A stretch of DNA of 61,683 bases from a virus. A program made the translations under genes and the position numbers. The stretch is taken from the IMG/VR virus record IMGVR_UViG_3300045988_126295, positions 1 to 61,683 of that record; one strand, written 5' to 3'. Below are positions 1-61,683 of this stretch, piece by piece; the first letter of the stretch is position 1, and every line of letters starts with the position of its first letter. The notes beneath the pieces were generated by a model, which was not told the origin of the DNA, did not search any database, and was given only the letters and a program-made list of their open reading frames with translations.

Positions 1-99
1 ATAGTTGTTCACATCTCCTGTTATAGCAGATGTTGTCAATGACGGAGCAACATCCGGAGAAATTATTCCGCTAATAAATAGCGGCCCTTGAAAAAAAGC
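1..99. repeat. Terminal direct repeat copy 1 (identical to 61585..61683); circular or circularly permuted genome, or assembly overlap
   Basis: The first 99 nt (atagttgttcacatctcctg...cccttgaaaaaaagc) recur exactly as the last 99 nt of the window. Unique unit = 61,584 bp. Confidence 0.9.
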
Positions 100-114
100 A
101 TAATCAATGAGCAT
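1..114 (-). CDS. 5' end (38 codons) of the CDS that continues at 61584 after circular wrap (same gene as 61183..61683)
   Basis: The frame of ORF 61183..61623 stays open through the repeat. It reaches an ATG at 114..112, 2 nt after the TAA (119..117) of the upstream gene, giving MLIDYAFFQGPLFISGIISPDVAPSLTTSAITGD... Confidence 0.55.
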   Translation of the reverse strand, partial: MLIDYAFFQGPLFISGIISPDVAPSLTTSAITGDVNNY

Positions 115-116
115 AA

Positions 117-302
117 TTAAACATTTTTATTGTCCGCAACCGGAGATGTCTTTTCTCGTTTTTCAGGAATCTCGCGTTTTTCGGAGGATTTAGGGGCGCC
201 TTCCTCAATGGAAATAAGCCCCATTTCCTTCCTTATTCGGTTTTCCTGAATGATCTTATCTACTTCCAGTTGACTACCTCGTATAATTATAACCTTATCC
301 AT
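117..302 (-). CDS. Hypothetical small protein downstream of capsid gene
   Basis: 61 aa. Its ATG (302..300) overlaps the capsid TAA by 1 nt (TAATG coupling). Lys/Glu-rich tail. Confidence 0.55.
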   Translation of the reverse strand: MDKVIIIRGSQLEVDKIIQENRIRKEMGLISIEEGAPKSSEKREIPEKREKTSPVADNKNV

Positions 303-1870
303 TAGGCAGCAACTTTAATGGCAGTTATCACATCGGCAATATTACCGTATGTAAATGCAGCCGGGTTGTAAACAGGCATCTGAACCTCTTCCTGTGCAAT
401 GAGGACAACAGTATTGCGGAGCTTTGTTTCCACATCTTCTGCAAACTCAACGCTAAGATTGCTCCAGTCGACCAGAGAAGCTCCGTTTGTCATATCTCCT
501 GCAAAATACTTGCCCGGGTTGATCTTCGTTGTTTCAATAATAGGTCTTCCGGAAATATACTTGACACCGTTAACGGTAGTAACAAGGCCGAGAGACCGTC
601 CGGATGTATCTTTTGCCGTTTCTGCATCGAATACGGTAGACGGGTTAAGCGCAATGAACGAAGGCGTGTATTCCGCATAGGTCATGATTGCGAAGATAGC
701 ATTGATTGCATCGCCGATATTAGGAGATACAACAGAATTGAACAGGTTGTTCTTAACTGTGAATGTGACAGCGGATGTCGCATCAGCTACGGCAGCGTAT
801 GCATAGTCAACAACAATCTTTCTGTCATTCATCTTATGAACAACATAAGTAGAGTTGAAACCTTCAACGGAAGAACCTGCAAACGTAATCTTTTGACCGT
901 CCATGATTTCAGGCTGTGCTTCTGTAAACTCAACAATGGACTGTTTGCCGCCATTGTAAGTGCTTACCGACTTAACAGAACCCTTAGCGCCGGTTACCAC
1001 GTCTTTGCTTATTATATTTTCTGCCGGAAGAATATCTTCGTAGTTTGCAATACCTTTCAGGTTATCGCCTTGTCCGTCACCGAACATGATTTGGAAATCC
1101 TCAGCCATTCTAACCCAAGAGGTAAGACGGTTCATAAGCCATGAGCGTACATAGATACGAGACTTAAGCAATCGCTTGCTCAACGGAACATAAGTACCAA
1201 TGCGGCACACGCCAACGGTCTGCTCCTTGATCTTGAATGAAGATTCAGGAAGTCTTCCGTTCTCTGAAACAGCAGCAGCGTTTCTGTCAAGATCGTAGAT
1301 CTGCGTAAATGTGATTGTAGGATATGCAGGGTCTCCCTGGTCTACGGTCATGATGTCGCGAATGTGCGCTCCTTCATTGATCTTAGTTACAACAAGGCTG
1401 CTTTGACGAGTGATTAGCTTGTCTCCGGCATAGTTATTAGTCATGCTGACCGGGTCTGTCACATCTTTCAAATCAATGTCAAAGCGGCCTGAACTCTTTG
1501 TTTTCCCGTCCAAGAAGTCTTTAAACTTCTCTGAATCCAAGAACTCATCAATCTTTTTGCCAAGATTGTTAGAGTTTCCGTTTACGTTAAAGCCCTTTGC
1601 CTTCAACACTTCCAGCTGTTTTGACAACTCTTTGATTTCTTCTTTGAACTCGCCCAGTTCCTTAACAGCAAGACCAACCTTGCCATCTTCGTTTAGGGCC
1701 TTAAGCTGCTCATCTACGCTTTTCATTTTCTCGTTGAATGAACTTTCAGAGATAAGCCCCTTGAGAAGCTCCTCCACCGTATCATTCACCTTTTTTTGAA
1801 TTGTACCAAGAGTTTGCTTTTCCTCCAATGTCAATTCGTTTTCTTTTTTTGCAAATTCAATCAAATTCAT
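302..1870 (-). CDS. Major capsid protein (HK97-like, with N-terminal coiled-coil delta-type segment)
   Basis: 522 aa, immediately after the prohead protease in the order terS-terL-portal-protease-capsid. The first ~100 aa are a coiled coil (EELLKGL..., KELSKQLEVLKAKG). Confidence 0.8.
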   Translation of the reverse strand: MNLIEFAKKENELTLEEKQTLGTIQKKVNDTVEELLKGLISESSFNEKMKSVDEQLKALNEDGKVGLAVKELGEFKEEIKELSKQLEVLKAKGFNVNGNSNNLGKKIDEFLDSEKFKDFLDGKTKSSGRFDIDLKDVTDPVSMTNNYAGDKLITRQSSLVVTKINEGAHIRDIMTVDQGDPAYPTITFTQIYDLDRNAAAVSENGRLPESSFKIKEQTVGVCRIGTYVPLSKRLLKSRIYVRSWLMNRLTSWVRMAEDFQIMFGDGQGDNLKGIANYEDILPAENIISKDVVTGAKGSVKSVSTYNGGKQSIVEFTEAQPEIMDGQKITFAGSSVEGFNSTYVVHKMNDRKIVVDYAYAAVADATSAVTFTVKNNLFNSVVSPNIGDAINAIFAIMTYAEYTPSFIALNPSTVFDAETAKDTSGRSLGLVTTVNGVKYISGRPIIETTKINPGKYFAGDMTNGASLVDWSNLSVEFAEDVETKLRNTVVLIAQEEVQMPVYNPAAFTYGNIADVITAIKVAA

Positions 1871-1882
1871 TTCTTCTAATTA

Positions 1883-2839
1883 TTATATTAAACCTTTAAT
1901 AGCGAGTCCCTCCAATGAAAAAGTGCTTTTGCGGCTTTCTTCTTGGTGAGTGCCCTCCGGCGGCTCTGTATTCTTGTTTATGAAACTCTTATAAATCCTT
2001 GCATAGCATTTAGGACACCTTACATAAGCGGCAAGTTCTTCGATGCTTTTCTTTGACGATACGATATTAAGAACCTGTTCCTGTATCTCCGGTTTAAGCT
2101 TTGCCATTTCCGCAGACACTACATCCTCTGCTATCCAACGTGTATAATTCCCTACACTGTCCAATACTTGGTTTTCGAATGTCTCTTCCGGCACACTATT
2201 GTAATCAAAGGAAAGCCCGCAATGAGGACACGTCACAATATCCTGCCCGGATAATGCCTTTTCTACCAAACTTAAATTCATGTCTAATTCTTTTAATTTA
2301 TCATCGGAATAACGCATCGTAAGAGCTTTTTTAAGGAAACCTATATGCTCCTGAATTGTCTGCTTGTCTGCGTTCTTAATATCAATAAGAAAGGTTTGCG
2401 GATTGGCTCCCCATGATGATAAGGTTGAATATTCCCACAAAGACCACTCTTTTACAATTCTTCTATCTTTATCGTCTCTCTTTATAGCCTTTACCCCGAT
2501 AGAGTGTTCAAGGGTCTTTCCGTATTCTGCGTAAAGTTTGTAGTCCTCCAGCACATCTCGTCCTATCTGTTTTTTTAAATTGATAGCACCTGTCATAACA
2601 AGGTTTCCGTCAATCTCTTTACCCTCTATCGGACATCCGAGCAGAATGCCTCTGTCATGATTATACAGCCATTTAACCCTGCTGAAGTTTTCTTTCAACG
2701 TCTTATTGAAAGAACCTTTAGCCGATATATCACCATCCGCATCCTGAATGCCTATTCCGTTTACAGCGACAGTTACAATGCCTTTCTCGTCAACATCGTT
2801 CGTCCTTGTCTTACATGTTATGTCTCTAAGCTGCTCCAT
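1883..2839 (-). CDS. Prohead serine protease (HK97 / S78-like) with C-terminal zinc-ribbon
   Basis: 318 aa. The N-terminal half has the prohead-protease pattern (DADGDISAKGSF..., WLYNHD, LEHSIGVKA). C-terminal CPHCG...CPKC. Lies between portal and capsid. Confidence 0.75.
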   Translation of the reverse strand: MEQLRDITCKTRTNDVDEKGIVTVAVNGIGIQDADGDISAKGSFNKTLKENFSRVKWLYNHDRGILLGCPIEGKEIDGNLVMTGAINLKKQIGRDVLEDYKLYAEYGKTLEHSIGVKAIKRDDKDRRIVKEWSLWEYSTLSSWGANPQTFLIDIKNADKQTIQEHIGFLKKALTMRYSDDKLKELDMNLSLVEKALSGQDIVTCPHCGLSFDYNSVPEETFENQVLDSVGNYTRWIAEDVVSAEMAKLKPEIQEQVLNIVSSKKSIEELAAYVRCPKCYARIYKSFINKNTEPPEGTHQEESRKSTFSLEGLAIKGLI

Positions 2840-4202
2840 TGCTATTTGATTTTGTGTTACCTGAAAAAATAATACCTTTGATTCTCTCCACTTCCTGATC
2901 GCTCATTTCCAATATGAGCTTGTCGTATAAAGGGTTTGAAACCTTTGATTCGCCTATCTGTGCCCGCCAATCATTAAGGGTTATTACCCCGCTAAGAAAC
3001 TCGTTTTTACATTTTACCGAGATAATGTTTAAAGTCTCTTGTCTCTCTTTATTTCCTGATTGCAAGGCATCCACGTCTGAATAATCCACATCTAAGTACA
3101 AACCGCTGTTTTCAAGTCCTAAGAATCGGGTAAGGCTTCTTGCGAAAGATTTAGCCTCCGGGATAACGATGTTGTAGTAGACGCTTCTTTCCGCTGTTTG
3201 CTGATTGTTGAAAGTGCTATTGTCCTTTCTTGGCACAAGCTGCGCAGGTATAGAGAACGCACCGGCTATTGATATGGCATCCTGCAACGTCTCGTCAAAC
3301 GGTTGCAATTCCTGAATACTCATAGAGGTTCGAATAAAGTCCGTATCTGTATCTATTATTGCTACCGGATATTTATCTTCTCCTAATCCGTACACAGTAT
3401 TGTATTCTTCGCGGATATTCTTTTTCTCGTCAGGAGTTAGAGCGACTGTCCCGGTTTCATCTTTCTTTCTTGATACAATGATGCCGAGAGCGCCTCTCTT
3501 GGTGTATATAACATTCCTTGCTTCATACACAGATATAAGATTGGATATAGGCTTTATCTGTGATACAAGCCTGCTTTGTCCCTTGAGGTTACAGGTAAAG
3601 GTATTTACATTAGGCTCCTTCACATGAAGAACAGTTTCCGGCGGCATATCATCCATAATACCGGAATAAGACAGTCTGTAATATTGGATTATATCAGATA
3701 CACTTGCCGGAGAAAACAAGGGAGCATTGTTGTATGCTACAATATCAACGCTGCCGGATGGAAGGACCCAATAATCATCGCACCTTTTCCATAGTTCTTT
3801 TTGCGTTTCTGAAAACACAGATGCTTTGATAAATGAGTTACCTGTCAGAAATTTATATAGAAAGTGAAGTGATACGAACTCATCAAATGATTGAAGTGCG
3901 TTTGGCTGTGTCAAGAACTTGTTTATGCTATCATTGTTGAATACGACTGAATCGTCCTTTGTTGATTTTAGCATAAAATTACCCTTGACAATCTTGTCTA
4001 CCAAATATCTTACCGGGAAAAACACTTCCGGCACAGATTCGTATAGGGTTATGAAGTTACCGGAGGCTACATAAGGAGAGGCGATGTCATATAGCGTGTT
4101 GCGCACATATCCGTAGACATTCCCCTGTTTGTCGCTGATTAAATCTTTGGACTTGCCTCCAATAGATAAATGAAAATTCTTTGTCTCAAAAGATAAATTC
4201 AT
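2826..4202 (-). CDS. Portal protein
   Basis: 458 aa between the large terminase and the protease. ATG verified. Size and position fit HK97-family portals. Confidence 0.75.
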   Translation of the reverse strand: MNLSFETKNFHLSIGGKSKDLISDKQGNVYGYVRNTLYDIASPYVASGNFITLYESVPEVFFPVRYLVDKIVKGNFMLKSTKDDSVVFNNDSINKFLTQPNALQSFDEFVSLHFLYKFLTGNSFIKASVFSETQKELWKRCDDYWVLPSGSVDIVAYNNAPLFSPASVSDIIQYYRLSYSGIMDDMPPETVLHVKEPNVNTFTCNLKGQSRLVSQIKPISNLISVYEARNVIYTKRGALGIIVSRKKDETGTVALTPDEKKNIREEYNTVYGLGEDKYPVAIIDTDTDFIRTSMSIQELQPFDETLQDAISIAGAFSIPAQLVPRKDNSTFNNQQTAERSVYYNIVIPEAKSFARSLTRFLGLENSGLYLDVDYSDVDALQSGNKERQETLNIISVKCKNEFLSGVITLNDWRAQIGESKVSNPLYDKLILEMSDQEVERIKGIIFSGNTKSNSNGAA

Positions 4203-4206
4203 GCTT

Positions 4207-4244
4207 AAATAAAAAAGGCAACAACCATATACATGATTATCGCC
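4207..4244 (-). terminator. Intrinsic terminator at the end of a short leader, 4 nt before the portal ATG
   Basis: Minus strand: GGCGATAA / TTGTTGCC 8-bp stem (two G-U pairs) followed by UUUUUUAUUU. Confidence 0.55.
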
Positions 4245-4308
4245 TTTGGTCTTTTAGTTCAACAATGGGTAGTATGTTACTTAACATACCAAAGGCTATT
4301 ATTTTATG

Positions 4309-4340
4309 CAAATATACTAACTAACATATTGAATAGCAAA
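4309..4340 (-). promoter_or_regulatory. Bacteroidota-type promoter (-33 TTTG / -7 TATATTTG) between terL and portal
   Basis: Minus strand TTTG (4340..4337), 20 nt spacer, TATATTTG (4316..4309). Full match to TTTG-N19-21-TAnnTTTG. Confidence 0.6.
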
Positions 4341-4384
4341 TAAAAAACGAACTATTTTTATTTAGACTAAGTAAAAATAACAAT

Positions 4385-6400
4385 TTAAAAAAAATTCTTT
4401 CTTATATACTTGGACATGGCGGATATGATGTTAATAGCAGAGGCGCTGTCCTTACCGTTATAGTCCAAAAAGTCATTCATAAATAACAGATAATCAGCAT
4501 TACTTTCATAACCGCCTGAAAACCTTACTTTCTTCCTGATAAAGTCTTTGTTAGCCTCTATTCTAAGCTTGTAATCGGATGAAGAAGATATTACCTTTAT
4601 TTCCCTTAATTCCCTCAACTCCCTTACTGTATGGAAGAATGCTTTTTCGCACTCGAATATAACAAGACCCTTTGCGTTTTCAACACATCTGAATAACATA
4701 TCGCTGTCATAGCAGCCATGATATACTACATATTTTATATCTATGAAATCATGTATAACGCACGACACAGCGGTCATCATTCCGAAATTATCAGGAATAA
4801 CGTATAACAACTCGCTTCCGGCTGCATCCGCATTAAAGTACAACACATCATCTTCGGATTGAACACTTCTTTTCCTCTTGAGGGAGAATCTTGTATATTC
4901 ATCTTTGAACACGTCTACAACAACGTATCTAAATGTGTCCGTACAATGTCCAAACTCCTCATAGCTTTGCCCGGTTTCCTTATTTTTAATCCTTTGCTTT
5001 AAAATAGCCCCGTTGGCATCTTTCTTCACGTTCTCATAGTCTCTTATTGACTTCTTACAAGAATCGTCTATACCTATATTTATTCCGTATAGATTACCGG
5101 ACAATATGGCATTTATAAACTCACCCGACAAAGCGACTGAAGGATTAGAGGCGGGAACACAGTCATTAACTACAAACCTCTGTTCCAAGCACTCAATAAA
5201 CTTATCCAAAAATGACCTCTTTTCGTCATCTATTGTATTACCGCTTCTTGTAGTGGCATCCCCATGAACAAATAACACATCTGCATACCCGATAGACGTA
5301 AGCCAGTCCCTTGTCATTGACGCTGCCTGAGTAACGGTATTATTAGGATCTTCCGCGCATATTTCGTGTATCTGCCTGAAATTGTTGTCGTTTTTTTGCC
5401 ATAGCGTTACGGTAATATATGGAAGTACGTTATTATCAACCGATATATGAATGGGTATTTTAGAATCATACGGATAGTTCCCCCTATGTTTTCCTGCATC
5501 AAATGCGTACAGGTATTCTCCGCCAGTCCTTATGCTACCCCAGTCTCCGAGAGCGTAAATGCGGTAATAGTTATAATCTCTATTTTTATCCTTTTCAAAA
5601 TCGGCAACCGCCTGCCTGTCATAAAAACCATAAGTGCCGTCAGGAGAACCGACAACCCAAAAATTATTAAGATAGGTAGACTTTAATATCAACGTGTCAG
5701 GCGCATGCACTTCCTCTTCTCCTGTACGTGGGTTGGTTATTATGCGGGGAGAGTTAATAAGTTTTTTGGTTATTGTAGTGTATTCCTTTGGCAATACATC
5801 TCCTGTCAATGTGTTTTTAATACCATACAGATAATTGTCGACCTCGTGCAAGTCCTCTTTGTCGAACACATTCTTCTTTATCCAGTGCTCCTCTGATATG
5901 GGGTTAAACATGGATATTATCTTTTGGCCCAAACGGCCTCTTAAACGTTTTTTTATCTGCTTGAAGTCAGCTTCGGCAAAATCACTCAACTCTTCGCATA
6001 CGACAAACTGATAACTTTCAAGACCTTTTATCTTTTCGGGATCATCAAGACCGCTAAATGTGATATATGAGCCGTTGAAGCATTTAATAGCGTTTTCCCT
6101 ATAATCAAATGCTTTTGAAACGCCGAGACTGTTAGCTGCTTCCTTAAATGCTTTATATATGCTGTCCGCTATGGTTGCACCAGTCTTCCTATAAACACGA
6201 GTATTATATCCGTCAGATAAGCAGAACAGTAATATAGCCTGTGCAACCGAAAAGGATTTGGACGAAGAAGAGCCACCGATCAAAAAGATAAACCGGATAT
6301 CATCATCTTTTAATGATTTTTTTAAATGATGAAAGTTTGGATTGAATTTCCGATAATCAAATGTGATCTTTTCATTTTTACTCATCTCCTGTATCAACAT
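4385..6400 (-). CDS. terL: Terminase large subunit
   Basis: About 671 aa. Walker-A-like FLIGGSSSSKSFS near the N-terminus, with a long ATPase plus nuclease-sized body. First ATG at 6400 (the track start at 6403 is TTG). Overlaps the terS stop. Confidence 0.85.
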   Translation of the reverse strand: MLIQEMSKNEKITFDYRKFNPNFHHLKKSLKDDDIRFIFLIGGSSSSKSFSVAQAILLFCLSDGYNTRVYRKTGATIADSIYKAFKEAANSLGVSKAFDYRENAIKCFNGSYITFSGLDDPEKIKGLESYQFVVCEELSDFAEADFKQIKKRLRGRLGQKIISMFNPISEEHWIKKNVFDKEDLHEVDNYLYGIKNTLTGDVLPKEYTTITKKLINSPRIITNPRTGEEEVHAPDTLILKSTYLNNFWVVGSPDGTYGFYDRQAVADFEKDKNRDYNYYRIYALGDWGSIRTGGEYLYAFDAGKHRGNYPYDSKIPIHISVDNNVLPYITVTLWQKNDNNFRQIHEICAEDPNNTVTQAASMTRDWLTSIGYADVLFVHGDATTRSGNTIDDEKRSFLDKFIECLEQRFVVNDCVPASNPSVALSGEFINAILSGNLYGINIGIDDSCKKSIRDYENVKKDANGAILKQRIKNKETGQSYEEFGHCTDTFRYVVVDVFKDEYTRFSLKRKRSVQSEDDVLYFNADAAGSELLYVIPDNFGMMTAVSCVIHDFIDIKYVVYHGCYDSDMLFRCVENAKGLVIFECEKAFFHTVRELRELREIKVISSSSDYKLRIEANKDFIRKKVRFSGGYESNADYLLFMNDFLDYNGKDSASAINIISAMSKYIRKNFF

Positions 6401-6908
6401 CAAAAAGCATACTCTTCAAATCAATCTTCGTAGGCTCGTCAAATCCGAGCATCTTACATATACGTTCGATAGCCTTTATCTTATCATAAAGTTCTATCTT
6501 CACGTATTCAACATCCACAATTTCCGGAGCGTCACTTGTTCCGATATTTTTTTTCAATATCTTGGTGGATATACTTTTTATCGCTGATTTCTCTTTGGCA
6601 GACAGTTTATCAAATTCTTTGCGTTCTATCCAAGTATTGTGCATATCCGCAATAGTAGAGAATGCAATCCCGGATAATTCTTGCAGAATACGCTCTTTGG
6701 TTATATCTGACTTGTTTTTTTGCTCTTTCTGCAACTCCTTGACCCTCGCCGCAATATCGTCCTGATTTAACAATTGAAAAGCCTTGTTGTTAACAGTTTC
6801 CGCTTTCATTTTCCCACACGAATAGGCACGACGATAAGCATCGGAAGCATTACCGCTTTCAATGTAATAATTGCAGAAGTTTTCTTGTTTGATTGTAAGT
6901 CCTTTCAT
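6378..6908 (-). CDS. terS: Terminase small subunit
   Basis: 176 aa. The N-terminal KQENFCNYYIESGNASDAYRRAY motif is typical of phage small terminases. Lies directly upstream of terL. Confidence 0.75.
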   Translation of the reverse strand: MKGLTIKQENFCNYYIESGNASDAYRRAYSCGKMKAETVNNKAFQLLNQDDIAARVKELQKEQKNKSDITKERILQELSGIAFSTIADMHNTWIERKEFDKLSAKEKSAIKSISTKILKKNIGTSDAPEIVDVEYVKIELYDKIKAIERICKMLGFDEPTKIDLKSMLFDVDTGDE

Positions 6909-6953
6909 GTCTTTTCGTCAGTATGGGTACACATGCCACTTGACATGCTTTTG

Positions 6954-6961
6954 CAAAGATA
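6954..6961 (-). promoter_or_regulatory. Candidate -7 box (TATCTTTG on minus strand) for the terS operon
   Basis: Plus strand caaagata, 46 nt upstream of the terS ATG. No clean -33 element. Confidence 0.4.
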
Positions 6962-7070
6962 ATAAACAATATGTGATATTTACAATTTATTTAGTTAAAA
7001 ATAATGTCTTTGTCTTATTGCGACTTACATGTTGTATAGCATAAAAAATAAAGTTTATTTCGCTTGCTTA

Positions 7071-7094
7071 CTATCAAATTTGATAGTATATTTG
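7071..7094 (+). promoter_or_regulatory. Perfect 16-bp palindrome CTATCAAATTTGATAG abutting -7 box TATATTTG (operator plus promoter)
   Basis: Palindrome 7071..7086 is followed directly by TATATTTG 7087..7094. Same CTAT-N8-ATAG / -7 layout as at 10346 and 12778. Confidence 0.55.
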
Positions 7095-7145
7095 CAATAT
7101 CAAATAACAATAGAACCGGCGGCAACGGATAAGCGGCATAAAGTT

Positions 7146-7586
7146 ATGATTACTATCAATCAAGTTGTTTTCAACAAAAAAGGTCAAAAAGGTACTATCA
7201 CTCGTATTATCACCAAATCAACCGGCTATGTAGAAGTTTCTTATGAGGCTGGATTCTCAAAAAAAGAAATGGCATTCAACCTTACCGACGAAAATGGTGT
7301 TTCCTTGAAAAAATCACCCAAAAAGGCAGAATTGAAAGCTTTAACCCCACTTGAAGAAATTCAAAACAAAATGATGTGGATTAATGGATGCGCATCCGGT
7401 GACAGAAACTCTATGAGCTATCAGATTTCAGCAGAAATGCTTTCTAAGATTGAAATGAAAGCTAAAGAATCCGGAAATGACTTTATTGCTTCAATTTGTC
7501 AATCAGTTGATAAATATATGAAGTGTTCTGAAAAACAGGCTTATTGCCTTGCTAAGTTTGCAATCGGAAACGAAATTAAATTATAA
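7146..7586 (+). CDS. Hypothetical protein
   Basis: 146 aa from the first ATG downstream of the 7087 promoter. The track ORF start at 7029 lies inside the promoter/operator. Confidence 0.6.
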   Translation: MITINQVVFNKKGQKGTITRIITKSTGYVEVSYEAGFSKKEMAFNLTDENGVSLKKSPKKAELKALTPLEEIQNKMMWINGCASGDRNSMSYQISAEMLSKIEMKAKESGNDFIASICQSVDKYMKCSEKQAYCLAKFAIGNEIKL

Positions 7587-7624
7587 TATATAATGCTGCG
7601 CTATCGGCATGACGGGCAAATAAT

Positions 7625-7831
7625 ATGAATAGCTATAATATTTTTGACGAAGAACACAGCGATACTATATTGTACCATGCGATAGCTCGTGACGAAGACC
7701 AAGTAAGAGAATTGGCAGAAGAGGCAGGTATAGACATATCCGGTCTTACCATCGATCTTGAGAGAGTGAATGCGAAGAATGAATTAGGCAGACCATATCC
7801 TGCGAGAATAGAGGATGCAGTAATCAGATAA
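7625..7831 (+). CDS. Hypothetical acidic protein
   Basis: 68 aa. ATG verified. Ends 2 nt before the next ATG. Confidence 0.55.
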   Translation: MNSYNIFDEEHSDTILYHAIARDEDQVRELAEEAGIDISGLTIDLERVNAKNELGRPYPARIEDAVIR

Positions 7832-7833
7832 CC

Positions 7834-8037
7834 ATGAATGACAGAGAACGAATAGGTAAGCGAATAGCAGAGCTTCGCATGGCAAAGGGAATATCGCAAG
7901 CGCAATTATCCGAGTTAACCGGGATTGCTCCCGGAAACATAGCCCGTATAGAGCTTGGAAAATACAGTACGGGTATAGATATTCTTTCCAAAATTGCAAA
8001 GGCATTGGATTACAAAGTTGACTTCGTGAAAGAATAG
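7834..8037 (+). CDS. XRE-family helix-turn-helix transcriptional regulator (Cro/CI-type)
   Basis: 67 aa. IGKRIAELRMAKGISQAQLSELTGIAPGNIARIELGK is a textbook HTH_3 pattern. Confidence 0.8.
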   Translation: MNDRERIGKRIAELRMAKGISQAQLSELTGIAPGNIARIELGKYSTGIDILSKIAKALDYKVDFVKE

Positions 8038-8054
8038 GCAGGCAATTGGCTTGC

Positions 8055-9254
8055 TTATTTTTTATTTACGTAATCTATTACCTTCCGATTAGCTTCATCC
8101 ACCTTCTTATTATCAAATCGTATGTATATATCCGTTGTAGTGCTATTTGCCCAACTGTGCCCAAGAGCATGCGCTATTACCTCTTTGGGAATGTCGAGCT
8201 CAGATGCTATTGTGGCCCAAGTATGACGCGTCCAATAAGAGGATAAATCAGGAAACAGAGGAGTTCTTATCTTTTTCCCGCCTAATCCTTTTCGTTCAAG
8301 TTTCCCGATCTGCTTTAGTCCTATCCCCATTCGATGCAGGAAGTCCTTGTAATTCCTGTATTCATCCATTATATTGAGAAGATAGCTTTTCCCTTTATAT
8401 TTTTCTATTATATCCATAGCCTCCGGTTCTACTTTTACGCTGTATAATTTCCCCGTTTTAGCCCTTTTGTATTCAAAGCGACCATTTACCAATGCGGAAT
8501 GTTTTGCGTTAAACAAATCGGCTGCATTTACCCCTATAAGGTAAAACATAAGCATAAATATATCTCTATATCTTATCTGATACTCCTCACATGGGTAATC
8601 TCTTAATAATCTAAGCTGTTCTACTGTGAGGCTGCGTTTCCGGGTTTCCTCTTTTTTTATTGAAAATCTTCTGAATGGATACAATGTCGTGTACTCTTCA
8701 TCAATGGCATAGTTGAATACGGTGCGTATGTTCCGTAAATGAATAGCGTAGGCGTTAACTTTCATCGTCTTTGCCATCCACGCTTCAAAATTTTCAAGCC
8801 ACGATTTATCCATGCTTTCAAACGTACAGCGGCTATCGTATTCTTTAATCTTGTTCCTTGTGGTTGTGTATACGGTCTTGGTACCTTGATTATTCTTTTT
8901 CGACATAAATTCATCAAGATAGTATAAGAATGTCTTTTCGTTTTGGGTCTTATTACTTATGGCTTCTTCGATCATTTTTTTTAATGATGCATCCGTTGTT
9001 GATTTCAACTTACCCTGTTGCTCCAACGTTAATATTACAGTTTCCGCCTTGTTTATTATCCCGCGAGCGACAATGTTTCTTGGTTTATAATTTTGTGCCC
9101 GTACGGAATACTCATTTCCAGCCCACTCTTTATCCGATGCGCTTAATTGTGTAGCTATCATTATTTGTTTATTATGGAACACGTTCAACTTTAGAGGATA
9201 AGTCCCGTCTTTTTTTTGCCTTCTTTTATCAAGGTAGAATTTAACTGTTGCCAT
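8055..9254 (-). CDS. int: Tyrosine site-specific integrase
   Basis: 399 aa. N-terminal arm-binding type VKFYLDKRRQKKDGTYPLKL. C-terminal catalytic TRHTWATIA...HALGH...TTDIYI. Adjacent to attP. Confidence 0.9.
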   Translation of the reverse strand: MATVKFYLDKRRQKKDGTYPLKLNVFHNKQIMIATQLSASDKEWAGNEYSVRAQNYKPRNIVARGIINKAETVILTLEQQGKLKSTTDASLKKMIEEAISNKTQNEKTFLYYLDEFMSKKNNQGTKTVYTTTRNKIKEYDSRCTFESMDKSWLENFEAWMAKTMKVNAYAIHLRNIRTVFNYAIDEEYTTLYPFRRFSIKKEETRKRSLTVEQLRLLRDYPCEEYQIRYRDIFMLMFYLIGVNAADLFNAKHSALVNGRFEYKRAKTGKLYSVKVEPEAMDIIEKYKGKSYLLNIMDEYRNYKDFLHRMGIGLKQIGKLERKGLGGKKIRTPLFPDLSSYWTRHTWATIASELDIPKEVIAHALGHSWANSTTTDIYIRFDNKKVDEANRKVIDYVNKK

Positions 9255-9274
9255 ATATCTATTTCTTTTTGTTT

Positions 9275-9348
9275 ATGCAAATCAAAAAATTTGCATAGAA
9301 TTTGCATACAAAGATAGGATTAAAAGGGCCTAAAAGGGTCTAAAAGGG
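9275..9348. promoter_or_regulatory. attP arm region with repeated motifs plus a candidate int promoter
   Basis: ATGCAAA 9275..9281 is inverted relative to TTTGCATA at 9290 and 9301. TAAAAGGG occurs three times at a 10-bp phase (9321, 9331, 9341). Minus-strand TATCTTTG lies at 9316..9309. Further TTGCATA copies are at 9520 and 9531. Confidence 0.5.
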
Positions 9349-9371
9349 GTATGTTATGCAGCATATATAAA

Positions 9372-9410
9372 AAAATCAGGCAGTCACTTTATTTGTAACT
9401 GCCTGATTTT
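9372..9410. terminator. Bidirectional hairpin terminator next to the tRNA-derived core
   Basis: aaaatcaggcagt / actgcctgatttt 13-bp stem flanked by an A-run and a T-run. On the minus strand it follows the tRNA 3' end. Confidence 0.6.
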
Positions 9411-9416
9411 CAGAAG

Positions 9417-9463
9417 AGCGGAAGACGGGGCTCAAACCCGCGACCCTCAGCTTGGAAGGCTGA
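9417..9463 (-). other. attP core: copy of the 3' 47 nt of a tRNA-Gly(UCC) gene (anticodon stem to discriminator)
   Basis: Reverse complement reads TCAGC-CTTCCAA-GCTGA GGGTC GCGGG-TTTGAGC-CCCGT CTTCCGC-T. There is no 5' half. It lies 160 nt from the integrase. Confidence 0.65.
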
Positions 9464-9547
9464 ATTTTACATAACATAACTATCTAAAAAACAATAAATT
9501 ACAAACAAAAAATAAATCATTTGCATACTAATTGCATAGTGCTTTCT

Positions 9548-9778
9548 TTACTTATGCAATATCTTTAATTTATGAACTTCCCTGATATCATATACCTTGC
9601 ACTCATTTTTAGGCGTAACCTCTTGGCTTTCTCTTAACATTCTTACTTCGTTTTCAAGGGCATCTACTCTCTTGGACATTATTACATACGCATCCAGAAT
9701 ATCCGATATGTACATTGCTAAGTTGGCATCATTCATAATATAGTTATCGTTTGTTTTTGAAAAGTAAGAAATAAACAA
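9548..9778 (-). CDS. Hypothetical protein, paralog of the 58495..58785 product
   Basis: 76 aa (TTG at 9778, or ATG at 9736). YISDILDAYVIMSKRVDALENEVRMLRE matches YISHLLDAYNIVSGRVDELQEEIKELKR. Confidence 0.5.
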   Translation of the reverse strand: MFISYFSKTNDNYIMNDANLAMYISDILDAYVIMSKRVDALENEVRMLRESQEVTPKNECKVYDIREVHKLKILHK

Positions 9779-9870
9779 GATATGTTATATTATTGTTCTT
9801 AAAATAAACCATGTTTGTAAACATAGTTTTCAATCATAATTTATGATATTTCGAGTATTAAAATCAATTA

Positions 9871-10302
9871 TTACGCACTCTTGGTTGAAGCCTTTCTTTC
9901 GCTTAGCCCAAGCTGTTCTCGCATAATTTCGTTCTGCCCTATTAACTTATCTATCTCGGACTTCATTCTCTCTATTTCGGCCTTTAAATTAGCAATCTCC
10001 TTATCCTTACTTGTTATCGTATCCTTGTACATCTTCTGAGATTGCGATGCAATGTTTTCAGATGTGCTCTTTTCTGTGTCAAGAAACATATCCCCCTTTC
10101 CGGTAAGGATGTAGTTGGCGTTGACTTCGGGGTAGGCTTCGCAAAGCTGAACTATTATATCACCAGATATAGCCTTAGTAACCCCTTTTTTGTAATGGGA
10201 TATTTTAGCTTGTGCGTTTTTCACGCCACAATCTCTTTCAAGCACGTATGGCCCAATATTTAGACCTTCCATAACCTCTAAAAATCGTTCACTTGTAGTC
10301 AT
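9871..10302 (-). CDS. Repressor-like HTH DNA-binding protein with C-terminal coiled coil
   Basis: 143 aa from the ATG at 10302 (the track start at 10416 is TTG inside the promoter). HTH-like N-terminal region VKNAQAKISHYKKGVTKAISGDIIVQL. Divergent from the operator-bearing early promoter. Confidence 0.55.
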   Translation of the reverse strand: MTTSERFLEVMEGLNIGPYVLERDCGVKNAQAKISHYKKGVTKAISGDIIVQLCEAYPEVNANYILTGKGDMFLDTEKSTSENIASQSQKMYKDTITSKDKEIANLKAEIERMKSEIDKLIGQNEIMREQLGLSERKASTKSA

Positions 10303-10339
10303 AGTATAATATTTTAAATTATTTATATTCAAAAAAAGT

Positions 10340-10369
10340 TTTGTACTATAAAATATTATAGTATCTTTG
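10340..10369 (+). promoter_or_regulatory. Early promoter with embedded operator: TTTG - ACTATAAAATATTATAGT - TATCTTTG
   Basis: TTTG at 10340..10343, 16-bp near-palindrome core at 10346..10361, -7 box at 10362..10369. Confidence 0.6.
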
Positions 10370-10446
10370 CACCCGTTGCAAGTCAAGAAGCAACAGATGC
10401 AGATTAAATTAAACAATCGCCCTAACGTGGGCCTCTCTATATGGAA

Positions 10447-10482
10447 ATCCGTTGCCTCTTGACTTTAGCAACGGATTTTTTT
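10447..10482 (+). terminator. Leader terminator (attenuator) 11 nt before the 10493 ATG
   Basis: ATCCGTTGC / GCAACGGAT 9-bp stem, 12-nt loop, then a T7 run. An upstream inverted duplicate (10373..10394) can pair with its 5' arm. Confidence 0.65.
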
Positions 10483-10492
10483 ATGTCAATAT

Positions 10493-11314
10493 ATGAAACA
10501 GACGTTATATTTAAATATAGGACTTGCAGAGCAGGCAATCAATGATAAACGATTTATTGAAGCGCTTGCTTTTTCTGTGCTCGTCAAACTAACGTTTGTT
10601 TCATCAAGAATACAATCGGCTACTGTCAGCAAGTGTAAGGACTTATTTGGTATTGGGTCAACGAGAATGTGCCGTATAATCAATAGCGGCATTGAATACG
10701 GCTTACTGAAACGAGACAATAAAGATCTTGTAGCCACTTCGCTTAAGAGAGAAAAATCATATCATATCAGGTTAGACTTTGAATGTAAGACATATAGTCG
10801 AACAAAAGCTTTGATGAGCGATAGGCCGAAATCAGAGCGAAGCCCGATTGTATGTCAATACTCATTGAAAGATATTATAGACATTATCAGGAAGTCTGTA
10901 TTGCTTAACCATATAAGCAAGCAATCAGACTGTGAAGATACCATTAACATAGCTAAGGGAAACGCGAAGTCTATAAACCAGCTTCGGAAAGCCCGCAAAA
11001 AATGTAAGCGTATGCTACGTACAGATAATGCCTTTACCGGATTGAGTAGAAAGCGTATAATGGATATAACCAAAGTATGTAAGGCGAAAGCCAAACGCCT
11101 TATTGACGGACTGTGTTTAAGTGGACTTGTAAGCAGAGTTGAACAGTCTGTTCGTGTATGCTTAAATTATTCAGACTTTTCTCCAAAGCTGGCAAACAGC
11201 TTTTATAAAGAAACTGGTCTGAATGGTTACTTATACAGGAGTGGTAGCGAGATTCGTTTGCGCGTATCAAACAGGTATGTTTATTCTTGCGATCTGATAA
11301 CGTTTAAACTTTAA
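10493..11314 (+). CDS. Hypothetical early protein (basic, wHTH-like N-terminus)
   Basis: 273 aa. ATG verified. First gene after the attenuated early promoter. Confidence 0.6.
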   Translation: MKQTLYLNIGLAEQAINDKRFIEALAFSVLVKLTFVSSRIQSATVSKCKDLFGIGSTRMCRIINSGIEYGLLKRDNKDLVATSLKREKSYHIRLDFECKTYSRTKALMSDRPKSERSPIVCQYSLKDIIDIIRKSVLLNHISKQSDCEDTINIAKGNAKSINQLRKARKKCKRMLRTDNAFTGLSRKRIMDITKVCKAKAKRLIDGLCLSGLVSRVEQSVRVCLNYSDFSPKLANSFYKETGLNGYLYRSGSEIRLRVSNRYVYSCDLITFKL

Positions 11315-11434
11315 TTTTTATGCCATATTCCCAAAAAAGACCACTAAAAACATAGCGTAGCGTATGCACACGTGACGCGATACGCATCATGCGTATGATT
11401 ATATAATTAATAATTTAATATATACACCAAGACA

Positions 11435-11908
11435 ATGAGTAAATATATAGCATATACAGACGGAGGATGCCAAAACACATCAGTGTACGGGGAAGGCGGT
11501 TCAGCCTATCTGATAATCCATAAGGGAGAAGTTGTAAAAACCGCTTCAAAAGGTTTTCTTTATACAACCAGCAACCGTATGGAGATGCTTGCTATTATAA
11601 GTGCCGTTTGTTCCGTCCCGGAAGGTTCTGATTTAATCGTATATTCAGACAGCAAATATGCAATCAACGTCTTTTCCGGTATTTGGAAGCCGAAGAAAAA
11701 TAGAGATTTGATAATCAAATACAACGAGCGTGTAAAGGCTCTTAGCTCTGTATATTTCCGGTGGATAAAAGGACACAATGGAGACAAATACAATGAATTG
11801 GTTGATTCTATGTGTACAAACTCCATTAATGAGATAGTCCAATTACACAACCTCCCAAATGACAGGTTTAAAAAAGTGAAAGTACAGCTATCCTTTAAAT
11901 TTAATTAA
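11435..11908 (+). CDS. Ribonuclease HI
   Basis: 157 aa. AYTDGGC..., TSNRMEMLAI, VYSDSKYAI, KGHNGDKYNELVD match the RNase H D-E-D-(H)-D signature order. Confidence 0.85.
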   Translation: MSKYIAYTDGGCQNTSVYGEGGSAYLIIHKGEVVKTASKGFLYTTSNRMEMLAIISAVCSVPEGSDLIVYSDSKYAINVFSGIWKPKKNRDLIIKYNERVKALSSVYFRWIKGHNGDKYNELVDSMCTNSINEIVQLHNLPNDRFKKVKVQLSFKFN

Positions 11909-11942
11909 TAACCGATTGTATCAACATTTCAAAGATCGAATT

Positions 11943-12242
11943 ATGAATTACAAAGAATTTAAAAATCCAGTAGTTGCCAAAAGCATGAAAAAGGCAAGGA
12001 AAGCGGCAGAAGTGAACACCCTTAAATGGATGTCTAATGTGTCTGAAGGCCTTGATTCTGAGTTAAAAACGTTGAAACGCCTTTCTGCGCAAATAGCAAA
12101 AGGGGAAATCGCTTTTTCAGAAGATTACAAAGATTGCCCCTCCGCAATCAAAGCCAATATGTCATTGTACGCATCCGATTTGATGAGAATTGCTGCACTT
12201 CTTGAATTTCTTATCATTGAGTCGGAAGAGATCGATGAATAA
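11943..12242 (+). CDS. Hypothetical protein
   Basis: 99 aa from the ATG at 11943 (the track start at 11916 is TTG). Confidence 0.5.
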   Translation: MNYKEFKNPVVAKSMKKARKAAEVNTLKWMSNVSEGLDSELKTLKRLSAQIAKGEIAFSEDYKDCPSAIKANMSLYASDLMRIAALLEFLIIESEEIDE

Positions 12243-12693
12243 TATCTAATATTTTTCCAATATTGGAAGCTAAATCAGATATATTGTTCATTCCGCTTAT
12301 TACGCTATTTATTTTGCCAATTGCAGTTTGGGATAGTTCTTTTTGAACCCTTTCAAGCTGCAATTGCAAATTTTGAAGACCAGCTACATAAGCATCTTTT
12401 TCCATGCAATACCCACCATATTCCTTTTTCTTGTGTATGCCATATAAGAGTTTATACGTATCTCCATATCCGCGTTGCTCTATTAGACCATCCTTTTTAA
12501 ATTCTTCTATAATATTTTTATATTGCCCTTTACTTATATTTAGCAAACAAGACACATCTTTATAATCCAAATGAACTATCTCCTCTTCATCTTTTCTATC
12601 AAGCATCAAATCGATCACAGCATCCATGTTTTCTGATGTAATCAACGTCGGATATTCTTTTTCCTTTTTGGGCATTGATCTAAATCCGTTCAT
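12214..12693 (-). CDS. Putative winged-helix DNA-binding regulator with C-terminal coiled coil
   Basis: 159 aa (alternative ATG at 12675). LNISKGQYKNIIEEFKKDGLIEQRG is wHTH-like. Divergent from a two-operator promoter region. Confidence 0.45.
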   Translation of the reverse strand: MNGFRSMPKKEKEYPTLITSENMDAVIDLMLDRKDEEEIVHLDYKDVSCLLNISKGQYKNIIEEFKKDGLIEQRGYGDTYKLLYGIHKKKEYGGYCMEKDAYVAGLQNLQLQLERVQKELSQTAIGKINSVISGMNNISDLASNIGKILDIIHRSLPTQ

Positions 12694-12747
12694 AACAACA
12701 TAGTAATCAATTGTTTACATAAAATATGTTTTATAACATATTGTTTG

Positions 12748-12801
12748 CTATAAAATATTATAGTATTCCTGTTGTTGCTATAATATTTTATAGTATCTTT
12801 G
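12748..12801 (+). promoter_or_regulatory. Two copies of the 16-bp operator (opposite orientations) plus -7 box TATCTTTG
   Basis: CTATAAAATATTATAG at 12748..12763, CTATAATATTTTATAG at 12778..12793, TATCTTTG at 12794..12801. A further inverted repeat AATATGTT/AACATATT lies at about 12722..12741. Confidence 0.6.
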
Positions 12802-12885
12802 CATTGTTGTTAATCAGCAAAGCGGTTAACAACGTTACAAATCAATGTAGATACAAAGATAATAAAATAAATAAAGAAAACAAAT

Positions 12886-13197
12886 ATGAAGTACGATTTA
12901 TCAGACATAATGAAAAGAGCTCATAACCTTTATAAGACAGGTAAATACACTTGGTCTGAAAGTTTGAGAAAGTCTTGGAAAATGGCAAAGTTTACTCTTC
13001 GTACAAGAGAGGAAATTGCCAACATGGTAGATTATAAATCTATCGACAATAAGGCTTTTGCTGATAAATTGAGAAAAGAGCACGAAGGATGGAAACCAGC
13101 CGAAAGAAGTAAGTATGATGACTTCTCCGCTCCTGTATTGGCTTATTATACAAACAATAATAGAGGACGATTCGGTTCTTGCTTTGTAGGTGATTAA
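12886..13197 (+). CDS. Hypothetical protein
   Basis: 103 aa. ATG verified. First gene after the 12794 promoter. Confidence 0.6.
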   Translation: MKYDLSDIMKRAHNLYKTGKYTWSESLRKSWKMAKFTLRTREEIANMVDYKSIDNKAFADKLRKEHEGWKPAERSKYDDFSAPVLAYYTNNNRGRFGSCFVGD

Positions 13198-13214
13198 TAC
13201 AATAATATATAAAC

Positions 13215-13421
13215 ATGAATGACATTAAAACAGTAGCTGTAAAAAAAATATCTCCGGCAGATACATTGAAGAGTATAAAGGTTGGTGATACGGTGATTAT
13301 AAAGGATAAGCATGTAAAGTCCAATGTGGCCCGATCCACTATATCAAGGTTGTCAAAAAAGGGATACTCTTTTTATTCAAAGAGCTGTCCTGAAGGTTTA
13401 ATAGTAAAAAGACTTCAGTAA
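13215..13421 (+). CDS. Hypothetical protein
   Basis: 68 aa. ATG verified. Close-packed in the operon. Confidence 0.55.
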   Translation: MNDIKTVAVKKISPADTLKSIKVGDTVIIKDKHVKSNVARSTISRLSKKGYSFYSKSCPEGLIVKRLQ

Positions 13422-13433
13422 TATATTATCATT

Positions 13434-13667
13434 ATGAATAACAACGAAGTATTCAAACAGATAGCTGTATTCGCTTTAGGCTTTACAGGATTCTTTTTCC
13501 TTCTCGGAATAGTTGGAAAATCTGATTATAATGAAGAGGTCATATACAATATGACGGAAACGGCTTACAATGTTATTGTAGATTCCCTCGGTGAAGGTTG
13601 CAGCGATACGCAGATCGTGAAGACTTATTTAAGCAACAAAGATTACTACGATAGTTTAAACTGGTAA
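13434..13667 (+). CDS. Hypothetical membrane protein
   Basis: 77 aa with one TM segment (IAVFALGFTGFFFLLGIVG). Confidence 0.55.
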   Translation: MNNNEVFKQIAVFALGFTGFFFLLGIVGKSDYNEEVIYNMTETAYNVIVDSLGEGCSDTQIVKTYLSNKDYYDSLNW

Positions 13668-13670
13668 GGT

Positions 13671-13883
13671 ATGGGACGCTCAAAAAACACCGGAAAGGTA
13701 GAGCCGGTAAACAAACTATGGCTCTCTGCCAAAGAAGCAATGGCATACTTAGGATGTGGAGAAAAACTGTTGGAAAAACTAAGGAATAATGCCGAAATAT
13801 CATTTTCAAAATACGACAGGCGTACTATATGGTACGAACTGAGAAGTCTTGAAAGATTCATAGAAAAAAACCGCGTTGTGTGA
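13671..13883 (+). CDS. Excisionase-type (MerR-like) HTH DNA-binding protein
   Basis: 70 aa. LWLSAKEAMAYLGCGEKLLEKLRNNAEI fits the small phage excisionase / HTH_17 pattern. Confidence 0.55.
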   Translation: MGRSKNTGKVEPVNKLWLSAKEAMAYLGCGEKLLEKLRNNAEISFSKYDRRTIWYELRSLERFIEKNRVV

Positions 13884-13893
13884 ATAACGCTCC

Positions 13894-14006
13894 TTCCTCT
13901 TAGCTCAACGGTTAGAGCATCGCTAAGGTTATTTGTTCGTAAGGGTTTAGCGTTTCCGGTCTGTTCCGGTTAGCGATTGTTGCACGTTCGATTCGTGCAG
14001 AGGAAG
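13894..14006 (+). ncRNA. tRNA-like element with canonical acceptor, D and T arms but a 43-nt insertion where the anticodon loop should be
   Basis: Acceptor TTCCTCT/AGAGGAA (7 bp perfect). TA plus GCTC-AACGGTTA-GAGC. Stem TCGCTAA (13920-26) / TTAGCGA (13970-76). Variable TTGTT. T arm GCACG-TTCGATT-CGTGC. Discriminator G. Confidence 0.6.
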
Positions 14007-14400
14007 CAAGATACACCGTTCTTTGACGTGTTGAATGTGAAACAAAGTTTGAATATCTGATATTCGGATTTGTTTCAATATAACTAAGGATTACGTATAG
14101 CGGAAACGCCGAAACTACGTATAGGCTTGGTTATCGTGATTGTTTCTCGCACCGAAATGTCCTACGGTAGAGAAGTATGCGGTTTGGGCGCCCGTATCGC
14201 GAGAAACAACAGGTCATAAAGACAACATAAGCGTCCGATATAGTCTTAAATCGGTATAAAGTATGCGGTGGGAATGAAAGGCGGCCGTACACGCTTATTA
14301 TATATATTCTCGTGGCTCACCATAAGGCGAGTGGTAAGGCTTAACATCGGAACGCTCACGAGAACTGAATTATCCTATGGATGAATTATTTGTTTAGGTT

Positions 14401-14432
14401 GCCGGGCGGTCTGAGAAGATAGTCCGGTTTTT
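14401..14432 (+). terminator. Intrinsic terminator closing the structured RNA locus
   Basis: CCGGGCGGTCT-GAGA-AGATAGTCCGG hairpin (about 10 pairs, GAGA tetraloop) followed by TTTTT. Confidence 0.55.
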
Positions 14433-14592
14433 AGTTGGAAATCATCAATAACAATATAAATAACCGCAATAAGGTAGTGCTATTACTGTACTAAAAGCCG
14501 CGAGATAAACGAAGTGCGCACCGTTTTGATTTAACCTTGTACAGGCGGTTCAATAGAGAAAATAGTTATTCAATAATAATAGATTACAATAT

Positions 14593-15486
14593 ATGAATTA
14601 CGGAATGCCCTACATGGGTTCAAAATCAAAAATTGCAAAATGGATTGTGGATATGCTTCCTGCGGCCCATACATGGGTTGAACCATTTGCCGGAGGATGT
14701 GCAGTAACTCATGCGGCCATCCTTTCCGGAAAGTATAAAAAATTTATCATTAACGACATAACAGATAGCGCAAAAGTATTCGTTGATGCTATAAATGGTA
14801 AGTTTAAAAACGAAAATAGATGGATAAGCCGAAGCGATTTTTTAGAACTCAAAGATGAAGATGCTTATGTTCGATTGTGTTTTTCTTTCGGTAACGATCA
14901 AAAAACATATTGCTATTCACGAGAAATAGAGCCTTATAAACGTGCATTTCATTATGCAGTTATGTTTAATGATTTTAAGCCGTTTGAGGATCTCGGGATT
15001 AAATTAAATATAAGCAAAACGTTTAACAGTGATTATGAAAGAAGGATTCATATAAAAAGGCATCTTATTGCAATAAGAAAAGACAAACACGCTGGATATT
15101 TGCAGAGTTTGGAGAGGTTGGAGAGGTTGCAGAGGTTGCAGAGTTTGCAGAGTTTGGAGAGGTTGCATCCCCTGCAATTAGATTACAGGGATGTTCCGAT
15201 TCCAAAAAACGATTACATTGTGTATTGCGATCCGCCATACGTGAACACAAATGCTTATCTAAGCAGTTTTAATCACGATGAATTCTACAAATGGGCTTTA
15301 AGTATTAAGAATTTGTTTATTTCCGAATATGAAATGCCCGAACCTTTTAAGAGAATAGAGATGAGGAGGAAGACGTGTACTTTCTCTGCGTTAAAAAATG
15401 ATACGAAGAAAGAGGAAGGTATATGGGTTAACAAAAAATACGCAGAAAGAAACACAAGCCTGTCAATGCCTATTTTCAATAAGTAA
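14593..15486 (+). CDS. dam: DNA adenine methyltransferase (Dam / D12 class)
   Basis: 297 aa. MPYMGSKSKIAKWI, EPFAGGCAV (motif I), YCDPPYVNT (motif IV DPPY). Confidence 0.85.
   Translation: MNYGMPYMGSKSKIAKWIVDMLPAAHTWVEPFAGGCAVTHAAILSGKYKKFIINDITDSAKVFVDAINGKFKNENRWISRSDFLELKDEDAYVRLCFSFGNDQKTYCYSREIEPYKRAFHYAVMFNDFKPFEDLGIKLNISKTFNSDYERRIHIKRHLIAIRKDKHAGYLQSLERLERLQRLQSLQSLERLHPLQLDYRDVPIPKNDYIVYCDPPYVNTNAYLSSFNHDEFYKWALSIKNLFISEYEMPEPFKRIEMRRKTCTFSALKNDTKKEEGIWVNKKYAERNTSLSMPIFNK
15100..15171 (+). repeat. In-frame 9-bp tandem repeat (TTGSAGAGK, 7 units plus 1 degenerate) inside the methylase gene
   Basis: ttgcagagt ttggagagg ttggagagg ttgcagagg ttgcagagt ttgcagagt ttggagagg ttgcatccc encodes LQS LER LER LQR LQS LQS LER LHP. 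Confidence 0.9.
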
Positions 15487-15494
15487 AAAAAATA

Positions 15495-15731
15495 ATGGAA
15501 AATGAACTTGAAGAATTATATAAGGAACTGAACAAAGTTAAGTCCTCCCCATTGGCGTATCTTCCTGAATACGGATATTCTTCAAAGGAGGAAATTATTC
15601 AGCTTATAGAGGAAGATATAGAGGAGTTGCGCACAGAGATAGAATGTAGTCAATACGATTACACACCTGATGAGCTTGAAGAAGAAAGAATGAGCCTTTG
15701 TGTCAGTCAGGGGTTATCAAGATATTGTTAA
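15495..15731 (+). CDS. Hypothetical acidic protein
   Basis: 78 aa, Glu-rich. ATG verified. Confidence 0.55.
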   Translation: MENELEELYKELNKVKSSPLAYLPEYGYSSKEEIIQLIEEDIEELRTEIECSQYDYTPDELEEERMSLCVSQGLSRYC

Positions 15732-15750
15732 ACTAATAAATATAGAAATA

Positions 15751-16605
15751 ATGGGTTTAGAAAATTATGAAGTGCTTCCGGTAGAAGCACAAGATGTTCA
15801 AATTGTACAGGTAGATGCGGTTGAACGCGCAAACGTAGATAGTCAAGTTGCAACAGCAAAACAATATCCAAGAAGTATCAAAAGGTGCGTTGACAATTCT
15901 ATTGCTATGGCTACAATGGATTCTGAAACGGCTCAAAGTTGCGGGTATGCGTTGCCTCGCGGTGGAAAGCCTATTACCGGGCCGTCCGTTCACCTTGCAA
16001 AGATTATTGTTTCCAATTGGGGAAATATGAGGACAGAAGCTAAGGTAGTTCAAATCACCGACAAGCAAATAATCAGTAGAGGCACCTGCTGGGATTTGGA
16101 AGCTAACGTAGCTTCTGCCTTTGAGGTGAGAAGAAGCATTATAGGTAAAAATGGAAATAGATTCAGCGATGATATGATTACCGTTACCGGAAATGCAGCA
16201 AACAGCATTGCATACAGAAATGCGGTGTTTGCCGTTGTTCCTAAAGCGGTGGTTGAAAAGGTATATAAGGCCGCACAAAAATTTATCACCGGCGATCTAT
16301 CCGATGAAGAAAAAATAATAAAAAGAAGAAAAGGTGCAATAGACTTCTTGTTTGATGAATACGGTATTACAGAGGAGGAGACAATTAAATTGTGCGGCAA
16401 ACAAACAATCAATCAGATTAAGGCGGATGAAATAGCACTGCTTCTTGGAATTGTTCAGTCACTGAAAGACGGAGATACTACCGTTGATGAACTTATGAAG
16501 CCAATCAGAGGAAGCAAGGAAGCAAAAAAAGAAGCTATGAGAAAGGCAATGGAACCGGTAGTTGATAAATCAACAGGTGAAATCTTTAACCAGCCAGCGC
16601 AATGA
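15751..16605 (+). CDS. Putative single-strand annealing protein (recombinase partner of the YqaJ-type exonuclease)
   Basis: 284 aa from the ATG at 15751 (the track start is GTG at 15700). Translationally coupled (ATGA) to the downstream exonuclease. Family not resolved by eye. Confidence 0.5.
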   Translation: MGLENYEVLPVEAQDVQIVQVDAVERANVDSQVATAKQYPRSIKRCVDNSIAMATMDSETAQSCGYALPRGGKPITGPSVHLAKIIVSNWGNMRTEAKVVQITDKQIISRGTCWDLEANVASAFEVRRSIIGKNGNRFSDDMITVTGNAANSIAYRNAVFAVVPKAVVEKVYKAAQKFITGDLSDEEKIIKRRKGAIDFLFDEYGITEEETIKLCGKQTINQIKADEIALLLGIVQSLKDGDTTVDELMKPIRGSKEAKKEAMRKAMEPVVDKSTGEIFNQPAQ

Positions 16606-17270
16606 TAGAACAAAATTCAAGTGAATGGTTGAAGTCTCGAATTTCTTTTTTTACGGGAAGCCGCATTGGAGACCTCATGACAAGCGGGAAGAAAGGAGAG
16701 ATGTTCGGAAAGACAGCCCTTTCCTATATATATGAAGTGTGCGCAGAGAGAGATTTGTTGCAGAAATACATTGAAGACGATTACTACTTCGAGATATACC
16801 AGCAGCAAGTAAGTTTCAGTAATAAATATACCGATTGGGGACATGAGGTCGAGGACTTCGCGGCAGAACGTTACCAACTTGTCACAGGATGCGAACTTGA
16901 AGAGTGCGAAAGCATACAGCATCCTACAATACCTTACTTTTCCGCTTCACCTGACCGGATAGCAATTAAAGATGCTTTAAGAAAGGTGGTAGAGGTGAAA
17001 TGCCCAACTCCTAAAAAGTTCATGGAGTATATGAACGAGATCAAGGATAACGATACACTTAAATCAGTAAATCCTATATACTTCTACCAAACACAAGCGG
17101 AGATGTCCTGTACAGGTTTGGACAAAGCCGATTTTGTCGTTTTCTGCCCGTTCTTGAAACATAACATTCACATTGTAGAGATAACGAGGGATGAAGCTGT
17201 AATAGCCGAATTTGAGAAGCGGATAACTGCTGCAAATGAAATTATTAATCAAATACTTAACAAAAAATGA
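16602..17270 (+). CDS. YqaJ-like (lambda Exo-type, PD-(D/E)XK) recombination exonuclease
   Basis: 222 aa. SEWLKSRISFFTGSRIGDLM at the N-terminus, then SASPDRIA...VVEVKCP catalytic D...E-x-K. Confidence 0.75.
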   Translation: MIEQNSSEWLKSRISFFTGSRIGDLMTSGKKGEMFGKTALSYIYEVCAERDLLQKYIEDDYYFEIYQQQVSFSNKYTDWGHEVEDFAAERYQLVTGCELEECESIQHPTIPYFSASPDRIAIKDALRKVVEVKCPTPKKFMEYMNEIKDNDTLKSVNPIYFYQTQAEMSCTGLDKADFVVFCPFLKHNIHIVEITRDEAVIAEFEKRITAANEIINQILNKK

Positions 17271-17647
17271 ATTTAACCGGAAGCATAGATTTGCTGAAGC
17301 TTGAAAAAACAGGCATAGCAACAATCAAAAACAAAAAGTGTGTTATTATTCCCATTGAGGAAAATGACTTGTATGTAAGCATGGACGAGAACCTGAAAGC
17401 GAAGTCCGTATATCTTGGCCTTAATGTTAATGAACGAAGAGAACCGAGCCAGTTTGGGAAGACGCATTATTGCAAGCAGTCTTTATCAAAGCAATACAGG
17501 GATGCGCATAAGGCAGAATCAGAATCCAAGTCAAAGGTTTACTTGGGCGACTTCAAGCCTTATGAGTTTGAGGGTTCAAGCAATGCGGCTGCGGCTGTGG
17601 ATGCACCTGTAGCGCAGGCTGACGATGATTCAGAATTGCCATTCTAA
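17267..17647 (+). CDS. Putative ssDNA-binding protein (SSB-type acidic C-terminal tip)
   Basis: 126 aa ending ...AQADDDSELPF, matching the DDD-x-x-(I/L)PF SSB tail. Third gene of the recombination module. Confidence 0.5.
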   Translation: MNLTGSIDLLKLEKTGIATIKNKKCVIIPIEENDLYVSMDENLKAKSVYLGLNVNERREPSQFGKTHYCKQSLSKQYRDAHKAESESKSKVYLGDFKPYEFEGSSNAAAAVDAPVAQADDDSELPF

Positions 17648-17674
17648 AAAATCCTCTGAATATTTTTGGCATTG

Positions 17675-17762
17675 TAGAAAAAGGGCGTATATTTGCAGCG
17701 TTACACATATTTAGTGGCAGGCGGTTGTCTGCTTTGTGCAGGCATTTTTTATGCTTGTAAGT
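17675..17762 (+). repeat. 88-bp exact repeat copy A: promoter (TTTG-N19-TATATTTG), short leader and terminator
   Basis: Identical to 30448..30535. The -33 TTTG is at 17665-68 and the -7 box at 17688-95. Confidence 0.9.
17726..17750 (+). terminator. Leader terminator within repeat copy A
   Basis: TGTCTGC-tttgt-GCAGGCA (7 bp including one G-U) followed by TTTTTT, about 30 nt after the predicted start site. Confidence 0.55.
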
Positions 17763-17889
17763 TTGCTGCAATATAGCGGCTGTTACCCCCGAGTGGAGAA
17801 GTTAATGCTCTCCCTGCCATTCATTGGTGTAGGTCATCGGGAAAGGACAGCCGTTTTTCTGTCTATAATGCCAATAAAGACCTACAATT

Positions 17890-18663
17890 ATGGCAACAGA
17901 TTTATTTCAAACAGGGGATTCCTATTTTGGAACACCCCTACCAAATGAAAGTGGCGAACTCATACCACTGCAAGATTACAACGGCAAGAAAGCCGTTAGT
18001 GCGAGACTTCTCTATCTGTTTCTTGAAAGCAAACAGCAGTTTACTGATTGGATTAAAATCCGAATAGAGCAATGCGATTTAATTGAAAACCAAGACTTTG
18101 AGGTTTTTCAGAATTTTATGAAAAACCCTAACGGAGGCAGACCATTGACTGAGTATGCTCTAACTATTGACTCGGCAAAAGAAATATCAATGATGGAGGG
18201 AAACGAAAAAGGTAAACAAGCCCGCCGTTATTTTATCAATTGCGAGCAAAGGCTAAAGGATATTTCTTCTCCTTCTTATCAAATTTCCGACCCAATCAAA
18301 CGAGCCGAAAGGTGGATAGAGGAAGAAAAGGTACGCCAGCAACTTGCCCTTGAAAACAAGATGATGAAGCCGAAAGCTGATTATTTCGATGCACTGGTTG
18401 ACCGAAATATGCTAACCAACCTTCGGGATACTGCAAAGCAAATCCATATACCGCAAAACAAATTCATCTCATTGCTCATAGACAACAAATACCTATATAG
18501 AGACGCAAAGGAAAAACTTAAGCCGTACTCGCAGTTTGTCCCGACATATTTTGAATTGAAGGACTTCAGTAAGAACGGGCACGCTGGAACACAGCTCCTT
18601 GTCACTCCGAGAGGAAAGGAAACGTTTCGTCTTATGTGGGGAGGTGATGGATATGCAAACTGA
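17890..18663 (+). CDS. Antirepressor (AntA/ORF6N-like N-terminal domain plus KilAC C-terminal domain)
   Basis: 257 aa. AVSARLLYLFLESKQQFTDWIK...GGRPLTEYALTIDSAKEISMMEGNEKGKQARRYFI, then KPKADYFDALVDRNMLTNLRDTAKQI (KilAC-like). Confidence 0.75.
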   Translation: MATDLFQTGDSYFGTPLPNESGELIPLQDYNGKKAVSARLLYLFLESKQQFTDWIKIRIEQCDLIENQDFEVFQNFMKNPNGGRPLTEYALTIDSAKEISMMEGNEKGKQARRYFINCEQRLKDISSPSYQISDPIKRAERWIEEEKVRQQLALENKMMKPKADYFDALVDRNMLTNLRDTAKQIHIPQNKFISLLIDNKYLYRDAKEKLKPYSQFVPTYFELKDFSKNGHAGTQLLVTPRGKETFRLMWGGDGYAN

Positions 18664-18853
18664 AAGGCAATATGATTTATCTGGGTTTAACCAGCTGTTT
18701 AACCAATCATTGACCCCAAGAGAGCTTGCCGATGAGCTTGTACAGCTGCTATTCAATTACGCCTCATGTGTGGATGAAGATAGTGTAGGATTGTTCAGAA
18801 ATGATGTGAGCACTATATATCTTATACACAACGAACTTCTAAAGATAGAATAA
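18647..18853 (+). CDS. Small protein, paralog of the 31557..31790 product
   Basis: 68 aa from the ATG at 18647 (or 18653). PRELADELVQLLFNYASCVDEDSVGLFRNDVSTIYLIH matches PEELRKELVELAFDYAQYVDEGSTDLFKNNMSTIYILY. Confidence 0.6.
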   Translation: MDMQTERQYDLSGFNQLFNQSLTPRELADELVQLLFNYASCVDEDSVGLFRNDVSTIYLIHNELLKIE

Positions 18854-18917
18854 ATGAGCAAGGCGGTCTTTAAAAAGGCTGCCTTACTTTTTAATAACAA
18901 CAAAAAAACATATAATC

Positions 18918-19328
18918 ATGCTATACGAATTTAAGCTTAAAGTAAACAAGGTTAACGAGAAAGGCGATGAAAAAGAAGTTACCGAGCAATTCATCACTGA
19001 TGTAGATTTGTTCTGTCAGGCAGAACAGAAAGGACTTGAAATGTACGCTTCTAACAATATGGAGTGTGACGTTTTCGCAATCAGCCGTAGCAAGATACGT
19101 GAGATTGTCAATGAGAAGCAGGATGATGAGTTCTTTTATAAGGTTACTCTGATTGATGTTTTCGTTGACGATAAAGGCAATGAAAAAAGCAACAAGTACT
19201 ATGTTCTCATTTCCGCAAAAGACATGGATGATGCCAACAAAAAGGCGACGGAATACATGAAGCAGGGACTTCAATATATGAAGCTGGACGCTATTGCCAA
19301 AACAAAGATTTTAGACTTAATAAAATAA
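18918..19328 (+). CDS. Hypothetical protein
   Basis: 136 aa. ATG verified. Confidence 0.6.
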   Translation: MLYEFKLKVNKVNEKGDEKEVTEQFITDVDLFCQAEQKGLEMYASNNMECDVFAISRSKIREIVNEKQDDEFFYKVTLIDVFVDDKGNEKSNKYYVLISAKDMDDANKKATEYMKQGLQYMKLDAIAKTKILDLIK

Positions 19329-19681
19329 ACCAAAAGCCCTCTACTGATGTAGAAGTCCTGTGAAAGGTTCAGGTTAAGATTTAATCAGCTAACAAATTAA
19401 CTATCCCGGTGTGGTTTGACCGCCTATCCGGGAACGATAGCCTGTGAAGGTCTTCTTTTTTATAAAAATTGCTTCCTCGTCAAGCCCAATCAGGGTTACG
19501 CCAATGGCACTGTATACGGGAACTGACGAGAAAATGGAGAATATGGTAGCGCTGAACGTATTGGAATGACATAGTGTGATTTGCCATGATTATTTAAGGT
19601 TAGTTTATATTCAGTTTCAATAATTCCAGCAAAACAGCGTGCCCTGTTCGATTCGGGGCTTCTCCTCTAAATATATTTACC

Positions 19682-19846
19682 ATGAGACTTACATTAACCA
19701 AAACCGAAATTGCAATTGTTCAGAAACTTGTGATAGACCGAAAGCGTGACATTCATAATGCAGGAGGTGACAGCAAGCAGTATGAGATGCTAAGTAAGCT
19801 AAATAAAAAGATTGCAAGGCAGGCAAAGAAATTTTATAAAACATGA
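19682..19846 (+). CDS. Hypothetical small protein (below track cutoff)
   Basis: 54 aa, MRLTLTKTEIAIVQKLVIDRKRDIHNAGGDSKQYEMLSKLNKKIARQAKKFYKT. Its TGA overlaps the next ATG (ATGA). Confidence 0.5.
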   Translation: MRLTLTKTEIAIVQKLVIDRKRDIHNAGGDSKQYEMLSKLNKKIARQAKKFYKT

Positions 19847-20028
19847 AACCCTACGTAATTACCTCTATGGCTCTCATTACACACAGCGGAAAAAAGTTAC
19901 CGCTTACAGTAATAGAGAGCCACATCCTAACAAAACCTTTGGAAACAATCAAGGATAAGCTGCTTGATGCTTTCTCTACGATGAAAGACAAACCTGTGAA
20001 TGTTGAATTGAAAATAAAATATGTATGA
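19843..20028 (+). CDS. Hypothetical protein
   Basis: 61 aa. ATGA-coupled on both sides. Confidence 0.55.
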   Translation: MKPYVITSMALITHSGKKLPLTVIESHILTKPLETIKDKLLDAFSTMKDKPVNVELKIKYV

Positions 20029-20390
20029 TATATGATAAACAGATAATAAGGGGGAAGATACCAAGTAAATCCAATTGTTACAAGATTGTTACATTGTACG
20101 GTCATGGTTCTTTGGCTAAGCAGAAAGTTCTTAAAGAGTACGAAAAAACTTTTTATGTACAATGCGGGCTTAGAGACAAAAAAATAAAAGGGTTCTTCAA
20201 GATAAACGTAGATGTGTACCACGAAAACTTGCGTCCTGATCTTGACAATGCTTTTAAAATTTTACTTGATTGTCTTCAATCGTGTAAAGCAATAGAGAAT
20301 GACCGTCAATGTGTAGAAATACATGCGCGAAAACTGGTTGACAAACTTAATCCGAGGATAGAGTTTGTAATCGAAGAGGTTGAATTATAA
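20025..20390 (+). CDS. rusA: RusA-family Holliday junction resolvase
   Basis: 121 aa. LRPDLDNAFKILLDCLQSCKAIENDRQCVEIHARK matches the RusA D-x-DN..K...D...DD core. Confidence 0.8.
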   Translation: MIYDKQIIRGKIPSKSNCYKIVTLYGHGSLAKQKVLKEYEKTFYVQCGLRDKKIKGFFKINVDVYHENLRPDLDNAFKILLDCLQSCKAIENDRQCVEIHARKLVDKLNPRIEFVIEEVEL

Positions 20391-20402
20391 AGATGTATAA
20401 CT

Positions 20403-20696
20403 ATGGCAGAATCATTTAAGAATGATTACAAGGACGACAAACTCCGCTGGGATTTGCTCCCGCTGGATTTGATAGAGGAAGTCGTTAAGGTATATCACTT
20501 TGGCGCAAAAAAGTACACTCCTAATAGCTGGCAGAATCTTCCTGATGCGGAAAACCGATATTATTCTGCGCTTCTTCGGCACTTGGTAGCATATCGAAAA
20601 GGTGAAACGAAAGACGAGGAAAGCGGGCTTCATCCGCTTGCTCATGTTATATGGAACGGGCTTGCACTACTCTATTTTGCAATAAAGAAAAAATAA
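20403..20696 (+). CDS. dATP/dGTP diphosphohydrolase-like N-terminal domain protein
   Basis: 97 aa. DKLRWDLLPLDLIEEVVKVYHFGAKKYTPNSWQ...ALLRHLVAY...DEESGLHPLAHVIWNGLALLY recalls this phage family. Assignment is from memory. Confidence 0.5.
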   Translation: MAESFKNDYKDDKLRWDLLPLDLIEEVVKVYHFGAKKYTPNSWQNLPDAENRYYSALLRHLVAYRKGETKDEESGLHPLAHVIWNGLALLYFAIKKK

Positions 20697-20728
20697 TAAA
20701 AATCCCGATGATCCATTTGGGGATATAG

Positions 20729-21139
20729 ATGAGTATAAAAAATGTTTATATGGAAATAAATAGAATAGCCCATGAATGGGCATGCGATAATAAAGACAAG
20801 TCTTTAGAGGAAGCTTTCACAGCGGGGTTTAGCTATAATCATAAAATTGCAGGATTAAAGAATATAGATGAACGAAAGGATAAGTTTAAGGCTGAAGTAC
20901 TTCTTTATCAAGGTCAATATCCTGATTATATGCTGATTGAATTTTATGAATACTGGTCTGAGTGCGGGGGACGGAAAATGAGGTTTGAGAAAGAAAAGAC
21001 ATTTGAGGTTAGTAAGAGATTAGCGCGCTGGAGTAATAATAGCTTTAGAAATAATGGGAACAGAAATTACACTAACAAGCAAGGAAATAGCGGTTCTATC
21101 TTCCAAGCAGCTGATAGCTATCTGCAAGAACATCAGTAG
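20729..21139 (+). CDS. Hypothetical protein
   Basis: 136 aa. ATG verified. The 3' end overlaps the next ORF by 86 nt. Confidence 0.55.
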   Translation: MSIKNVYMEINRIAHEWACDNKDKSLEEAFTAGFSYNHKIAGLKNIDERKDKFKAEVLLYQGQYPDYMLIEFYEYWSECGGRKMRFEKEKTFEVSKRLARWSNNSFRNNGNRNYTNKQGNSGSIFQAADSYLQEHQ

Positions 21140-21698
21140 CGAGATAACAACCATTAAACAAGCAATCAATTCTCCGCCAATCCAGCTGTCACAATGGAAA
21201 TCCGTTAATGCGGATTGCATAAAGGCCGTCCTTGTAAAATTTATCGAAGGAACACTTTTGTTTTATGGAAGAACGAGGGAAGACATGAATGATTATCAAG
21301 TCGCTTCCGTCGTTAACTCTATTCTTGAGAAATACTACTATTTCCGTATTGAAGATGTATGTCTTTGCTTTAAACGTGCACGTGAAAATTCGGCATACGG
21401 AAAGTTTTACGGACGCATTGACGGTTCTGTAATAATGAACTGGTTTGCTACCTACGATAAAGAACGTGACGAGATAATACATTCTTTCAATGATGTAAGT
21501 ACCGAGCATGATACGTCCGAAAACATATCTCGCGAAGAATATAAAGAAATACTTCTTGCAAGAATAGCCGGAGGAGATTTGTATGCCAATGCCGATTATA
21601 TGAAGATGTGCGAGATAAACAATATATTCTTTGAGAATAGATTCGAGATAGGAAATTACAAGTATAACAGGTTGCACAAGTTTGATAAAAAGTTATGA
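21054..21698 (+). CDS. Hypothetical protein
   Basis: 214 aa. ATG verified. The start is uncertain because of the 86-nt overlap (next in-frame ATG is at aa 78). Confidence 0.55.
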   Translation: MGTEITLTSKEIAVLSSKQLIAICKNISSEITTIKQAINSPPIQLSQWKSVNADCIKAVLVKFIEGTLLFYGRTREDMNDYQVASVVNSILEKYYYFRIEDVCLCFKRARENSAYGKFYGRIDGSVIMNWFATYDKERDEIIHSFNDVSTEHDTSENISREEYKEILLARIAGGDLYANADYMKMCEINNIFFENRFEIGNYKYNRLHKFDKKL

Positions 21699-21886
21699 AG
21701 CTAACAGTATGCTGGACCGCAAGAGGCAGAAACAAACGTTTCTATCACGATATATGCCGAAAATTCGGGATATCAGACTATATGAGCATCAACCATGAAA
21801 CACCATGTGATATAAAGGATGAAGATATGGAGTTGCTACGTGAATGTGAGAAGCGCGGATTTTTACAGATAAGAAGAAAGCAATGA
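21695..21886 (+). CDS. Hypothetical protein
   Basis: 63 aa. ATGA-coupled on both sides. Confidence 0.55.
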   Translation: MKLTVCWTARGRNKRFYHDICRKFGISDYMSINHETPCDIKDEDMELLRECEKRGFLQIRRKQ

Positions 21887-22062
21887 ATATTCAGAGATAC
21901 CCAATTCTCTGCACCGGGAGAATCGAAAACAAAAGAACACTTTCCCGGTGCAGGCGATGTCCGTTGTTCAACAGAAGATATCCGGTTTATTCTTCATGGA
22001 GGATAGACGGAGAATGTTGCTGTGTAGCGGATATTATTGTAATTGATAAAAATATAACATAA
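21883..22062 (+). CDS. Hypothetical Cys-rich small protein (below track cutoff)
   Basis: 59 aa, MNIQRYPILCTGRIENKRTLSRCRRCPLF...GECCCVAD. Fills the gap exactly, from an ATGA start to 2 nt before the next ATG. Confidence 0.45.
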   Translation: MNIQRYPILCTGRIENKRTLSRCRRCPLFNRRYPVYSSWRIDGECCCVADIIVIDKNIT

Positions 22063-22064
22063 TA

Positions 22065-22622
22065 ATGGAAAAACTAACTATAAACGACTTACCCGAAGAT
22101 GTCTTAGAGAGAATGAGGAGAGCAATTAGGGAGGACAGCCAAATGATCGCTCTAAAGAACAAGCACTCCCAGTATATAATCAACAGGCAATATGCCAAGG
22201 CTGTTTTGCTAAAGGAAAAAATGCAAAAGATAGAGGATCGGGTAATACGTGAATATCTTGACAGCTACGAAGGTGAAACGGAGAATATGCAGAGCCTCAT
22301 GTCGGATATGTCGCCCGAAGACAGGGAGTATATCAATACTTGCACCAATGCGATTATTCTAATCTGTGACATGATAGAGACGTTCACAATGGACTTTAAC
22401 CAAGTTCTTAAGAAATATCATCCTGATTACCGATTGGAGATGTACGATAAGATAATGCAGGTAGGCAAGGAAGCTAAGGCCCATGTACAGTTCATGTCGG
22501 AGTGTACGGACAATGTCTATCAGTGCTCCTTTGCAGACAGTGCAGATGATATTACGGAGCTTGTGAGGAACAAGGCCCGTTCGCTAATACGCAAGGTTAA
22601 GGCTAAGGAGGCAGAGAGATGA
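22065..22622 (+). CDS. Hypothetical protein
   Basis: 185 aa. ATG verified. Confidence 0.6.
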   Translation: MEKLTINDLPEDVLERMRRAIREDSQMIALKNKHSQYIINRQYAKAVLLKEKMQKIEDRVIREYLDSYEGETENMQSLMSDMSPEDREYINTCTNAIILICDMIETFTMDFNQVLKKYHPDYRLEMYDKIMQVGKEAKAHVQFMSECTDNVYQCSFADSADDITELVRNKARSLIRKVKAKEAER

Positions 22623-22678
22623 GCGTGTGATATAGCAGGTAAATATGTACGAATAAATTAAACTAACAACAATATATT

Positions 22679-23695
22679 ATGAAAAAGAAATTAACTCCTG
22701 ATAATATTCAGGAACTTACAGAAAATCAGATATTCGTTTTTGGCTCTAACATGAACGGTAATCATGCCGGAGGGGCAGCAAGATTAGCCGTAGAAAAATT
22801 TGGTGCAGTGATGGGGCAGGCAGAAGGCATACAAGGCCAGTCCTACGCCATCCCAACGTTGGATAAGGATATGCAGAAAGTAACCGAGGAAGAGTTAATA
22901 ACCTATTTAGGAAACTTCCGAGAGTTTGCTGAAGAGCATCCGGAAAAGGAATTTCTTCTCACCGCTATTGGTACAGGAATAGCCGGATTTGATACAAACT
23001 ATATGGCGTACATGATACTTAGAGCAAATCTTCCGGATAACGTTACTCTGCCAAAGGAGTTTACCAAAATAAAAGGATACAAGGGTTTTAATCCAGATAT
23101 GACATGCCGAGGGTTTAAATACGAAGAAGGCAAGGACTACGAGGAGGAAGGAGAAATAGGAGCTTGCGAAAATGGATTTCATTTTTGTCTTCATCCATTG
23201 GATGTCTTTGGATATTATCCGCCTGCTTATATAGGTATGAATAAGTTTCACGAAGTTGAGGGAAGCGGTTATATGGATGCGGATGAGGATGATACAAAGA
23301 TCGCTTGTTCTAAAATACATATCGGAGCAAAACTCGATATAAAAGGGCTTGTGAAAGCAACCGTATCTTCTGTAAAGGAACGGTGCACTAATAGGAATAA
23401 TGCAAATCCGGGGTTTCCTGCGACCGCTGGTTATAGAGGTGCTGCGACCGCTGGTGATTATGGTGCTGCGACATCAAGAGGTAGTTCATCAACTGGAAAT
23501 AACGGTTTAGCGGTGGCGCGAGGAACAAATGTAAAGATCAGAGGAGGTATGGGATCTATCTTGGTTATAGCAGAGGAGCAAGAAAGCTCGTACGATGTTT
23601 CCGATTGGAAAGCTGTTGTAGTTGACGGCAAGAATATCAAGGCTGATACTTGGTATATATTAGTAGACGGCGAATTTGTTGAGGTGGAAGATTAA
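22679..23695 (+). CDS. Phage non-structural protein with Gly-rich repeat C-terminal domain
   Basis: 338 aa. N-terminal IFVFGSNMNGNHAGGAARLAVEKFGA...GQSYAIPT resembles a widespread phage domain (A1S_2505-like, from memory). 24-bp tandem repeats encode ATAGYRGA/ATAGDYGA. Confidence 0.45.
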   Translation: MKKKLTPDNIQELTENQIFVFGSNMNGNHAGGAARLAVEKFGAVMGQAEGIQGQSYAIPTLDKDMQKVTEEELITYLGNFREFAEEHPEKEFLLTAIGTGIAGFDTNYMAYMILRANLPDNVTLPKEFTKIKGYKGFNPDMTCRGFKYEEGKDYEEEGEIGACENGFHFCLHPLDVFGYYPPAYIGMNKFHEVEGSGYMDADEDDTKIACSKIHIGAKLDIKGLVKATVSSVKERCTNRNNANPGFPATAGYRGAATAGDYGAATSRGSSSTGNNGLAVARGTNVKIRGGMGSILVIAEEQESSYDVSDWKAVVVDGKNIKADTWYILVDGEFVEVED

Positions 23696-23808
23696 ACTAA
23701 TAATATAAAAAGGAGCATATCCAACAGTTATAATGATAAGTTAGAATTTGACACTTAACCTTTCATTAGGATGTGCTCCTTTCAAAATTTGGGTAAAACA
23801 AAAAAGAC

Positions 23809-24039
23809 ATGAAACAGACATTAGAAGAAGCGGCAAGGGAATATGCTGACGATAAATGTCAAGAACGTGGAGTTCCAAAGAAATATAGATTGCATTTCGA
23901 TTTTGATAGATATGACATTGAACAAGGGTTCAAAGCCGGTGCTGAATGGCTTGCAAATCGGATTAAATCAATCATGCAGGACGATTCACAGACAGACGGA
24001 GAAGCTATAGAGAATATTCATAAACTCTTAAATTTATAA
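23809..24039 (+). CDS. Hypothetical protein
   Basis: 76 aa. ATG verified. Confidence 0.55.
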   Translation: MKQTLEEAAREYADDKCQERGVPKKYRLHFDFDRYDIEQGFKAGAEWLANRIKSIMQDDSQTDGEAIENIHKLLNL

Positions 24040-24043
24040 TGAC

Positions 24044-24625
24044 ATGAAAGAGGTATGGAAAGACACAAAAGGAGTGTTTGGGTATCAAGTTAGTAATTTT
24101 GGACGAGTTAGAAGCATTTTTAGTAGATGGGGGAAACGAGCGTATCCAAGGATAATGAAAGGTTCTATAGATTCTCATGGATATGTTCAGGTAACAATTA
24201 GCATTAATGGGGAAAGGAAACTAATGTTTGTGCACAGGCTTGTTGCAAAAGCATTTATACCAAACCCTTTAAATTTAGAGATGGTAAATCATAAAGACGA
24301 GAACCCTTTAAATAATAATGTTGATAACTTGGAATGGTGTACAAGGTCTTACAATAACTCCTATGGGCATGCGACTGATAGTTATCGAAAAAAGATTTGT
24401 TGCATACATGGAGAAACTGCTTACGTTTTCAAATCAATAAAAGATGCTTCAATTAAAATGAATATTCCAACAACATCTATTTTCAACTCATTAAAAAGAC
24501 GTTCGCCAATGGTTAGCAGAGGTCTTATGTTTTATTATGTTGGTAAAAACGAAATCCCCTCTTTCGATGAGATACTCGAAGCCAACAAGGATGTACTGGA
24601 ACGGATTAAAGAGAAAGGAGATTGA
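24044..24625 (+). CDS. HNH homing endonuclease (NUMOD4 plus HNH_3 type)
   Basis: 193 aa. EVWKDTKGVFGYQVSNFGRVRS (NUMOD4), GYVQVTISINGERKLMFVHRLVAKAFIPNP...VNHKDENPLNNNVDNLEW. Confidence 0.85.
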   Translation: MKEVWKDTKGVFGYQVSNFGRVRSIFSRWGKRAYPRIMKGSIDSHGYVQVTISINGERKLMFVHRLVAKAFIPNPLNLEMVNHKDENPLNNNVDNLEWCTRSYNNSYGHATDSYRKKICCIHGETAYVFKSIKDASIKMNIPTTSIFNSLKRRSPMVSRGLMFYYVGKNEIPSFDEILEANKDVLERIKEKGD

Positions 24626-24628
24626 GAT

Positions 24629-24775
24629 ATGAAATTTCCTAAAGTAAAGAAAAAGCAAAAGATTGAAAGGGTTTGTTACAACTGTAAGCATTATTATAAA
24701 TGCACTGACAGATTTAACAGAGATACTATAAACTGTGATAAATTCAAATTTAATGCTTTATGTAAGAGTGTTTAA
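24629..24775 (+). CDS. Hypothetical Cys-rich small protein (below track cutoff)
   Basis: 48 aa, MKFPKVKKKQKIERVCYNCKHYYKCTDRFNRDTINCDKFKFNALCKSV. GGAG lies 9 nt upstream. Confidence 0.4.
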   Translation: MKFPKVKKKQKIERVCYNCKHYYKCTDRFNRDTINCDKFKFNALCKSV

Positions 24776-24789
24776 AAAAAAGATTAGAT

Positions 24790-25209
24790 ATGAAATCAAA
24801 ACAAGTATTATCAATAGATCAGATGAAGCACCTGCGGGAGCTTGGCTTGGATACGAGTGATGCAAGTATGCACTGGCAGTTTTTACCGACTGCCGATTCT
24901 ATTATTAACGGAACAGACGAAACAGAGAAAGAGCCTACTCTCTTCGTTTCTCAACCGAATATGAAACATGAATATCCAGCTTACACCTTGCATGATATTC
25001 TCAGCAAGTTACCGCGATACATAAATGACTTCGGTGCAACGTATAAGATGTGCGTTGAACCTCTTTTTTCTGGCCCTTGGGCTATAAGTTACCAAATAGG
25101 CATATCTGAACCATTCATTTTTAAAGTTGCCGGAAATCTATTAGATGCAGCCTACGATATGCTTTGCTGGTGCGTTGAAAATGGATATTTTAAAGAGGGT
25201 GAACAATGA
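24790..25209 (+). CDS. Hypothetical protein
   Basis: 139 aa. ATG verified. Confidence 0.6.
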   Translation: MKSKQVLSIDQMKHLRELGLDTSDASMHWQFLPTADSIINGTDETEKEPTLFVSQPNMKHEYPAYTLHDILSKLPRYINDFGATYKMCVEPLFSGPWAISYQIGISEPFIFKVAGNLLDAAYDMLCWCVENGYFKEGEQ

Positions 25210-25490
25210 AAGCGAGAATAAAAGAAACTGGAGAAATAATTGATGTTGAATGTCGTTTCTATGCCAAGATTGGTTCTACGGACCCGATTATTCATAATAG
25301 TTTAGTTGAGGTTTTGAAAGATGATGGAATCATTGATTGGGAACAGAGGCGTTATGAACTGGCAAAGGCTGCAATGCAAGGAGTTCTAAGCAACCCTGCT
25401 TTTTGCGGCACATATTCTAAACGTGAAGCACCGATAATTATAGCGCTTGATTGTGCTGATAATATGATAAAGAAACTGAAAGGAGAATAA
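25206..25490 (+). CDS. Hypothetical protein
   Basis: 94 aa. ATGA overlap with the upstream gene. Confidence 0.6.
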   Translation: MKARIKETGEIIDVECRFYAKIGSTDPIIHNSLVEVLKDDGIIDWEQRRYELAKAAMQGVLSNPAFCGTYSKREAPIIIALDCADNMIKKLKGE

Positions 25491-25492
25491 TC

Positions 25493-25681
25493 ATGGATAT
25501 AAAAGAAGTAAAAAACAAGAAAGAGAAAGCTGAAATGGAAATAGCTCATATTTTAGAACACCTTGAAGCTGAAATAGGTTTAGAAGTCAATAATATGATT
25601 TATATACGCAGGGAAAGTGAAAAATCTACGTTATCTGCTTTGCCTGTAAGAATAAAAACAAAAATAATCTTGACGTTTTAA
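25493..25681 (+). CDS. Hypothetical protein
   Basis: 62 aa. AGGAGA Shine-Dalgarno-like motif upstream. Confidence 0.5.
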   Translation: MDIKEVKNKKEKAEMEIAHILEHLEAEIGLEVNNMIYIRRESEKSTLSALPVRIKTKIILTF

Positions 25682-25683
25682 TT

Positions 25684-25893
25684 ATGGAAGTAAAGAACGG
25701 AATAATGATAGACGGAGTGCTGTATGAAGCTGTGAATTATTCAAATGGCTTTGAATGTACTACATGTTCTCTTCGTAAGGAATGTGAGGAATTAGAAAAG
25801 TGTTGTGATAAATGGATTTGTAATCTTATTGATTGCAAGTATTTCGTCAATCGTGGCAAAGTAACAGATATTAAAATAGATAAGGAGGAATAA
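25684..25893 (+). CDS. Hypothetical Cys-rich protein
   Basis: 69 aa with CTTCSLRKEC...CCDKWIC. Confidence 0.5.
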   Translation: MEVKNGIMIDGVLYEAVNYSNGFECTTCSLRKECEELEKCCDKWICNLIDCKYFVNRGKVTDIKIDKEE

Positions 25894-25897
25894 TTAA

Positions 25898-26209
25898 ATG
25901 GATATAGTACCTATTGTAACAAAAGATAATCTTTCTAAGGAACAGATAGAATATCTGCAAAAGCAGCAAACAGAATATAAATTAGTTAATAAGATTAAGA
26001 AGAATCCGGGACATATCTTATTCTCTTTTAATCGAAAAACAAAGGAAATCAAGAGGGCTTCTATTATACATAAGGTTGCTCTTGGTTTGGATGGGCTTCC
26101 TGTAACCAAAACTGAAACGGTTATAGAACCAGATTGTTATTACGATCAAGCCTTAAATGAAAAGAATTTTAGAAAGAAATTGAAGAGAATTGGATTGTTA
26201 AGTGTTTAA
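25898..26209 (+). CDS. Hypothetical protein
   Basis: 103 aa. AAGGAGGA lies 9 nt upstream. Confidence 0.6.
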   Translation: MDIVPIVTKDNLSKEQIEYLQKQQTEYKLVNKIKKNPGHILFSFNRKTKEIKRASIIHKVALGLDGLPVTKTETVIEPDCYYDQALNEKNFRKKLKRIGLLSV

Positions 26210-26230
26210 ACGATTTGAAAACAAGTAACT

Positions 26231-26707
26231 ATGGGATTTACAACACCAGCGTTTATACGTAAAAATACACCGGAATTAAGGAAGAAGTTGGAAAAATTAG
26301 GGTACAAATCAAGAACAATATCTAATAACGATAAGTTGTGTTTAGCAACAACAGCAAATAATGTGTATGCTAAATACACAATCATCACAAATGAGATGTT
26401 TGATTCAGTAGACCCACATAGAACTTGGAATTGTGCTGGAAGAATTGATTGCGGAACCAACGAAGAACTTTTCTTAGCTATCTCTGCATTGAGAGATGAT
26501 ACAAATAAGAATCAGTGGTTTATAACAGATTCGCCTCTTAGCGTTTCTTATGATGATTCTATTGGCAACGATCATTATTTCACAGAATCCAAAGGCAGTA
26601 TATTCTTTTGGGATGAAAATTGGGAATATACTACTATTATTTCAGGAAGCTATCATAAGGCTACCGTAAACGAACTTGTTGAACATTTTAAAGAAGGGGA
26701 GGAATAA
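26231..26707 (+). CDS. Hypothetical protein
   Basis: 158 aa. ATG verified. Confidence 0.6.
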   Translation: MGFTTPAFIRKNTPELRKKLEKLGYKSRTISNNDKLCLATTANNVYAKYTIITNEMFDSVDPHRTWNCAGRIDCGTNEELFLAISALRDDTNKNQWFITDSPLSVSYDDSIGNDHYFTESKGSIFFWDENWEYTTIISGSYHKATVNELVEHFKEGEE

Positions 26708-26709
26708 CG

Positions 26710-27057
26710 ATGGAAATATTAAGAGAAGCAACTCCTATCGCTCGTAAAGAACATAGATGTGATTTTTGCGGTGACATAATCTCTGTTGGAGAAAAATATA
26801 ACAGACAGACCAATATTTATGACGGAAGTATCTACGACTGGGTAAGCCACTGTGAATGCTCTCAATTGGCTTCTGAACTTGATATGTATGATGATTGTGA
26901 TGAGGGGCTTGACGGGGATGGGTTTATTGACAATTTGAATCAGTACGTTTATGAAAATCATTACGATGATAAAATAGATGATATTGCGAAGGATTGGCAA
27001 TTGTCACGTCACGAACTTGTAAGGAAAATATTGGATGAATTAAAAAAGGAGAAATAG
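26710..27057 (+). CDS. Hypothetical Cys/acidic protein
   Basis: 115 aa. GGGGAGGA upstream. HRCDFCGD...SHCEC motif. Confidence 0.6.
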   Translation: MEILREATPIARKEHRCDFCGDIISVGEKYNRQTNIYDGSIYDWVSHCECSQLASELDMYDDCDEGLDGDGFIDNLNQYVYENHYDDKIDDIAKDWQLSRHELVRKILDELKKEK

Positions 27058-27059
27058 CC

Positions 27060-27430
27060 ATGACCGAAGAACTTGTAACATTAGAAACAGCGAAGATGCT
27101 GAGAAAGAAAGGGTTTAATGAGTATTGTAAAAATGTTATTGATATTAATAATATACCAAGGGAAACCTTATATAGAATTAATGATGATTTACCAAAACAA
27201 TGCTTTTCTCAGCCTACACAATCCATTGTTCAAAAGTGGCTACGTGAAGTCAAGAACCTGCATATTGAAATATACCGTAACGCTTGTGGTATGGATATAT
27301 CATTGTAAAAGCCAATAACGGCACATGGATGGAAGATGATGACGCCAAAGGCCCTAACGATGGTGGGAATTGGGATACCTACGAAGAAGCACTCGAAGAA
27401 GGATTGCAGGAAGCGTTAAAACTTATATAA
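27060..27430 (+). pseudogene. Frameshifted gene (indel, or -1 recoding candidate): frame-0 part 27060..27308 plus frame-2 continuation 27281..27430
   Basis: Frame 0 ends ...HIEIYRNACGMDISL*. Frame 2 is open from 27281 (RLWYGYIIVKANNGTWMEDDDAKGPNDGGNWDTYEEALEEGLQEALKLI*) and stops 2 nt before the next gene's ATG at 27433. Confidence 0.5.
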
Positions 27431-27432
27431 CC

Positions 27433-27624
27433 ATGAATAGAAACGAATACCGGGAACGCTGCAAACATTACAGCCATTACAGCGGGCAGTGTTACAAAAA
27501 ATCGTCCATATCAGGCATAGCAAACAATGTGCATGTGAATATGAAATGTGACGGTAAATGTCCTCGCATGAGGAATTACGATAAGAGAAACGGAATATTA
27601 ATTGATAAAGAAATAACAGATTAA
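27433..27624 (+). CDS. Hypothetical Cys-rich protein
   Basis: 63 aa from the ATG at 27433 (the track start at 27370 is TTG). CKHYSHYSGQC...CDGKCPRM. Confidence 0.55.
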   Translation: MNRNEYRERCKHYSHYSGQCYKKSSISGIANNVHVNMKCDGKCPRMRNYDKRNGILIDKEITD

Positions 27625-27629
27625 TCTAA

Positions 27630-27785
27630 ATGAATGCACTAAAACGCTTTATATTTATAATATTGTTTATGCCTATATGTACTATAAATGCTATCTATGA
27701 TACTATGATGTTTATAGTCGAAGGCGACAATCACGAATGGTTTGTAATGCTTAATTGGCTGAGTAATAAATTAATAGATAATTGA
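27630..27785 (+). CDS. Hypothetical small membrane protein (below track cutoff)
   Basis: 51 aa, MNALKRFIFIILFMPICTINAIYD... Ends 1 nt before the next ATG. Confidence 0.4.
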   Translation: MNALKRFIFIILFMPICTINAIYDTMMFIVEGDNHEWFVMLNWLSNKLIDN

Positions 27786-27786
27786 T

Positions 27787-28029
27787 ATGGAAAAAATCAA
27801 ATGTATAACTTTCGATAAAGCAGCACAAGATGTTTTGTCGGAACAAATCAAGGCTAAGATGAAAGCTAATATGAGCAAAGCCAGACGGGAAGAATACAAA
27901 AAGCTGTGTTATAACTTTGAGTATAAGTTTGGAGAATATATACCCAGTTGCGCATTAAAGTCTGGAGAATGTGATGAAGATTGTGAATACATGAGAAACT
28001 TTAAAAATAGTAAACATGAATTTAAATAA
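27787..28029 (+). CDS. Hypothetical protein
   Basis: 80 aa. ATG verified. Confidence 0.55.
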   Translation: MEKIKCITFDKAAQDVLSEQIKAKMKANMSKARREEYKKLCYNFEYKFGEYIPSCALKSGECDEDCEYMRNFKNSKHEFK

Positions 28030-28573
28030 ATTGCGCGATCGCGCCTATAAAACCGCCTGTGAACATGGTTTTCATGATGAAGAATTGAGTAACGAACATT
28101 GCCTCTGTCTTGTCATATCCGAGCTTATGGAAGCAGTGGAAGCAGATAGAAAAGGGAAATACTTCAAAGGTATATTGACTTTTGAGCGTGAGTTTAACCG
28201 TTATTCCGCATTAGTGGAAGAAGAAAAACGATTTAAGTGCTCGTTTGAAAGACACGTCAAAGATACAGTTCCTGATGAGCTTACCGATGCCGTTATCCGC
28301 CTGCTTGACTTGTGCGGATTGCGTAAGATTAAGCTGGAGAATGACTGTTTGGATGATGAGGTGCTTGAAGAATATTCGCACATATTCATTGGCAAAACAT
28401 TTACAGAGTCTATTTTCAATATTACTAAAAATCTTATTGATAGAGATATATCCTACTCTCTAATTAATATTTTCGGGCTTGCCAAGCATCTGAACATAGA
28501 TTTGCTCTGGCACATCGAGCAGAAGATGCGATACAATGAATTGAGGGAAAACAAACATGGAAAGATGTATTGA
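28016..28573 (+). CDS. MazG-like nucleoside triphosphate pyrophosphohydrolase
   Basis: 185 aa. ACEHGFHDEE...LVISELMEAVEADRKG...DELTDAVIRLLDLCG fits the all-alpha NTP-PPase pattern. Confidence 0.5.
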   Translation: MNLNKLRDRAYKTACEHGFHDEELSNEHCLCLVISELMEAVEADRKGKYFKGILTFEREFNRYSALVEEEKRFKCSFERHVKDTVPDELTDAVIRLLDLCGLRKIKLENDCLDDEVLEEYSHIFIGKTFTESIFNITKNLIDRDISYSLINIFGLAKHLNIDLLWHIEQKMRYNELRENKHGKMY

Positions 28574-28575
28574 TT

Positions 28576-28797
28576 ATGAAAAAATACTATTACTATACTT
28601 ATAGATCCAAGTCAATGAATATAAATTGTGGCTCATGTTCGATTGAAGATGGTTGTTTTGACGTGAATAGAATGATGAGGAAATTGTATAAAGAGAGCAA
28701 GTGCATATGTATTATCACTTTTTGGAAAGAAATATCCGAAAAAGAGTTCGAGGGGTTAATGGAGTTTTTTGATGAAGTTAATAATAGCCATGAGTAA
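28576..28797 (+). CDS. Hypothetical protein
   Basis: 73 aa from the ATG at 28576 (the track start is TTG). Confidence 0.5.
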   Translation: MKKYYYYTYRSKSMNINCGSCSIEDGCFDVNRMMRKLYKESKCICIITFWKEISEKEFEGLMEFFDEVNNSHE

Positions 28798-28823
28798 AAA
28801 AAGGGATGCCTGTACATCCCCTT
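28796..28823 (-). terminator. Intrinsic terminator (minus-strand orientation) after the small minus-strand ORF
   Basis: GGGATG-cctgta-CATCCC stem. The plus-strand A7 run gives U7 only on the minus strand. Confidence 0.55.
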
Positions 28824-28832
28824 AAAACAGCA

Positions 28833-28967
28833 TTACGCCACTTTCTTACTATCTACCAAGAAAGAAAAGTATTTGGAATGTTTTGGATATATCCGCTTAC
28901 CGTTCCTTATGATATACCGACAGAAAATACGAGTTTTGCCGTTTTCATTTTGCATTTGATTTTTCAC
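28833..28967 (-). CDS. Small basic protein with strong Shine-Dalgarno (below track cutoff)
   Basis: 44 aa, (V/M)KNQMQNENGKTRIFCRYIIRNGKRIYPKHSKYFSFLVDSKKVA. GGAGAGGAGGTG lies 7 nt before the GTG (in-frame ATG at 28955). A terminator follows. Confidence 0.45.
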   Translation of the reverse strand: MKNQMQNENGKTRIFCRYIIRNGKRIYPKHSKYFSFLVDSKKVA

Positions 28968-29041
28968 AATAACACCTCCTCTCCGTTTTGCCTACTAACC
29001 TGTATTAGCAAGCTTTAAGCTGCACCCTGTCAAGTGCAACT

Positions 29042-29071
29042 AAAAAAGCCCAAAGTTACAGGACATTGGGC
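29042..29071 (-). terminator. Intrinsic terminator (minus strand) ending an approximately 115-nt leader/sRNA
   Basis: GCCCAA-12 nt-TTGGGC. The plus-strand A6 run gives U6 on the minus strand. Confidence 0.55.
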
Positions 29072-29164
29072 TTAAATGTCTTTTCTCAATGAGAACGGAC
29101 AAGAAAGGTGACGAATGACAGTTCGTCGGGTTGGAGGTGTTAATGCTCCAAATCAAATGCGGTA

Positions 29165-29172
29165 CAAATATA
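29165..29172 (-). promoter_or_regulatory. Candidate -7 box TATATTTG (minus strand)
   Basis: Plus strand caaatata in an ORF-poor 530-bp gap. No clear -33 element. Confidence 0.4.
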
Positions 29173-29334
29173 GGTTTTAGCCTACAAGTAAGGAATTTTA
29201 TTAACGATTTTAATAGTCAAATTAACACATGAGTAAACTCTACAAAGCAACCATTTTCGGCAAACCGTTCATGCTTGGATGGTTCAGCCATGCGGACAAA
29301 TGGTATCATAGAATTGGAATAATATATTGAGACA

Positions 29335-29733
29335 ATGAGAGCAACCGAAAAGAAACTAAGAGACAGACACGCCCGTCTGCCTGAACAATACAAGAAGGTA
29401 GACACGACAGTCAACGGAGATGCGGAACACCTGATAGAGGAGCGCAAACAGCTTGAAAAGAACTTGGTTCCTCTTCGCCTTAGCAATACTACCGTTATCT
29501 ACGTAACAAGGGATAAGCAAAACGAAGCGTATGCAGCAGTGGCGCGTAAACGAATGGGGATAGCCGAACCCCGGAAAGTATTTGTTGACCCTCTTTCGCA
29601 GGAGAACATTACAAAGATGTACAAGGAGGACGGCATAGCTCCCCGCAGAATGGCCGAAATATTGAATGTAAGCGTCAGGACGGTGTATCTAAGATTAGCC
29701 AAATACGGGCTTACAAGAGTGAAATGCAGATAA
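29335..29733 (+). CDS. DNA-binding protein with C-terminal HTH (sigma-70 region 4 / resolvase-HTH like)
   Basis: 132 aa. GIAPRRMAEILNVSVRTVYLRLAKYGL at the C-terminus. Confidence 0.55.
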   Translation: MRATEKKLRDRHARLPEQYKKVDTTVNGDAEHLIEERKQLEKNLVPLRLSNTTVIYVTRDKQNEAYAAVARKRMGIAEPRKVFVDPLSQENITKMYKEDGIAPRRMAEILNVSVRTVYLRLAKYGLTRVKCR

Positions 29734-29748
29734 TTAAAACTTGTAATT

Positions 29749-30258
29749 ATGAAAGATATTAAAAGAAAATACAGTTTCTCTGATATAGAGTTTAAGCCTT
29801 ACTTTACAGAGGAAGAGGTAAATTTTATCAAAAAGCTGAAATTGATGAAAGATATTGATAAGTACATGCAGGGAGTGGTTGAGTTTGAGAATGGTTATGG
29901 CGTCAGTGTACTTTTAGGACAGCTGTTTCATTCAGACGGAAAAGACACATACGAGGTGGCCGTTACCTATGACGGCCATATAATCAACCGAGATAACGAG
30001 CAGTGGGTAGAATGCTTTTTGGACCGCTATGAAGTTGAGAAGCTGATGAACAATGTTGCCGGGCTTAATTCTATTGTTGTTGATTCGTTCGACAAAGGCG
30101 ATTACTTGGTGTATAATTTTGATAAATATCATACATATATAGTCAGTCCGGGAAGAGAAAACATTTATTTGTTTGGTTCTTTTTACGAAACAAGAAAAGC
30201 CACCTACGAAGAAAGAGAGAAGATATTCGAGAGATTGAGAGAATCATTAATTTTTTAA
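29749..30258 (+). CDS. Hypothetical protein
   Basis: 169 aa. ATG verified. Confidence 0.6.
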   Translation: MKDIKRKYSFSDIEFKPYFTEEEVNFIKKLKLMKDIDKYMQGVVEFENGYGVSVLLGQLFHSDGKDTYEVAVTYDGHIINRDNEQWVECFLDRYEVEKLMNNVAGLNSIVVDSFDKGDYLVYNFDKYHTYIVSPGRENIYLFGSFYETRKATYEEREKIFERLRESLIF

Positions 30259-30267
30259 ACAAAAGCA

Positions 30268-30429
30268 ATGGAAGATAATACATTAGACCAAAATCTTTAT
30301 ACCACCGCAATGAAAGAAGCGCTAAAGGTGGAGTTCTTGGAAAACAACGAAGAGATTAAACTATATGCCGCCTCGCTGTATAATGCGATGATATGGGGTA
30401 GAAATCATACAGTTAAAGTAAAATATTAA
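30268..30429 (+). CDS. Hypothetical small protein (below track cutoff)
   Basis: 53 aa, MEDNTLDQNLYTTAMKEALKVEFLENNEEIKLYAASLYNAMIWGRNHTVKVKY. Confidence 0.4.
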   Translation: MEDNTLDQNLYTTAMKEALKVEFLENNEEIKLYAASLYNAMIWGRNHTVKVKY

Positions 30430-30447
30430 GTTTTTTATTTGGCGTTA

Positions 30448-30535
30448 TAGAAAAAGGGCGTATATTTGCAGCGTTACACATATTTAGTGGCAGGCGGTTG
30501 TCTGCTTTGTGCAGGCATTTTTTATGCTTGTAAGT
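30448..30535 (+). repeat. 88-bp exact repeat copy B: promoter, short leader and terminator
   Basis: Identical to 17675..17762. The -7 box is at 30461-68. Confidence 0.9.
30499..30523 (+). terminator. Leader terminator within repeat copy B
   Basis: Same TGTCTGC-tttgt-GCAGGCA plus T6 as copy A. Confidence 0.55.
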
Positions 30536-30671
30536 ACGCTGTATATATAATACAACGGTCTGCAAACCTGTGAGGAAAGTTAACAGCTTCCCAACTGCCA
30601 CTAAGGTATGTGTAACGACGGGTTAATTGCAGACCGTCTTCTTTTCTGCAATGCCATAAAACGTTACAAAA

Positions 30672-31436
30672 ATGGCAAATGAATTAAATTCAAACAAGAA
30701 AACAATGAGCTCTCTTGAAATTGCAGAGCTCGCAGGTAGAAACCACAAAGATGTTATGCGCTCCATTCGTGATATGGAACCAGCATGGGTGAAAGAAGGT
30801 GGGCGCAATTTTGCGCTGACCTCTTATGTTGACCAATGGAACAGACAGCAACCATGTTACGAATTGGATTACAAAGAATGTATGTATATAGCTTCTAAGT
30901 TTGAAGATGGGACAAGGGCGAAGTTAGTCCTTCGTTGGGATGCGTTGGAAACCGGGAAAGCTAAGCCAATGATTTATCAATCTAAAATCAAGCGTGAACC
31001 AACTCTAACAACAAAAATTCGTGTCAGCCTTGAATGGATAAAAGGTGTGAGCGAAATGCTAAATCTTAATGATTCTTCAAAACTTGCATTGCTTGGAAAA
31101 GTAGCAGAACCATTAAACTTGCCACTTCCCGACTACACCCCGTCAAAAGGAATATTAAAATCAGCAACCGACCTATTGAAAGAACGGAAAACTCAAATAT
31201 CCGCACGTGAATTTAATACGGTAGCAATAGAAAAAGGTTACCTGTGCGAACTGGAAAGAAAATCATCATACGGGCAAAAGAAGAAATTCAAGTCAATTAC
31301 AGAGAAAGGTCTTTCTTTCGGAGAAAACCAAGTAAACCCGAACAATCCGAAAGGCACTCAACCGTTATGGTACGAAAGCAAGTTTGATGAGTTATTGGCC
31401 GTATTAGGGTTTCATTTCATAGGAGAAACTAACTAA
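30672..31436 (+). CDS. Rha-family phage regulatory protein (antirepressor-type)
   Basis: 254 aa. MSSLEIAELAGRNHKDVMRSIRDME...YELDYKECMYIASKFEDGTRAKLVLRWDALE matches the Phage_pRha pattern. Confidence 0.75.
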   Translation: MANELNSNKKTMSSLEIAELAGRNHKDVMRSIRDMEPAWVKEGGRNFALTSYVDQWNRQQPCYELDYKECMYIASKFEDGTRAKLVLRWDALETGKAKPMIYQSKIKREPTLTTKIRVSLEWIKGVSEMLNLNDSSKLALLGKVAEPLNLPLPDYTPSKGILKSATDLLKERKTQISAREFNTVAIEKGYLCELERKSSYGQKKKFKSITEKGLSFGENQVNPNNPKGTQPLWYESKFDELLAVLGFHFIGETN

Positions 31437-31556
31437 TAATATAGCTTATTGAAAATCAGAAAAAGGCAATAGGTTATTACAAGAAGGGGGTCTGTGCTTT
31501 ACCGACCCCCACTGTAAATCAGCCTGCCCGCTTAAAACCTAAAACAAATATTCATC

Positions 31557-31790
31557 ATGGAAAGAAATACAATACCCGCTAAAAAGCAATATGACGTCAG
31601 CGCAATGGGCGAATTTTTTAGAGACATTATAGCTCCTGAAGAACTTAGAAAGGAACTCGTAGAACTGGCGTTTGATTATGCGCAATACGTAGATGAAGGA
31701 AGCACAGATTTGTTTAAAAACAATATGAGTACCATATACATACTGTATAGGGCACTGGAGGATGTGAAAGAATTAGAGACACAGGGTTAA
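31557..31790 (+). CDS. Small protein, paralog of the 18647..18853 product
   Basis: 77 aa. See the 18647 entry. Preceded by an 18-nt motif AAACCTAAAACAAATATT (31535-52) that also precedes 58495. Confidence 0.6.
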   Translation: MERNTIPAKKQYDVSAMGEFFRDIIAPEELRKELVELAFDYAQYVDEGSTDLFKNNMSTIYILYRALEDVKELETQG

Positions 31791-31949
31791 CAGCATAGCC
31801 AGTTTTACCGCAACAATAAGCGGTATAGCATTGCAAATAACATCCTCGGCTATCTTTAGAGCACGTTCCATTGCATCATAGCAAGCAGTCGGCAGAACAT
31901 CCAGTGCGGTAAGTCTTCCGACTGCTTAATCAATATGTCTAATTGTTCA

Positions 31950-32048
31950 TTCATAGCTATATTTTAGGCACATGTAAGACCAAATTTTATTATCTCCCGG
32001 CATCCAATCTTCATCGTCAAACCAAAAGGCATACGCCGCTTCGATGTC
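31950..32048 (-). pseudogene. Remnant of a paralog of the 3' end of gene 33005..33493, in frame directly after the HNH gene's TAG
   Basis: Encodes DIEAAYAFWFDDEDWMPGDNKIWSYMCLKYSYE*. Compare the C-terminus of the 33005 product, DADILKIGYLFFFADEDWSANDKGSATKTWDYVCCKNKM*. Confidence 0.55.
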
Positions 32049-32867
32049 CTAATTCTCATATTTCCAGTTATATCCTCCACACAAACATTTTTTACGGCCA
32101 GACGCATTGCGGTTTATATTAGAAGGCTTTAACCCAAGAGTTTCGCAGGCTTCTTTAATAGAATCCCATCTTTTAACGAGTACCCAATCTTTAGTATATT
32201 GCAAAATAGGTTTGTGTTTCTTTTTGTATGGTTCGTACACCGGAATTATATCTTTTGAGCGTGACCATAAATATCCACCACAGCTCTGTCGCCCTCTTAG
32301 TCCTCCACGACTAACTTCCGCAATAGTCATGGCTGTCAATCCCGTTACTCTGCTCGCCTCTCTTGCGCTTTCGTATTCTGCAATAAATTCTCTATTAATA
32401 CTAAATTGATATACTCTCTTTGGAGCTGTTTTCCTTTTGCGCTCAATTTTGGTTTTTATAGATTTTCTTAACGCTTCATGCGTTTTTGAATTAGATTTAA
32501 TGCTTTGTTGAGATAAAGGATTGCGCATATTTTCAGCATGAGTCACCCATCGCAGATTTTCTAACCTACAATCTGTTCGATTTGTATTAATATGGTCAAC
32601 TTCAGGTTTGTTATCCGGATTGGGAATAAATGCTTTAGCCAAAATTCGGTGCAAGGAGTATTGTTTGCTTTTCCCATTTTTGCATAACGTAACACAAGGA
32701 TAGCCAACAGAATTAATACCAATCCTCTTGAACCTTCCCTTAGAAGTGATGGCGATTCCGTTTTTCTGAATAATAGTACGCTGTAATGAGCGCACTCTGC
32801 CGAGATTGCTGACTTCATACAATCCCTCAAAACCCTTAATGGGGTTCCAAATTTCTTTTTGTTCCAT
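32049..32867 (-). CDS. HNH homing endonuclease (NUMOD4 plus HNH_3 plus C-terminal DNA-binding repeats)
   Basis: 272 aa. EIWNPIKGFEGLYEVSNLGRVRS, GYPCVTLCKNGKSKQYSLHRILAKAFIPNP...VDHINTNRTDCRLENLRW. Confidence 0.85.
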   Translation of the reverse strand: MEQKEIWNPIKGFEGLYEVSNLGRVRSLQRTIIQKNGIAITSKGRFKRIGINSVGYPCVTLCKNGKSKQYSLHRILAKAFIPNPDNKPEVDHINTNRTDCRLENLRWVTHAENMRNPLSQQSIKSNSKTHEALRKSIKTKIERKRKTAPKRVYQFSINREFIAEYESAREASRVTGLTAMTIAEVSRGGLRGRQSCGGYLWSRSKDIIPVYEPYKKKHKPILQYTKDWVLVKRWDSIKEACETLGLKPSNINRNASGRKKCLCGGYNWKYEN

Positions 32868-33004
32868 TGAACCGACATTGTTAGTTACACCGACAAAGGA
32901 GAGTAAAGAAAGGCTGTTGGTTTGCCCTTGTCAATAGGTGGCTATTCCTATCTATCCTTACAATACAAAATTAACACTTTTTAACCACATACACACAAAA
33001 CATG

Positions 33005-33493
33005 TCACATTTTATTCTTGCAACAAACGTAATCCCACGTTTTAGTCGCCGAACCTTTGTCGTTGGCACTCCAATCTTCATCAGCAAAGAAAAATAGATA
33101 GCCGATTTTTAGAATATCAGCATCTTCAAACTTCTTACAAAAATCGGAGTAGGCTAAATTGAATGCCACAAACCTGTCCCAAATCGTCGTACCGCTCGGG
33201 AATGTCATTTCTTTGGTAGCTTCCTCTATCTGATCTACCGTCCAATATCCACCCTTGTGTTCGTTGCCTTCCTTGTCTGTGTATTCCATATCGGCAACAT
33301 CGTGCATGGCAAACTCCTCGTTGTAATGGCATCCGCTCATGGCACCGTACAGCTTCCTTAACGCCAGCCAATACTTTTTAGGCTCCTTCTCTTTCATCGG
33401 CTCCAGCACATCCGAAAGAATGCGGGTACTCTCTATCATTACAGCTTCACCCTTGCCTTTGCCGTACTTTTCTATCAATTCATAAATAGTCAT
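33005..33493 (-). CDS. Hypothetical protein
   Basis: 162 aa. ATG verified. The C-terminus is duplicated as a remnant at 31950..32048. Confidence 0.6.
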   Translation of the reverse strand: MTIYELIEKYGKGKGEAVMIESTRILSDVLEPMKEKEPKKYWLALRKLYGAMSGCHYNEEFAMHDVADMEYTDKEGNEHKGGYWTVDQIEEATKEMTFPSGTTIWDRFVAFNLAYSDFCKKFEDADILKIGYLFFFADEDWSANDKGSATKTWDYVCCKNKM

Positions 33494-33530
33494 AATCTTT
33501 TCCCTTTCTTTTAATTAAGTAGTATGTTTC

Positions 33531-33800
33531 TTATCTGAATATCCTGCTTGCACCTCTTAGCAACACCTCAAAAATGGCGTCCCCGGTAAGGTTTGCTCCC
33601 ACCTCCCGCCAAAAATTGGGCTTGCTTTGCTTTCTGATTATTTGAAGCAGCAGGTCCTGCTGGCGAAGGTGATGTTCGTTGTTCTTTTCAATGTCTTTTT
33701 GTAAAAGTAAAAGAGCCTTGACACCGTCATCCTTGCAGTTACCTATACACTCGTTGAGGTATTTGTCCATGCAATACTTCATAATCTTCTTGTTGCCCAT
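33531..33800 (-). CDS. Hypothetical protein
   Basis: 89 aa. ATG verified. Confidence 0.55.
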   Translation of the reverse strand: MGNKKIMKYCMDKYLNECIGNCKDDGVKALLLLQKDIEKNNEHHLRQQDLLLQIIRKQSKPNFWREVGANLTGDAIFEVLLRGASRIFR

Positions 33801-33860
33801 ATTGTTATTTCTTTCCGCATGACGGGCATTTAACCGTCTTTACGGGCTTTGGTTTTACAA

Positions 33861-34172
33861 TTACAAATCTTCCCATAACCGATCGTATTTTTTGTTTATA
33901 TAAGCCAAAAGCAAATCAATCCATAGTGCGGCCAAAGCGCACAGAAAAGAAACAAGGATGCAACGAATAACCGGACCTCCGCATGCAATGCTGTAAGCCA
34001 GCGTGAGCCAAAAGCTGATACACTTGCTGCATTTCAGCTTCTCCGATAAGTGTCCTATCTTCTCCGGGTTTACCGGAACAAGTCTTTTCAAAATGCCTGC
34101 TATGGCATTGAAAAGTCCCAAATAGATGAACAGGCATACGGAAACGGTTATTATCATTGCATCCCCAATCAT
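33861..34172 (-). CDS. Hypothetical membrane protein (3 predicted TM segments)
   Basis: 103 aa. MIITVSVCLFIYLGLFNAIAGIL, ISFWLTLAYSIACGG, LVSFLCALAALWIDLLLAYI. Confidence 0.55.
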   Translation of the reverse strand: MIGDAMIITVSVCLFIYLGLFNAIAGILKRLVPVNPEKIGHLSEKLKCSKCISFWLTLAYSIACGGPVIRCILVSFLCALAALWIDLLLAYINKKYDRLWEDL

Positions 34173-34175
34173 ACA

Positions 34176-34724
34176 CTACTTGTTTTTGGATGATTTGGTT
34201 TCGTTTGCTAAGCTTTCATCTTCACCAAGCAATGCAGCTACGGCAGGCGCAGGAGCAGGGCTTGTGACAGTCAGGCCGAACTCTATTTCCACCGCATTTG
34301 TTTTCGTGCAGCAGTCTTGTACGTTGGTAGGACTTACCAGCACATTAGGCGTAACGGTAAGTGTTGCGGATGTGGGTACTGTGGTTGAATAGAACGGTAC
34401 GGTAATTGAAGTGAACACTGTATCCGTCTGCGGGCATACGTCACAATTGTTGCATCCGCATACGTATGGCAGATAACTTACCGAACCTACCAATTGGATA
34501 GACAGCGAATAAAGGTTTCCGCCTAAAGAATCAATAGACTTTAAAACGGCCCTCATGGTCCCGCTCAAAGGATATTGGGCGGTGATACAGATGTTCCGGT
34601 TGCGACACAGATAATGAATCAGGTCAATGTAATACATTATTGGGGATGGTGTCGTAGTCCCTGTGGCTACGGGGACAAGCTCCAATACGGAGGTTTGTCC
34701 CGATTTGTTTTTACAACAGCTCAT
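34176..34724 (-). CDS. Hypothetical Cys- and Thr/Val-rich protein
   Basis: 182 aa. MSCCKNK..., YVCGCNNCDVCPQ, DCCTK. Confidence 0.55.
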   Translation of the reverse strand: MSCCKNKSGQTSVLELVPVATGTTTPSPIMYYIDLIHYLCRNRNICITAQYPLSGTMRAVLKSIDSLGGNLYSLSIQLVGSVSYLPYVCGCNNCDVCPQTDTVFTSITVPFYSTTVPTSATLTVTPNVLVSPTNVQDCCTKTNAVEIEFGLTVTSPAPAPAVAALLGEDESLANETKSSKNK

Positions 34725-34747
34725 AATGAATCGTTTTTTTATTAATA

Positions 34748-34954
34748 TTATTCAGCAACGGGTTCCTCTGCTGATTGAGGGTATTTCTTTGGGTCTGCAA
34801 CTTGGTGATTTAACTCTTTGGCAGGCACAGGTGCATTTGCTTTCAATAGCACATCGAGTTTTGCTTCAATGTTTATCAGCCGTTGTTCCGTAGCTATCAG
34901 GAACTTATTGTTTGATACTGCTATCTCGTAAATGGCTTGTATGTATTCGTTCAT
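34748..34954 (-). CDS. Hypothetical protein
   Basis: 68 aa. ATG verified. Confidence 0.5.
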   Translation of the reverse strand: MNEYIQAIYEIAVSNNKFLIATEQRLINIEAKLDVLLKANAPVPAKELNHQVADPKKYPQSAEEPVAE

Positions 34955-34963
34955 ATTGTTTTG

Positions 34964-35164
34964 TTATTTAAAATATTTGATGATTTGATTTTTTACAAAC
35001 AGGTTGTCTTTCCATTTAGGAACGCACTCTGTCAGCTTTTGTGCCGTTACCGCTCTTCCCTCGGCAGCATGTTCGTTTACAAAGTTCTGCAATGCCTTTG
35101 AGGCTGCATCCGCTTCTTCCTGCGTATCGGCATATACTTTAAAATTTATTTCAAATCCTTTCAT
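34964..35164 (-). CDS. Hypothetical protein
   Basis: 66 aa. ATG verified. Confidence 0.5.
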   Translation of the reverse strand: MKGFEINFKVYADTQEEADAASKALQNFVNEHAAEGRAVTAQKLTECVPKWKDNLFVKNQIIKYFK

Positions 35165-35180
35165 AGTACATTTGTTTTAA

Positions 35181-35531
35181 TTACAACGGAGGCAGAGGCG
35201 GTGATACTGGAGCAGCACCCGAAGGCGGCATTCCACCTCCTTTTTTCAGGCTTTTCAAGAACTCTATGCCTTGCATGATATCGTTCTGATTTTCTTTCAC
35301 CCAGCCGAATATCGTTCCGGCAGTATCCCTTACCTGTTGCATGGTTGTGGGAGGGACAACATCAAACGTAGGCAGTTCTTCCATGTCCTTAGCGAGAAAA
35401 TCATACAGCTTCTCCGCTTCCTCTACGTTTCCTTTGGCTATCATCAGAGTTTGCATTTTCAGTGCAACCTTACTGGTAGGCTTTATCATTTTCAGCATTT
35501 CCATATTGTATTTTTTCTTTCTCCAAAACAT
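35181..35531 (-). CDS. Hypothetical protein
   Basis: About 116 aa from the first ATG at 35531 (the track start is TTG at 35540; another ATG is at 35504). Pro-rich C-terminus. Confidence 0.5.
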   Translation of the reverse strand: MFWRKKKYNMEMLKMIKPTSKVALKMQTLMIAKGNVEEAEKLYDFLAKDMEELPTFDVVPPTTMQQVRDTAGTIFGWVKENQNDIMQGIEFLKSLKKGGGMPPSGAAPVSPPLPPL

Positions 35532-35596
35532 AAGTAGCAATGTTTTTTGTAAAAAGGGAAAGGCTTAGTGCGCCCTTCCCCGATACCGAAATGCAA

Positions 35597-36073
35597 TTAG
35601 CCGTTGCAAGGACATCCGCAAGGCTGCGGTGCGCTGTACAATGCTACGGGCTGCGGACACATCTGTGAGCGACCAGTCAAACGGTCAGCCACGATCTGTG
35701 CTTCTGCCTGTGCGTATGCGCTTGCTCCTGCTCCCGCCAAAGCGTTAGCCGTAGCGCCTGTCTGAACATTTACGTAGTCAATCATGCGAGGTTGCTGATT
35801 TACACGTTCTGCGCGTTCTGCAATAGCCAGTTGAGCCAGTCGGTCAATGTCTCTTTGGTTAGCTTTGCTTCCCTGTGCGGCATAAACGCCACCGAAAATC
35901 CAAGCTCCGATACCAGTCAACAAGGCTGCACTACCGATAGTGATAGCTGCAATTGATGTTCCGCTGGGTCTCTTCGCTGTTTTTTCAGCCACCATGAAGT
36001 GTTCGTAGGAACTCATGTCGGTTCCGTCGGACATGGCTTTCATTGCCATTAAATCTTCTGCTGTCATAGTCAT
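35597..36073 (-). CDS. Hypothetical membrane protein with Ala-rich and Cys/Pro C-terminus
   Basis: 158 aa. TM segment IAAITIGSAALLTGIGAWIFGGVYA. Ends CPQPVALYSAPQPCGCPCNG. Confidence 0.55.
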   Translation of the reverse strand: MTMTAEDLMAMKAMSDGTDMSSYEHFMVAEKTAKRPSGTSIAAITIGSAALLTGIGAWIFGGVYAAQGSKANQRDIDRLAQLAIAERAERVNQQPRMIDYVNVQTGATANALAGAGASAYAQAEAQIVADRLTGRSQMCPQPVALYSAPQPCGCPCNG

Positions 36074-36232
36074 AAAATATTTATTGTTTCAAGGCAGCCC
36101 GATGTAGGCTGCATGACAAAGGACAGGATAAGTACTATGCCACCGAAATAATACCTTGCGAGTTCATTGCTAATTCATTGCTCGCATCCAATGCTAAAAA
36201 ATCACAATGATAGAAAAATAGTTATCTCATCC

Positions 36233-36263
36233 TTTGTGATTGATAGAATTATAGTTATCTTTG
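36233..36263 (+). promoter_or_regulatory. hicAB promoter (TTTG-N19-TATCTTTG) with ATAGTTATCT direct repeats
   Basis: TTTG at 36233-36, -7 box at 36256-63. ATAGTTATCT occurs twice, about 34 bp apart. Confidence 0.55.
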
Positions 36264-36317
36264 CAGCGTTATCCACATGACTGATAAGTCATTTCGTTTA
36301 ATTTTAAATCTTAGTGA

Positions 36318-36533
36318 ATGAAAGTTTTAAAAGTAAAGGCTGTGATAGCCTTATTAGAGGCGAAAGGGTGGAAACATATTAGGACTAATGGCGATCATAG
36401 AATTTTTAGGAAAGATGGCGAACCTCGCCCGATTCCTATTCCTGGAAATCCTAATGATGATTTAGCCATTGGAACACTTAAATCAATTTTCAGACAAGCC
36501 GGTTTAACAGAAGCTGACTTGAATGAAATTTAA
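36318..36533 (+). CDS. hicA: HicA-family mRNA interferase toxin
   Basis: 71 aa. LLEAKGWKHIRTNGDHRIFRKDG...IPIPGNPNDDLAIGTLKSIFRQAGL is the YcfA/HicA pattern. Confidence 0.8.
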   Translation: MKVLKVKAVIALLEAKGWKHIRTNGDHRIFRKDGEPRPIPIPGNPNDDLAIGTLKSIFRQAGLTEADLNEI

Positions 36534-36627
36534 TCCACTCTTTAGGGAACAGCAGGACAATAGCCAGTCCTGCTTTCTTTGAAGAGAGCAAAAAAGGATA
36601 TTATTAACGAGTAATAAATTATGAAGT

Positions 36628-37032
36628 ATGAAACCGCTAACCGTTATCATCGAGAAAGCAGAAAATAATTATTCTGCTTATATCCAAGAAGTAGATGGTA
36701 TTGTAGCAACCGGAAAAACCGTAGAAGAAATTAAAGCGGGCATCATCAACTCTATTAATGTATTAATAGAAGATTGCAAGGAATTTGGTGGTGTTATTCC
36801 TGTTGAACTTCAAGGAGACTATGAATTGTCGTTTAAAATGGACGTAAAATCATTACTCCAATTTTATTCCGGCATCTTTACAAAAGCTGGTTTAGAACGT
36901 ATCACCGGAATAAACCAAAAACAATTATGGCATTACGCATCCGGAATGAGAAATCCCCGTCCGGAACAAACTTTAAAAATAGAAACAGCGCTTCACAAAT
37001 TAGGTGAAGAATTATTGGCTATAAATTTATAA
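36628..37032 (+). CDS. hicB: HicB-family antitoxin (HicB fold plus C-terminal HTH-like region)
   Basis: 134 aa. LTVIIEKAENNYSAYIQEVDGIVATGKTVEEIK matches UPF0150/HicB. Lies downstream of hicA. Confidence 0.75.
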   Translation: MKPLTVIIEKAENNYSAYIQEVDGIVATGKTVEEIKAGIINSINVLIEDCKEFGGVIPVELQGDYELSFKMDVKSLLQFYSGIFTKAGLERITGINQKQLWHYASGMRNPRPEQTLKIETALHKLGEELLAINL

Positions 37033-37051
37033 CGCTGTTCCCTTTCCGCTT

Positions 37052-37354
37052 CTAAAAGCCCTCATTGAGAAATGGGGGCTTTAGCATTTCGCCAATATCA
37101 TATATACCACTCTTTATGCTCCACTTATTCATTTTATTTTCAAAATGATTGCGTATATAATTAACCGCCTGCCGGGTTAACCCCGTATTCTTGGATATAT
37201 CCTCGTCCGTCAGATATTTAGACAGAAAATATATTAAAATATAACGTGCGTCTACACATTCCTCCTTATTGCTTTCAATCATATCCAATTCTCCAACCCC
37301 CGTATGCCTACATACCGTAGACATCATAATCTGATACAAATCTCCTGTTTTCAT
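37052..37354 (-). CDS. DnaA-domain-IV-like HTH DNA-binding protein
   Basis: 100 aa. ECVDARYILIYFLSKYLTDEDISKNTGLTRQAVNYIRNHF resembles the Bac_DnaA_C HTH. Confidence 0.45.
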   Translation of the reverse strand: MKTGDLYQIMMSTVCRHTGVGELDMIESNKEECVDARYILIYFLSKYLTDEDISKNTGLTRQAVNYIRNHFENKMNKWSIKSGIYDIGEMLKPPFLNEGF

Positions 37355-37383
37355 ATTATTCTGCTTTAAAACATGTAATTATT

Positions 37384-37447
37384 AAAAACAAAAATCACAA
37401 CCCGGTGTTATTAAACTCGAAAGCCTCGTAACAACTCGGATTGTGAT
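37384..37447 (-). terminator. Long hairpin plus U-run downstream of the lysis cassette (minus strand)
   Basis: ATCACAATCC...GGGTTGTGAT outer stem. The plus-strand aaaaacaaaa gives a U-rich tail on the minus strand. Confidence 0.45.
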
Positions 37448-37548
37448 TGTTGTCTCTTGTGTTCGTTTCGCAGACAGAGGACAAGAGATAGGGGCTTTCT
37501 TTCTACTCTAAGCCCCGAAAGAGCGTCAGCTAAAGCCAACTTCTACAC

Positions 37549-38034
37549 TTATTTCTTTTTTATCCTTATGGCAAGCCAAATAACGGCCAATGCGACACAT
37601 GCAATGTTTAGCATCATGCTCGCACCTCCGTAATTGATTTTAAACCGTTCCCACCATGATAGTTTTCTTTCCACAGGATAAGGCTTTGGCACTTCAATTC
37701 TTCTTATCTTTTCAATGAAGTAAGGTATCTTGACCGTCACCGTAGATTGGGGATAGATGCCTAATGAGTGGTTCAATATCCCCTTATTCCAAGACGCATA
37801 ACTATAAGCATACGGGTTATGCAGGAATGACACAGTATCGCGGGTAGATACGCTGTCTTTATAAGGTATCAGCTTCTCCTGAAACGTTGTATCGTGGTAG
37901 ACTATACTGTCAAGCACTTTGGTTTCAACAGGCACATAGATCGTCCTCGTTCGGCACGAAGCAAACACGAACACCAGCAGCATAGCCAGCAATCCAACAG
38001 ACGCCCAAAACAATAGATTTCTTAGTTCTTTCAT
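37549..38034 (-). CDS. Unimolecular-spanin-like lipoprotein (N-terminal lipobox, C-terminal TM)
   Basis: 161 aa from the ATG at 38034. Signal sequence with lipobox LVFVFASC. C-terminal TM MMLNIACVALAVIWLAIRIKKK. Last gene of the holin-endolysin cassette. Confidence 0.5.
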   Translation of the reverse strand: MKELRNLLFWASVGLLAMLLVFVFASCRTRTIYVPVETKVLDSIVYHDTTFQEKLIPYKDSVSTRDTVSFLHNPYAYSYASWNKGILNHSLGIYPQSTVTVKIPYFIEKIRRIEVPKPYPVERKLSWWERFKINYGGASMMLNIACVALAVIWLAIRIKKK

Positions 38035-38038
38035 GGCA

Positions 38039-38479
38039 TTATCCTTTGAAATACACGACTTTACCCTTTGTCCCGTCATTACGCATATCAAGATGCACCC
38101 ACGTAACATCCTGCTCCAGTCTGACAGGATACGGAAGAAGTATTTGGTTTGCCTTAATCCAGTTGCGGACCTCAAGATCCGTCATGTCCTTTACATCGAA
38201 ATCAATGCCCGTACCTTGTATGTGTGCCGATACGTACACTTTTTCAAGCCTTGTCTTTTCTGCAACAAGCTGGCAGACATTGCATCTTAACCCTCGTTGT
38301 GTCAGATTACCGCCTACCTGCCAATTATTCACATAGATAGGCTTGCCAAGTTTCTCCCTGATAACAAGCAGTGTTTCCAACAGGCGGTTATCGAAGAACT
38401 GCCAAGCGTTATTACCGAACTTCTCGTACACGTGCCGGCATACAAGTTCCTGAATGTCGAAGTAGTCTTTAATATTCAT
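38039..38479 (-). CDS. Endolysin, peptidase M15 (L-Ala-D-Glu / D-Ala-D-Ala metallopeptidase type)
   Basis: 146 aa. SAHIQGTGIDFD (S-x-H-x-x-G-x-x-x-D) and WVHLD zinc ligand motifs. ATGA-coupled to the holin. Confidence 0.7.
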   Translation of the reverse strand: MNIKDYFDIQELVCRHVYEKFGNNAWQFFDNRLLETLLVIREKLGKPIYVNNWQVGGNLTQRGLRCNVCQLVAEKTRLEKVYVSAHIQGTGIDFDVKDMTDLEVRNWIKANQILLPYPVRLEQDVTWVHLDMRNDGTKGKVVYFKG

Positions 38480-38943
38480 TTCTTTTCCTCCTTATCTTTC
38501 GTTATTATCTCGCTAACATCTTCCTTATCAACATTAAAAACCTTTTTGCAGAATATGCCCAAAGCCTTTAATATGTTGAAATCATACCCCTTAGGCTTTA
38601 ATATGTTGCTTATAATAGAACAAAACTCTATAAAGCACACAAAGAGACAGGAATATATATCAATGTTCCACTTGTCTCCGGAAGCAATGTTTATCATCAC
38701 AACCATGCAGACAAAGGCAAAGTAAGTTACCATTTTACCCATAGTACGGCGTATGGCTCCGGAGAAACGTACTTCCTCATTCATTAATAAACTCTTTCTA
38801 ACTCCAAACGCCAAATCGCAGATAATAACTGAAAATGATACTATCAGCCAAGGTATCATATGCTCCAATGACTGCATAATAAAGCTGCTTGCTATCACCG
38901 CGAATCCACCCGGTATGCTTTGGGTAACAATGTTTTCTTTCAT
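38476..38943 (-). CDS. Holin (multi-TM)
   Basis: 155 aa with 3-4 hydrophobic segments and a charged C-terminus. Immediately upstream of the endolysin. Confidence 0.55.
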   Translation of the reverse strand: MKENIVTQSIPGGFAVIASSFIMQSLEHMIPWLIVSFSVIICDLAFGVRKSLLMNEEVRFSGAIRRTMGKMVTYFAFVCMVVMINIASGDKWNIDIYSCLFVCFIEFCSIISNILKPKGYDFNILKALGIFCKKVFNVDKEDVSEIITKDKEEKK

Positions 38944-38969
38944 TTTATCGTTATGTTTAAAATTCTTCC

Positions 38970-39099
38970 TATCTTTGTGTCACGTACAAACTGTAAGCGT
39001 AAATTTGATTAATCAGGCAGACTTTAGTTATCAAGATTACTGTTCGTATTAAATGGTCTGCCTTGCCCGCCTTATTCGTGAGAACAGGACGAGGTTTTT
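38970..39099 (+). ncRNA. Candidate sRNA unit 1 (-7 box TATCTTTG, about 115-nt transcript, terminator)
   Basis: -7 box at 38970-77. Inverted repeat CAGGCAGAC / GTCTGCCTTG. Terminator CCTTGCCC...AGGACGAGG plus TTTTT at 39061-99. Opposite strand to both flanking genes. Confidence 0.4.
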
Positions 39100-39147
39100 A
39101 TAATATATCTTTTAATACGTTTCATTTCGTTTCTATATTAATTTCTT

Positions 39148-39230
39148 TATCTTTGCAGACAGCATCAATAAACTAACTACTGTGCATCCCCGTTTGGCTC
39201 GTGAGAGTGGAACGGGGAATTTGCTTATTT
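39148..39230 (+). ncRNA. Candidate sRNA unit 2 (-7 box TATCTTTG, about 65-nt transcript, hairpin)
   Basis: -7 box at 39148-55. CCCCGTT (39188-94) / AACGGGG (39211-17) hairpin whose loop shares TCGTGAGA with unit 1. T-rich but interrupted tail. Confidence 0.3.
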
Positions 39231-39241
39231 GTTTCATCGTA

Positions 39242-40528
39242 CTATCTGCAAGTTATATTCACTGTCTGAACATCCATAGTTACGAATGAACCTTTATTGT
39301 CAGAGGTAGCCTCAAAGACCAAATAAGAAGCGGTGCCGGACCTTAACAGGCTGCTGAAAACCAAATAGAACTCCTGATACTGTCCCTCGGTTGAAGAAGG
39401 CTCTATATATATCTGACTGATATTCTGCAAAGAACTATTTGCGGGTTGTCCGAACTGGCTGCTTTGATATGTTCCGGCCACAACAGAGCATCTTATTTTT
39501 ATGGTCCCTTCTCCTGAAGAAGGCGTGAACGATGAGTTTTCAGGAATAATGTACATCCCCTTCGCCTTACGCTCTATCTTCATCCTTACACAAAAATATC
39601 TTGTGCCTGAAAAAGAGAAAGTAAGGTCGCTGTCTCTTGAATACCAAGTAGGATTAACCAACGTAAACGCCACATAGGTAAGGCTTGCCCGGCGGCTGAA
39701 ATAGTTTACTATGCTAATCCTTTTGAAAAACGGAGTATCGCTGCCATTCCATGGAGCTACAATGCCCGTTCCGCCCTCGGCACTTCCACTTGAGCTTATT
39801 TTCTGAACACCCATACATACATACAGCGACCGCCCGACAAGCTGGCTTGTATTCTGCATTATCTGCGAAAGCTGGATCTTTATATATTCTGCCCAGTCGG
39901 TAACGTTTGCAATATCTTGCCCTGATATTTGTTTGTAAGTCGGAGCGTCCATTACATAAAAAGGCATACCCGTTTCCAAGTAGCATTCAACAACAAACCT
40001 ATATCCGGAAGATGTCGTAAAAAAGTCCCTGAAATTAAAATCGGACCCCGAATTTATCATGCAAAAAGCAGTGAAGCTATCTTCATCAAACATATTCAGT
40101 TCCGACTTATAATTAGTTATGCCTGTTGTAAACGGCTGGACAGCCGCGGTATTGTACCCTTTGAAATCACCAAGTCGGTAAGGCTCACCCTGTCCGCCTC
40201 TCGGAAGCTGATATTCCCAGTTGGGGTAATTTGCTTGAGAAGGGTTTGTGGTAATTTCATAAGCCATTTTATTGAAATACACATATCCCGCCTTCAATGT
40301 TGGGGTAACCATTCCCCACATACACCCGTCCGCACGTGTAGGGTCTGTGCTATAATCAAGGTTGAAGTTTGTTGCCTTTCGGTAAGGTTTGTACTTGGCC
40401 CACTTGTTGATGTTAGCCCTCGTTTGGAAGAATGTTATCACCTCATTAGTGACACTTCCCCCCGCAGCGTTCAGTACGTCACGTATGTTACCTGCAAGGT
40501 TGACATCGGTATTAGGTACAATAGCCAT
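39242..40528 (-). CDS. Tail fibre / receptor-binding protein, paralog 2 (shared N-terminal anchor, unique C-terminus)
   Basis: 428 aa from the ATG at 40528 (GGAGGT 8 nt upstream). N-terminal NLAGNIRDVLNAAGGSVTNEVITFFQTRANINKWAKYKP matches the 42586 product. Confidence 0.6.
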   Translation of the reverse strand: MAIVPNTDVNLAGNIRDVLNAAGGSVTNEVITFFQTRANINKWAKYKPYRKATNFNLDYSTDPTRADGCMWGMVTPTLKAGYVYFNKMAYEITTNPSQANYPNWEYQLPRGGQGEPYRLGDFKGYNTAAVQPFTTGITNYKSELNMFDEDSFTAFCMINSGSDFNFRDFFTTSSGYRFVVECYLETGMPFYVMDAPTYKQISGQDIANVTDWAEYIKIQLSQIMQNTSQLVGRSLYVCMGVQKISSSGSAEGGTGIVAPWNGSDTPFFKRISIVNYFSRRASLTYVAFTLVNPTWYSRDSDLTFSFSGTRYFCVRMKIERKAKGMYIIPENSSFTPSSGEGTIKIRCSVVAGTYQSSQFGQPANSSLQNISQIYIEPSSTEGQYQEFYLVFSSLLRSGTASYLVFEATSDNKGSFVTMDVQTVNITCR

Positions 40529-40529
40529 A

Positions 40530-40730
40530 TCATACCTCCTTCCGTATAATGGTGATACCACCAGTAACAGCAATAGACATATCACTGTCACCGTCAATCT
40601 CGTAGTCTCCATGTACGACCCTGTCCGCTTCATATAGGCTTTCATCTGCATAACAAATTAGGGAATCCCCCCCCGATATATTGCTGTAAATCAGCAAGTT
40701 ACCCTTTATTAATAAATCAACTTTAGTCAT
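40530..40730 (-). CDS. Hypothetical protein
   Basis: 66 aa. The stop lies 1 nt before the next ATG, and the start overlaps the upstream stop. Confidence 0.5.
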   Translation of the reverse strand: MTKVDLLIKGNLLIYSNISGGDSLICYADESLYEADRVVHGDYEIDGDSDMSIAVTGGITIIRKEV

Positions 40731-41304
40731 CTATCAATACTTTATAATTATACATTGCGTTATATACAGAAGGAGCTATCACTTTTTTGTATTGCTCTGC
40801 TACTCTTTTTATATACGACTCCTTTTCTTTTTTATAGGCTTCGAAAGCGTCTATTGGGTTGTTATATAGACCTAAATACAATTTAACCCTTTTCCCGTCA
40901 ACTGTTTCTCTTATAGTAGACATGAACTTTCCTTTTATATAGCTAACGCCAATAGGATACTTTCCCCTATTTCTACGAGAATTGGTAAATACGCTGTTGA
41001 TAAACATTGGAACGAAACAGCATGTAGATGGTGAATATATTTTGTTTCCTTTTACAAGAATATCTTTATCTATTTGGTAACCGGAAAAATAATATTCTTG
41101 TTTTTCAAACCATTCTTTGAAATTATTAAAATTCGACCATTCCTCGCACATGCTTACATTTGCATAACAATAGTTTCTATTGTTAAATCTTTTTCTTCTA
41201 CATCTGTCAACAATTCCATTCCATATATATTTTGCCGTATATTCATCCTTATTTCCGGGATTTAATCCTTCTGTTGTTGAAATTTCAAATCCGACCTTTT
41301 TCAT
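40723..41304 (-). CDS. AP2-domain homing-endonuclease-like protein
   Basis: 193 aa. Cys-rich N-terminal half, then GVSYIKGKFMSTIRETVDGKRVKLYLGLYNNPIDAFEAYKKEKE (AP2-type DNA-binding domain). Sits inside the tail-fibre module. Confidence 0.55.
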   Translation of the reverse strand: MKKVGFEISTTEGLNPGNKDEYTAKYIWNGIVDRCRRKRFNNRNYCYANVSMCEEWSNFNNFKEWFEKQEYYFSGYQIDKDILVKGNKIYSPSTCCFVPMFINSVFTNSRRNRGKYPIGVSYIKGKFMSTIRETVDGKRVKLYLGLYNNPIDAFEAYKKEKESYIKRVAEQYKKVIAPSVYNAMYNYKVLIDD

Positions 41305-41322
41305 GACACAACCCCTTTCTGA

Positions 41323-41787
41323 TTACTGAACCATTACTTCTTGGATTTTGATTATATCATCTACCTTGAAGTCATTGCTGGAGATGAATTTACCGAAAGC
41401 ATCTTCTGATAGTTTTTCATACTCCAATTCATGCTTTCTTTCCGTTTCTTCTTTCAGGCACTCTTCCAACTTCTTGTAGTATTCGTTGAAGAACTTGTTG
41501 ATTTCCCTACGCTCATCTTCTGCCAAAGTGGTTTTATCGCCGTCCTTTTGCCATTGCTGGGCTTTCTTCTGCATCTCCTCGAAGTTTTCCCCCTTTAGTT
41601 TTTCCTGCGCGTCTTTCTGAAAATCGTCAAAGTCGGCCGCAATAGGTTTGAGCTTTCTTACCGCCTTAATCACAATGAACTTATCCTTATCTTCCATTTT
41701 GGTAAGTTTGCTATCATTAAGGAGCTTATATACCGACAGGACGGTATTCGTTGTCATTTCCTTTTTTGATTTTTTATTTTCGCTCAT
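41323..41787 (-). CDS. Hypothetical acidic coiled-coil protein
   Basis: 154 aa. ATG verified. Confidence 0.55.
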   Translation of the reverse strand: MSENKKSKKEMTTNTVLSVYKLLNDSKLTKMEDKDKFIVIKAVRKLKPIAADFDDFQKDAQEKLKGENFEEMQKKAQQWQKDGDKTTLAEDERREINKFFNEYYKKLEECLKEETERKHELEYEKLSEDAFGKFISSNDFKVDDIIKIQEVMVQ

Positions 41788-41813
41788 TTTATTATTCTTT
41801 TAATGTTGTACAA

Positions 41814-42146
41814 TTACAATGAAACAGGCTGTGCGGTAGCTATCTTGGCTTTCGTGTCGGCAATAAAGGTATTGACGGCCGCGGTGATGTTGCACTGCTC
41901 CTGCTTGTCTCCCACGTTATGGTTGATGCTCAGGTTCTCGTTGCCGTAACTGTTGAAAGTAGCCACCTGTGAGCCGTCTTTCTTCACTGTGCCTGAATTG
42001 ATGCTACCTACAATGCCGTTGTTTATCTCGGCATCCGCTTCAATGTCATAGACCTTAGATTCGTCTACGGAGTTATTCACTCTTACTGTTGCTCTCACTA
42101 ACTTTTCATAAGCCACTTTTTCAGCAGCGGTTGTTGATGTACTCAT
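41814..42146 (-). CDS. Hypothetical protein
   Basis: 110 aa. ATG verified. Confidence 0.55.
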   Translation of the reverse strand: MSTSTTAAEKVAYEKLVRATVRVNNSVDESKVYDIEADAEINNGIVGSINSGTVKKDGSQVATFNSYGNENLSINHNVGDKQEQCNITAAVNTFIADTKAKIATAQPVSL

Positions 42147-42168
42147 AACTTTTGTTTTTATTGGTTTA

Positions 42169-42558
42169 CTATTCTACTATTATCATATTGTCATTTGCAT
42201 CAACTTGCATCGATGCGATTTTCATTTGGGAAAGGCCGATGATACCAAGTATCTCTATCCCGGTCTCACGCTCTATGCTGCTTCTCACGCCTGATATGTC
42301 GGTAATGAGGAACTGCGGAATATCTTTCCCGCCAAACCGCACAAGCGTATTGCAGTAATACACATCTTCCATTTCACCGCCGGCACCAACAAGAGAACCG
42401 GGGTATTTGCGTCCTCTCACGATGTCGAACTTCTTTACCTTGTCCTCGGCAATAAGCCCAACACTCGCACCTGTATCAATAAGGAAAAAGCCTTTCTTCC
42501 CGTTTACCTCGGCTTCAATGATAAGCCGCTTGTCTGATAATGATTTGAACTGTTTCAT
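42169..42558 (-). CDS. Retropepsin-like (clan AA) aspartic protease
   Basis: 129 aa. GFFLIDTGASVGLI (D-T-G-A active-site motif) and GIIGLSQM flap-like motif. Single-domain size typical of dimeric retropepsins. Confidence 0.7.
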   Translation of the reverse strand: MKQFKSLSDKRLIIEAEVNGKKGFFLIDTGASVGLIAEDKVKKFDIVRGRKYPGSLVGAGGEMEDVYYCNTLVRFGGKDIPQFLITDISGVRSSIERETGIEILGIIGLSQMKIASMQVDANDNMIIVE

Positions 42559-42585
42559 GGTCTATTATTAAGTTAATAATACGTC

Positions 42586-43755
42586 TTAAAACGAACCGCT
42601 TGCTGGCGGTGTGTTGCTTATATTCAATGATTTGGTTATCTCATTTCCTGTATATGAAACATACAAATACCAATAGCCATACACATTCGTCTTGGTAGTG
42701 GTGTAGAAATTGTTGTTAGTAAATGAGGTAATCGTTTTTGTCTCACCGGGTGCAATTGATATACTGGTTGAGCCGACATTCCATATTGACACATTCGAGA
42801 CATTAGTCATGTTGCTTCCACTGAATGAGCATCTAAGGCCTGAAACACTTGTACTAATATTGCCATTGTTCTTAATTACGATACTGGTTAAATATAGCCT
42901 GTATCCGTTGCCATAGTCTGCTCTCGCATAGTTGGCGGTAACCACCAACTGTGCTGCCTGCTTAACTATGGTGACTGTCGAGATAGACATTGTAAGTGGA
43001 AGACATTTTACCGTTTGATAACCGTTCCCGTCAGGATTTGGAAGCGAACTCGATTCTATGAGGAACGGCATTAACTTATAGGTTCCATAACAGTTCCTAT
43101 CATTGATAGTAATAGCAGTCTCATGGTCTCCACCCTCTGTATGGGTATGGACTTTTACCTGTTCGATAGCATAGAACGTTCCGTTGTCCCCTTTAAGGAT
43201 TACTCCGAGATAGCAGTTATCTGCTGACAGAATCAATGTTCCGTACGGGTCTCTATTGTCAAGATAGGATATGTTCAGCCAATTTGGATGTGAACTCTTT
43301 CCCCTCAGATTGACATATACCGCTACCCATGTATTGTTTCCGCCCATTGTTAAGTTTGTTTTGCTGGACGGATATATAGGTGCGTCCGCAGTCCCGTCAT
43401 AGCCCCTGAAATCATCTAACCTATAAGGTGAGGAAGCGCCACCAGTTGGCCTATCATACGTGTAGTATGCTGAAAGTTCCGCACTTGTCCTGTCGATGAA
43501 TGCCTTGCAAGCACCAAACTCGGTTTGCCATGGTATGTTTCCGATGCCATAGTTCTTAGTTGCCCTCTCTGCATCCGTCAAGTCGAAGTTTTTTGCGTAA
43601 TTTATAGGCTTATACTTCGCCCATTTCCTAATATTAGCAGCATCTGTAAAGAACGTTAAGCAGTCATTGGAAACACTCCCCCCGTATGCGTTGAGCGTAT
43701 CGCGTATATCCTCTGTTTTAAGGTTTGTACTCGGTAATATATTATACACTGCCAT
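42586..43755 (-). CDS. Tail fibre / receptor-binding protein, paralog 1
   Basis: 389 aa. N-terminal NLKTEDIRDTLNAYGGSVSNDCLTFFTDAANIRKWAKYKP is shared with the 39242 gene. TAATG coupling to the upstream fibre gene. Confidence 0.6.
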   Translation of the reverse strand: MAVYNILPSTNLKTEDIRDTLNAYGGSVSNDCLTFFTDAANIRKWAKYKPINYAKNFDLTDAERATKNYGIGNIPWQTEFGACKAFIDRTSAELSAYYTYDRPTGGASSPYRLDDFRGYDGTADAPIYPSSKTNLTMGGNNTWVAVYVNLRGKSSHPNWLNISYLDNRDPYGTLILSADNCYLGVILKGDNGTFYAIEQVKVHTHTEGGDHETAITINDRNCYGTYKLMPFLIESSSLPNPDGNGYQTVKCLPLTMSISTVTIVKQAAQLVVTANYARADYGNGYRLYLTSIVIKNNGNISTSVSGLRCSFSGSNMTNVSNVSIWNVGSTSISIAPGETKTITSFTNNNFYTTTKTNVYGYWYLYVSYTGNEITKSLNISNTPPASGSF

Positions 43756-46742
43756 TATGCCGCCCTCCTTTCCAGTTCGATAATACGGTTCATCATTTCT
43801 TTATTGCTATCTTTCAGCTCCTTGTTCTCTCTTTCAAGAAATTCTATTCTCGTTTCGTGGTTATTGAAGTCCTCTATCAAAAATCTTTGGAAATGCTTTG
43901 CGATAGACAGTACGCATGTAGTTGCAAGCACATCATAACTCATTGTGAAGAAGCCCTCATTGTCTGTGTCTGTCACCTGTGGAAGAAATGCGTTCCAATA
44001 CTGAGCGCTCGTTCCTGCTCTGACCTTGCATTTTTCATCTTTCTTGAAAATGTAATCGAAAAGGTCAGCATTTGCCATTACGTCAAGAGGTACGATGATG
44101 CTGTTCAGGACGTTCTTCTTTCTTAAGTCGGAGTACATGGTTATTCCGCCATAGGTGAGAAGATTACCCGGGCAAATAGTATTGCCACTTCCATCCAGCA
44201 GAGTTAAAGTTCTTGTAATTGACGCAAACTTACCTGTGTATTGCCTTACATAGATAGGTTCTGTGCCGTCATCCGCTGTTGCAATCTCTACCCAGCCTTG
44301 ATTTGACGGGCCACCGCACCTGATACGGAATAAGTCATTATCTGCTATTTGCTGATATAGCAAGTCACGCTCGTTGCCACCTGAAAGAGTTTCTAAGTAG
44401 ATAGTTCCATTTACTCCAATATCTCCATTTATATAAAGCTTTTTACCTGATGTCGATGTAGTGCCTATGCCGACGTTGCCGCCACCCATACAGCAAATTA
44501 AGTTATTAGGAGAAACATACTGTAAGTGCAGACTATCGACATAATTATTTATCTCATTAGATCTTCCGCTATCATTTCCGTTGTTATCTGTCTCAATGCA
44601 GATATTAAGAAACTTAGCCCCTCCTGTTACATTCCCTGTGCCGTCAAAAGGCTTACTGAATATTGTGCGAGGGGTTTGCAACTTGGTGGCGGAGTAGACA
44701 TTGTCATCAAGTGTGGCTAAAGTTCCAGTTGCAGCAGGTAGAGTTATCGTATTATGATGATCCCCTTGTGTTTTTATTCTGCAAGAAAAATCAGTAATCA
44801 TGCCTGGCTCTTCGTGAAAATCTATAAATTTCCCTATTTCTAATACTCCATCTCCTCCAATGTAACATATTGAATTCCATTGCCCTTGATTCAAATGTTT
44901 GCCGTCCAACAAATCCGCATCCAGCCCTGAACCTGAACCATCATTGCCGGCATCCCAAACTTTATACCCATTTTGATATATTGCAGGAGCTTCAAAATAT
45001 TCTCCCCCTTGTTCTCCGACAAGAATTAGACCTGCTGGAGCACGATAGTTATCATAATCATTATATACCAGCTTAACACCTTGCCCATTTGCTATTTGTT
45101 CTCTGAATGTTATACCTATTGAGCCTGAATATGAGGGACGTTCTGATGTGTGAGCGAAAACCAAATTTCCTGTCATCGCATCCCCGGCCTTGTTGACGTA
45201 GCGGTTATCCAGTTCGGCAGAATAGTTATTTGTAGTAAGTATTTTATATCCGTCAATTCCCCACCTATCACCATAATATCCAAGCCTTGATAATACTGAT
45301 CCTTTGCTATTAGCTGCTCCAATTAAGGCGTGATTATCATCATCCCTCATTATTAGCTTTACGTCAGACTGTGTATCAATAAATACTGTCTGTCTAAATT
45401 CCTTAGTTCCGTATATTTGTTGATGTGTGTCAATTGTTACCGCATCCGTAATCCCATATCCCCCCAGCGTAGTAGGATGAGAGGACAACTCACCAAACGA
45501 ATAACTCGGCTTGTTCGGCTGCTTGGCCCAAGAATACACGTCACTTGCCGGCAATGTGGTTGGGTAATTAGGCAATGTAATAAGCTTCGTGGTTTCATCA
45601 GGGGAATAGGTTGTGCCGTTAAGGATAATCCCGTCTACCGAACCACCGCCAACACCGCCTATTACGCTTAATACACCACCCTCTTTTGACAAGGTGGTAT
45701 TGTCAATCGGAAGCGCATCAAGAATGGTTGATGCCGTATGACTGCCTTGTGCAAACATGGTAAGACTACCTGTCAAAATCAAATCACCGTCTAACTCAAC
45801 CACTCCGTCAGAATGCTTCTTCACAAGTATATCACCGATATTTAAGCCGTTTATGAATGACTTGATACCTGTAATGTCCTGTGCACCCGATTTGGTTACG
45901 TAATCGGCTAATAGCCCGGATATGTCGTTTTTGGTGTAGGCGTCTGTGATGCCATAGCCTGCAAGGGTGGTGGCCTTATCCGCCTTAACGGAGAGTAATT
46001 CAGCTAACGTGCTTGTCTGCGTCTGACCTGCAAGGAATGATTCAAGCTCTTTCCATTTATTGATGATACCGTCAGTATCAGTCCCCTCCAAGAAGTTATC
46101 TACCTTAGCGGATAATTGAGACAAGGACGATGAAGTAGCATAACCGCTAAGTGTGTTATTAACCCATTGCTCCGTAGCATAACCGCTTAATGAAGGATAA
46201 TTAGGCAAGGTGATTATTCCGTCCTCATTAGGAGTGTAAGTGTTACCATTTACCACTATACCATTGGCAGTACCCTTTCCACCTGTTGAGACAAGCTTTC
46301 CGTCAACCCACTGAATCGTCACACCGTCTATTGGGAGACCTTCGTAGATTGAAGGGACTTGAACGTCTGCGCCTGCGTACATGGTTACTCCGTAGGCGGT
46401 AATCAACGGTTTGGTTAAGAACAAGTATTCCTCTCCGTTATCGTCAACCCTCTCTTCAAGGTTTCTGTCCCAAACGACTTTGTCAAGCTTCTTTCCGAGA
46501 AAATCATCTATCTGATCTCTCGAATAGCTGTCACTTCCATTACCGCCAACTCTTGCAACCTTATCCTTATTTGTTTTTATGAAGATAGCAGGGTCTTCAT
46601 CTGCATTACATACATATATTTCCCCGTCATTAAGTCCGTCGAGCCCGTTTCCGCCCGGAGTAGATATATTAGGAGCTTTAGCCCTGTTGTTTTCAAGGTC
46701 GCTCCCATGCCAATTTATTTTATTTACCCTCTTCTTTATCAT
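43755..46742 (-). CDS. Tail fibre with C-terminal S74-type intramolecular chaperone/autoprotease domain
   Basis: 995 aa. Internal duplications (GIVVNGNTYTPNEDGIITLPNYP / GIILNGTTYSPDETTKLITLPNYP; LAGYGITDA / LGGYGITDA). C-terminal YSDLRKKNV...coiled coil typical of Peptidase_S74. Confidence 0.75.
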   Translation of the reverse strand: MIKKRVNKINWHGSDLENNRAKAPNISTPGGNGLDGLNDGEIYVCNADEDPAIFIKTNKDKVARVGGNGSDSYSRDQIDDFLGKKLDKVVWDRNLEERVDDNGEEYLFLTKPLITAYGVTMYAGADVQVPSIYEGLPIDGVTIQWVDGKLVSTGGKGTANGIVVNGNTYTPNEDGIITLPNYPSLSGYATEQWVNNTLSGYATSSSLSQLSAKVDNFLEGTDTDGIINKWKELESFLAGQTQTSTLAELLSVKADKATTLAGYGITDAYTKNDISGLLADYVTKSGAQDITGIKSFINGLNIGDILVKKHSDGVVELDGDLILTGSLTMFAQGSHTASTILDALPIDNTTLSKEGGVLSVIGGVGGGSVDGIILNGTTYSPDETTKLITLPNYPTTLPASDVYSWAKQPNKPSYSFGELSSHPTTLGGYGITDAVTIDTHQQIYGTKEFRQTVFIDTQSDVKLIMRDDDNHALIGAANSKGSVLSRLGYYGDRWGIDGYKILTTNNYSAELDNRYVNKAGDAMTGNLVFAHTSERPSYSGSIGITFREQIANGQGVKLVYNDYDNYRAPAGLILVGEQGGEYFEAPAIYQNGYKVWDAGNDGSGSGLDADLLDGKHLNQGQWNSICYIGGDGVLEIGKFIDFHEEPGMITDFSCRIKTQGDHHNTITLPAATGTLATLDDNVYSATKLQTPRTIFSKPFDGTGNVTGGAKFLNICIETDNNGNDSGRSNEINNYVDSLHLQYVSPNNLICCMGGGNVGIGTTSTSGKKLYINGDIGVNGTIYLETLSGGNERDLLYQQIADNDLFRIRCGGPSNQGWVEIATADDGTEPIYVRQYTGKFASITRTLTLLDGSGNTICPGNLLTYGGITMYSDLRKKNVLNSIIVPLDVMANADLFDYIFKKDEKCKVRAGTSAQYWNAFLPQVTDTDNEGFFTMSYDVLATTCVLSIAKHFQRFLIEDFNNHETRIEFLERENKELKDSNKEMMNRIIELERRAA

Positions 46743-47617
46743 ACTTCCACTGTTGTTACGTTAGTAAAAGCTGATTTGTCAGCCTTGAACTGCAATAGCT
46801 GCCCGTCTGTGGCATTATCAATCACAAATGCCCCATATAATGGCGGAGATGCTGGTTCGGGAGTACCTCCGATACCGGCAATATCATTATATTGTTGTTC
46901 AAGAGCGATCGAGATGTAGAATAATTGGCTTGATTCAATAACCTGTGTAATTTCAGGTACTGAACCCTCGGAACGCACGAACTTCGTCCCGTCAATTTCT
47001 ACCATTGAAAGGCATAAGATGCGGTTTAAGTGTTTGGCAAACCAATATGGCACGCCTTTTGAGCTTCCGATTGTAAGGGTATAAACATCATACGGGACTG
47101 CGTATAACTCCTCTATCTCCTGCATCTGATTGCGGTATTGCTCGTTGCTTATATGAGAAGTGTATCCTTCCGGCTTAAATCCGGCTTCTACCCGGAACTC
47201 AAACACCTGTTGAGTATCGTTTATCCAAAATATGTTATCAAAAGCGGAATTATTACTCTTGTGAGAATACCTGATAAGCGTTGTTTCCTCTAATATAATA
47301 TCAGAGGAGCACACCTCGAATGGCTCTGACGCATTACCATTGACAGTAACCGTATATTTTGCATCATCCAGCCCGCTAAGGACTGCATAATGCATTAATA
47401 CGTTATCATTTTGATTGTATGTAGAAAGAGATACAGGAGTAGAGGTCTCGGCGACAAGGTTGTTAAGTGTTACTGACACCTCCTCCGAAGCGCTCGCAAA
47501 CACCTGTATATGGATTTTATCAGAAGTGTGGAACCTCTGAATGTAGTCCATTTCCAGCCCAAACTTATTTTTTATAGGTGAGAAAAAAAGAGGGCAAACA
47601 TCACCAACCTTTACCAT
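46739..47617 (-). CDS. Tail/baseplate-associated structural protein
   Basis: 292 aa. First gene of the minus-strand tail-fibre operon, ATGA-coupled to the fibre gene. Function is assigned by position only. Confidence 0.4.
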   Translation of the reverse strand: MVKVGDVCPLFFSPIKNKFGLEMDYIQRFHTSDKIHIQVFASASEEVSVTLNNLVAETSTPVSLSTYNQNDNVLMHYAVLSGLDDAKYTVTVNGNASEPFEVCSSDIILEETTLIRYSHKSNNSAFDNIFWINDTQQVFEFRVEAGFKPEGYTSHISNEQYRNQMQEIEELYAVPYDVYTLTIGSSKGVPYWFAKHLNRILCLSMVEIDGTKFVRSEGSVPEITQVIESSQLFYISIALEQQYNDIAGIGGTPEPASPPLYGAFVIDNATDGQLLQFKADKSAFTNVTTVEV

Positions 47618-47664
47618 GTCTTTTCGTCCTTTTTACGGTGACGTGCAACTTTACACGTCCTTTG

Positions 47665-47672
47665 CAAATGTA
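47665..47672 (-). promoter_or_regulatory. Candidate -7 box TACATTTG (minus strand) for the tail-fibre operon
   Basis: Plus strand caaatgta, 48 nt upstream of the 47617 ATG. Confidence 0.45.
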
Positions 47673-47723
47673 CATACTATTTAGAATAATTCCAAATAAG
47701 AACCAATAAATTAAATAAATTAT

Positions 47724-47731
47724 TATCTTTG
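47724..47731 (+). promoter_or_regulatory. Candidate -7 box TATCTTTG for the tape-measure operon
   Basis: 42 nt upstream of the 47773 ATG. Divergent from the 47665 box. Confidence 0.45.
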
Positions 47732-47772
47732 TATCGCCATGTGATGTTGCATGGAACTCAAAATCAGGACTT

Positions 47773-50700
47773 ATGGCAAACGAATTTGTAATTACAGATG
47801 TAGTAAGCAAAGAGGCTTTACAGCAGCTAAAAACATTATCACTTGAGTTTGATTCGGCAAAAGGTAAGTATGTAGAATTTGCAAACACATTAGCGGCAAG
47901 CTCAAAGACTAATCCAAAGACTTTTGACGAACTTTCCCAAAAAGCACACGATTATACATCCATTCTTGAAAAACTGAACAAGACACAGGAAAGAATGGAA
48001 TCCATTCAGACAAAGCAGTTGACCGTATTGCGGCAAATATCCCAGCAGTTTAACTCTATGTCAAGTCTTCAAAAACTAAACATCCTGTTTGAGCAATTTT
48101 CTAAAAACGTAAAAAATGCAAGCGATATGCTTGCCGGGCTTTCTTCTTCTTCCAATCAAGTTGCTTCTGCACAGGAAAATGCAGCCAAGAGCACACAGAC
48201 TGCAAGCGATACGATAAATCAGGCATCCGCTCAACTTCAAGCAGCCAACATGAATTATGCTTCCATAATTGATACGGTACAGGCTTACGATAGTGAAGTG
48301 ACTAAATTAACAGCCGACACCATAGCCAATAAAGAGGCTATGAATAAAATTAATGCAGATGTTAAGTCTCTTGAAAAGTCATATGAAGACGGGAAAATAT
48401 CCCTATCCGAATATACAAAACAATCTGCTATATTAATGCAAAGACATGCAGAATTGATGGCTCAAAATAAGCTGCACTCTGCACAAATAAGAGCTCATTC
48501 CACTTATATAATATCCGCTTCCGGTAGTTATAATGAAATGAACGCCGCTATGCTTGAACTGCAAAAAAGGTATAAGGCGTTAAGTGAAGCTGACCGGGAA
48601 AGCAGCATAGGGAAAAACCTTATTTCCCAAGCCAATTCTTTGAACAACAAATTAAAAGAGATAGACGCACAATTTGGGAACTATCAAAGAAATGTGGGTA
48701 ATTATGCGTCCTCATGGAATGGATTAAATGTACAGACGCAACAATTATTGCGGGAACTACCGTCTCTTACAGTGAGCTTCAACCAGTTCTTCCTTGCTAT
48801 CTCCAATAACTTACCAATGTTTGCGGATGAATTAAGAAGAGCAAGCGAAGAATTTAAACGGATGAAAGCTGAAGGATTAACCGCAATTCCTGTTTGGAAA
48901 CAATTGTTAGGTAGTATCTTTTCTTGGCAGGCTGCACTTGTAATAGGTATAACATTGCTGTCTGCGTATGGTTCGGAGATTGCAAAATGGGTAGGAAGTT
49001 TGTTTAAGGGAAAGAAAGCATTAGATGAAATCATTTCTGCTCAAGATAAATTAAGGATAGCGCAGAAAAGGGCTATCCATGATACTATGGAAGAACGCAT
49101 TCAATTGGGCTTGTTATATAAAGCTGCTACCGATAATAACAGATCTATTATAGAGCGTATTGCAGCTGCAAATGAATTAAAAAATATATCACCCAAATTA
49201 TTTGACAATTATACAAAAGAACGAATAATGATAGGAGATGCTAAAGATGCATATAAGCTATTAACAGACCAAATTATCGCTACTGCCAAAGCTAAAAGAA
49301 TAATGGGAGAAATAACAAAAGCTGCAACAAATTACGAGGAGTCCGAGTTTAAGCGTCTTAATCAAGTTTATACTGTCGAAAAAGCACGTGCAGAATATCA
49401 GAAGTTTGTAGAAGCAGGATTATCAAGAACGGAAGCAGGCATAGATGCAAAAAAGAAGCTTGAAGCAGAAAAAGCGATATTGAAATCTTTAAAAGAGCAA
49501 AGCAATGAGTATAAGAACCAAATAAATGATTTAGAGAAATTAGTAGATGTAGGAGCATTGGTTAACGATCCGGGAAAAAGCGATAAAGCTTATGAAGAAG
49601 CCAAGAAGAAGGCAGAAGAATATGCCGAATACATTAAAAAGATAACAGAGGATTTAGCTAAATCAAGGATTGATTTAATTGCTGACGGCAGAAAAAAGGA
49701 AATTGCCGAGGTTAGCAAAGAGTATGAAGATAGGATTAAGGAGATAAAAGGCAATTCTGAAAAAGAAATTGAATTAAGGAAAAACCTTGAAACGCTGAAA
49801 GGAAAAGCCATTGCGGAAATAAACGATAAATACGACAAGGAGCTTCTTGAAATAGAGAAAGCAAATCTTGAAAACAGATTGGCTTCCATTGGCGATAATT
49901 CCAATGAAGAATTAGACAAAAGGCTTAATCTCCAAATCCAACTTAATAATATGATGCGTGATGCTGAAATAAATGATGCGGAGAAGAACGGAAACGATGT
50001 CGTGGCAATACGTATGAAGTATATGAAAAGGGAGAACGATTTGATTATGCAAAACCTTGAAGAAAGATTTGGAATGATTGAATCAAACACCGATAGGATG
50101 ATAGATAGGCAGGAAACAGCCGCTTTGGAAGAAGCTAATTTGCTTAAAAAGCAGTATGCCAATGGAGAAATTGGTAAAGAGGATTACGAAAAACAGCTGT
50201 ATGATATTGGAGTAAAATATGCTAAGGCCCGTCTTGAAACACTTATGAAAGAAGTAGAGGCTGAAATGGCACTTCTTGATCCGAATAGTGAAAAATATCA
50301 AGACTTGGAAGATAGGTTAATCAATCTTCAATCACAGATAGACGGAATAAACTATGATGATGCCACTAAGAAACGGGAAGAATGGATAGACAAGTTTAAA
50401 GAGGGTTTGTCAGGGATGAACTCCGCCGCAAGGGATGCGCTTGGTGAAACGGCAGGAATATTCGAGGGGTTATCTGATATAATGGCTGATGTAGCAGAAG
50501 AAGGCAAATTAAGTTTTGAAAACATGGCGCAAGCCGTAGGAAAGATAGTATCAGGCATCACTTCGTTAATGACAGATATATATGATGCTCGGATAGAGAA
50601 TGTTGAAAAAGAACAAGAAGCCAACGATGAAGCATACGACAAGGAGATAGAACGTATAGAATCACTTGAAGAGAACGGAGCTATTTCCACCGAAGAAGCG

Positions 50701-51318
50701 GAAGCCCGCAAACGTGCTGCCGAGGATAAAACGGCTGCAAAAAACGCAGAACTTGAAAAGAAAAAAGCTGCATTGCAGGAGAAGCAGGCTAAATGGGACA
50801 AGGCAAATTCTATTGTTCAGGCGGGGATAGCCACCGCTTTAGCTATAACAAAAGCATTACCTAATTTAGTTCTTGCCGCTTTGGTTGGTGCAATGGGCGC
50901 TGCTCAAATTGCTGTTATTGCTGCTCAGCCCATTCCCAGATACGCAAAGGGTACAAAGGATCATCCGGGAGGATTGGCTATTGTGGGTGACGGTGGAAAG
51001 AAAGAAGGTATCATAACTGATAATGGATTGTTTGTTACGCCCGATAAGCCCACATTGGTAAATCTACCGGCGCACGCACAGGTAATTCCGGACTTGTCTT
51101 ATATATATGACAGAGACGGCCTAACATCCGATTATGGCATGATAGAAAAGAAGCTGAAAGATATGCGAGAAAGTGGCATAGTAGTCAATGTAAACAATGA
51201 TTACAGCAGCCTTGAAAGGGAAATGAAAGGCAATACAAGGCAATTGCAGAACATCGGAAGAATGATGAAAAAAGCTAACCATATCGCAGATTACAACTGG
51301 ATTTCAAACCGTATATAA
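47773..51318 (+). CDS. Tail tape measure protein
   Basis: 1181 aa, the longest ORF. Extended A/E/K/Q coiled coil with hydrophobic segments (WQAALVIGITLLSAYG; LVLAALVGAMGAAQIAVIAA). Confidence 0.85.
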   Translation: MANEFVITDVVSKEALQQLKTLSLEFDSAKGKYVEFANTLAASSKTNPKTFDELSQKAHDYTSILEKLNKTQERMESIQTKQLTVLRQISQQFNSMSSLQKLNILFEQFSKNVKNASDMLAGLSSSSNQVASAQENAAKSTQTASDTINQASAQLQAANMNYASIIDTVQAYDSEVTKLTADTIANKEAMNKINADVKSLEKSYEDGKISLSEYTKQSAILMQRHAELMAQNKLHSAQIRAHSTYIISASGSYNEMNAAMLELQKRYKALSEADRESSIGKNLISQANSLNNKLKEIDAQFGNYQRNVGNYASSWNGLNVQTQQLLRELPSLTVSFNQFFLAISNNLPMFADELRRASEEFKRMKAEGLTAIPVWKQLLGSIFSWQAALVIGITLLSAYGSEIAKWVGSLFKGKKALDEIISAQDKLRIAQKRAIHDTMEERIQLGLLYKAATDNNRSIIERIAAANELKNISPKLFDNYTKERIMIGDAKDAYKLLTDQIIATAKAKRIMGEITKAATNYEESEFKRLNQVYTVEKARAEYQKFVEAGLSRTEAGIDAKKKLEAEKAILKSLKEQSNEYKNQINDLEKLVDVGALVNDPGKSDKAYEEAKKKAEEYAEYIKKITEDLAKSRIDLIADGRKKEIAEVSKEYEDRIKEIKGNSEKEIELRKNLETLKGKAIAEINDKYDKELLEIEKANLENRLASIGDNSNEELDKRLNLQIQLNNMMRDAEINDAEKNGNDVVAIRMKYMKRENDLIMQNLEERFGMIESNTDRMIDRQETAALEEANLLKKQYANGEIGKEDYEKQLYDIGVKYAKARLETLMKEVEAEMALLDPNSEKYQDLEDRLINLQSQIDGINYDDATKKREEWIDKFKEGLSGMNSAARDALGETAGIFEGLSDIMADVAEEGKLSFENMAQAVGKIVSGITSLMTDIYDARIENVEKEQEANDEAYDKEIERIESLEENGAISTEEAEARKRAAEDKTAAKNAELEKKKAALQEKQAKWDKANSIVQAGIATALAITKALPNLVLAALVGAMGAAQIAVIAAQPIPRYAKGTKDHPGGLAIVGDGGKKEGIITDNGLFVTPDKPTLVNLPAHAQVIPDLSYIYDRDGLTSDYGMIEKKLKDMRESGIVVNVNNDYSSLEREMKGNTRQLQNIGRMMKKANHIADYNWISNRI

Positions 51319-51328
51319 ACTATTGGAT

Positions 51329-51907
51329 ATGATATACAATGATTTAAGTAAGATATCCCTTTCCCGTTTCATTGACATCTTTCTTGGAGATATTGACAAG
51401 GTTGTTCAAGGCGATTCGCATAGCATAAAAGAAAAGGTTTTGGCTGCCGAGAAGCTGTGTAATGAATACTTGTCAATCATAGGCGGTAAATCAGCCGTTG
51501 CGCAGATAATCAGGAGAAACGAAGTCCTTAACATTCAAATACGGCTGAACTGTTTTTCCATGTGCGAAAAATTGATTTCGTCCGGGGACTGGGATGTAGT
51601 AGTTAGCATTATGGGAGCTTTAGGATACAGGTTCAAAGAAGATGAACACGAAAAGATAACAAACCGGATAAAGAGCGTTTCAGCTTCCGATAATTACAGA
51701 CTGGCAAAGCTTCAGGAATCGGCCGCAAATTCCGGTAAGGTTAAAATGGATAGGGATTATTTCACGAAGGAAAGGGTTTCTCTCATGTCTCATGTAAAGA
51801 TGCACATTGATGAGAACACTTTTTCTGCCAAAGAATATGCCTATATGGTTAGACGCATGTGTGACGAGATAGATGCTTTGATTCGTTCAACTTCAAAAAA
51901 GAAATAA
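51329..51907 (+). CDS. Hypothetical tail-module protein
   Basis: 192 aa from the ATG at 51329 (the track start is TTG at 51323). Between the tape measure and the 649-aa protein. Confidence 0.5.
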   Translation: MIYNDLSKISLSRFIDIFLGDIDKVVQGDSHSIKEKVLAAEKLCNEYLSIIGGKSAVAQIIRRNEVLNIQIRLNCFSMCEKLISSGDWDVVVSIMGALGYRFKEDEHEKITNRIKSVSASDNYRLAKLQESAANSGKVKMDRDYFTKERVSLMSHVKMHIDENTFSAKEYAYMVRRMCDEIDALIRSTSKKK

Positions 51908-51908
51908 G

Positions 51909-53858
51909 ATGTATTATAGATGTGAGTTGCTGGTAGGAGGTAATGTACATGACGTAACAAATGACCTTGTCAATTGGGATGATGTAGAGATGTCTTTCAA
52001 GAGAAATGACTATGACGGTGTCGTGCGTAGTTTCTCAACCAAATTCGAGTTCTCAGGAGGAGCTTATTCTCTTCTTCTAAGAGAATATCAGTCAAATTAT
52101 TTAAAGTCATCCGCTACGATTGTGTTTTATGTAAGAAACAATTCGTGGTTGTTGAACGAAAAGTTCAGGTGCGCCTTGGATTACTCCACATTCACATACA
52201 CCGACATATCATGCGAGATTAATGCGGTTGACAATAGCCTTGCAAGTCTCATCAAGGCGAAAAAAGGCACACAATATGAATACTTGGTTAGCGAATTGAA
52301 GGAGGCGGAACCTCTGTATTATGATAGGCTGGAGATGTCGAGTAATATAGAATGGGTTATAGGAGGAGAAGTTAGCGATGATGCAGACTGGGTATATAAT
52401 ACTTATGATAATGTTGGTAATTCAATTGTACCGTTATACATAAAAGGCACTCCGGAAATAGCAGTTAAAAACAAAGTAGAAGTTACCGATGTAAGCATTC
52501 CTCCAAGCGGAGAACCTGTACCTATACCGAGTTTGTGGTTTTTTCATAACATAAGTTCTTTACCTCTCCATATTAGTGTAGACTTTTCCACAGGGGTTAC
52601 AGTTGAAAAGTTAACCGACGATGCATCTGCAACATTAATTGTAGAGCAAAGATACGGTAGTGGGGGTGATAGAACTTTGCTTGAGCAACAGTTATCCGGT
52701 ATTAGTGGAGCAATACAGCCCGTATCGATACATAGAGATGATTATACAATGTTTATTGACGGCTATCTTATATTTAGAATAAGCATTAAAGGAAAGATTA
52801 AAATCGGCATGCGTAATAACCCTTTCAAGATAACATTTAAAGCAATAGATACACCCGTTGACATTAATGTAATTAAACCCACAGTCTTATTAAACAGGCT
52901 TCTTAAGTCAATAAATGGAGGTAATGAGGGTGTAACTGGAGAAATATCCATTCCGGCCGGGGATGCTTATAAAGGGGTTAAAAATGCCATGATTGCGCCC
53001 GCCGAAAGTATCAGAGGAATACCAAATGCCAAAATCTATACATCCTATACCAAATTCGCAAATTGGATGAGTTCTGTTTTCGGGTTTGTTCCCGTTATAG
53101 GTGATAATAAGGTAACATTTGTGCACAGGGATGCTTTGTTTCAGGATAAACAAGTGAAAGACCTGAAAGACGATACGGTAGACCTGAATTATAATGTAAG
53201 CTCCTCTATGATATATTCCCGGCTAAAAGTAGGATATGACAAACAGGACTACGATAGCGTAAACGGACGTGATGAATTTCATTTCACAAACGAATACACC
53301 ACTGGAATTACCCTTACAGAGAATGCGAAAGAATTGATAAGCCCATATCGCGCGGATGCATACGGCATAGAATTTCTTGCCGCAAAAAGAGGCGAAGATA
53401 CAACGGACAATGACAGTGATAGTGATATATTCTTTGTTGGTGCCGCACTTGAGGGAGGAAAGTATAAACTTGTACGAAGCGGATACACCATATCCGGCGT
53501 TATATCTCCGTCTACCATGTTTAATGCCATGTATTCGCAGCGCTACATGATTGAAGCGAACGCACGCTACCTTGCAGCCTTTGCAGAGCAGCTGTCTTTT
53601 ACGTCCTCTGACGGCAATAGTGATGTTGAGATTAACGGAGTAAGAGAAACCAACGACATAGCATTAGGAAACAGACTGTTTACGGTTGGGGAATTATCGG
53701 TAGAAACAGGCGATCAGGGAACACCCTCTGATTTATCAGGCTATATACGGATAGAGAAGAACGGGAACATATATAAAGGATACGTAAAGAGTGTAAGTTA
53801 CAATCATGGAAAGGCAAAACCTGTAAAGTATTCACTGATAGTTAAGAGCGTAGAATGA
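51909..53858 (+). CDS. Tail tip / distal tail structural protein
   Basis: 649 aa, directly downstream of the tape-measure operon genes. Function is assigned by position only. Confidence 0.4.
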   Translation: MYYRCELLVGGNVHDVTNDLVNWDDVEMSFKRNDYDGVVRSFSTKFEFSGGAYSLLLREYQSNYLKSSATIVFYVRNNSWLLNEKFRCALDYSTFTYTDISCEINAVDNSLASLIKAKKGTQYEYLVSELKEAEPLYYDRLEMSSNIEWVIGGEVSDDADWVYNTYDNVGNSIVPLYIKGTPEIAVKNKVEVTDVSIPPSGEPVPIPSLWFFHNISSLPLHISVDFSTGVTVEKLTDDASATLIVEQRYGSGGDRTLLEQQLSGISGAIQPVSIHRDDYTMFIDGYLIFRISIKGKIKIGMRNNPFKITFKAIDTPVDINVIKPTVLLNRLLKSINGGNEGVTGEISIPAGDAYKGVKNAMIAPAESIRGIPNAKIYTSYTKFANWMSSVFGFVPVIGDNKVTFVHRDALFQDKQVKDLKDDTVDLNYNVSSSMIYSRLKVGYDKQDYDSVNGRDEFHFTNEYTTGITLTENAKELISPYRADAYGIEFLAAKRGEDTTDNDSDSDIFFVGAALEGGKYKLVRSGYTISGVISPSTMFNAMYSQRYMIEANARYLAAFAEQLSFTSSDGNSDVEINGVRETNDIALGNRLFTVGELSVETGDQGTPSDLSGYIRIEKNGNIYKGYVKSVSYNHGKAKPVKYSLIVKSVE

Positions 53859-53867
53859 ATATATAGA

Positions 53868-53896
53868 AAAAGCCAGATGTAGTGTCTGGCTTTATT
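53868..53896. terminator. Bidirectional terminator between convergent operons
   Basis: aaaaa-GCCAGA-tgtagtg-TCTGGC-tttatt. Confidence 0.6.
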
Positions 53897-53971
53897 GCAA
53901 TCAAATGTCATCCTTAAATATCTGTAATGGCTTATACATTCTTCTCGTTGGAGATGATAAATATAGAAATA

Positions 53972-54211
53972 TCAATATCCGAGGAGTGGGTTTTTTTCGC
54001 CATTGTTAGATATAATCCTTCTTGCAACATTAGCTATCCTTTCTTTTTGCTCTTTAAACAAAGCAAATTCTTTAGAGGAAAAATCCTTAGTTGCATATCT
54101 ACGAACAAGGGAACGAAATTCTTTAATCTCGTTCTTTGTCATTTTAGGATTTGAATTTGTTTGTATCATAATAATATCTACTTGGTTACGTTTCCCAAAA
54201 AACAAAAGCAT
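53972..54211 (-). CDS. Hypothetical protein (AT-rich island)
   Basis: 79 aa. ATG verified (alternative ATG at aa 15). Basic. Confidence 0.5.
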   Translation of the reverse strand: MLLFFGKRNQVDIIMIQTNSNPKMTKNEIKEFRSLVRRYATKDFSSKEFALFKEQKERIANVARRIISNNGEKNPLLGY

Positions 54212-54284
54212 TTATTGTATAATCATTTTTATAGTATCTAAAATAAGGCAACATGAATCACTTATAATACTTTCCTATTAATTT

Positions 54285-54806
54285 TTATTCAAAGTATTCG
54301 TATTGCTCAATAAAAAAGGTTTCTATCCTACTCACTAAATCAGGGGTTTTCTTCAAAGCAGAATTATTTATGAGCATATATGCACTTTTCTCTATATTTT
54401 CCTTATGATAAAAATGCTTATCGCTAAAATAGGTTGCTACTATTTTAGAATAAACTCTATATCTTTTTGTACAATATACATCTTCGTCAAATCCATTTGA
54501 ACCAATAAACCCAAAAGATGCTTTAGGATTTGTCTGATAAATAGACAACATTATATTTATACAAGTATTTATTATCCTTCTTGGCTCATTGGTATTAGTC
54601 ATTATTCTGTATTTGTTCTTTGATAAAGAGTGGCTCTTTTGATAAAACTTCACCGCATAGATATTGTATTCATATTCTTCCACTCGAACAATATATACCA
54701 ACTTTGACTTCGTGGATTTGAACCTATATAATAAAACATGAAGGAGACCATGCAAGTCTCCTTTTTCTTTTTGGATAAAATAAAACGGATATGCGCTTTC
54801 AAGCAT
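54285..54806 (-). CDS. Hypothetical protein (AT-rich island)
   Basis: 173 aa. ATG verified. No family recognised. Confidence 0.55.
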   Translation of the reverse strand: MLESAYPFYFIQKEKGDLHGLLHVLLYRFKSTKSKLVYIVRVEEYEYNIYAVKFYQKSHSLSKNKYRIMTNTNEPRRIINTCINIMLSIYQTNPKASFGFIGSNGFDEDVYCTKRYRVYSKIVATYFSDKHFYHKENIEKSAYMLINNSALKKTPDLVSRIETFFIEQYEYFE

Positions 54807-55115
54807 TATAACAAATATGAATATACGGGTATTCTTCTTTTATTAAGTTCCTCTTTGGAAATATCAGACAATACAAACTTCTTCCCTGAATTGGATTTAC
54901 TCAAATCAGAGATGTTCTTCTTAGACGAACGAGGATTTTGTTTTAATCTTATATTACCCATACCACCTTTATTCTATAATATTGTAGAACGACAGAACGA
55001 ACGACGCAATTTAAACATAACACTACCTAACAATGTTTACTACATTGTTAATAATATTATTTCCGATACAAATTAAAGCAGAAATAGGGATGTAACCAAA
55101 ACATGAGACGGATTT

Positions 55116-55143
55116 CTTTGTAATTTAGAAACGGTCTAAATAA
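55116..55143 (+). repeat. 28-bp imperfect direct repeat, copy 1 (CTTTGTAATTTA-N4-CSGTCTAAATAA)
   Basis: ctttgtaatttagaaacggtctaaataa, versus ctttgtaatttatacgccgtctaaataa at 56545. Confidence 0.7.
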
Positions 55144-55212
55144 GCATTAGTATATTACTGCGTTGCCACTAACGATGTATACAGGCAGCTTTGACTTATT
55201 ACATACAATTCC

Positions 55213-56028
55213 TTACTTTTTATCTATATATTCTCTTGCTATATTTAACAAATAAGATTTTTCTATTTTATCAAGTAGCTTTTTATCATCATCTATTAAA
55301 GTGTTTTTAATAGAATCCATGTTTAAAGAAGAGGTTTCTTTTTTTATCTGTTTTTCTGTTTTTTTATTTAACATCCCCAACCCTATAATTTTCAATTCTT
55401 TAAATTTTTCTCCAATAGCACTCCTTGTATTATCAGATATATTATTTGTAATCGGGGAAGTAGATATATTTAATATTGTAAAATTAAATTCATTAAATTT
55501 TTCTCCAACTGAAATATGCCCATTCATACTCCTATTGAAATACCCCATTAAATACACATTTGAATTTTCGTTAATATTGGACATATTATTAAACGCTACA
55601 TCGTTTTCTTTTGAGTTGTTATCTATGGTATATACACTCTTTAATATAATTCTATCATAAGGGTATCCTACTTTATAATTATCCCCATTATATTCTATTT
55701 CTATATTTAAAAATATAAAACTTGATTCTTCTCCTTTTTTATATTCAAAATCCTTAACTTTTCCTGTCCAGTTATTTATAATCTGAACCGAATCTGCATA
55801 CTGAGATAATATATTATAATACTGTCTTGTATAATATCTCTTTTTATTTTTATTTTTTTCAATCTGTATAGGATTGGTGCTAATACAAGAATTAATGCTA
55901 TCCATTCTTTGAGAAACCAATTCAATGAAAATATCTTGGTCTTTGATCTCCTTTTTTACATTTACATTAGAGTTATTACATGATGATATTAATATTGTCA
56001 AGAATAGAATACATACGGATGCTTTCAT
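55213..56028 (-). CDS. Lipoprotein (AT-rich island)
   Basis: 271 aa. MKASVCILFLTILISSCNNSN signal sequence with lipobox LISSC. Confidence 0.65.
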   Translation of the reverse strand: MKASVCILFLTILISSCNNSNVNVKKEIKDQDIFIELVSQRMDSINSCISTNPIQIEKNKNKKRYYTRQYYNILSQYADSVQIINNWTGKVKDFEYKKGEESSFIFLNIEIEYNGDNYKVGYPYDRIILKSVYTIDNNSKENDVAFNNMSNINENSNVYLMGYFNRSMNGHISVGEKFNEFNFTILNISTSPITNNISDNTRSAIGEKFKELKIIGLGMLNKKTEKQIKKETSSLNMDSIKNTLIDDDKKLLDKIEKSYLLNIAREYIDKK

Positions 56029-56102
56029 AATATTATATTTTTAAGAATACAGTCAATTACAATGATTCAAACACTGATTTATTAAGATTATCAGCACAAT
56101 CG

Positions 56103-56471
56103 CTATTCTGTTATTTTTCTTATCTTATTAATTTCATCATACTTAGCAAAATCAATACTATATTCATCTCCCAACTTAGATAACTCGTATTCGTATTTTT
56201 TAACCAATCCGGGATAATTATATTTAAAGTCCCCTGGAAGTTCGGATATTTTAATCAAATCCTCAACATATAAACGTTTATATATCTCAAAAGCCTTATC
56301 CTTATTGCCAAGTATAATTTGTTTATGAGCTTCATCTAAGCTATTTCCAATAATATTTTTTCCAAGTTTTCTTACATTATTAGTCATTCCCCATACCTTG
56401 AAGAATAGAATAATCTGTAATACGCCAAATACAATAATAATGATCGAGGTAATGATTAGAATGCTTTCCAT
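56103..56471 (-). CDS. Membrane-anchored protein (AT-rich island)
   Basis: 122 aa from the ATG at 56471 (the track start is GTG at 56480). N-terminal TM ILIITSIIIIVFGVLQIILFF. Confidence 0.55.
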   Translation of the reverse strand: MESILIITSIIIIVFGVLQIILFFKVWGMTNNVRKLGKNIIGNSLDEAHKQIILGNKDKAFEIYKRLYVEDLIKISELPGDFKYNYPGLVKKYEYELSKLGDEYSIDFAKYDEINKIRKITE

Positions 56472-56544
56472 AATAAACACGTTTTAAGTTTTGTTTGCAA
56501 AGTAACTTTAAAACTGACAAATAATCAATATATTTAATAGAAAC

Positions 56545-56572
56545 CTTTGTAATTTATACGCCGTCTAAATAA
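56545..56572 (+). repeat. 28-bp imperfect direct repeat, copy 2
   Basis: See 55116..55143. Together the two copies bracket the lipoprotein plus membrane-protein pair. Confidence 0.7.
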
Positions 56573-56604
56573 CGAAATCCCTTTGCAAATTGACAAAATG
56601 TTGT

Positions 56605-56677
56605 TATATTTGCGGTGTCAACAAGTTCATAAGAGAGGTAAACTCTTATGGCTCTATCCATATAGAGTTATTTTTTT
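56605..56677 (+). promoter_or_regulatory. Promoter (-7 TATATTTG) plus short leader with two hairpins and terminator, upstream of the Bro-N gene
   Basis: -7 box at 56605-12. CATAAGAG/CTCTTATG at 56628-50. CTCTAT-ccat-ATAGAG plus TTATTTTTTT at 56652-77. Confidence 0.5.
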
Positions 56678-56808
56678 GCCAATACATATTAATAAGTAGT
56701 ATCGTATAAAATTAAGATATTGCGCCTACCGAGTGGAGATACGGAAACGCCTCCGACATTAATCTTATGGATTTGTTGACAGCTCGTAGTAGGTGCATTT
56801 TTTTTGTT

Positions 56809-57327
56809 ATGTCAACAAATCCTATTCAAGTCCTAAAACAAACAGAATTGCTTGGACATCAATTCACAGTTTACGGAACCGCTGAAAACCCATTATTCTT
56901 AACAAAGGAAGTTGCAGATATAATAGAATATTCTGCAAGCAATTCAAGTAAACTAACCAATCTTGTAGATAGAGACGAAAAGGTTCGTAACATTATTACG
57001 ACCCCCGGTGGAAATCAAGAAGTTTGGCTGCTAACAGAGGACGGTTTGTATGAGGTCTTATTTCAATCCCGAAAGCCAATCGCCAAAGAATTTAAGAAAG
57101 GTGTTAAGGAAATTCTAAAGACCATCCGCAAAACCGGCGGATACATCGCAACCAAACAGGATGACACTCCCGAAGAAATCATGGCACGTGCACTCATAGT
57201 GGCACAGGAAACAATCAAAAGAAAAGAAGAAAGGCTAAAGCAGCTTGAAGAAAAGAACGCCAAGCTAAAGCCCAAAGCCGACTTTGCCGAAGCCGCTTTC
57301 AAAAAAAATATTATTTTCGTTTGGTAA
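56809..57327 (+). CDS. Bro-N domain antirepressor-type protein, truncated at the start of a KilAC-like domain
   Basis: 172 aa from the ATG at 56809. LLGHQFTVYGTAENPLFLTKEVADIIEY...WLLTEDGLYEVLFQSRKPIAKEFKKGVKEIL (Bro-N). Ends ...KPKADFAEAAFKKNIIFVW*. Confidence 0.7.
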   Translation: MSTNPIQVLKQTELLGHQFTVYGTAENPLFLTKEVADIIEYSASNSSKLTNLVDRDEKVRNIITTPGGNQEVWLLTEDGLYEVLFQSRKPIAKEFKKGVKEILKTIRKTGGYIATKQDDTPEEIMARALIVAQETIKRKEERLKQLEEKNAKLKPKADFAEAAFKKNIIFVW

Positions 57328-57342
57328 TTTACTGAATTGTTG

Positions 57343-57350
57343 TACATTTG
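57343..57350 (+). promoter_or_regulatory. Candidate -7 box TACATTTG for the KilA-N gene
   Basis: 16 nt after the Bro-N stop. Followed by a 180-nt leader. Confidence 0.4.
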
Positions 57351-57531
57351 CAGTGCGACAGTTTTATATACATATTTGGATTGGGGATTTTTTATGCCCT
57401 ATATTGAACTACTGCCCAAAATATAAGCAGAGGTTTCTCCGTACATATTCGCCCCAAGCCGATATGGAACTGTCGCAAGTTGGAGAAATTCTCTGCTTTC
57501 TTTATTTATTAACTTTTAATTTTCATTGTTT

Positions 57532-58401
57532 ATGCGACAGTTGAATGAAAATTACTCAAACAGCAATAACATTGCTGTATTAAGTACGTCCACTCACGAA
57601 ACGAGTAAAACTTTCTCCTACAATGGCAACGAGGTACTTTTTGACATCAAAGACGATGTTATGGTTAACGCCACACAGCTTGCTAAAATCTACGGGAAGC
57701 GTCCCAATGATTATTTGTCCTTACCTGCTACAAATCAATTAATTAACGCCATTACAAGAAAATATGGTATTGCTGAAAATCAATTAGTTAGAACAGAAAG
57801 AGGTGGAATAGCTCCCGGTACTTGGATGCACAGATTAATAGTAGTTGATTTCTGCCAATGGTTAGACATTGATTTGAAACTGTGGTGTACTGAAAAACTC
57901 GATGAATTGATGCGATACGGCATGACCGCCACTCAGCCGACTTTGGAACAGATGATAAACAACCCCGACCTTGTTATCAGCCTTGCCACACAATTAAAGA
58001 ACGAACGTGAGGAAAAGGCAAGATTAGAACAAGAGAAGAAGCGTCTTGAAGATAAAACTGCCAGACAGGAACCTTTGGTGTCATTCGCCGAATCCGCTTT
58101 CAAAGCAGAGGGCAAAGTAGACATAGGCCAAGCCGCAAAGATTCTCAACCTCGGTTTCGGGAGAAACACCCTTTTCAAGAAGCTAAAGGAAGTGGGCGTA
58201 TTTTTTAAAGACAGGAACGAACCGAAACAAAAGTACATTGACGCCGGGTATTTTGAAATGACGCTGTTACCGCCTATACACAGAGACAGTCACCCCGACA
58301 TATTATATCAAAAGGTACTTTGTAAGCCCAAAGGACTTGCTTACATTAATTATTTATTCGGTGGAAAGCCTTCTGACGGGAAAACGGCAAAAATAAAATA
58401 A
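57532..58401 (+). CDS. KilA-N domain plus KilAC domain antirepressor-type protein
   Basis: 289 aa from the ATG at 57532. VMVNATQLAKIYGKRPNDYL...GTWMHRLIVVDFCQWLDIDLKLW (KilA-N). C-terminal SFAESAFKAEGKVDIGQAAKILNLGFGRNTLFKKLKE (KilAC). Confidence 0.7.
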   Translation: MRQLNENYSNSNNIAVLSTSTHETSKTFSYNGNEVLFDIKDDVMVNATQLAKIYGKRPNDYLSLPATNQLINAITRKYGIAENQLVRTERGGIAPGTWMHRLIVVDFCQWLDIDLKLWCTEKLDELMRYGMTATQPTLEQMINNPDLVISLATQLKNEREEKARLEQEKKRLEDKTARQEPLVSFAESAFKAEGKVDIGQAAKILNLGFGRNTLFKKLKEVGVFFKDRNEPKQKYIDAGYFEMTLLPPIHRDSHPDILYQKVLCKPKGLAYINYLFGGKPSDGKTAKIK

Positions 58402-58494
58402 CCCAAACAACCCAGTGGGTTAAATTCAACCCAAACAACATTACAATCACAGCCGATGTGCTGATTTTAAACCTAAAACAAATATTTTATCTAT

Positions 58495-58785
58495 ATGAGA
58501 ACAAATACATCCGATTTGGTGAGACAAATGAGTATAGTATCAGAAGAACATGAACAGGTTCTTAGAGAGTTGAAAAACATGCAATCTGTTGTAAAGTACA
58601 TAAGTCATTTGCTGGACGCTTACAACATCGTATCAGGACGCGTAGACGAATTGCAGGAAGAGATAAAGGAGCTAAAGCGTGGAAAAAACAACAAGACGGA
58701 TACCCCAACAGATGGCACAAAGACACACAGAGTTGAGAAAACAGTAATGCCTAATATGCGGATAATAATGGGGCTTAAAAAGTAA
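58495..58785 (+). CDS. Hypothetical protein, paralog of the 9548..9778 product
   Basis: 96 aa. ATG verified. Preceded by the same 18-nt motif as 31557. Confidence 0.55.
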   Translation: MRTNTSDLVRQMSIVSEEHEQVLRELKNMQSVVKYISHLLDAYNIVSGRVDELQEEIKELKRGKNNKTDTPTDGTKTHRVEKTVMPNMRIIMGLKK

Positions 58786-58893
58786 ACTTAAGAGGCGGGG
58801 TAACTCCCGCCTTTGTTCTATTTTTAATATTTTTCAATTTGAAGGCAGAAAAATTACGGGGGTTATACAAAAAACAGTGTTCTATTTTTAATA

Positions 58894-59076
58894 TCAGAAC
58901 CAAACATACTCTATAAATACACCTTTAAACATCTCTCCCCGCGGGCAGAAATTGAATATTCCGCCGTTCTCATACAAGACATACACCTTACCCTCCATTT
59001 GGGCCACTTTCCTTGCAAGCATCCTCATATTGGCTATGTCTGCCATTCTCTTTTTGTTTTCGCACGCACACCCCAT
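58894..59076 (-). CDS. Hypothetical small protein
   Basis: 60 aa. ATG overlaps the upstream stop. Confidence 0.45.
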   Translation of the reverse strand: MGCACENKKRMADIANMRMLARKVAQMEGKVYVLYENGGIFNFCPRGEMFKGVFIEYVWF

Positions 59077-59600
59077 TACAAGCCGAATTTTCTGAAATAA
59101 TCTTCAATACCTTGTTTTAGGCATCTTCTAAAAAATGTTTTCCGGGCATAGGAACCGACACGATAAATTGCCTGACCGTATTTCTTTTCTATATCGCTGC
59201 TGAAACTGACACCCTCACTTCCTATTTTTAACCCCTTGTCTGTCGGAGTAGCCGTAATTGAATCGTGAAACTCACCTGTAATTATAAGGTTAGGTGTTCC
59301 CTTTGAACTAACAGGAGCGTTTATCAAAGAAGAATACAATAGAGGAGCAATCCTATTTTTAAACGCGGCGTATCCCTTAGCGTTTTTATACCAATATCCG
59401 GCCTCTTTAGTATTAAAATATGGATCATTGAAGTAGGTAGGACGTAATGGTTTGTCGTTTCCGTTAATACCTGACCATAACTGCTCTACGATATATTGTG
59501 AAACCTCCTCCCTATTTTCTACCATTACACCCCGTATCATAGGTTCGAACCCCTCAACGAACTGTTTTACGGCTTTTTCCGCATCAATTATATTAGCCAT
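59076..59600 (-). CDS. Head-tail/neck region structural protein
   Basis: 174 aa from the ATG at 59600. Function is assigned by position only. Confidence 0.4.
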   Translation of the reverse strand: MANIIDAEKAVKQFVEGFEPMIRGVMVENREEVSQYIVEQLWSGINGNDKPLRPTYFNDPYFNTKEAGYWYKNAKGYAAFKNRIAPLLYSSLINAPVSSKGTPNLIITGEFHDSITATPTDKGLKIGSEGVSFSSDIEKKYGQAIYRVGSYARKTFFRRCLKQGIEDYFRKFGL

Positions 59601-59659
59601 AACAAATACAATTAAGGGGTGAACAAAATGAACACCCCTAATTAATATACACAACACAG

Positions 59660-59851
59660 TTACATATCACCGTCTTTCTTCTGCCTTTGAGCACCGGAAG
59701 AGGCTATATCCTCGTAAATGGAAGAAAGCACCTTTTCGCGCTCCTCTATCGGACGGTCAAGAAAAAACACATCCTTATGAGAGTTTATGAAGTCCCTCTT
59801 CTTCATGTTTCTTACTCTCTCATCGTTGAATGTAATTCCTTCTACTTTCAT
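59660..59851 (-). CDS. Hypothetical small protein
   Basis: 63 aa from the ATG at 59851 (ATGA overlap with the upstream gene). Confidence 0.5.
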   Translation of the reverse strand: MKVEGITFNDERVRNMKKRDFINSHKDVFFLDRPIEEREKVLSSIYEDIASSGAQRQKKDGDM

Positions 59852-60681
59852 CCCCAAGCCTCTATGCCTGTGATTCCGGCTCCTTGCAACACAGAGGGGG
59901 AAGCAAGTGTCGGTTCTTCCTCGCCTACGGTAATAACACCGTTTGCGTAGGATACACTTGTTGCACCGGGTAATGCAGTAGTCGCATTTTCTTGAAGCAA
60001 CGCTCCGTAGTATGGGGTTATATCAAGTCTTCCGAAGTGCTCAACAAGCTTGTATTTCTTTGATTCTGTTGAAACCAGCTCAACATAAACAAGCCCTTTC
60101 AGCGCTCCGACAACGTCAAAGTCACACGCCTTTACGCCAGCGTTCTTGATATACTTCTCGTAATCCTTGAACATCGTTGCAATAGTGAGGTTGGCTTCTG
60201 TGCCGGAAGAATCCCAGTCCTGACCGCCCGGATATACGCCGGACAGTTCGATTCCGGCCAGTTCTTCCGTACCGTCGTTCATGCCGTATATCACGTTGTT
60301 CTCGTCCACAAAATATGCATCAAACGCTGTATTCTTTGCAGCCATAAGATTAGCCTTGAGGCTTGCATCGTAATTTTCAAGCGTCCATACATCGTTTTTG
60401 GGCGAGTATCCTGTGATTTTTGTAGGTCCATAACCTGTCGCTGAGGTTTGCGCTTCCCCGCCTGATGGAGCGTATTCCACAATCGTTTTAATCGGAAATA
60501 TTCTTCCCGGTCTGTCTGCATGACAGGCCGCTTCCAAAGCGTCCGCTGTCAGAGTTTTGGGCAACTTATACCCATGCATTACCAATATGATAGCTTTTAC
60601 CTTGCCGGGGTCTAACACGCATACGGAATTTCCCGTATTAAAGGTTGCAACCCCCGGACATTGTCTATAATCTGTTGCCAT
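59848..60681 (-). CDS. Putative major tail protein
   Basis: 277 aa. Position after the connector-type genes. Assigned by position and size only. Confidence 0.35.
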   Translation of the reverse strand: MATDYRQCPGVATFNTGNSVCVLDPGKVKAIILVMHGYKLPKTLTADALEAACHADRPGRIFPIKTIVEYAPSGGEAQTSATGYGPTKITGYSPKNDVWTLENYDASLKANLMAAKNTAFDAYFVDENNVIYGMNDGTEELAGIELSGVYPGGQDWDSSGTEANLTIATMFKDYEKYIKNAGVKACDFDVVGALKGLVYVELVSTESKKYKLVEHFGRLDITPYYGALLQENATTALPGATSVSYANGVITVGEEEPTLASPSVLQGAGITGIEAWG

Positions 60682-61186
60682 AGCATTTTATTTTTTTTAC
60701 CGTTAAACTTAAATTAGTTATTTCAATAGCATCAATCTTTTCTTCAATCTCCTTTCCGTCAGCGTCAAAAGCACCTCTTCGACCGAATACAAGATTTTCC
60801 GAATAAGAATGAGCCACATGCCCCGAATATCCAAAATCAAACCTTTTTTCAGCACCCACTTCCTTGATTAGAGCATCATACAACGGTCTTAACAAACCTT
60901 TGAAAGATACTTCTATACGCTGCTCATTGGTGTAATCCTTGAGCGTGTTTACTGCTATGATTATATTGACATCAGCCTTGCAATACACCTTGCTATCTGT
61001 CTTATCCTCTACGAACGGAGTATAAAGCCCGATTAAAGGAAAGCGTTTTGTAGCGGTCTGTGGTATCTTCTTTTGCGTCAAGATGGCCTCCCTTATATAT
61101 GTACTGTCGCCGAATATATAATTCACGTCATACCCAACTTCGGAAGACACTCTTTTGCATATATCGCTGAAAATCTCTACTATCAT
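60665..61186 (-). CDS. Head-tail joining / tail terminator region protein
   Basis: 173 aa. ATGA-coupled to the upstream gene. Function is assigned by position only. Confidence 0.4.
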   Translation of the reverse strand: MIVEIFSDICKRVSSEVGYDVNYIFGDSTYIREAILTQKKIPQTATKRFPLIGLYTPFVEDKTDSKVYCKADVNIIIAVNTLKDYTNEQRIEVSFKGLLRPLYDALIKEVGAEKRFDFGYSGHVAHSYSENLVFGRRGAFDADGKEIEEKIDAIEITNLSLTVKKIKCYGNRL

Positions 61187-61683
61187 AGATTGAATGTGTT
61201 TACATGTCTCAATAATGATTTATCGAACGTCCATCCCTCTATATGTTGCGTATCAAGCCATTTATAAAGGTCTGCGTTCATTCTAACCATGCTATTCCAT
61301 GCAGAAACCATTTTCCCCATAGGAGATACAAGATCACCGACATCGCTGTCTTTCTTTACACCGTTGACGGTTACATCGCATTGATGGTTTCTTGCGTAGA
61401 AAAAGTATATGTAATTGGCAATAGGAGAGATTTTCATCCCTCCCATAGTGCCAACCAGCATGCTCTTTAAATCATCCCACAGTTTTACAGGTTCTTTCTC
61501 TTCTGACTGGAGATATTCGGAAAATTGTTCATATACTTCTTTACCAAGAACCTTTATCAGGTATTCCGTCTCATAATAGGATATATAGTTGTTCACATCT
61601 CCTGTTATAGCAGATGTTGTCAATGACGGAGCAACATCCGGAGAAATTATTCCGCTAATAAATAGCGGCCCTTGAAAAAAAGC
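61183..61683 (-). CDS. Head-tail connector region protein; the CDS runs off the window end and starts at ATG 114 after wrap
   Basis: The track ORF starts at TTG 61623, but the frame is open to the window end and on to ATG 114..112 (171 aa in total). Confidence 0.55.
   Translation of the reverse strand, partial: AFFQGPLFISGIISPDVAPSLTTSAITGDVNNYISYYETEYLIKVLGKEVYEQFSEYLQSEEKEPVKLWDDLKSMLVGTMGGMKISPIANYIYFFYARNHQCDVTVNGVKKDSDVGDLVSPMGKMVSAWNSMVRMNADLYKWLDTQHIEGWTFDKSLLRHVNTFNL
61585..61683. repeat. Terminal direct repeat copy 2
   Basis: Identical to 1..99. Confidence 0.9.

Follow-up and report, generated by a model that had tools for sequence, protein, structure and literature searches.

A chain of separately folding RNA modules, opened by a tRNA-like element, in the early operon of a temperate human gut phage

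Introduction

Several kinds of structured RNA are embedded in phage and bacterial operon transcripts. The put element of phage HK022 and the EAR element of Bacillus are structured operon RNAs of ~70-120 nt that are located on the coding strand, 5' of intrinsic terminators, and act in cis, without the need for allele-specific pairing. Other phage non-coding RNAs or intergenic hairpin modules include species 1 and 2 from the tRNA cluster of T4, the RNase III sites of T7 and the PeSL cassettes of T4-type phages. tRNA-shaped elements that are fused to or carry another RNA are represented by the tRNA-miRNA transcripts of gammaherpesviruses and by engineered "tRNA scaffolds". To our knowledge, no mechanism of RNA-based control of early transcription has been described for phages of Bacteroidota. 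The c4 RNA of phages P1 and P7 is a regulatory RNA processed by RNase P, and in the MALAT1-mascRNA system, a tRNA-like processing handle is cut by the same enzyme (PMC4919922).

Here we analyze positions 13884-14592 of a viral record from IMG/VR (IMGVR_UViG_3300045988_126295; the window, that is, the whole stretch of 61,683 nucleotides). An initial annotation, produced by a model from the nucleotide sequence, treated this region as a candidate for one large structured RNA fused to a tRNA-like module. We find that the locus is a chain of separately folding plus-strand RNA modules rather than one large RNA.

Genomic context and collection of related loci

The phage is temperate and comes from the human gut. 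Its head and packaging genes lie on the minus strand (0.3-6.4 kb), and the rightward early operon, 3' of a repressor-like gene, encodes RNase H, an HTH_17/excisionase-like protein, a Dam methylase, a RecT-like protein, an exonuclease, Ant and RusA. The following genes set the frame of the locus:

8055-9254: integrase
9871-10416: repressor-like gene
13671..13883, plus strand: upstream gene, 70-aa HTH_17/excisionase-like protein (Pfam PF12728, 29 bits; PHROG 66)
14593..15486, plus strand: downstream gene, Dam-type DNA methyltransferase (PHROG 56, E = 1e-33)

The terminase is nearest to terminases of Flavobacterium phages and the sole GenBank match is from human faeces; given this similarity and this source, the host is probably a member of the gut Bacteroidota. 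Exact-pattern scans of the GTDB representative genomes for host or prophage copies yielded no match. More than 200 related IMG/VR loci were gathered by the Dam protein, then by a motif pattern and then by a T-arm pattern.

The locus is non-coding and structured on the plus strand

The description of this region as free of ORFs and rich in helices holds. All ORFs that overlap 13884-14592 are shorter than 60 aa, the longest being of 53 and 43 aa (both on the minus strand) and of 39 aa (plus strand). Coding-like 3-nt periodicity, which the initial annotation had named as a sign against an RNA, is not seen in the homologs: variable sites among the type-A homologs (cassette types are described below) are distributed over the three codon phases as 27/22/19, and the indels, found in five alignment columns, are single bases. 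Given these indels and the absent periodicity, coding is excluded.

An inverted-repeat check placed all the previously listed helices at the coordinates given for them; one of these, reported as 6 bp (14229-34/14291-96), has a full extent of 8 bp (14227-34/14291-98). The 11-mer AAGTATGCGGT, which had been noticed at 14173 and 14259, occurs exactly twice in the window, with a chance expectation of 0.04 matches as estimated from shuffles, none of 100 of which contained two copies. In the type-A alignment of 41 distinct sequences, 98.6% of the cells of 87 proposed pairs are paired, compared to 32-43% with slid partners, and the listed helices contain compensatory changes that support them; diversity within a cassette type is low (97% mean identity), and most of the covariation comes from a handful of independent types. 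Read as the minus strand, 90.3% of the same cells are paired, and the G·U pairs favor the plus strand. Folding of the whole 14007-14440 segment compared to shuffles yields z = -2.7. The ORF scan, the pairing and the strand comparison all bear out a non-coding, structured, plus-strand stretch.

The strand specificity of these structures, with their many G.U pairs, argues against a DNA-level element, such as a replication origin, a single-strand initiation site or an attachment or recombination site. The same holds for the lack of iterons and of tandem repeats (Tandem Repeats Finder, score >=30), for a GC skew that tracks the direction of transcription with no switch at 14 kb, for the distance of 5 kb to the integrase gene, and for the cloverleaf and the U-tract terminator, which are RNA features. 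Although no initiator, helicase or primase was recognized among the early genes (weak negative evidence), RNase H is encoded, a short AT-rich tract is present at 14296-14306 and the palindrome of hairpin H1 (see below) is inverted in one contig, a DNA-level role appears highly improbable.

A search of the whole window with Rfam 15 at gathering thresholds produced a sole match, to a true c4-2 RNA at 56720-56800 (45.2 bits), and a search of 13800-14700 at E<=10 produced four spurious matches only, none of them above 19 bits. Within the reach of covariance models, membership is therefore excluded for GOLLD, ROOL, raiA, HEARO/OMEGA, group I and group II introns, RNase P, tmRNA, c4 and riboswitch aptamers. 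The likeness of one part of the sequence (GUAUGCG...AUGAAAG...CGUAC) to domain V of group II introns is superficial, with no Rfam match. Literature searches found no description of these elements.

These results bear on the idea, raised in the initial annotation, of one large and ornate RNA resembling GOLLD or ROOL. Of the layout that it envisaged, the tRNA-like start and the terminator at the end stand; the single multi-domain RNA between them does not. The region of ~540 nt is indeed ORF-free, helix-rich, phage-borne and adjoins a tRNA-like element, as would befit such an RNA, but there is no credible Rfam match, even at E<=10; every supported helix is local, confined to modules of at most 110 nt, with no long-range helix supported; and the modules are also found separately, in other combinations and in other orders, in related phages. 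We consider the single-RNA reading barely tenable.

A tRNA body with a disrupted anticodon loop

The tRNA-like module seen at the start of the locus proved to be a full cloverleaf, recognized by ARAGORN when introns are allowed (-i), with the following parts:

13894..14007, plus strand: tRNA-like cloverleaf (ARAGORN -i)
13894-13900/13999-14005, plus strand: acceptor stem
13903-13918, plus strand: D arm
13920-24/13972-76, plus strand: anticodon stem
13926-13963, plus strand: 38-nt insert between positions 31 and 32 (ARAGORN -i)
13964-13970, plus strand: anticodon-loop-like UUCCGGU, directly 3' of the insert
13982-13998, plus strand: T arm

In its default mode, ARAGORN made no tRNA call anywhere in the window, and the element had no match to the Rfam tRNA model at E<=10. 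Among the 26 distinct variants of the element (126 loci), the acceptor, D, anticodon and T stems are all kept, the RNAalifold consensus recovers these stems, and two pairs show compensatory change, namely U31-A39 to C31-G39 and, via U2.G71, U2-A71 to C2-G71. Every variant carries an insert of 35-43 nt at position 31/32, with the conserved pieces GGUUAYUUGUUCG, GUUUAG and a second UCCGGU, after which the UUCCGGU follows. Compared to a canonical tRNA, the element thus has the four-stem cloverleaf but not a 7-nt loop directly closing a 5-bp anticodon stem. A tmRNA-like tag in the insert was rejected: the short frames differ, by eye, in length and sequence between the sequence groups of the element, and the tmRNA mode of ARAGORN (-m) found no tmRNA.

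The call made by ARAGORN -i, tRNA-Arg(CCG) with a canonical-looking loop UUCCGGU, and the fact that tRNAs are common in phages suggest a plain alternative, in which 13894-14007 encodes a functional tRNA-Arg(CCG) interrupted by a removable intron, and the remainder of the locus is an untranslated spacer. Several features make this very unlikely. We know of no bacterial mechanism for the removal of a 38-nt, non-group-I insert at position 31/32. Furthermore, in sequence groups 1 and 2 (of three), the anticodon stem is 6 bp long once the insert is taken out, and the D loop lacks A20, the main identity element for ArgRS under the E. coli identity rules, from which this point is inferred. Given the 6-bp stem in two groups and the missing A20, we do not consider the element a decoding tRNA-Arg. 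The analogous elements in another lineage (L008-L011) have no U33 loop at all, and the downstream "spacer" is itself under structural selection.

In that lineage (L008-L012), where the Dam protein is 62-64% identical, a different tRNA-like gene lies just upstream of Dam. In acceptor stem and T arm, its sequence is unrelated to that of the window element, and it carries an insert of 55-90 nt at the same position of the arm. Against the Rfam tRNA model it scores 51.6 bits, with an insertion of 71 nt, and 3' of it lies a hairpin that is weak (-4.3 kcal/mol) and has a U tract. Given that two different tRNA-like elements bear an insert at the same place, the conserved feature at this position is a tRNA body with a disrupted anticodon loop.

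In all arrangements, the stop codon of the upstream ORF lies 10-15 nt 5' of the tRNA-like element. The gap is 10 nt in the window, which leaves no room for a separate promoter.

Hairpins and a new three-way-junction motif

The tRNA-like element is followed by a conserved box, two hairpins and two copies of a three-way junction that are separated by a short linker hairpin:

14018..14027, plus strand: GTTCTTTGAC box, conserved where cassette types A, C and E begin (sequence sharing)
14038..14077, plus strand: hairpin H1, 18 bp with one bulged G and a CUG loop
14080..14134, plus strand: composite hairpin H2, three nested helices
14140..14209, plus strand: three-way junction copy 1 (covariance model; pair covariation)
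14140-50/14199-209, plus strand: P1 of copy 1, 11 bp
14151-54/14165-68, plus strand: P2 of copy 1
Plus strand: junction of copy 1, AGAGAAGU
14177-82/14192-97, plus strand: P3 of copy 1, with loop UUUGGGCGC
14213..14223, plus strand: 3-bp linker hairpin, weak and almost invariant
14227..14298, plus strand: three-way junction copy 2 (architecture and AAGUAUGCGG core as in copy 1)
14227-34/14291-98, plus strand: P1 of copy 2, 8 bp
14235-39/14250-54, plus strand: P2 of copy 2
Plus strand: junction of copy 2, UAUAAAGU
14264-68/14285-89, plus strand: P3 of copy 2, with a 16-nt loop

The GTTCTTTGAC box is common to otherwise unrelated 5' parts of cassettes and to a second lineage that lacks the tRNA-like element. 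Hairpin H1, which contains the 9-bp helix 14038-46/14069-77, folds with -14.1 kcal/mol (z = -4.2); three of its pairs change on both sides, and several of its G.U pairs are possible on the plus strand only. Hairpin H2 (-17.9 kcal/mol, z = -3.1) consists of an outer helix (14080-88/14126-34), the UACGUA helix (14092-97/14116-21) and an inner GCG-GAAA-CGC, and its pair 14096/14117 changes from U-A to G-C and to G.U.

All cassette types share a common three-way-junction architecture that includes a P1 of 8-11 bp, a P2 hairpin of 4-5 bp, a junction ending in AAGU, P3 and the return strand of P1; P3 follows the pattern AUGNNG, loop, CNNUAY, with an optional C before the P1 return strand. Copy 1 folds better than shuffles (z = -2.6). 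A covariance model built from type-A copy 1 alone matched the domains of types B and C full-length on the plus strand, with E values from 1e-4 to 1e-6, and gave no match in Dam relatives without the locus. The copy 1 model did not detect copy 2, the pairs of which are kept at 98.8-100% in the type-A alignment. In the cross-type alignment, 13 of the 21 pairs change on both sides and 98.6% of the cells are paired, compared to 28-54% with slid pairing; the observed values were not reached in any of 500 shuffles. This alignment was made with the covariance model, given that the MAFFT register is not structural for the four domain types; being fitted to the model, it leans to the model structure, and the pairing figures are somewhat inflated. 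In type E, P1 is kept and P2 is swapped from CAAG/CUUG to ACCG/CGGU. We conclude that this junction of ~70 nt is a new, uncatalogued RNA motif.

Across the types, the junction (AAGUAUG / UAUCGC), the P2 loop (AAAU-GUCY) and the P3 loop (GGYG) are constant, and the stems diverge. Variable stems combined with a fixed junction and fixed loops argue for a fold that is recognized by a conserved partner rather than for a determinant of antisense specificity; no partner protein was identifiable. Antisense RNA or immunity alleles can likewise be set aside, because the loops are conserved across cassette types and complementarity is at the chance level: no complementary stretch of >=10-11 nt elsewhere in the window, and no 7-8-mer loop target near 10-20 kb, exceeds chance. 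A type III toxin-antitoxin RNA or a CRISPR-like array was rejected as well, since there are no tandem repeats of 30-40 nt and the three-way junctions share the 11-mer only. In every type, the P2 loop has a stretch complementary to the P3 loop (UGUCC/GGGCG, CAUCU/AGGUG, GUCUU/AAGGC), which makes a pseudoknot or kissing loop possible, at a level of complementarity not above that of shuffled loops or non-cognate combinations (p = 0.2-0.65).

Module C, the terminator and module E

Downstream of the second junction, three further modules can be delineated:

14306..14364, plus strand: module C, 101 instances in the fetched loci
14401..14432, plus strand: intrinsic terminator (module D), hairpin with a GNRA loop followed by U5
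14462..14551, plus strand: module E, conserved leader, 41 distinct variants with covariation

In module C, the closing helix 14307-14/14357-64 (8 bp) encloses a variable hairpin and the conserved UAAGGC...CAUCGGAACGCU; this helix covaries, with UUCUCGUG/CACGAGAA replaced by UUCCCGUG/CACGGGAA. In the relatives, the module is usually located 3' of accessory ORFs.

The terminal hairpin with a GAGA loop and U5, reported earlier at 14401-14432, was confirmed. It has a folding energy of -16.1 kcal/mol (z = -3.2) on the plus strand and -6.8 kcal/mol on the minus strand, and it is conserved in relatives, with the loop varying among GAGA, GUGA and GCGA. A stable hairpin thus directly precedes a U tract on the transcribed strand, as in an intrinsic terminator; a simple consensus scan for terminators missed it because of one internal mismatch. 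A riboswitch with an expression platform was rejected, given that the terminator lies 100 nt from P1 of copy 2 and that no Rfam aptamer model matched; in relatives, ORFs of 55-291 aa are found between this P1 and the terminator.

The last 130 nt of the region (14462-14551) belong to a separate leader, module E, which precedes a different gene in most relatives. This module consists of the helices AACCGC/GCGGUU and CUGUAC/GUACAG around an invariant GUACUAAAAGCC, and covariation is observed in three places (CCGC/GCGG to CCAC/GUGG, CUGUAC/GUACAG to CCGUAC/GUACGG, and AAACG/CGUUU to AAGCG/CGCUU). Given that in most relatives module E directly precedes the ORF for a 78-aa protein (MENELEEL; 15495-15731 in the window), the Dam gene in the window is an insertion relative to most of the related contigs. 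A pairing between the terminator tail and module E (14425-35/14490-500) was discarded because it is not conserved where the two modules stand apart.

Mosaicism of the modules

The modules recombine independently among more than 150 gut-phage contigs. In contigs that are 99% identical on both flanks (L002/L005), the segment 14014-14300 is replaced by an unrelated cassette of similar length, type B; in types C and D, the 5' part alone is replaced. The 126 loci with the tRNA-like element include 60 of type A and 43 of type B, the rest being variants of A, C or D, and the tRNA-like element falls into three sequence groups, every one of which occurs with more than one cassette type. In the second lineage (L193-L200, L210, L219), the three-way junction, the GTTCTTTGAC box and modules C, E and D are present, a plain hairpin takes the place of the tRNA-like element, and the order of the modules differs; in one of these loci (L195), module E comes before the terminator. 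Conversely, the L008-L012 lineage has a tRNA-like element without a cassette. Given this separate occurrence, the fusion of a tRNA-like element with a structured RNA that the initial annotation described is one of several arrangements.

The edges of the modules are also where the exchange breakpoints fall, and modules C and E and the terminator are located at ORF boundaries and travel with accessory ORFs. These facts would fit a role as RNA punctuation only, whereby the modules provide processing and stability signals between the cistrons of a mosaic early operon (sites for RNase P, RNase III or RNase E, protective hairpins) and also serve as recombination linkers, with no dedicated ligand or regulation; the 18-bp duplex of H1 is of the size of an RNase III substrate. 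Such a role leaves unexplained the conservation of the unpaired junction and loops across types with fully diverged stems, as well as the conserved insert in the tRNA-like element, and we consider it unlikely.

At least 10 unrelated families of small ORFs occupy the slot that separates the cassette from modules C and D, which makes this slot a hotspot. Presumed early expression next to such a hypervariable slot, as in phage anti-defence islands, suggests another possibility, namely trans-acting anti-host decoys: a tRNA mimic with a payload in place of the anticodon loop, together with three-way-junction decoys, could, early in infection, sequester a defence protein of the host that targets tRNAs or binds RNA. 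The conservation of the tRNA body with a disrupted anticodon loop in two lineages, the two copies of the motif per cassette and the mosaic, fast-evolving character of the cassettes are all compatible with decoys. However, no known defence or anti-defence gene is linked to the locus, the junction and loops are conserved rather than diversifying, and the scans of GTDB representative genomes were without a match. On balance, decoys seem doubtful, although somewhat less so than punctuation.

A proposed role at the early/delayed-early boundary

The function that we favor is control of read-through or RNA fate by the locus RNA at the boundary between early and delayed-early genes, to which we assign a probability of roughly 0.4. 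Given that the tRNA-like element starts 10-15 nt after a stop codon in all arrangements and that no promoter motif of the Bacteroidota -7 type (TAnnTTTG) was found on either strand of 13400-14700, the stretch is probably co-transcribed with the upstream early genes. By precedent of phage c4 RNA and MALAT1-mascRNA (PMC4919922), RNase P and the tRNA 3'-end enzymes might then cut at the tRNA-like element. The products would be a stable small RNA on a tRNA scaffold, with its ends defined by the cuts, and a downstream structured RNA, released by the same cutting, that ends at the terminator (14432). The three-way junctions may serve as binding sites for a conserved partner (protein or RNA polymerase) and could control read-through or RNA fate, similarly to the RNAs of processive antitermination. 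This part of the proposal is a guess from position, as the junctions lie 5' of the conserved terminator, at the border of the early genes, the variable accessory slot and the delayed-early genes. Our best guess is thus one of processing guided by the tRNA-like element combined with ligand-binding RNA domains at this boundary.

The tRNA-like element is not obligatory, being absent from the second lineage (L193-L219), which counts against this combination of processing and ligand binding. The difference in module order between lineages, with module E before the terminator in one locus, argues against one fixed switch.

A broader proposition, which we put forward tentatively and hold to be improbable as a whole, is that these elements form an undescribed RNA toolkit of gut Bacteroidota phages. 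Under this proposition, natural tRNA scaffolds, in which the loop is replaced by a payload of 35-90 nt at the same position of the early operon in at least two lineages, and a new, pseudoknot-capable class of three-way junctions that bind RNA polymerase or a host factor would together make up a switch from early to delayed-early genes that needs no protein, or else an anti-defence system based on RNA.

Significance and comparison with known systems

If these interpretations are correct, the locus includes at least two uncatalogued RNA families, the three-way junction and the insert-bearing tRNA-like element, in addition to the conserved modules C and E, and would extend the very sparse list of structured RNAs from phages of human-gut Bacteroidota. 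The engineered tRNA scaffold would have a natural equivalent in the tRNA-like element, which would raise the question of what role a tRNA body with a non-decoding payload plays during infection. With occurrences in more than 150 viral contigs, the three-way-junction motif is abundant, and its several versions diverge in sequence but are identical in structure, which suits it for covariation analysis, structure probing and reporter tests of the control of phage early transcription.

The modules probably resemble several known kinds of phage RNA in the way they work but are members of none of the families tested. Like GOLLD and ROOL, the locus is found in phages, is ORF-free and structured, and adjoins a tRNA-like element, as those RNAs, found in phages and prophages, often lie beside tRNA genes; it matches neither in sequence or structure, and consists of small autonomous modules instead of one large fold. 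The c4 RNA of P1/P7 (Rfam clan CL00128) and the CI RNA of P4 are of similar size (~70-80 nt), reside in an operon transcript, have a closing stem with two hairpins and mature through RNase P (PMC4919922). Nevertheless, the c4, c4-2 and c4-a1b1 models gave no match to the three-way junction (13800-14700, E<=10), the loops of which are conserved across types rather than allele-specific, and the window contains no complementary target sites. With put and EAR, the three-way junctions share the location in an operon, on the coding strand, 5' of a terminator, a likeness of compatible position only; there is no sequence or architectural homology, and the module order here is not fixed between lineages. 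The T4 species 1 and 2, the T7 RNase III sites and the PeSL cassettes are unrelated in sequence and lack a conserved three-way-junction core, but early co-transcription, processing by host RNases and modular gene shuffling would be common to them and the present locus. Finally, in MALAT1-mascRNA, the gammaherpesvirus transcripts and the engineered constructs, tRNA enzymes set the ends of the RNA and the tRNA body confers stability. Those handles are eukaryotic, viral or artificial, and processing of the phage element is putative; the engineered scaffolds carry their payload in place of the anticodon loop, as the phage element does.

Gene insertions around the structured locus

The Dam methylase gene, which occupies positions 14593-15486 in the window, is missing at the equivalent position in most of the related contigs. 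Where it is missing (L001, L019, L028 and other IMG/VR relatives), the 78-aa MENELEEL ORF (15495-15731 in the window) lies directly 3' of the conserved leader, module E (14462-14551). The Dam gene of the window type is a moron-like insertion. In another lineage of related loci (L008-L012), the region upstream of Dam contains a tRNA-like gene different from the element found in the window, with the following examples:

L008:2708-2841, different tRNA-like gene upstream of Dam
L011:2780-2915, different tRNA-like gene upstream of Dam (also present in L009, L010 and L012)

The gene of the L008 lineage scores 51.6 bits with the Rfam tRNA model; in L008-L012, its anticodon arm accommodates a T-rich insert of 55-90 nt and lacks a U33 loop. 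In L008, a U tract accompanies the weak hairpin that follows this gene, and a helix (UCCCGG...CCGGGA) that resembles module C (14306-14364 in the window) comes next.

A hypervariable slot for accessory genes is located between the structured cassette and modules C and D (the latter being the terminator hairpin, 14401-14432). Across L018-L190, this slot contains at least 10 unrelated ORF families, including DUF6948, a sigma-70 region-4 protein (291 aa) and a tyrosine-recombinase-like ORF (235 aa); the window has no accessory ORF at the equivalent point, about 14300-14306. A second accessory insertion point was observed after the terminator module and ahead of module E (equivalent to 14455-14462; L002, L019, L065); the insertions here are 525-800 bp long, and their ORF (170-266 aa) contains tandem repeats of the GSATVKAY type.

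In two other relatives (L195, L197), ARAGORN with the -i option predicts a tRNA-Cys(GCA) interrupted by an 'intron' of 6 nt, located approximately 250 nt 3' of the three-way junction and just past a homolog of the module D terminator. Genes for tRNAs or tRNA-like elements are recurrent neighbors of these RNA modules.

Hairpins and terminators

Hairpin H1 (14038-14077) has its counterpart at 2447-2486 of the related contig L006, where it is the exact reverse complement of the window sequence (40/40, opposite strand); the rest of this contig is collinear with the window and 98% identical. The reversed H1 is a 22-bp inversion between 9-bp inverted repeats, which gives rise to the A.C mismatches in the plus-strand hairpin of L006.

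The minus strand carries an additional hairpin:

13873-13890, minus strand, hairpin that resembles a terminator and has a T7 run, precisely where the HTH gene gives way to the tRNA-like element

This hairpin would halt antisense transcription coming from the right into the early genes.

The 3' arm and U tract of the module D terminator, CGGUUUUUAGU (14425-14435), are complementary over 11 nt to an invariant segment of module E, ACUAAAAGCCG (14490-14500). The terminator tail is not conserved in relatives in which the two modules are far apart, and therefore the complementarity may be coincidental, a U run opposite an A run.

Replication genes and c4-2 RNA

Among the early genes (10000-31500), no replication initiator, helicase or primase was recognized with PHROGs and Pfam; this region does encode RNase H, a RecT-like protein, an exonuclease and RusA. 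Elsewhere in the window, a known RNA family was detected:

56720-56800, plus strand, c4-2 RNA (RF02944), 45.2 bits (gathering score 41)

The beginning of one mechanically listed ORF (56767-57327) falls within this RNA, and ORF 57526-58401 lies downstream. The composite hairpin H2 (14080-14134) did not match the c4-2 model (RF02944). The consensus of the first hairpin of c4-2, uAgCgGAAAcGcC, resembles the core of H2, UAGCGGAAACGCC, at 14098-14110.

What the first reader, a model, noticed from the sequence alone, without database searches (positions are those of the whole stretch)
13894..14006. tRNA-like element with perfect acceptor, D and T arms but no readable anticodon loop
The element has a 7-bp perfect acceptor stem (TTCCTCT / AGAGGAA). 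It also has TA plus a canonical D arm (GCTC-AACGGTTA-GAGC), a 5-nt variable region and a canonical T arm (GCACG-TTCGATT-CGTGC). Where the 7-nt anticodon loop should be, 43 nt lie between TCGCTAA (13920-26) and TTAGCGA (13970-76). That insertion contains a CCGG/CCGG hairpin (13956-69) and a second TTAGCG copy (13947-52), which offers a mutually exclusive pairing with the same 5' strand.

I found no 5-bp stem with a 7-nt loop carrying U33, so no anticodon can be assigned. The 3' end reads G-CA, not CCA.

Possible interpretations, all inference:
- a tRNA with a small intron
- an RNase P/Z processing handle for the downstream structured RNA
- a tRNA mimic or decoy against tRNA-targeting defence nucleases
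Basis: partly seen in the sequence, partly recalled or inferred. Interest (0 to 1): 0.7.

Follow-up and report, generated by a model that had tools for sequence, protein, structure and literature searches.

The report
Phage tRNA-like RNA with replaced anticodon loop
A temperate gut Bacteroidota phage carries a gene with a complete, evolutionarily maintained tRNA body whose anticodon loop is replaced by a 43-base insert, so it is most likely a non-decoding tRNA-shaped RNA rather than a working tRNA.

Summary
The element at 13894-14006 (+) has perfect acceptor, D and T arms. 43 nt sit between TCGCTAA and TTAGCGA.

It belongs to a family that I call E1. E1 occurs in about 245 human-gut phage or metagenome loci, in four types (W, L, M, S). 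The tRNA body is under selection. Pair 2-71 runs U-A, U.G, C-G. Pair 31-39 is U-A or C-G. The tertiary 15-48 pair is A-U or G-C.

ARAGORN in intron mode calls tRNA-Arg(CCG). The call is uninformative, because it still calls a tRNA in 400 of 400 versions with the insert shuffled. No single excision gives a canonical anticodon arm in the window's type. Only the rare M type allows one. Type S carries an unrelated insert.

The alternative TTAGCG pairing is not conserved. The missing CCA is normal for this host. The real attP is a tRNA-Gly fragment at 9416-9461.

A second scaffold in sister phages, E2, is tRNA-Leu-like. It keeps its arms while its middle is swapped.

Best reading, at confidence about 0.5: a non-decoding tRNA-shaped scaffold. 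RNase P and RNase Z would cut it out of the early transcript, and it would present its insert. A spliced tRNA-Arg is the main rival. No function has been shown.

The parts
13873..13890 (+). Leader hairpin GCGTT-GTGTGAAT-AACGC. It lies 3 nt upstream of the tRNA-like 5' end and is preceded by an A-run. The stop codon of the upstream HTH_17 gene (13881-83) lies in its loop.
   Evidence: It belongs to the conserved 148-nt block 13866-14013, which is kept while both flanks are swapped. Some M-type loci have a different stem that still pairs (GTTG-TGTAAAA-CAAC), and other M loci lack the hairpin. On the minus strand it reads as a terminator-like hairpin followed by T7. That it protects the 3' end of the upstream mRNA after RNase P cleavage is my inference.
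13894..14006 (+). E1 (type W), the tRNA-like RNA gene. It has a class-I tRNA body with the anticodon loop replaced by an insertion.
   Evidence: The family was found and 51/52. Pair statistics are and the de novo consensus fold.
13894..13918 (+). 5' body: acceptor 5' strand 13894-13900, U8 and A9 at 13901-02, and the D arm 13903-13918 (GCTC-AACGGTTA-GAGC, with G18 and G19).
   Evidence: Pair 2-71 occurs as U-A, U.G and C-G across types. The D stem is kept, with a G.U in one variant and U10/U25 in type M. Position 15 covaries with position 48.
13920..13925 (+). 5' strand of the extended 'anticodon' stem, TCGCTA. It pairs with TAGCGA at 13971-76. In this type A13926-T13970 can add a seventh pair.
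   Evidence: The stem is 6 bp in types W and L and 5 bp in type M (TCGCC/GGTGA). Pair 31-39 changes U-A to C-G and pair 29-41 changes G-C to G.U.
13927..13955 (+). 5' part of the insert, GGTTATTTGTTCGTAAGGGTTTAGCGTTT. It is conserved in sequence and predicted to be largely unpaired. It contains the second TTAGCG copy.
   Evidence: Types W, L and M share GGTTAYT..TTCG..AARGTTTAG, with small indels. No consistent helix is predicted. No significant complementarity to anything else in the window was found. The TTAGCG alternative pairing is not conserved.
13956..13969 (+). Hairpin CCGG-TCTGTT-CCGG. In the unspliced RNA it can stack on the stem.
   Evidence: Both TCCGG copies are invariant in types W, L and M, while the loop varies in sequence and length: TCTGTT, TAATTT, TCTGTGTATT. 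Within-type polymorphisms fall in the loop, at 13960 T>C and 13963 G>A.
13964..13970 (+). TTCCGGT, the 7 nt that ARAGORN reads as an anticodon loop (U33, CCG, G37) after removing 13926-13963.
   Evidence: The 7-mer is conserved in types W, L and M and absent in type S. The call is uninformative by the shuffle control. It is canonical only in type M.
13971..14006 (+). 3' body: stem 3' strand TAGCGA 13971-76, variable loop TTGTT 13977-81 (G46, U48), T arm 13982-98 (G53, TTCGA, C61), acceptor 3' strand 13999-14005, and discriminator G14006.
   Evidence: U48 pairs with A15, and the pair is G15-C48 in types L and M.
14007..14013 (+). Trailer CAAGATA, the end of the conserved block. No CCA is encoded.
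   Evidence: Downstream sequence diverges into alternative modules right after this point. Host tRNA genes likewise lack CCA.
14014..14440 (+). Context: a non-coding island of structured RNA modules that ends in a terminator-like hairpin plus T-run at about 14400-14432.
   Evidence: The plus strand folds to -129.8 kcal/mol (z -2.7) against -100.2 for the minus strand. Hairpins covary with an alternative allele found in L011, L016 and L141. There are no Rfam hits.

Best explanation
The element is a transcribed, non-decoding tRNA-like RNA. It is a full class-I tRNA body that folds into the L shape, with the anticodon loop replaced by a 43-nt insert.

Proposed mechanism:
1. The element is made as part of the rightward early transcript.
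2. Host RNase P cuts at T13894. A 3' tRNA-processing nuclease cuts after G14006. In hosts whose tRNA genes lack CCA this is usually RNase Z, which was not checked in this host. The CCA-adding enzyme then finishes the 3' end.
3. These cuts do two things. They punctuate the transcript, leaving the upstream mRNA with a protective 3' hairpin and freeing the 5' end of the downstream structured RNAs. They also release a stable 113-nt RNA that the cell treats as a tRNA.
4. That RNA displays a conserved segment of about 30 nt, predicted to be largely unpaired, plus a CCGG hairpin where the anticodon should be.

In effect this would be a natural version of the laboratory 'tRNA scaffold', with the insert as the working part.

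What is shown: the anatomy, the selection on the tRNA fold, the non-canonical anticodon arm, the modular position, and the swapping of inserts in relatives.

What is inferred: transcription, the processing cuts, stability, and that the insert rather than the body is the effector. The target of the insert is unknown.
For: Body under tRNA-type selection:
- 97% of cells pair in the cloverleaf, against 40-48% when the 3' partners are slid.
- Pair 2-71 occurs as UA, UG and CG. Pair 31-39 occurs as UA and CG.
- The tertiary Levitt pair 15-48 is A-U in types W (59 loci) and S (2 loci) and G-C in types L (174) and M (9).
- U8, A14, G18G19, A21, G46, G53-TTCGA and C61 are all present.

Not a decoder:
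- No tRNA is found by default ARAGORN or by Rfam at E<=10.
- No single excision gives a canonical arm in types W, L or S.
- Stem length differs between types, 6 bp against 5 bp.
- The hairpin tip varies between 6 and 10 nt.
- CGG is the rarest Arg codon, 36 of 583.

Scaffold logic:
- Type S keeps the body but carries an unrelated 27-nt insert.
- In sister phages a tRNA-Leu-like scaffold, E2, keeps its acceptor, D and T arms while its middle is replaced by unrelated sequence. The whole elements are 104 nt (two different versions) or 188 nt long.

Punctuation:
- The conserved 148-nt block 13866-14013 sits between flanks that are exchanged among phages.
- It always lies about 8 nt before one of at least four alternative non-coding modules.
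- It has the same orientation as the early operon.

Feasibility: tRNAs with foreign RNA grafted into the anticodon stem are processed and accumulate in E. coli. This rests on my knowledge of the tRNA-scaffold method of Ponchon and Dardel (2007), not on a test here.
Against: - No expression or end-mapping data are available.
- The sequence diversity is shallow, with four types, so covariation rests on few independent events.
- The scaffold idea does not say what the insert does. No target complementarity above chance was found in the window.
- TTCCGGT is conserved next to the 3' stem strand in three types, and type M becomes a perfectly canonical tRNA-Arg(CCG) after a 43-nt excision. That fits an intron origin or an intron function.
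- Related phages L139 and L140 lack the element, and L139 still has part of the downstream RNA. The element is therefore not obligatory for that RNA.
Confidence: 0.5

Rival explanations
1. It is an intron-containing tRNA-Arg(CCG). The 34-43-nt insert on the 5' side of the anticodon loop is removed by an unknown host or phage activity, and the mature tRNA decodes CGG.
For: - ARAGORN -i calls Arg(CCG) in types W, L and M.
- TTCCGGT (U33, CCG, G37) is invariant next to the 3' stem strand, while the insert upstream of it has indels and substitutions.
- Type M gives a fully canonical 75-nt tRNA after one 43-nt excision.
- The whole tRNA body is under selection.
- There is a precedent: 'enigmatic introns' in tRNAs of Lak megaphages, which infect Prevotella, also Bacteroidota (PMC6784885).
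- Many other IMG/VR tRNA genes carry 40-60-nt insertions and still have a normal anticodon loop.
Against: - The ARAGORN call is made for 400/400 (W) and 304/400 (M) shuffled inserts.
- Types W and L, which make up about 95% of loci, need a 6-bp anticodon stem, and no canonical solution exists for them.
- Type S has no such loop.
- Position 20 is U or C, not A20.
- CGG is the rarest Arg codon in a genome of 38.6% GC.
- The insert is 38-43 nt, too short for a group I intron. There is no bulge-helix-bulge geometry and no ribozyme family hit.
- No RNA ligase, kinase or splicing endonuclease was found among the window ORFs scanned.
- No insert-free allele was seen among about 245 loci.
- The conservation of the first TCCGG copy is equally well explained by a structural hairpin.
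Confidence: 0.2
2. It is a tRNA mimic or decoy. The tRNA body itself is the effector. It would bind, and so titrate or block, a host factor that recognises tRNA shape, such as an anticodon nuclease or a tRNA-targeting toxin. The altered anticodon arm would make it uncleavable and non-decoding.
For: - Selection acts on the L-shape determinants, including the 15-48 tertiary pair.
- The anticodon arm is the part that is altered.
- The element sits in the early operon of a temperate phage, where counter-defence genes are often found.
- Phage tRNAs that escape tRNA-targeting defences are established in other systems (my knowledge).
Against: - No tRNA-targeting system has been identified for this host.
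- A pure body mimic would not need the insert sequence and the CCGG hairpin to be conserved.
- It does not explain why E2 scaffolds swap their middles.
Confidence: 0.15
3. It is a decaying tRNA gene. An insertion disrupted it, it has no function now, and it persists only as a conserved linker at which mosaic phage modules recombine.
For: - The block lies exactly at mosaic breakpoints.
- The insert makes it non-canonical.
- One variant breaks a stem pair, G13922>T in L016.
- Related phages lack the element.
Against: - All four types carry an insert, so the insert predates their split.
- Since that split the body has accumulated compensatory and wobble-preserving changes, plus a covarying tertiary pair. 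That is not expected of a pseudogene.
- All but one of the stem changes seen within a type keep pairing. The U10/U25 clash of type M is a between-type difference.
Confidence: 0.08
4. It is the phage attachment site, attP, built on a tRNA gene.
For: Integrases of this kind often target tRNA genes, and the element looks like a tRNA.
Against: - Integrated copies (L382, L385) join host DNA at a different place.
- The window carries the 3' 46 nt of host tRNA-Gly(TCC) at 9416-9461 on the minus strand, next to the integrase gene.
- The homology with the integrated copies, read outward from the integrase, ends inside that host tRNA gene.
Confidence: 0.01

Closest known systems
'Enigmatic introns' in tRNA genes of Lak megaphages of Prevotella (Devoto et al. 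2019, PMC6784885)
   Same: Both are phages of Bacteroidota from the gut. Both have oversized tRNA genes with a sequence interrupting the anticodon loop. In both, the insert is near-identical across cohorts, there is no known splicing mechanism, and bacterial-mode tRNA finders miss them.
   Different: The Lak example I read has an insert of about 90 nt after position 37 and leaves a canonical tRNA when removed. Here the insert is 27-43 nt and lies on the 5' side of the would-be loop. Its removal does not give a canonical arm in the window's type. The host phage is a 62-kb temperate phage, not a 540-kb megaphage.
Engineered tRNA scaffold for recombinant RNA
   Same: A full tRNA body with foreign RNA grafted in place of the anticodon loop. 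Processing and stability are borrowed from the tRNA pathway. Different inserts can occupy the same body, as seen for E1 type S and for the E2 variants.
   Different: That is a laboratory construct. A natural phage equivalent has not, to my knowledge, been described, and it is not shown here experimentally.
mascRNA and MALAT1-type tRNA-like processing elements
   Same: A cloverleaf that lacks a functional anticodon loop, is cut by RNase P and RNase Z, and thereby defines the ends of an adjacent structured non-coding RNA.
   Different: mascRNA is eukaryotic and lies at the 3' end of the long RNA. Here the element is bacterial-viral and lies 5' of the structured RNAs. Processing has not been tested.
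Bacterial YrlA (Y RNA-like) tRNA mimics (Chen et al. 2014, PMC4201824)
   Same: A non-coding RNA in bacteria, and in some phages (my knowledge), with D-arm-, T-arm- and acceptor-like modules that tRNA enzymes recognise.
   Different: In YrlA the RNA ends lie at the anticodon-equivalent end, the acceptor is closed by a loop, and the RNA works with the Ro-like protein Rsr. Here the ends are at the acceptor as in a real tRNA. There was no Rfam hit to any family at the element, and no rsr-type domain turned up among the ORFs scanned.
Group I introns in bacterial tRNA anticodon loops
   Same: An interruption of a bacterial-type tRNA gene within the anticodon loop.
   Different: Those introns are about 200 nt or longer and have a catalytic core. 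This insert is 38-43 nt and gives no Rfam intron or ribozyme hit.

Membership tests
Canonical elongator tRNA | 7-bp acceptor stem, 4-bp D stem and 5-bp T stem, with a T-loop reading TTCRA | tested here: met
   The sequence was read directly. 97% of cells pair across 26 distinct relatives.
Canonical elongator tRNA | Tertiary-interaction nucleotides: U8, A14, G18G19, A21, R15-Y48, G46, G53, C61 | tested here: met
   All are present. Pair 15-48 covaries, A-U in types W and S and G-C in types L and M.
Canonical elongator tRNA | 5-bp anticodon stem closing a 7-nt loop with U33 and a purine at position 37 | tested here: not met
   43 nt lie between the stem strands. No single deletion restores the arm in types W, L or S.
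Canonical elongator tRNA | Recognised by standard tRNA finders or models | tested here: not met
   Default ARAGORN finds 0 genes. Rfam reports no tRNA hit, either at gathering score or at E<=10.
tRNA-Arg(CCG) | Anticodon CCG in a canonical loop | tested here: inconclusive
   ARAGORN -i proposes it with a 6-bp stem, but it calls a tRNA for 400/400 shuffled inserts. The arrangement is canonical only in type M.
tRNA-Arg(CCG) | A20 in the D loop, the main ArgRS identity element in E. coli (my knowledge) | tested here: not met
   By my numbering of the D loop, position 20 is U in type W and C in types L, M and S.
Intron-containing tRNA, archaeal/eukaryal type | Intron at 37/38 or within a bulge-helix-bulge motif | tested here: not met
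   The insert lies on the 5' side of the proposed loop. One side is an unpaired stretch of about 30 nt and the other is 1 nt, so there are no paired 3-nt bulges.
Intron-containing tRNA, archaeal/eukaryal type | A splicing endonuclease and an RNA ligase are available | tested here: inconclusive
   None was found in the 45 window ORFs scanned against Pfam/PHROGs. The host genome could not be examined.
Group I intron in tRNA | Catalytic core of about 200 nt or more (P3-P9) | tested here: not met
   The insert is 38-43 nt, and there is no Rfam intron or ribozyme hit at E<=10.
tmRNA | tRNA-Ala-like domain with G3.U70, a tag reading frame and pseudoknots | tested here: not met
   ARAGORN -m finds 0 genes. 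Pair 3-70 is C-G, and the insert has no reading frame.
Phage attP on a tRNA gene | Sequence identity with the host tRNA at the prophage junction | tested here: not met
   The junction maps to 9416-9461, which matches host tRNA-Gly(TCC).
tRNA-like processing or scaffold RNA (mascRNA-like, tRNA-scaffold-like) | tRNA body kept while the anticodon loop is lost or replaced, and next to other non-coding RNA | tested here: met
   body; anticodon loop; adjacency; swapped inserts.
tRNA-like processing or scaffold RNA (mascRNA-like, tRNA-scaffold-like) | Cleavage by RNase P and RNase Z, and accumulation as a stable small RNA | not testable with these tools
   This needs RNA-seq, Northern blots or in vitro cleavage.

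The most novel reading that the evidence does not exclude
Temperate phages of gut Bacteroidota use tRNA bodies as natural expression scaffolds. A constant acceptor, D and T framework, maintained by selection, ensures processing and stability. The position of the anticodon arm carries interchangeable functional RNA inserts. Several such units punctuate an early non-coding RNA operon. The family found here (E1, types W, L, M and S), the tRNA-Leu-like E2 scaffold with 104-nt and 188-nt versions that differ only in the middle, and many other insertion-bearing tRNA genes in IMG/VR would be instances of one unrecognised strategy.
Probability: 0.3. Interest if true: 0.8.

Novelty: new variant of a known kind. 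Interest (0 to 1): 0.6.

Why it matters
Phage tRNA genes are usually read as codon-supply or anti-defence devices, and oversized ones are discarded as pseudogenes or labelled 'introns'.

Here a tRNA body is kept by selection although it cannot decode in any canonical way. Sister elements keep the body while exchanging the middle.

If the scaffold reading holds, three things follow:
- It would reveal a natural counterpart of a widely used RNA-engineering trick.
- It would give a handle on a whole non-coding RNA island in abundant human-gut phages.
- It would offer a testable explanation for the unexplained 'introns' of phage tRNAs.

If the intron reading holds instead, it would point to an unknown tRNA-splicing route in bacteria. 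Either outcome can be tested directly with small-RNA mapping in a lysogen.

Tried and rejected
- attP hypothesis: rejected. The true junction is the tRNA-Gly fragment at 9416-9461.
- Riboswitch-like alternative pairing through the second TTAGCG: rejected as a conserved feature.
- Asn-like GUU in the hairpin loop: rejected. The loop reads TAATTT in type L and is 10 nt long in type M.
- Known RNA families, including tRNA, tmRNA, ribozymes, introns and Y RNA: no Rfam hit at the element, in the window or in related loci.
- Host tRNA sharing the 3' half: the single genome-contig scan returned only two chance matches inside non-tRNA sequence and no prophage copy.
- BLAST of a 'spliced' version against phage genomes: only generic similarity of about 75% to tRNA-Arg(UCU) genes of coliphages, at E 0.05-7, driven by the D and T arms.
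- Plasmid collection: no match.
- Antisense target search for the insert within the window: only chance-level 9-11-mers.
- Search for an insert-free allele using the 5' half: it returned ordinary phage tRNAs (Arg-UCU, Thr, Lys, Asn and others). Only isoacceptor types were tabulated, so no orthologue was recognised and none is excluded. The isoacceptor origin of the body cannot be inferred from this.
- One search failed on a pattern-syntax error.
- Literature searches for spliced phage tRNA introns or natural tRNA scaffolds found only the Lak report and general tRNA-mimic papers.

Full report
**1. The observation**

The sequence at 13894-14006 (+) is exactly as described.
- A perfect 7-bp acceptor stem: TTCCTCT pairs with AGAGGAA.
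- U8 and A9.
- D arm GCTC-AACGGTTA-GAGC.
- A26.
- TCGCTAA at 13920-26 and TTAGCGA at 13970-76, with 43 nt between them.
- A 5-nt variable loop, TTGTT.
- T arm GCACG-TTCGATT-CGTGC.
- Discriminator G, followed by CAA.

Detection results:
- Default ARAGORN finds no tRNA in the window.
- Rfam finds no tRNA at the gathering score or at E<=10.
- The cloverleaf with an extended arm is the minimum-free-energy fold, -34.5 kcal/mol with z -2.4.
- With introns allowed, ARAGORN reports this one site and nothing else on either strand of 61.7 kb.

**2. Genomic setting**

The window is a complete temperate phage genome.
- Head and packaging genes are at 302-6908 (-). The ORFs at 302-1870 (capsid), 2826-4202 (portal), 4385-6403 (terminase large subunit) and 6378-6908 (terminase small subunit) pass Pfam's gathering score. 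The prohead-protease match of 1883-2839 scores 20.0 bits, just under the 21-bit cut-off.
- A Bacteroides-type tyrosine integrase is at 8055-9254 (-).
- A repressor-like gene is at 9871-10416 (-).
- A rightward early operon follows: a 273-aa protein, RNase H at 11435-11908, small ORFs, and an HTH_17/excisionase-like gene at 13671-13883.
- Then comes the element, followed by about 580 nt without ORFs.
- After that come a Dam methylase at 14593-15486, an ORF at 15700-16605 (PHROG family of unknown function; RecT-annotated in sister phages) and a YqaJ exonuclease.

The closest cultured relatives by terminase are Flavobacterium phages, at about 40% identity.

Integrated copies (L382, L385) show that the phage inserts into host tRNA-Gly(TCC), next to tRNA-Tyr, ribH and recF. 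The window carries the 3' 46 nt of that tRNA at 9416-9461 (-). The element is therefore not attP. The host's tRNA genes do not encode CCA, so the G-CAA end of the element is ordinary.

**3. The family (E1)**

Pattern scans of IMG/VR and of metagenome contigs recovered about 245 loci, all from human-gut samples. Some contigs were fetched twice, so the counts are of loci and not of independent genomes.

There are four types:
- W: 113 nt, the window's type, 59 loci.
- L: 110 nt, 175 loci.
- M: 116-117 nt, about 10 loci.
- S: 95 nt, 2 loci.

The element and a short leader and trailer form a 148-nt block, 13866-14013. This block is retained while both flanks are exchanged among phages. Two phages whose 273-aa early protein is 92-93% identical, L139 and L140, lack the element.

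**4. The tRNA body is maintained by selection**

In 26 distinct sequences, 97% of cells in the cloverleaf are paired. Only 40-48% pair when the 3' partners are slid by 1-3 columns.
- Pair 2-71 occurs as U-A (W), U.G (L) and C-G (M, S).
- Pair 31-39 is U-A or C-G.
- Most other stem changes keep pairing through wobble. The exceptions are U10/U25 in type M, a C1-A72 clash in one M variant (L355) and G13922>T in L016.
- The tertiary Levitt pair is A15-U48 in types W and S and G15-C48 in types L and M.
- RNAalifold recovers the acceptor, D, anticodon and T helices without guidance.

The diversity is shallow, so these are few independent events. They all point the same way: the RNA is required to fold as a tRNA.

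**5. The anticodon region**

Types W, L and M share an insert made of two parts.
- The first is a sequence-conserved stretch with no consistently predicted helix, GGTTAYT..TTCG..AARGTTTAG.
- The second is two invariant TCCGG copies that can form a 4-bp hairpin. The hairpin loop varies in sequence and length: TCTGTT, TAATTT, TCTGTGTATT.

The second TTAGCG copy, which offers the alternative pairing, reads TTAGTA in type L and TTAGTT in type M. That feature is therefore not conserved.

ARAGORN -i removes 13926-13963 and reads TTCCGGT as the loop of tRNA-Arg(CCG). It does the same in types L and M. Two controls show how little this means.
- With the body kept and the insert shuffled, ARAGORN still calls a tRNA in 400/400 (W) and 304/400 (M) trials.
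- I enumerated every single contiguous deletion and asked for position 26, a 5-bp stem, a 7-nt loop with U33 and R37, and a 4-5-nt variable loop. Only type M has a solution. Types W and L need a 6-bp stem.

Type S has an unrelated 27-nt insert with no CCGG and no TTCCGGT.

Further points against decoding:
- Position 20 is not A.
- CGG is the rarest arginine codon in the phage, 36 of 583 (2.7 per thousand) at 38.6% GC.
- No RNA ligase, kinase, splicing endonuclease or reverse transcriptase is encoded among the ORFs scanned.
- No ribozyme or intron family matches.

**6. A sister scaffold (E2)**

About 1 kb downstream in L-type phages lies a second tRNA-like gene, E2 (L141:11367-11471). It is not present in the window.
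- Its arms resemble tRNA-Leu (from memory of E. coli tRNA-Leu): acceptor TGCGACA/TGTCGCA, D arm GCG-GAATGGTAGA-CGY, T arm CCCGG-TTCGAGT-CCGGG.
- These arms are constant, but the middle is replaced by unrelated sequences.
- The whole elements are 104 nt (two different versions) or 188 nt long.
- ARAGORN forces three different 'anticodons' on the same body: His, Leu and Phe.

Together with E1 type S, this shows a pattern of constant tRNA framework with an exchangeable centre.

**7. The neighbourhood**

- The stretch 14007-14440 folds better on the plus strand, -129.8 against -100.2 kcal/mol.
- It contains hairpins that covary with an alternative allele found in other phages.
- It ends in a terminator-like hairpin.
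- At least four different non-coding modules begin about 8 nt after the element in different phages.
- Upstream, a hairpin at 13873-13890 lies 3 nt before the tRNA-like 5' end. It is conserved with a different but still pairing stem in some M loci and is absent in others.

**8. Interpretation**

The evidence fits best a non-decoding tRNA-shaped RNA.
- The tRNA-processing enzymes would cut it out of the early transcript.
- That would punctuate the transcript.
- It would also yield a stable RNA that displays the insert.

Transcription, the cuts and the role of the insert are all inferred. I put this reading at about 0.5.

The rivals are:
- A spliced tRNA-Arg(CCG), about 0.2. It is kept alive by type M and by the invariant TTCCGGT.
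- A body-based decoy, about 0.15.
- A relic, about 0.08.
- attP is refuted.

**9. Relation to known things**

The nearest published case is the 'enigmatic introns' of Lak megaphage tRNAs (PMC6784885). Functionally, the nearest analogues are mascRNA-type processing elements, bacterial YrlA tRNA mimics (PMC4201824) and the engineered tRNA scaffold.

The element fails the defining anticodon-arm test for a canonical tRNA. It also fails the tests for group I introns, bulge-helix-bulge introns, tmRNA and attP.

A generic scan shows that insertion-bearing tRNA genes are common in viral contigs. This is therefore a new variant within a poorly understood but already noticed phenomenon.

Noticed in passing
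window 9416-9461 (- strand): This is the real attP core. It is identical to the 3' 46 nt of a host tRNA-Gly(TCC) gene. In integrated copies the prophage sits next to host tRNA-Tyr(GTA), tRNA-Gly(TCC), ribH and recF. Neither host tRNA gene encodes CCA.
   Followed up: yes
L141:11367-11471 and variants in L229, L209 and L179: A second tRNA-like scaffold, E2, resembles tRNA-Leu. It has constant acceptor, D and T arms and a completely swapped middle. The whole elements are 104 nt (two different versions) or 188 nt long. It occurs in about 150 loci of sister phages and is absent from the window.
   Followed up: partly
window 14014-14440 (+): A non-coding island of structured RNA with no Rfam match. 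It includes repeated hairpins of the form AGTATGYRG...TTTGGGCG... that covary with an alternative allele (ATGCGG/CCGTAT against ATGATG/CATTAT). It also includes a 60-nt motif at about 14309-14366 that is conserved with compensatory changes in L141, and a terminator-like hairpin at about 14400-14432.
   Followed up: partly
window 14047-14068, flanked by GAAACAAA (14039-46) and TTTGTTTC (14069-76): The 22-nt centre of this hairpin is present as its exact reverse complement in L022 and L023. This looks like a small DNA inversion between 8-nt inverted repeats. The inversion moves the G.U-containing (better) hairpin to the other strand.
   Followed up: partly
IMG/VR loci L026-L125: Many unrelated viral tRNA genes carry 40-60-nt insertions between the D and T arms. 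One recurrent class has a hairpin plus YACAGCAA inserted in the 5' strand of the anticodon stem, followed by a normal anticodon loop (for example L043, L064, L087, L073). The E1 type S insert contains a similar TAACAAGCAG. Other classes include L044-like and L065/L088-like.
   Followed up: no
window 56720-56800 (+): c4-2 RNA (Rfam RF02944, 45.2 bits). Its 3' end overlaps the start of a Bro-N gene (56767-57327), which is followed by a KilA-N/ANT antirepressor gene (57526-58401). This is a P1-like antisense-RNA immunity arrangement.
   Followed up: no
L141:12656-12732: RT-17 RNA (RF03020, 41.5 bits), a motif that I recall being associated with reverse transcriptase genes. It lies about 2 kb downstream of the element in the L-type sister phage and has no counterpart in the window.
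   Followed up: no
window 24044-24625 (+) and 32049-32867 (-): Two free-standing HNH homing endonuclease genes (NUMOD4 plus HNH_3), which fit the strongly mosaic architecture of this phage group. The Dam methylase gene 14593-15486 is present in only some relatives.
   Followed up: no
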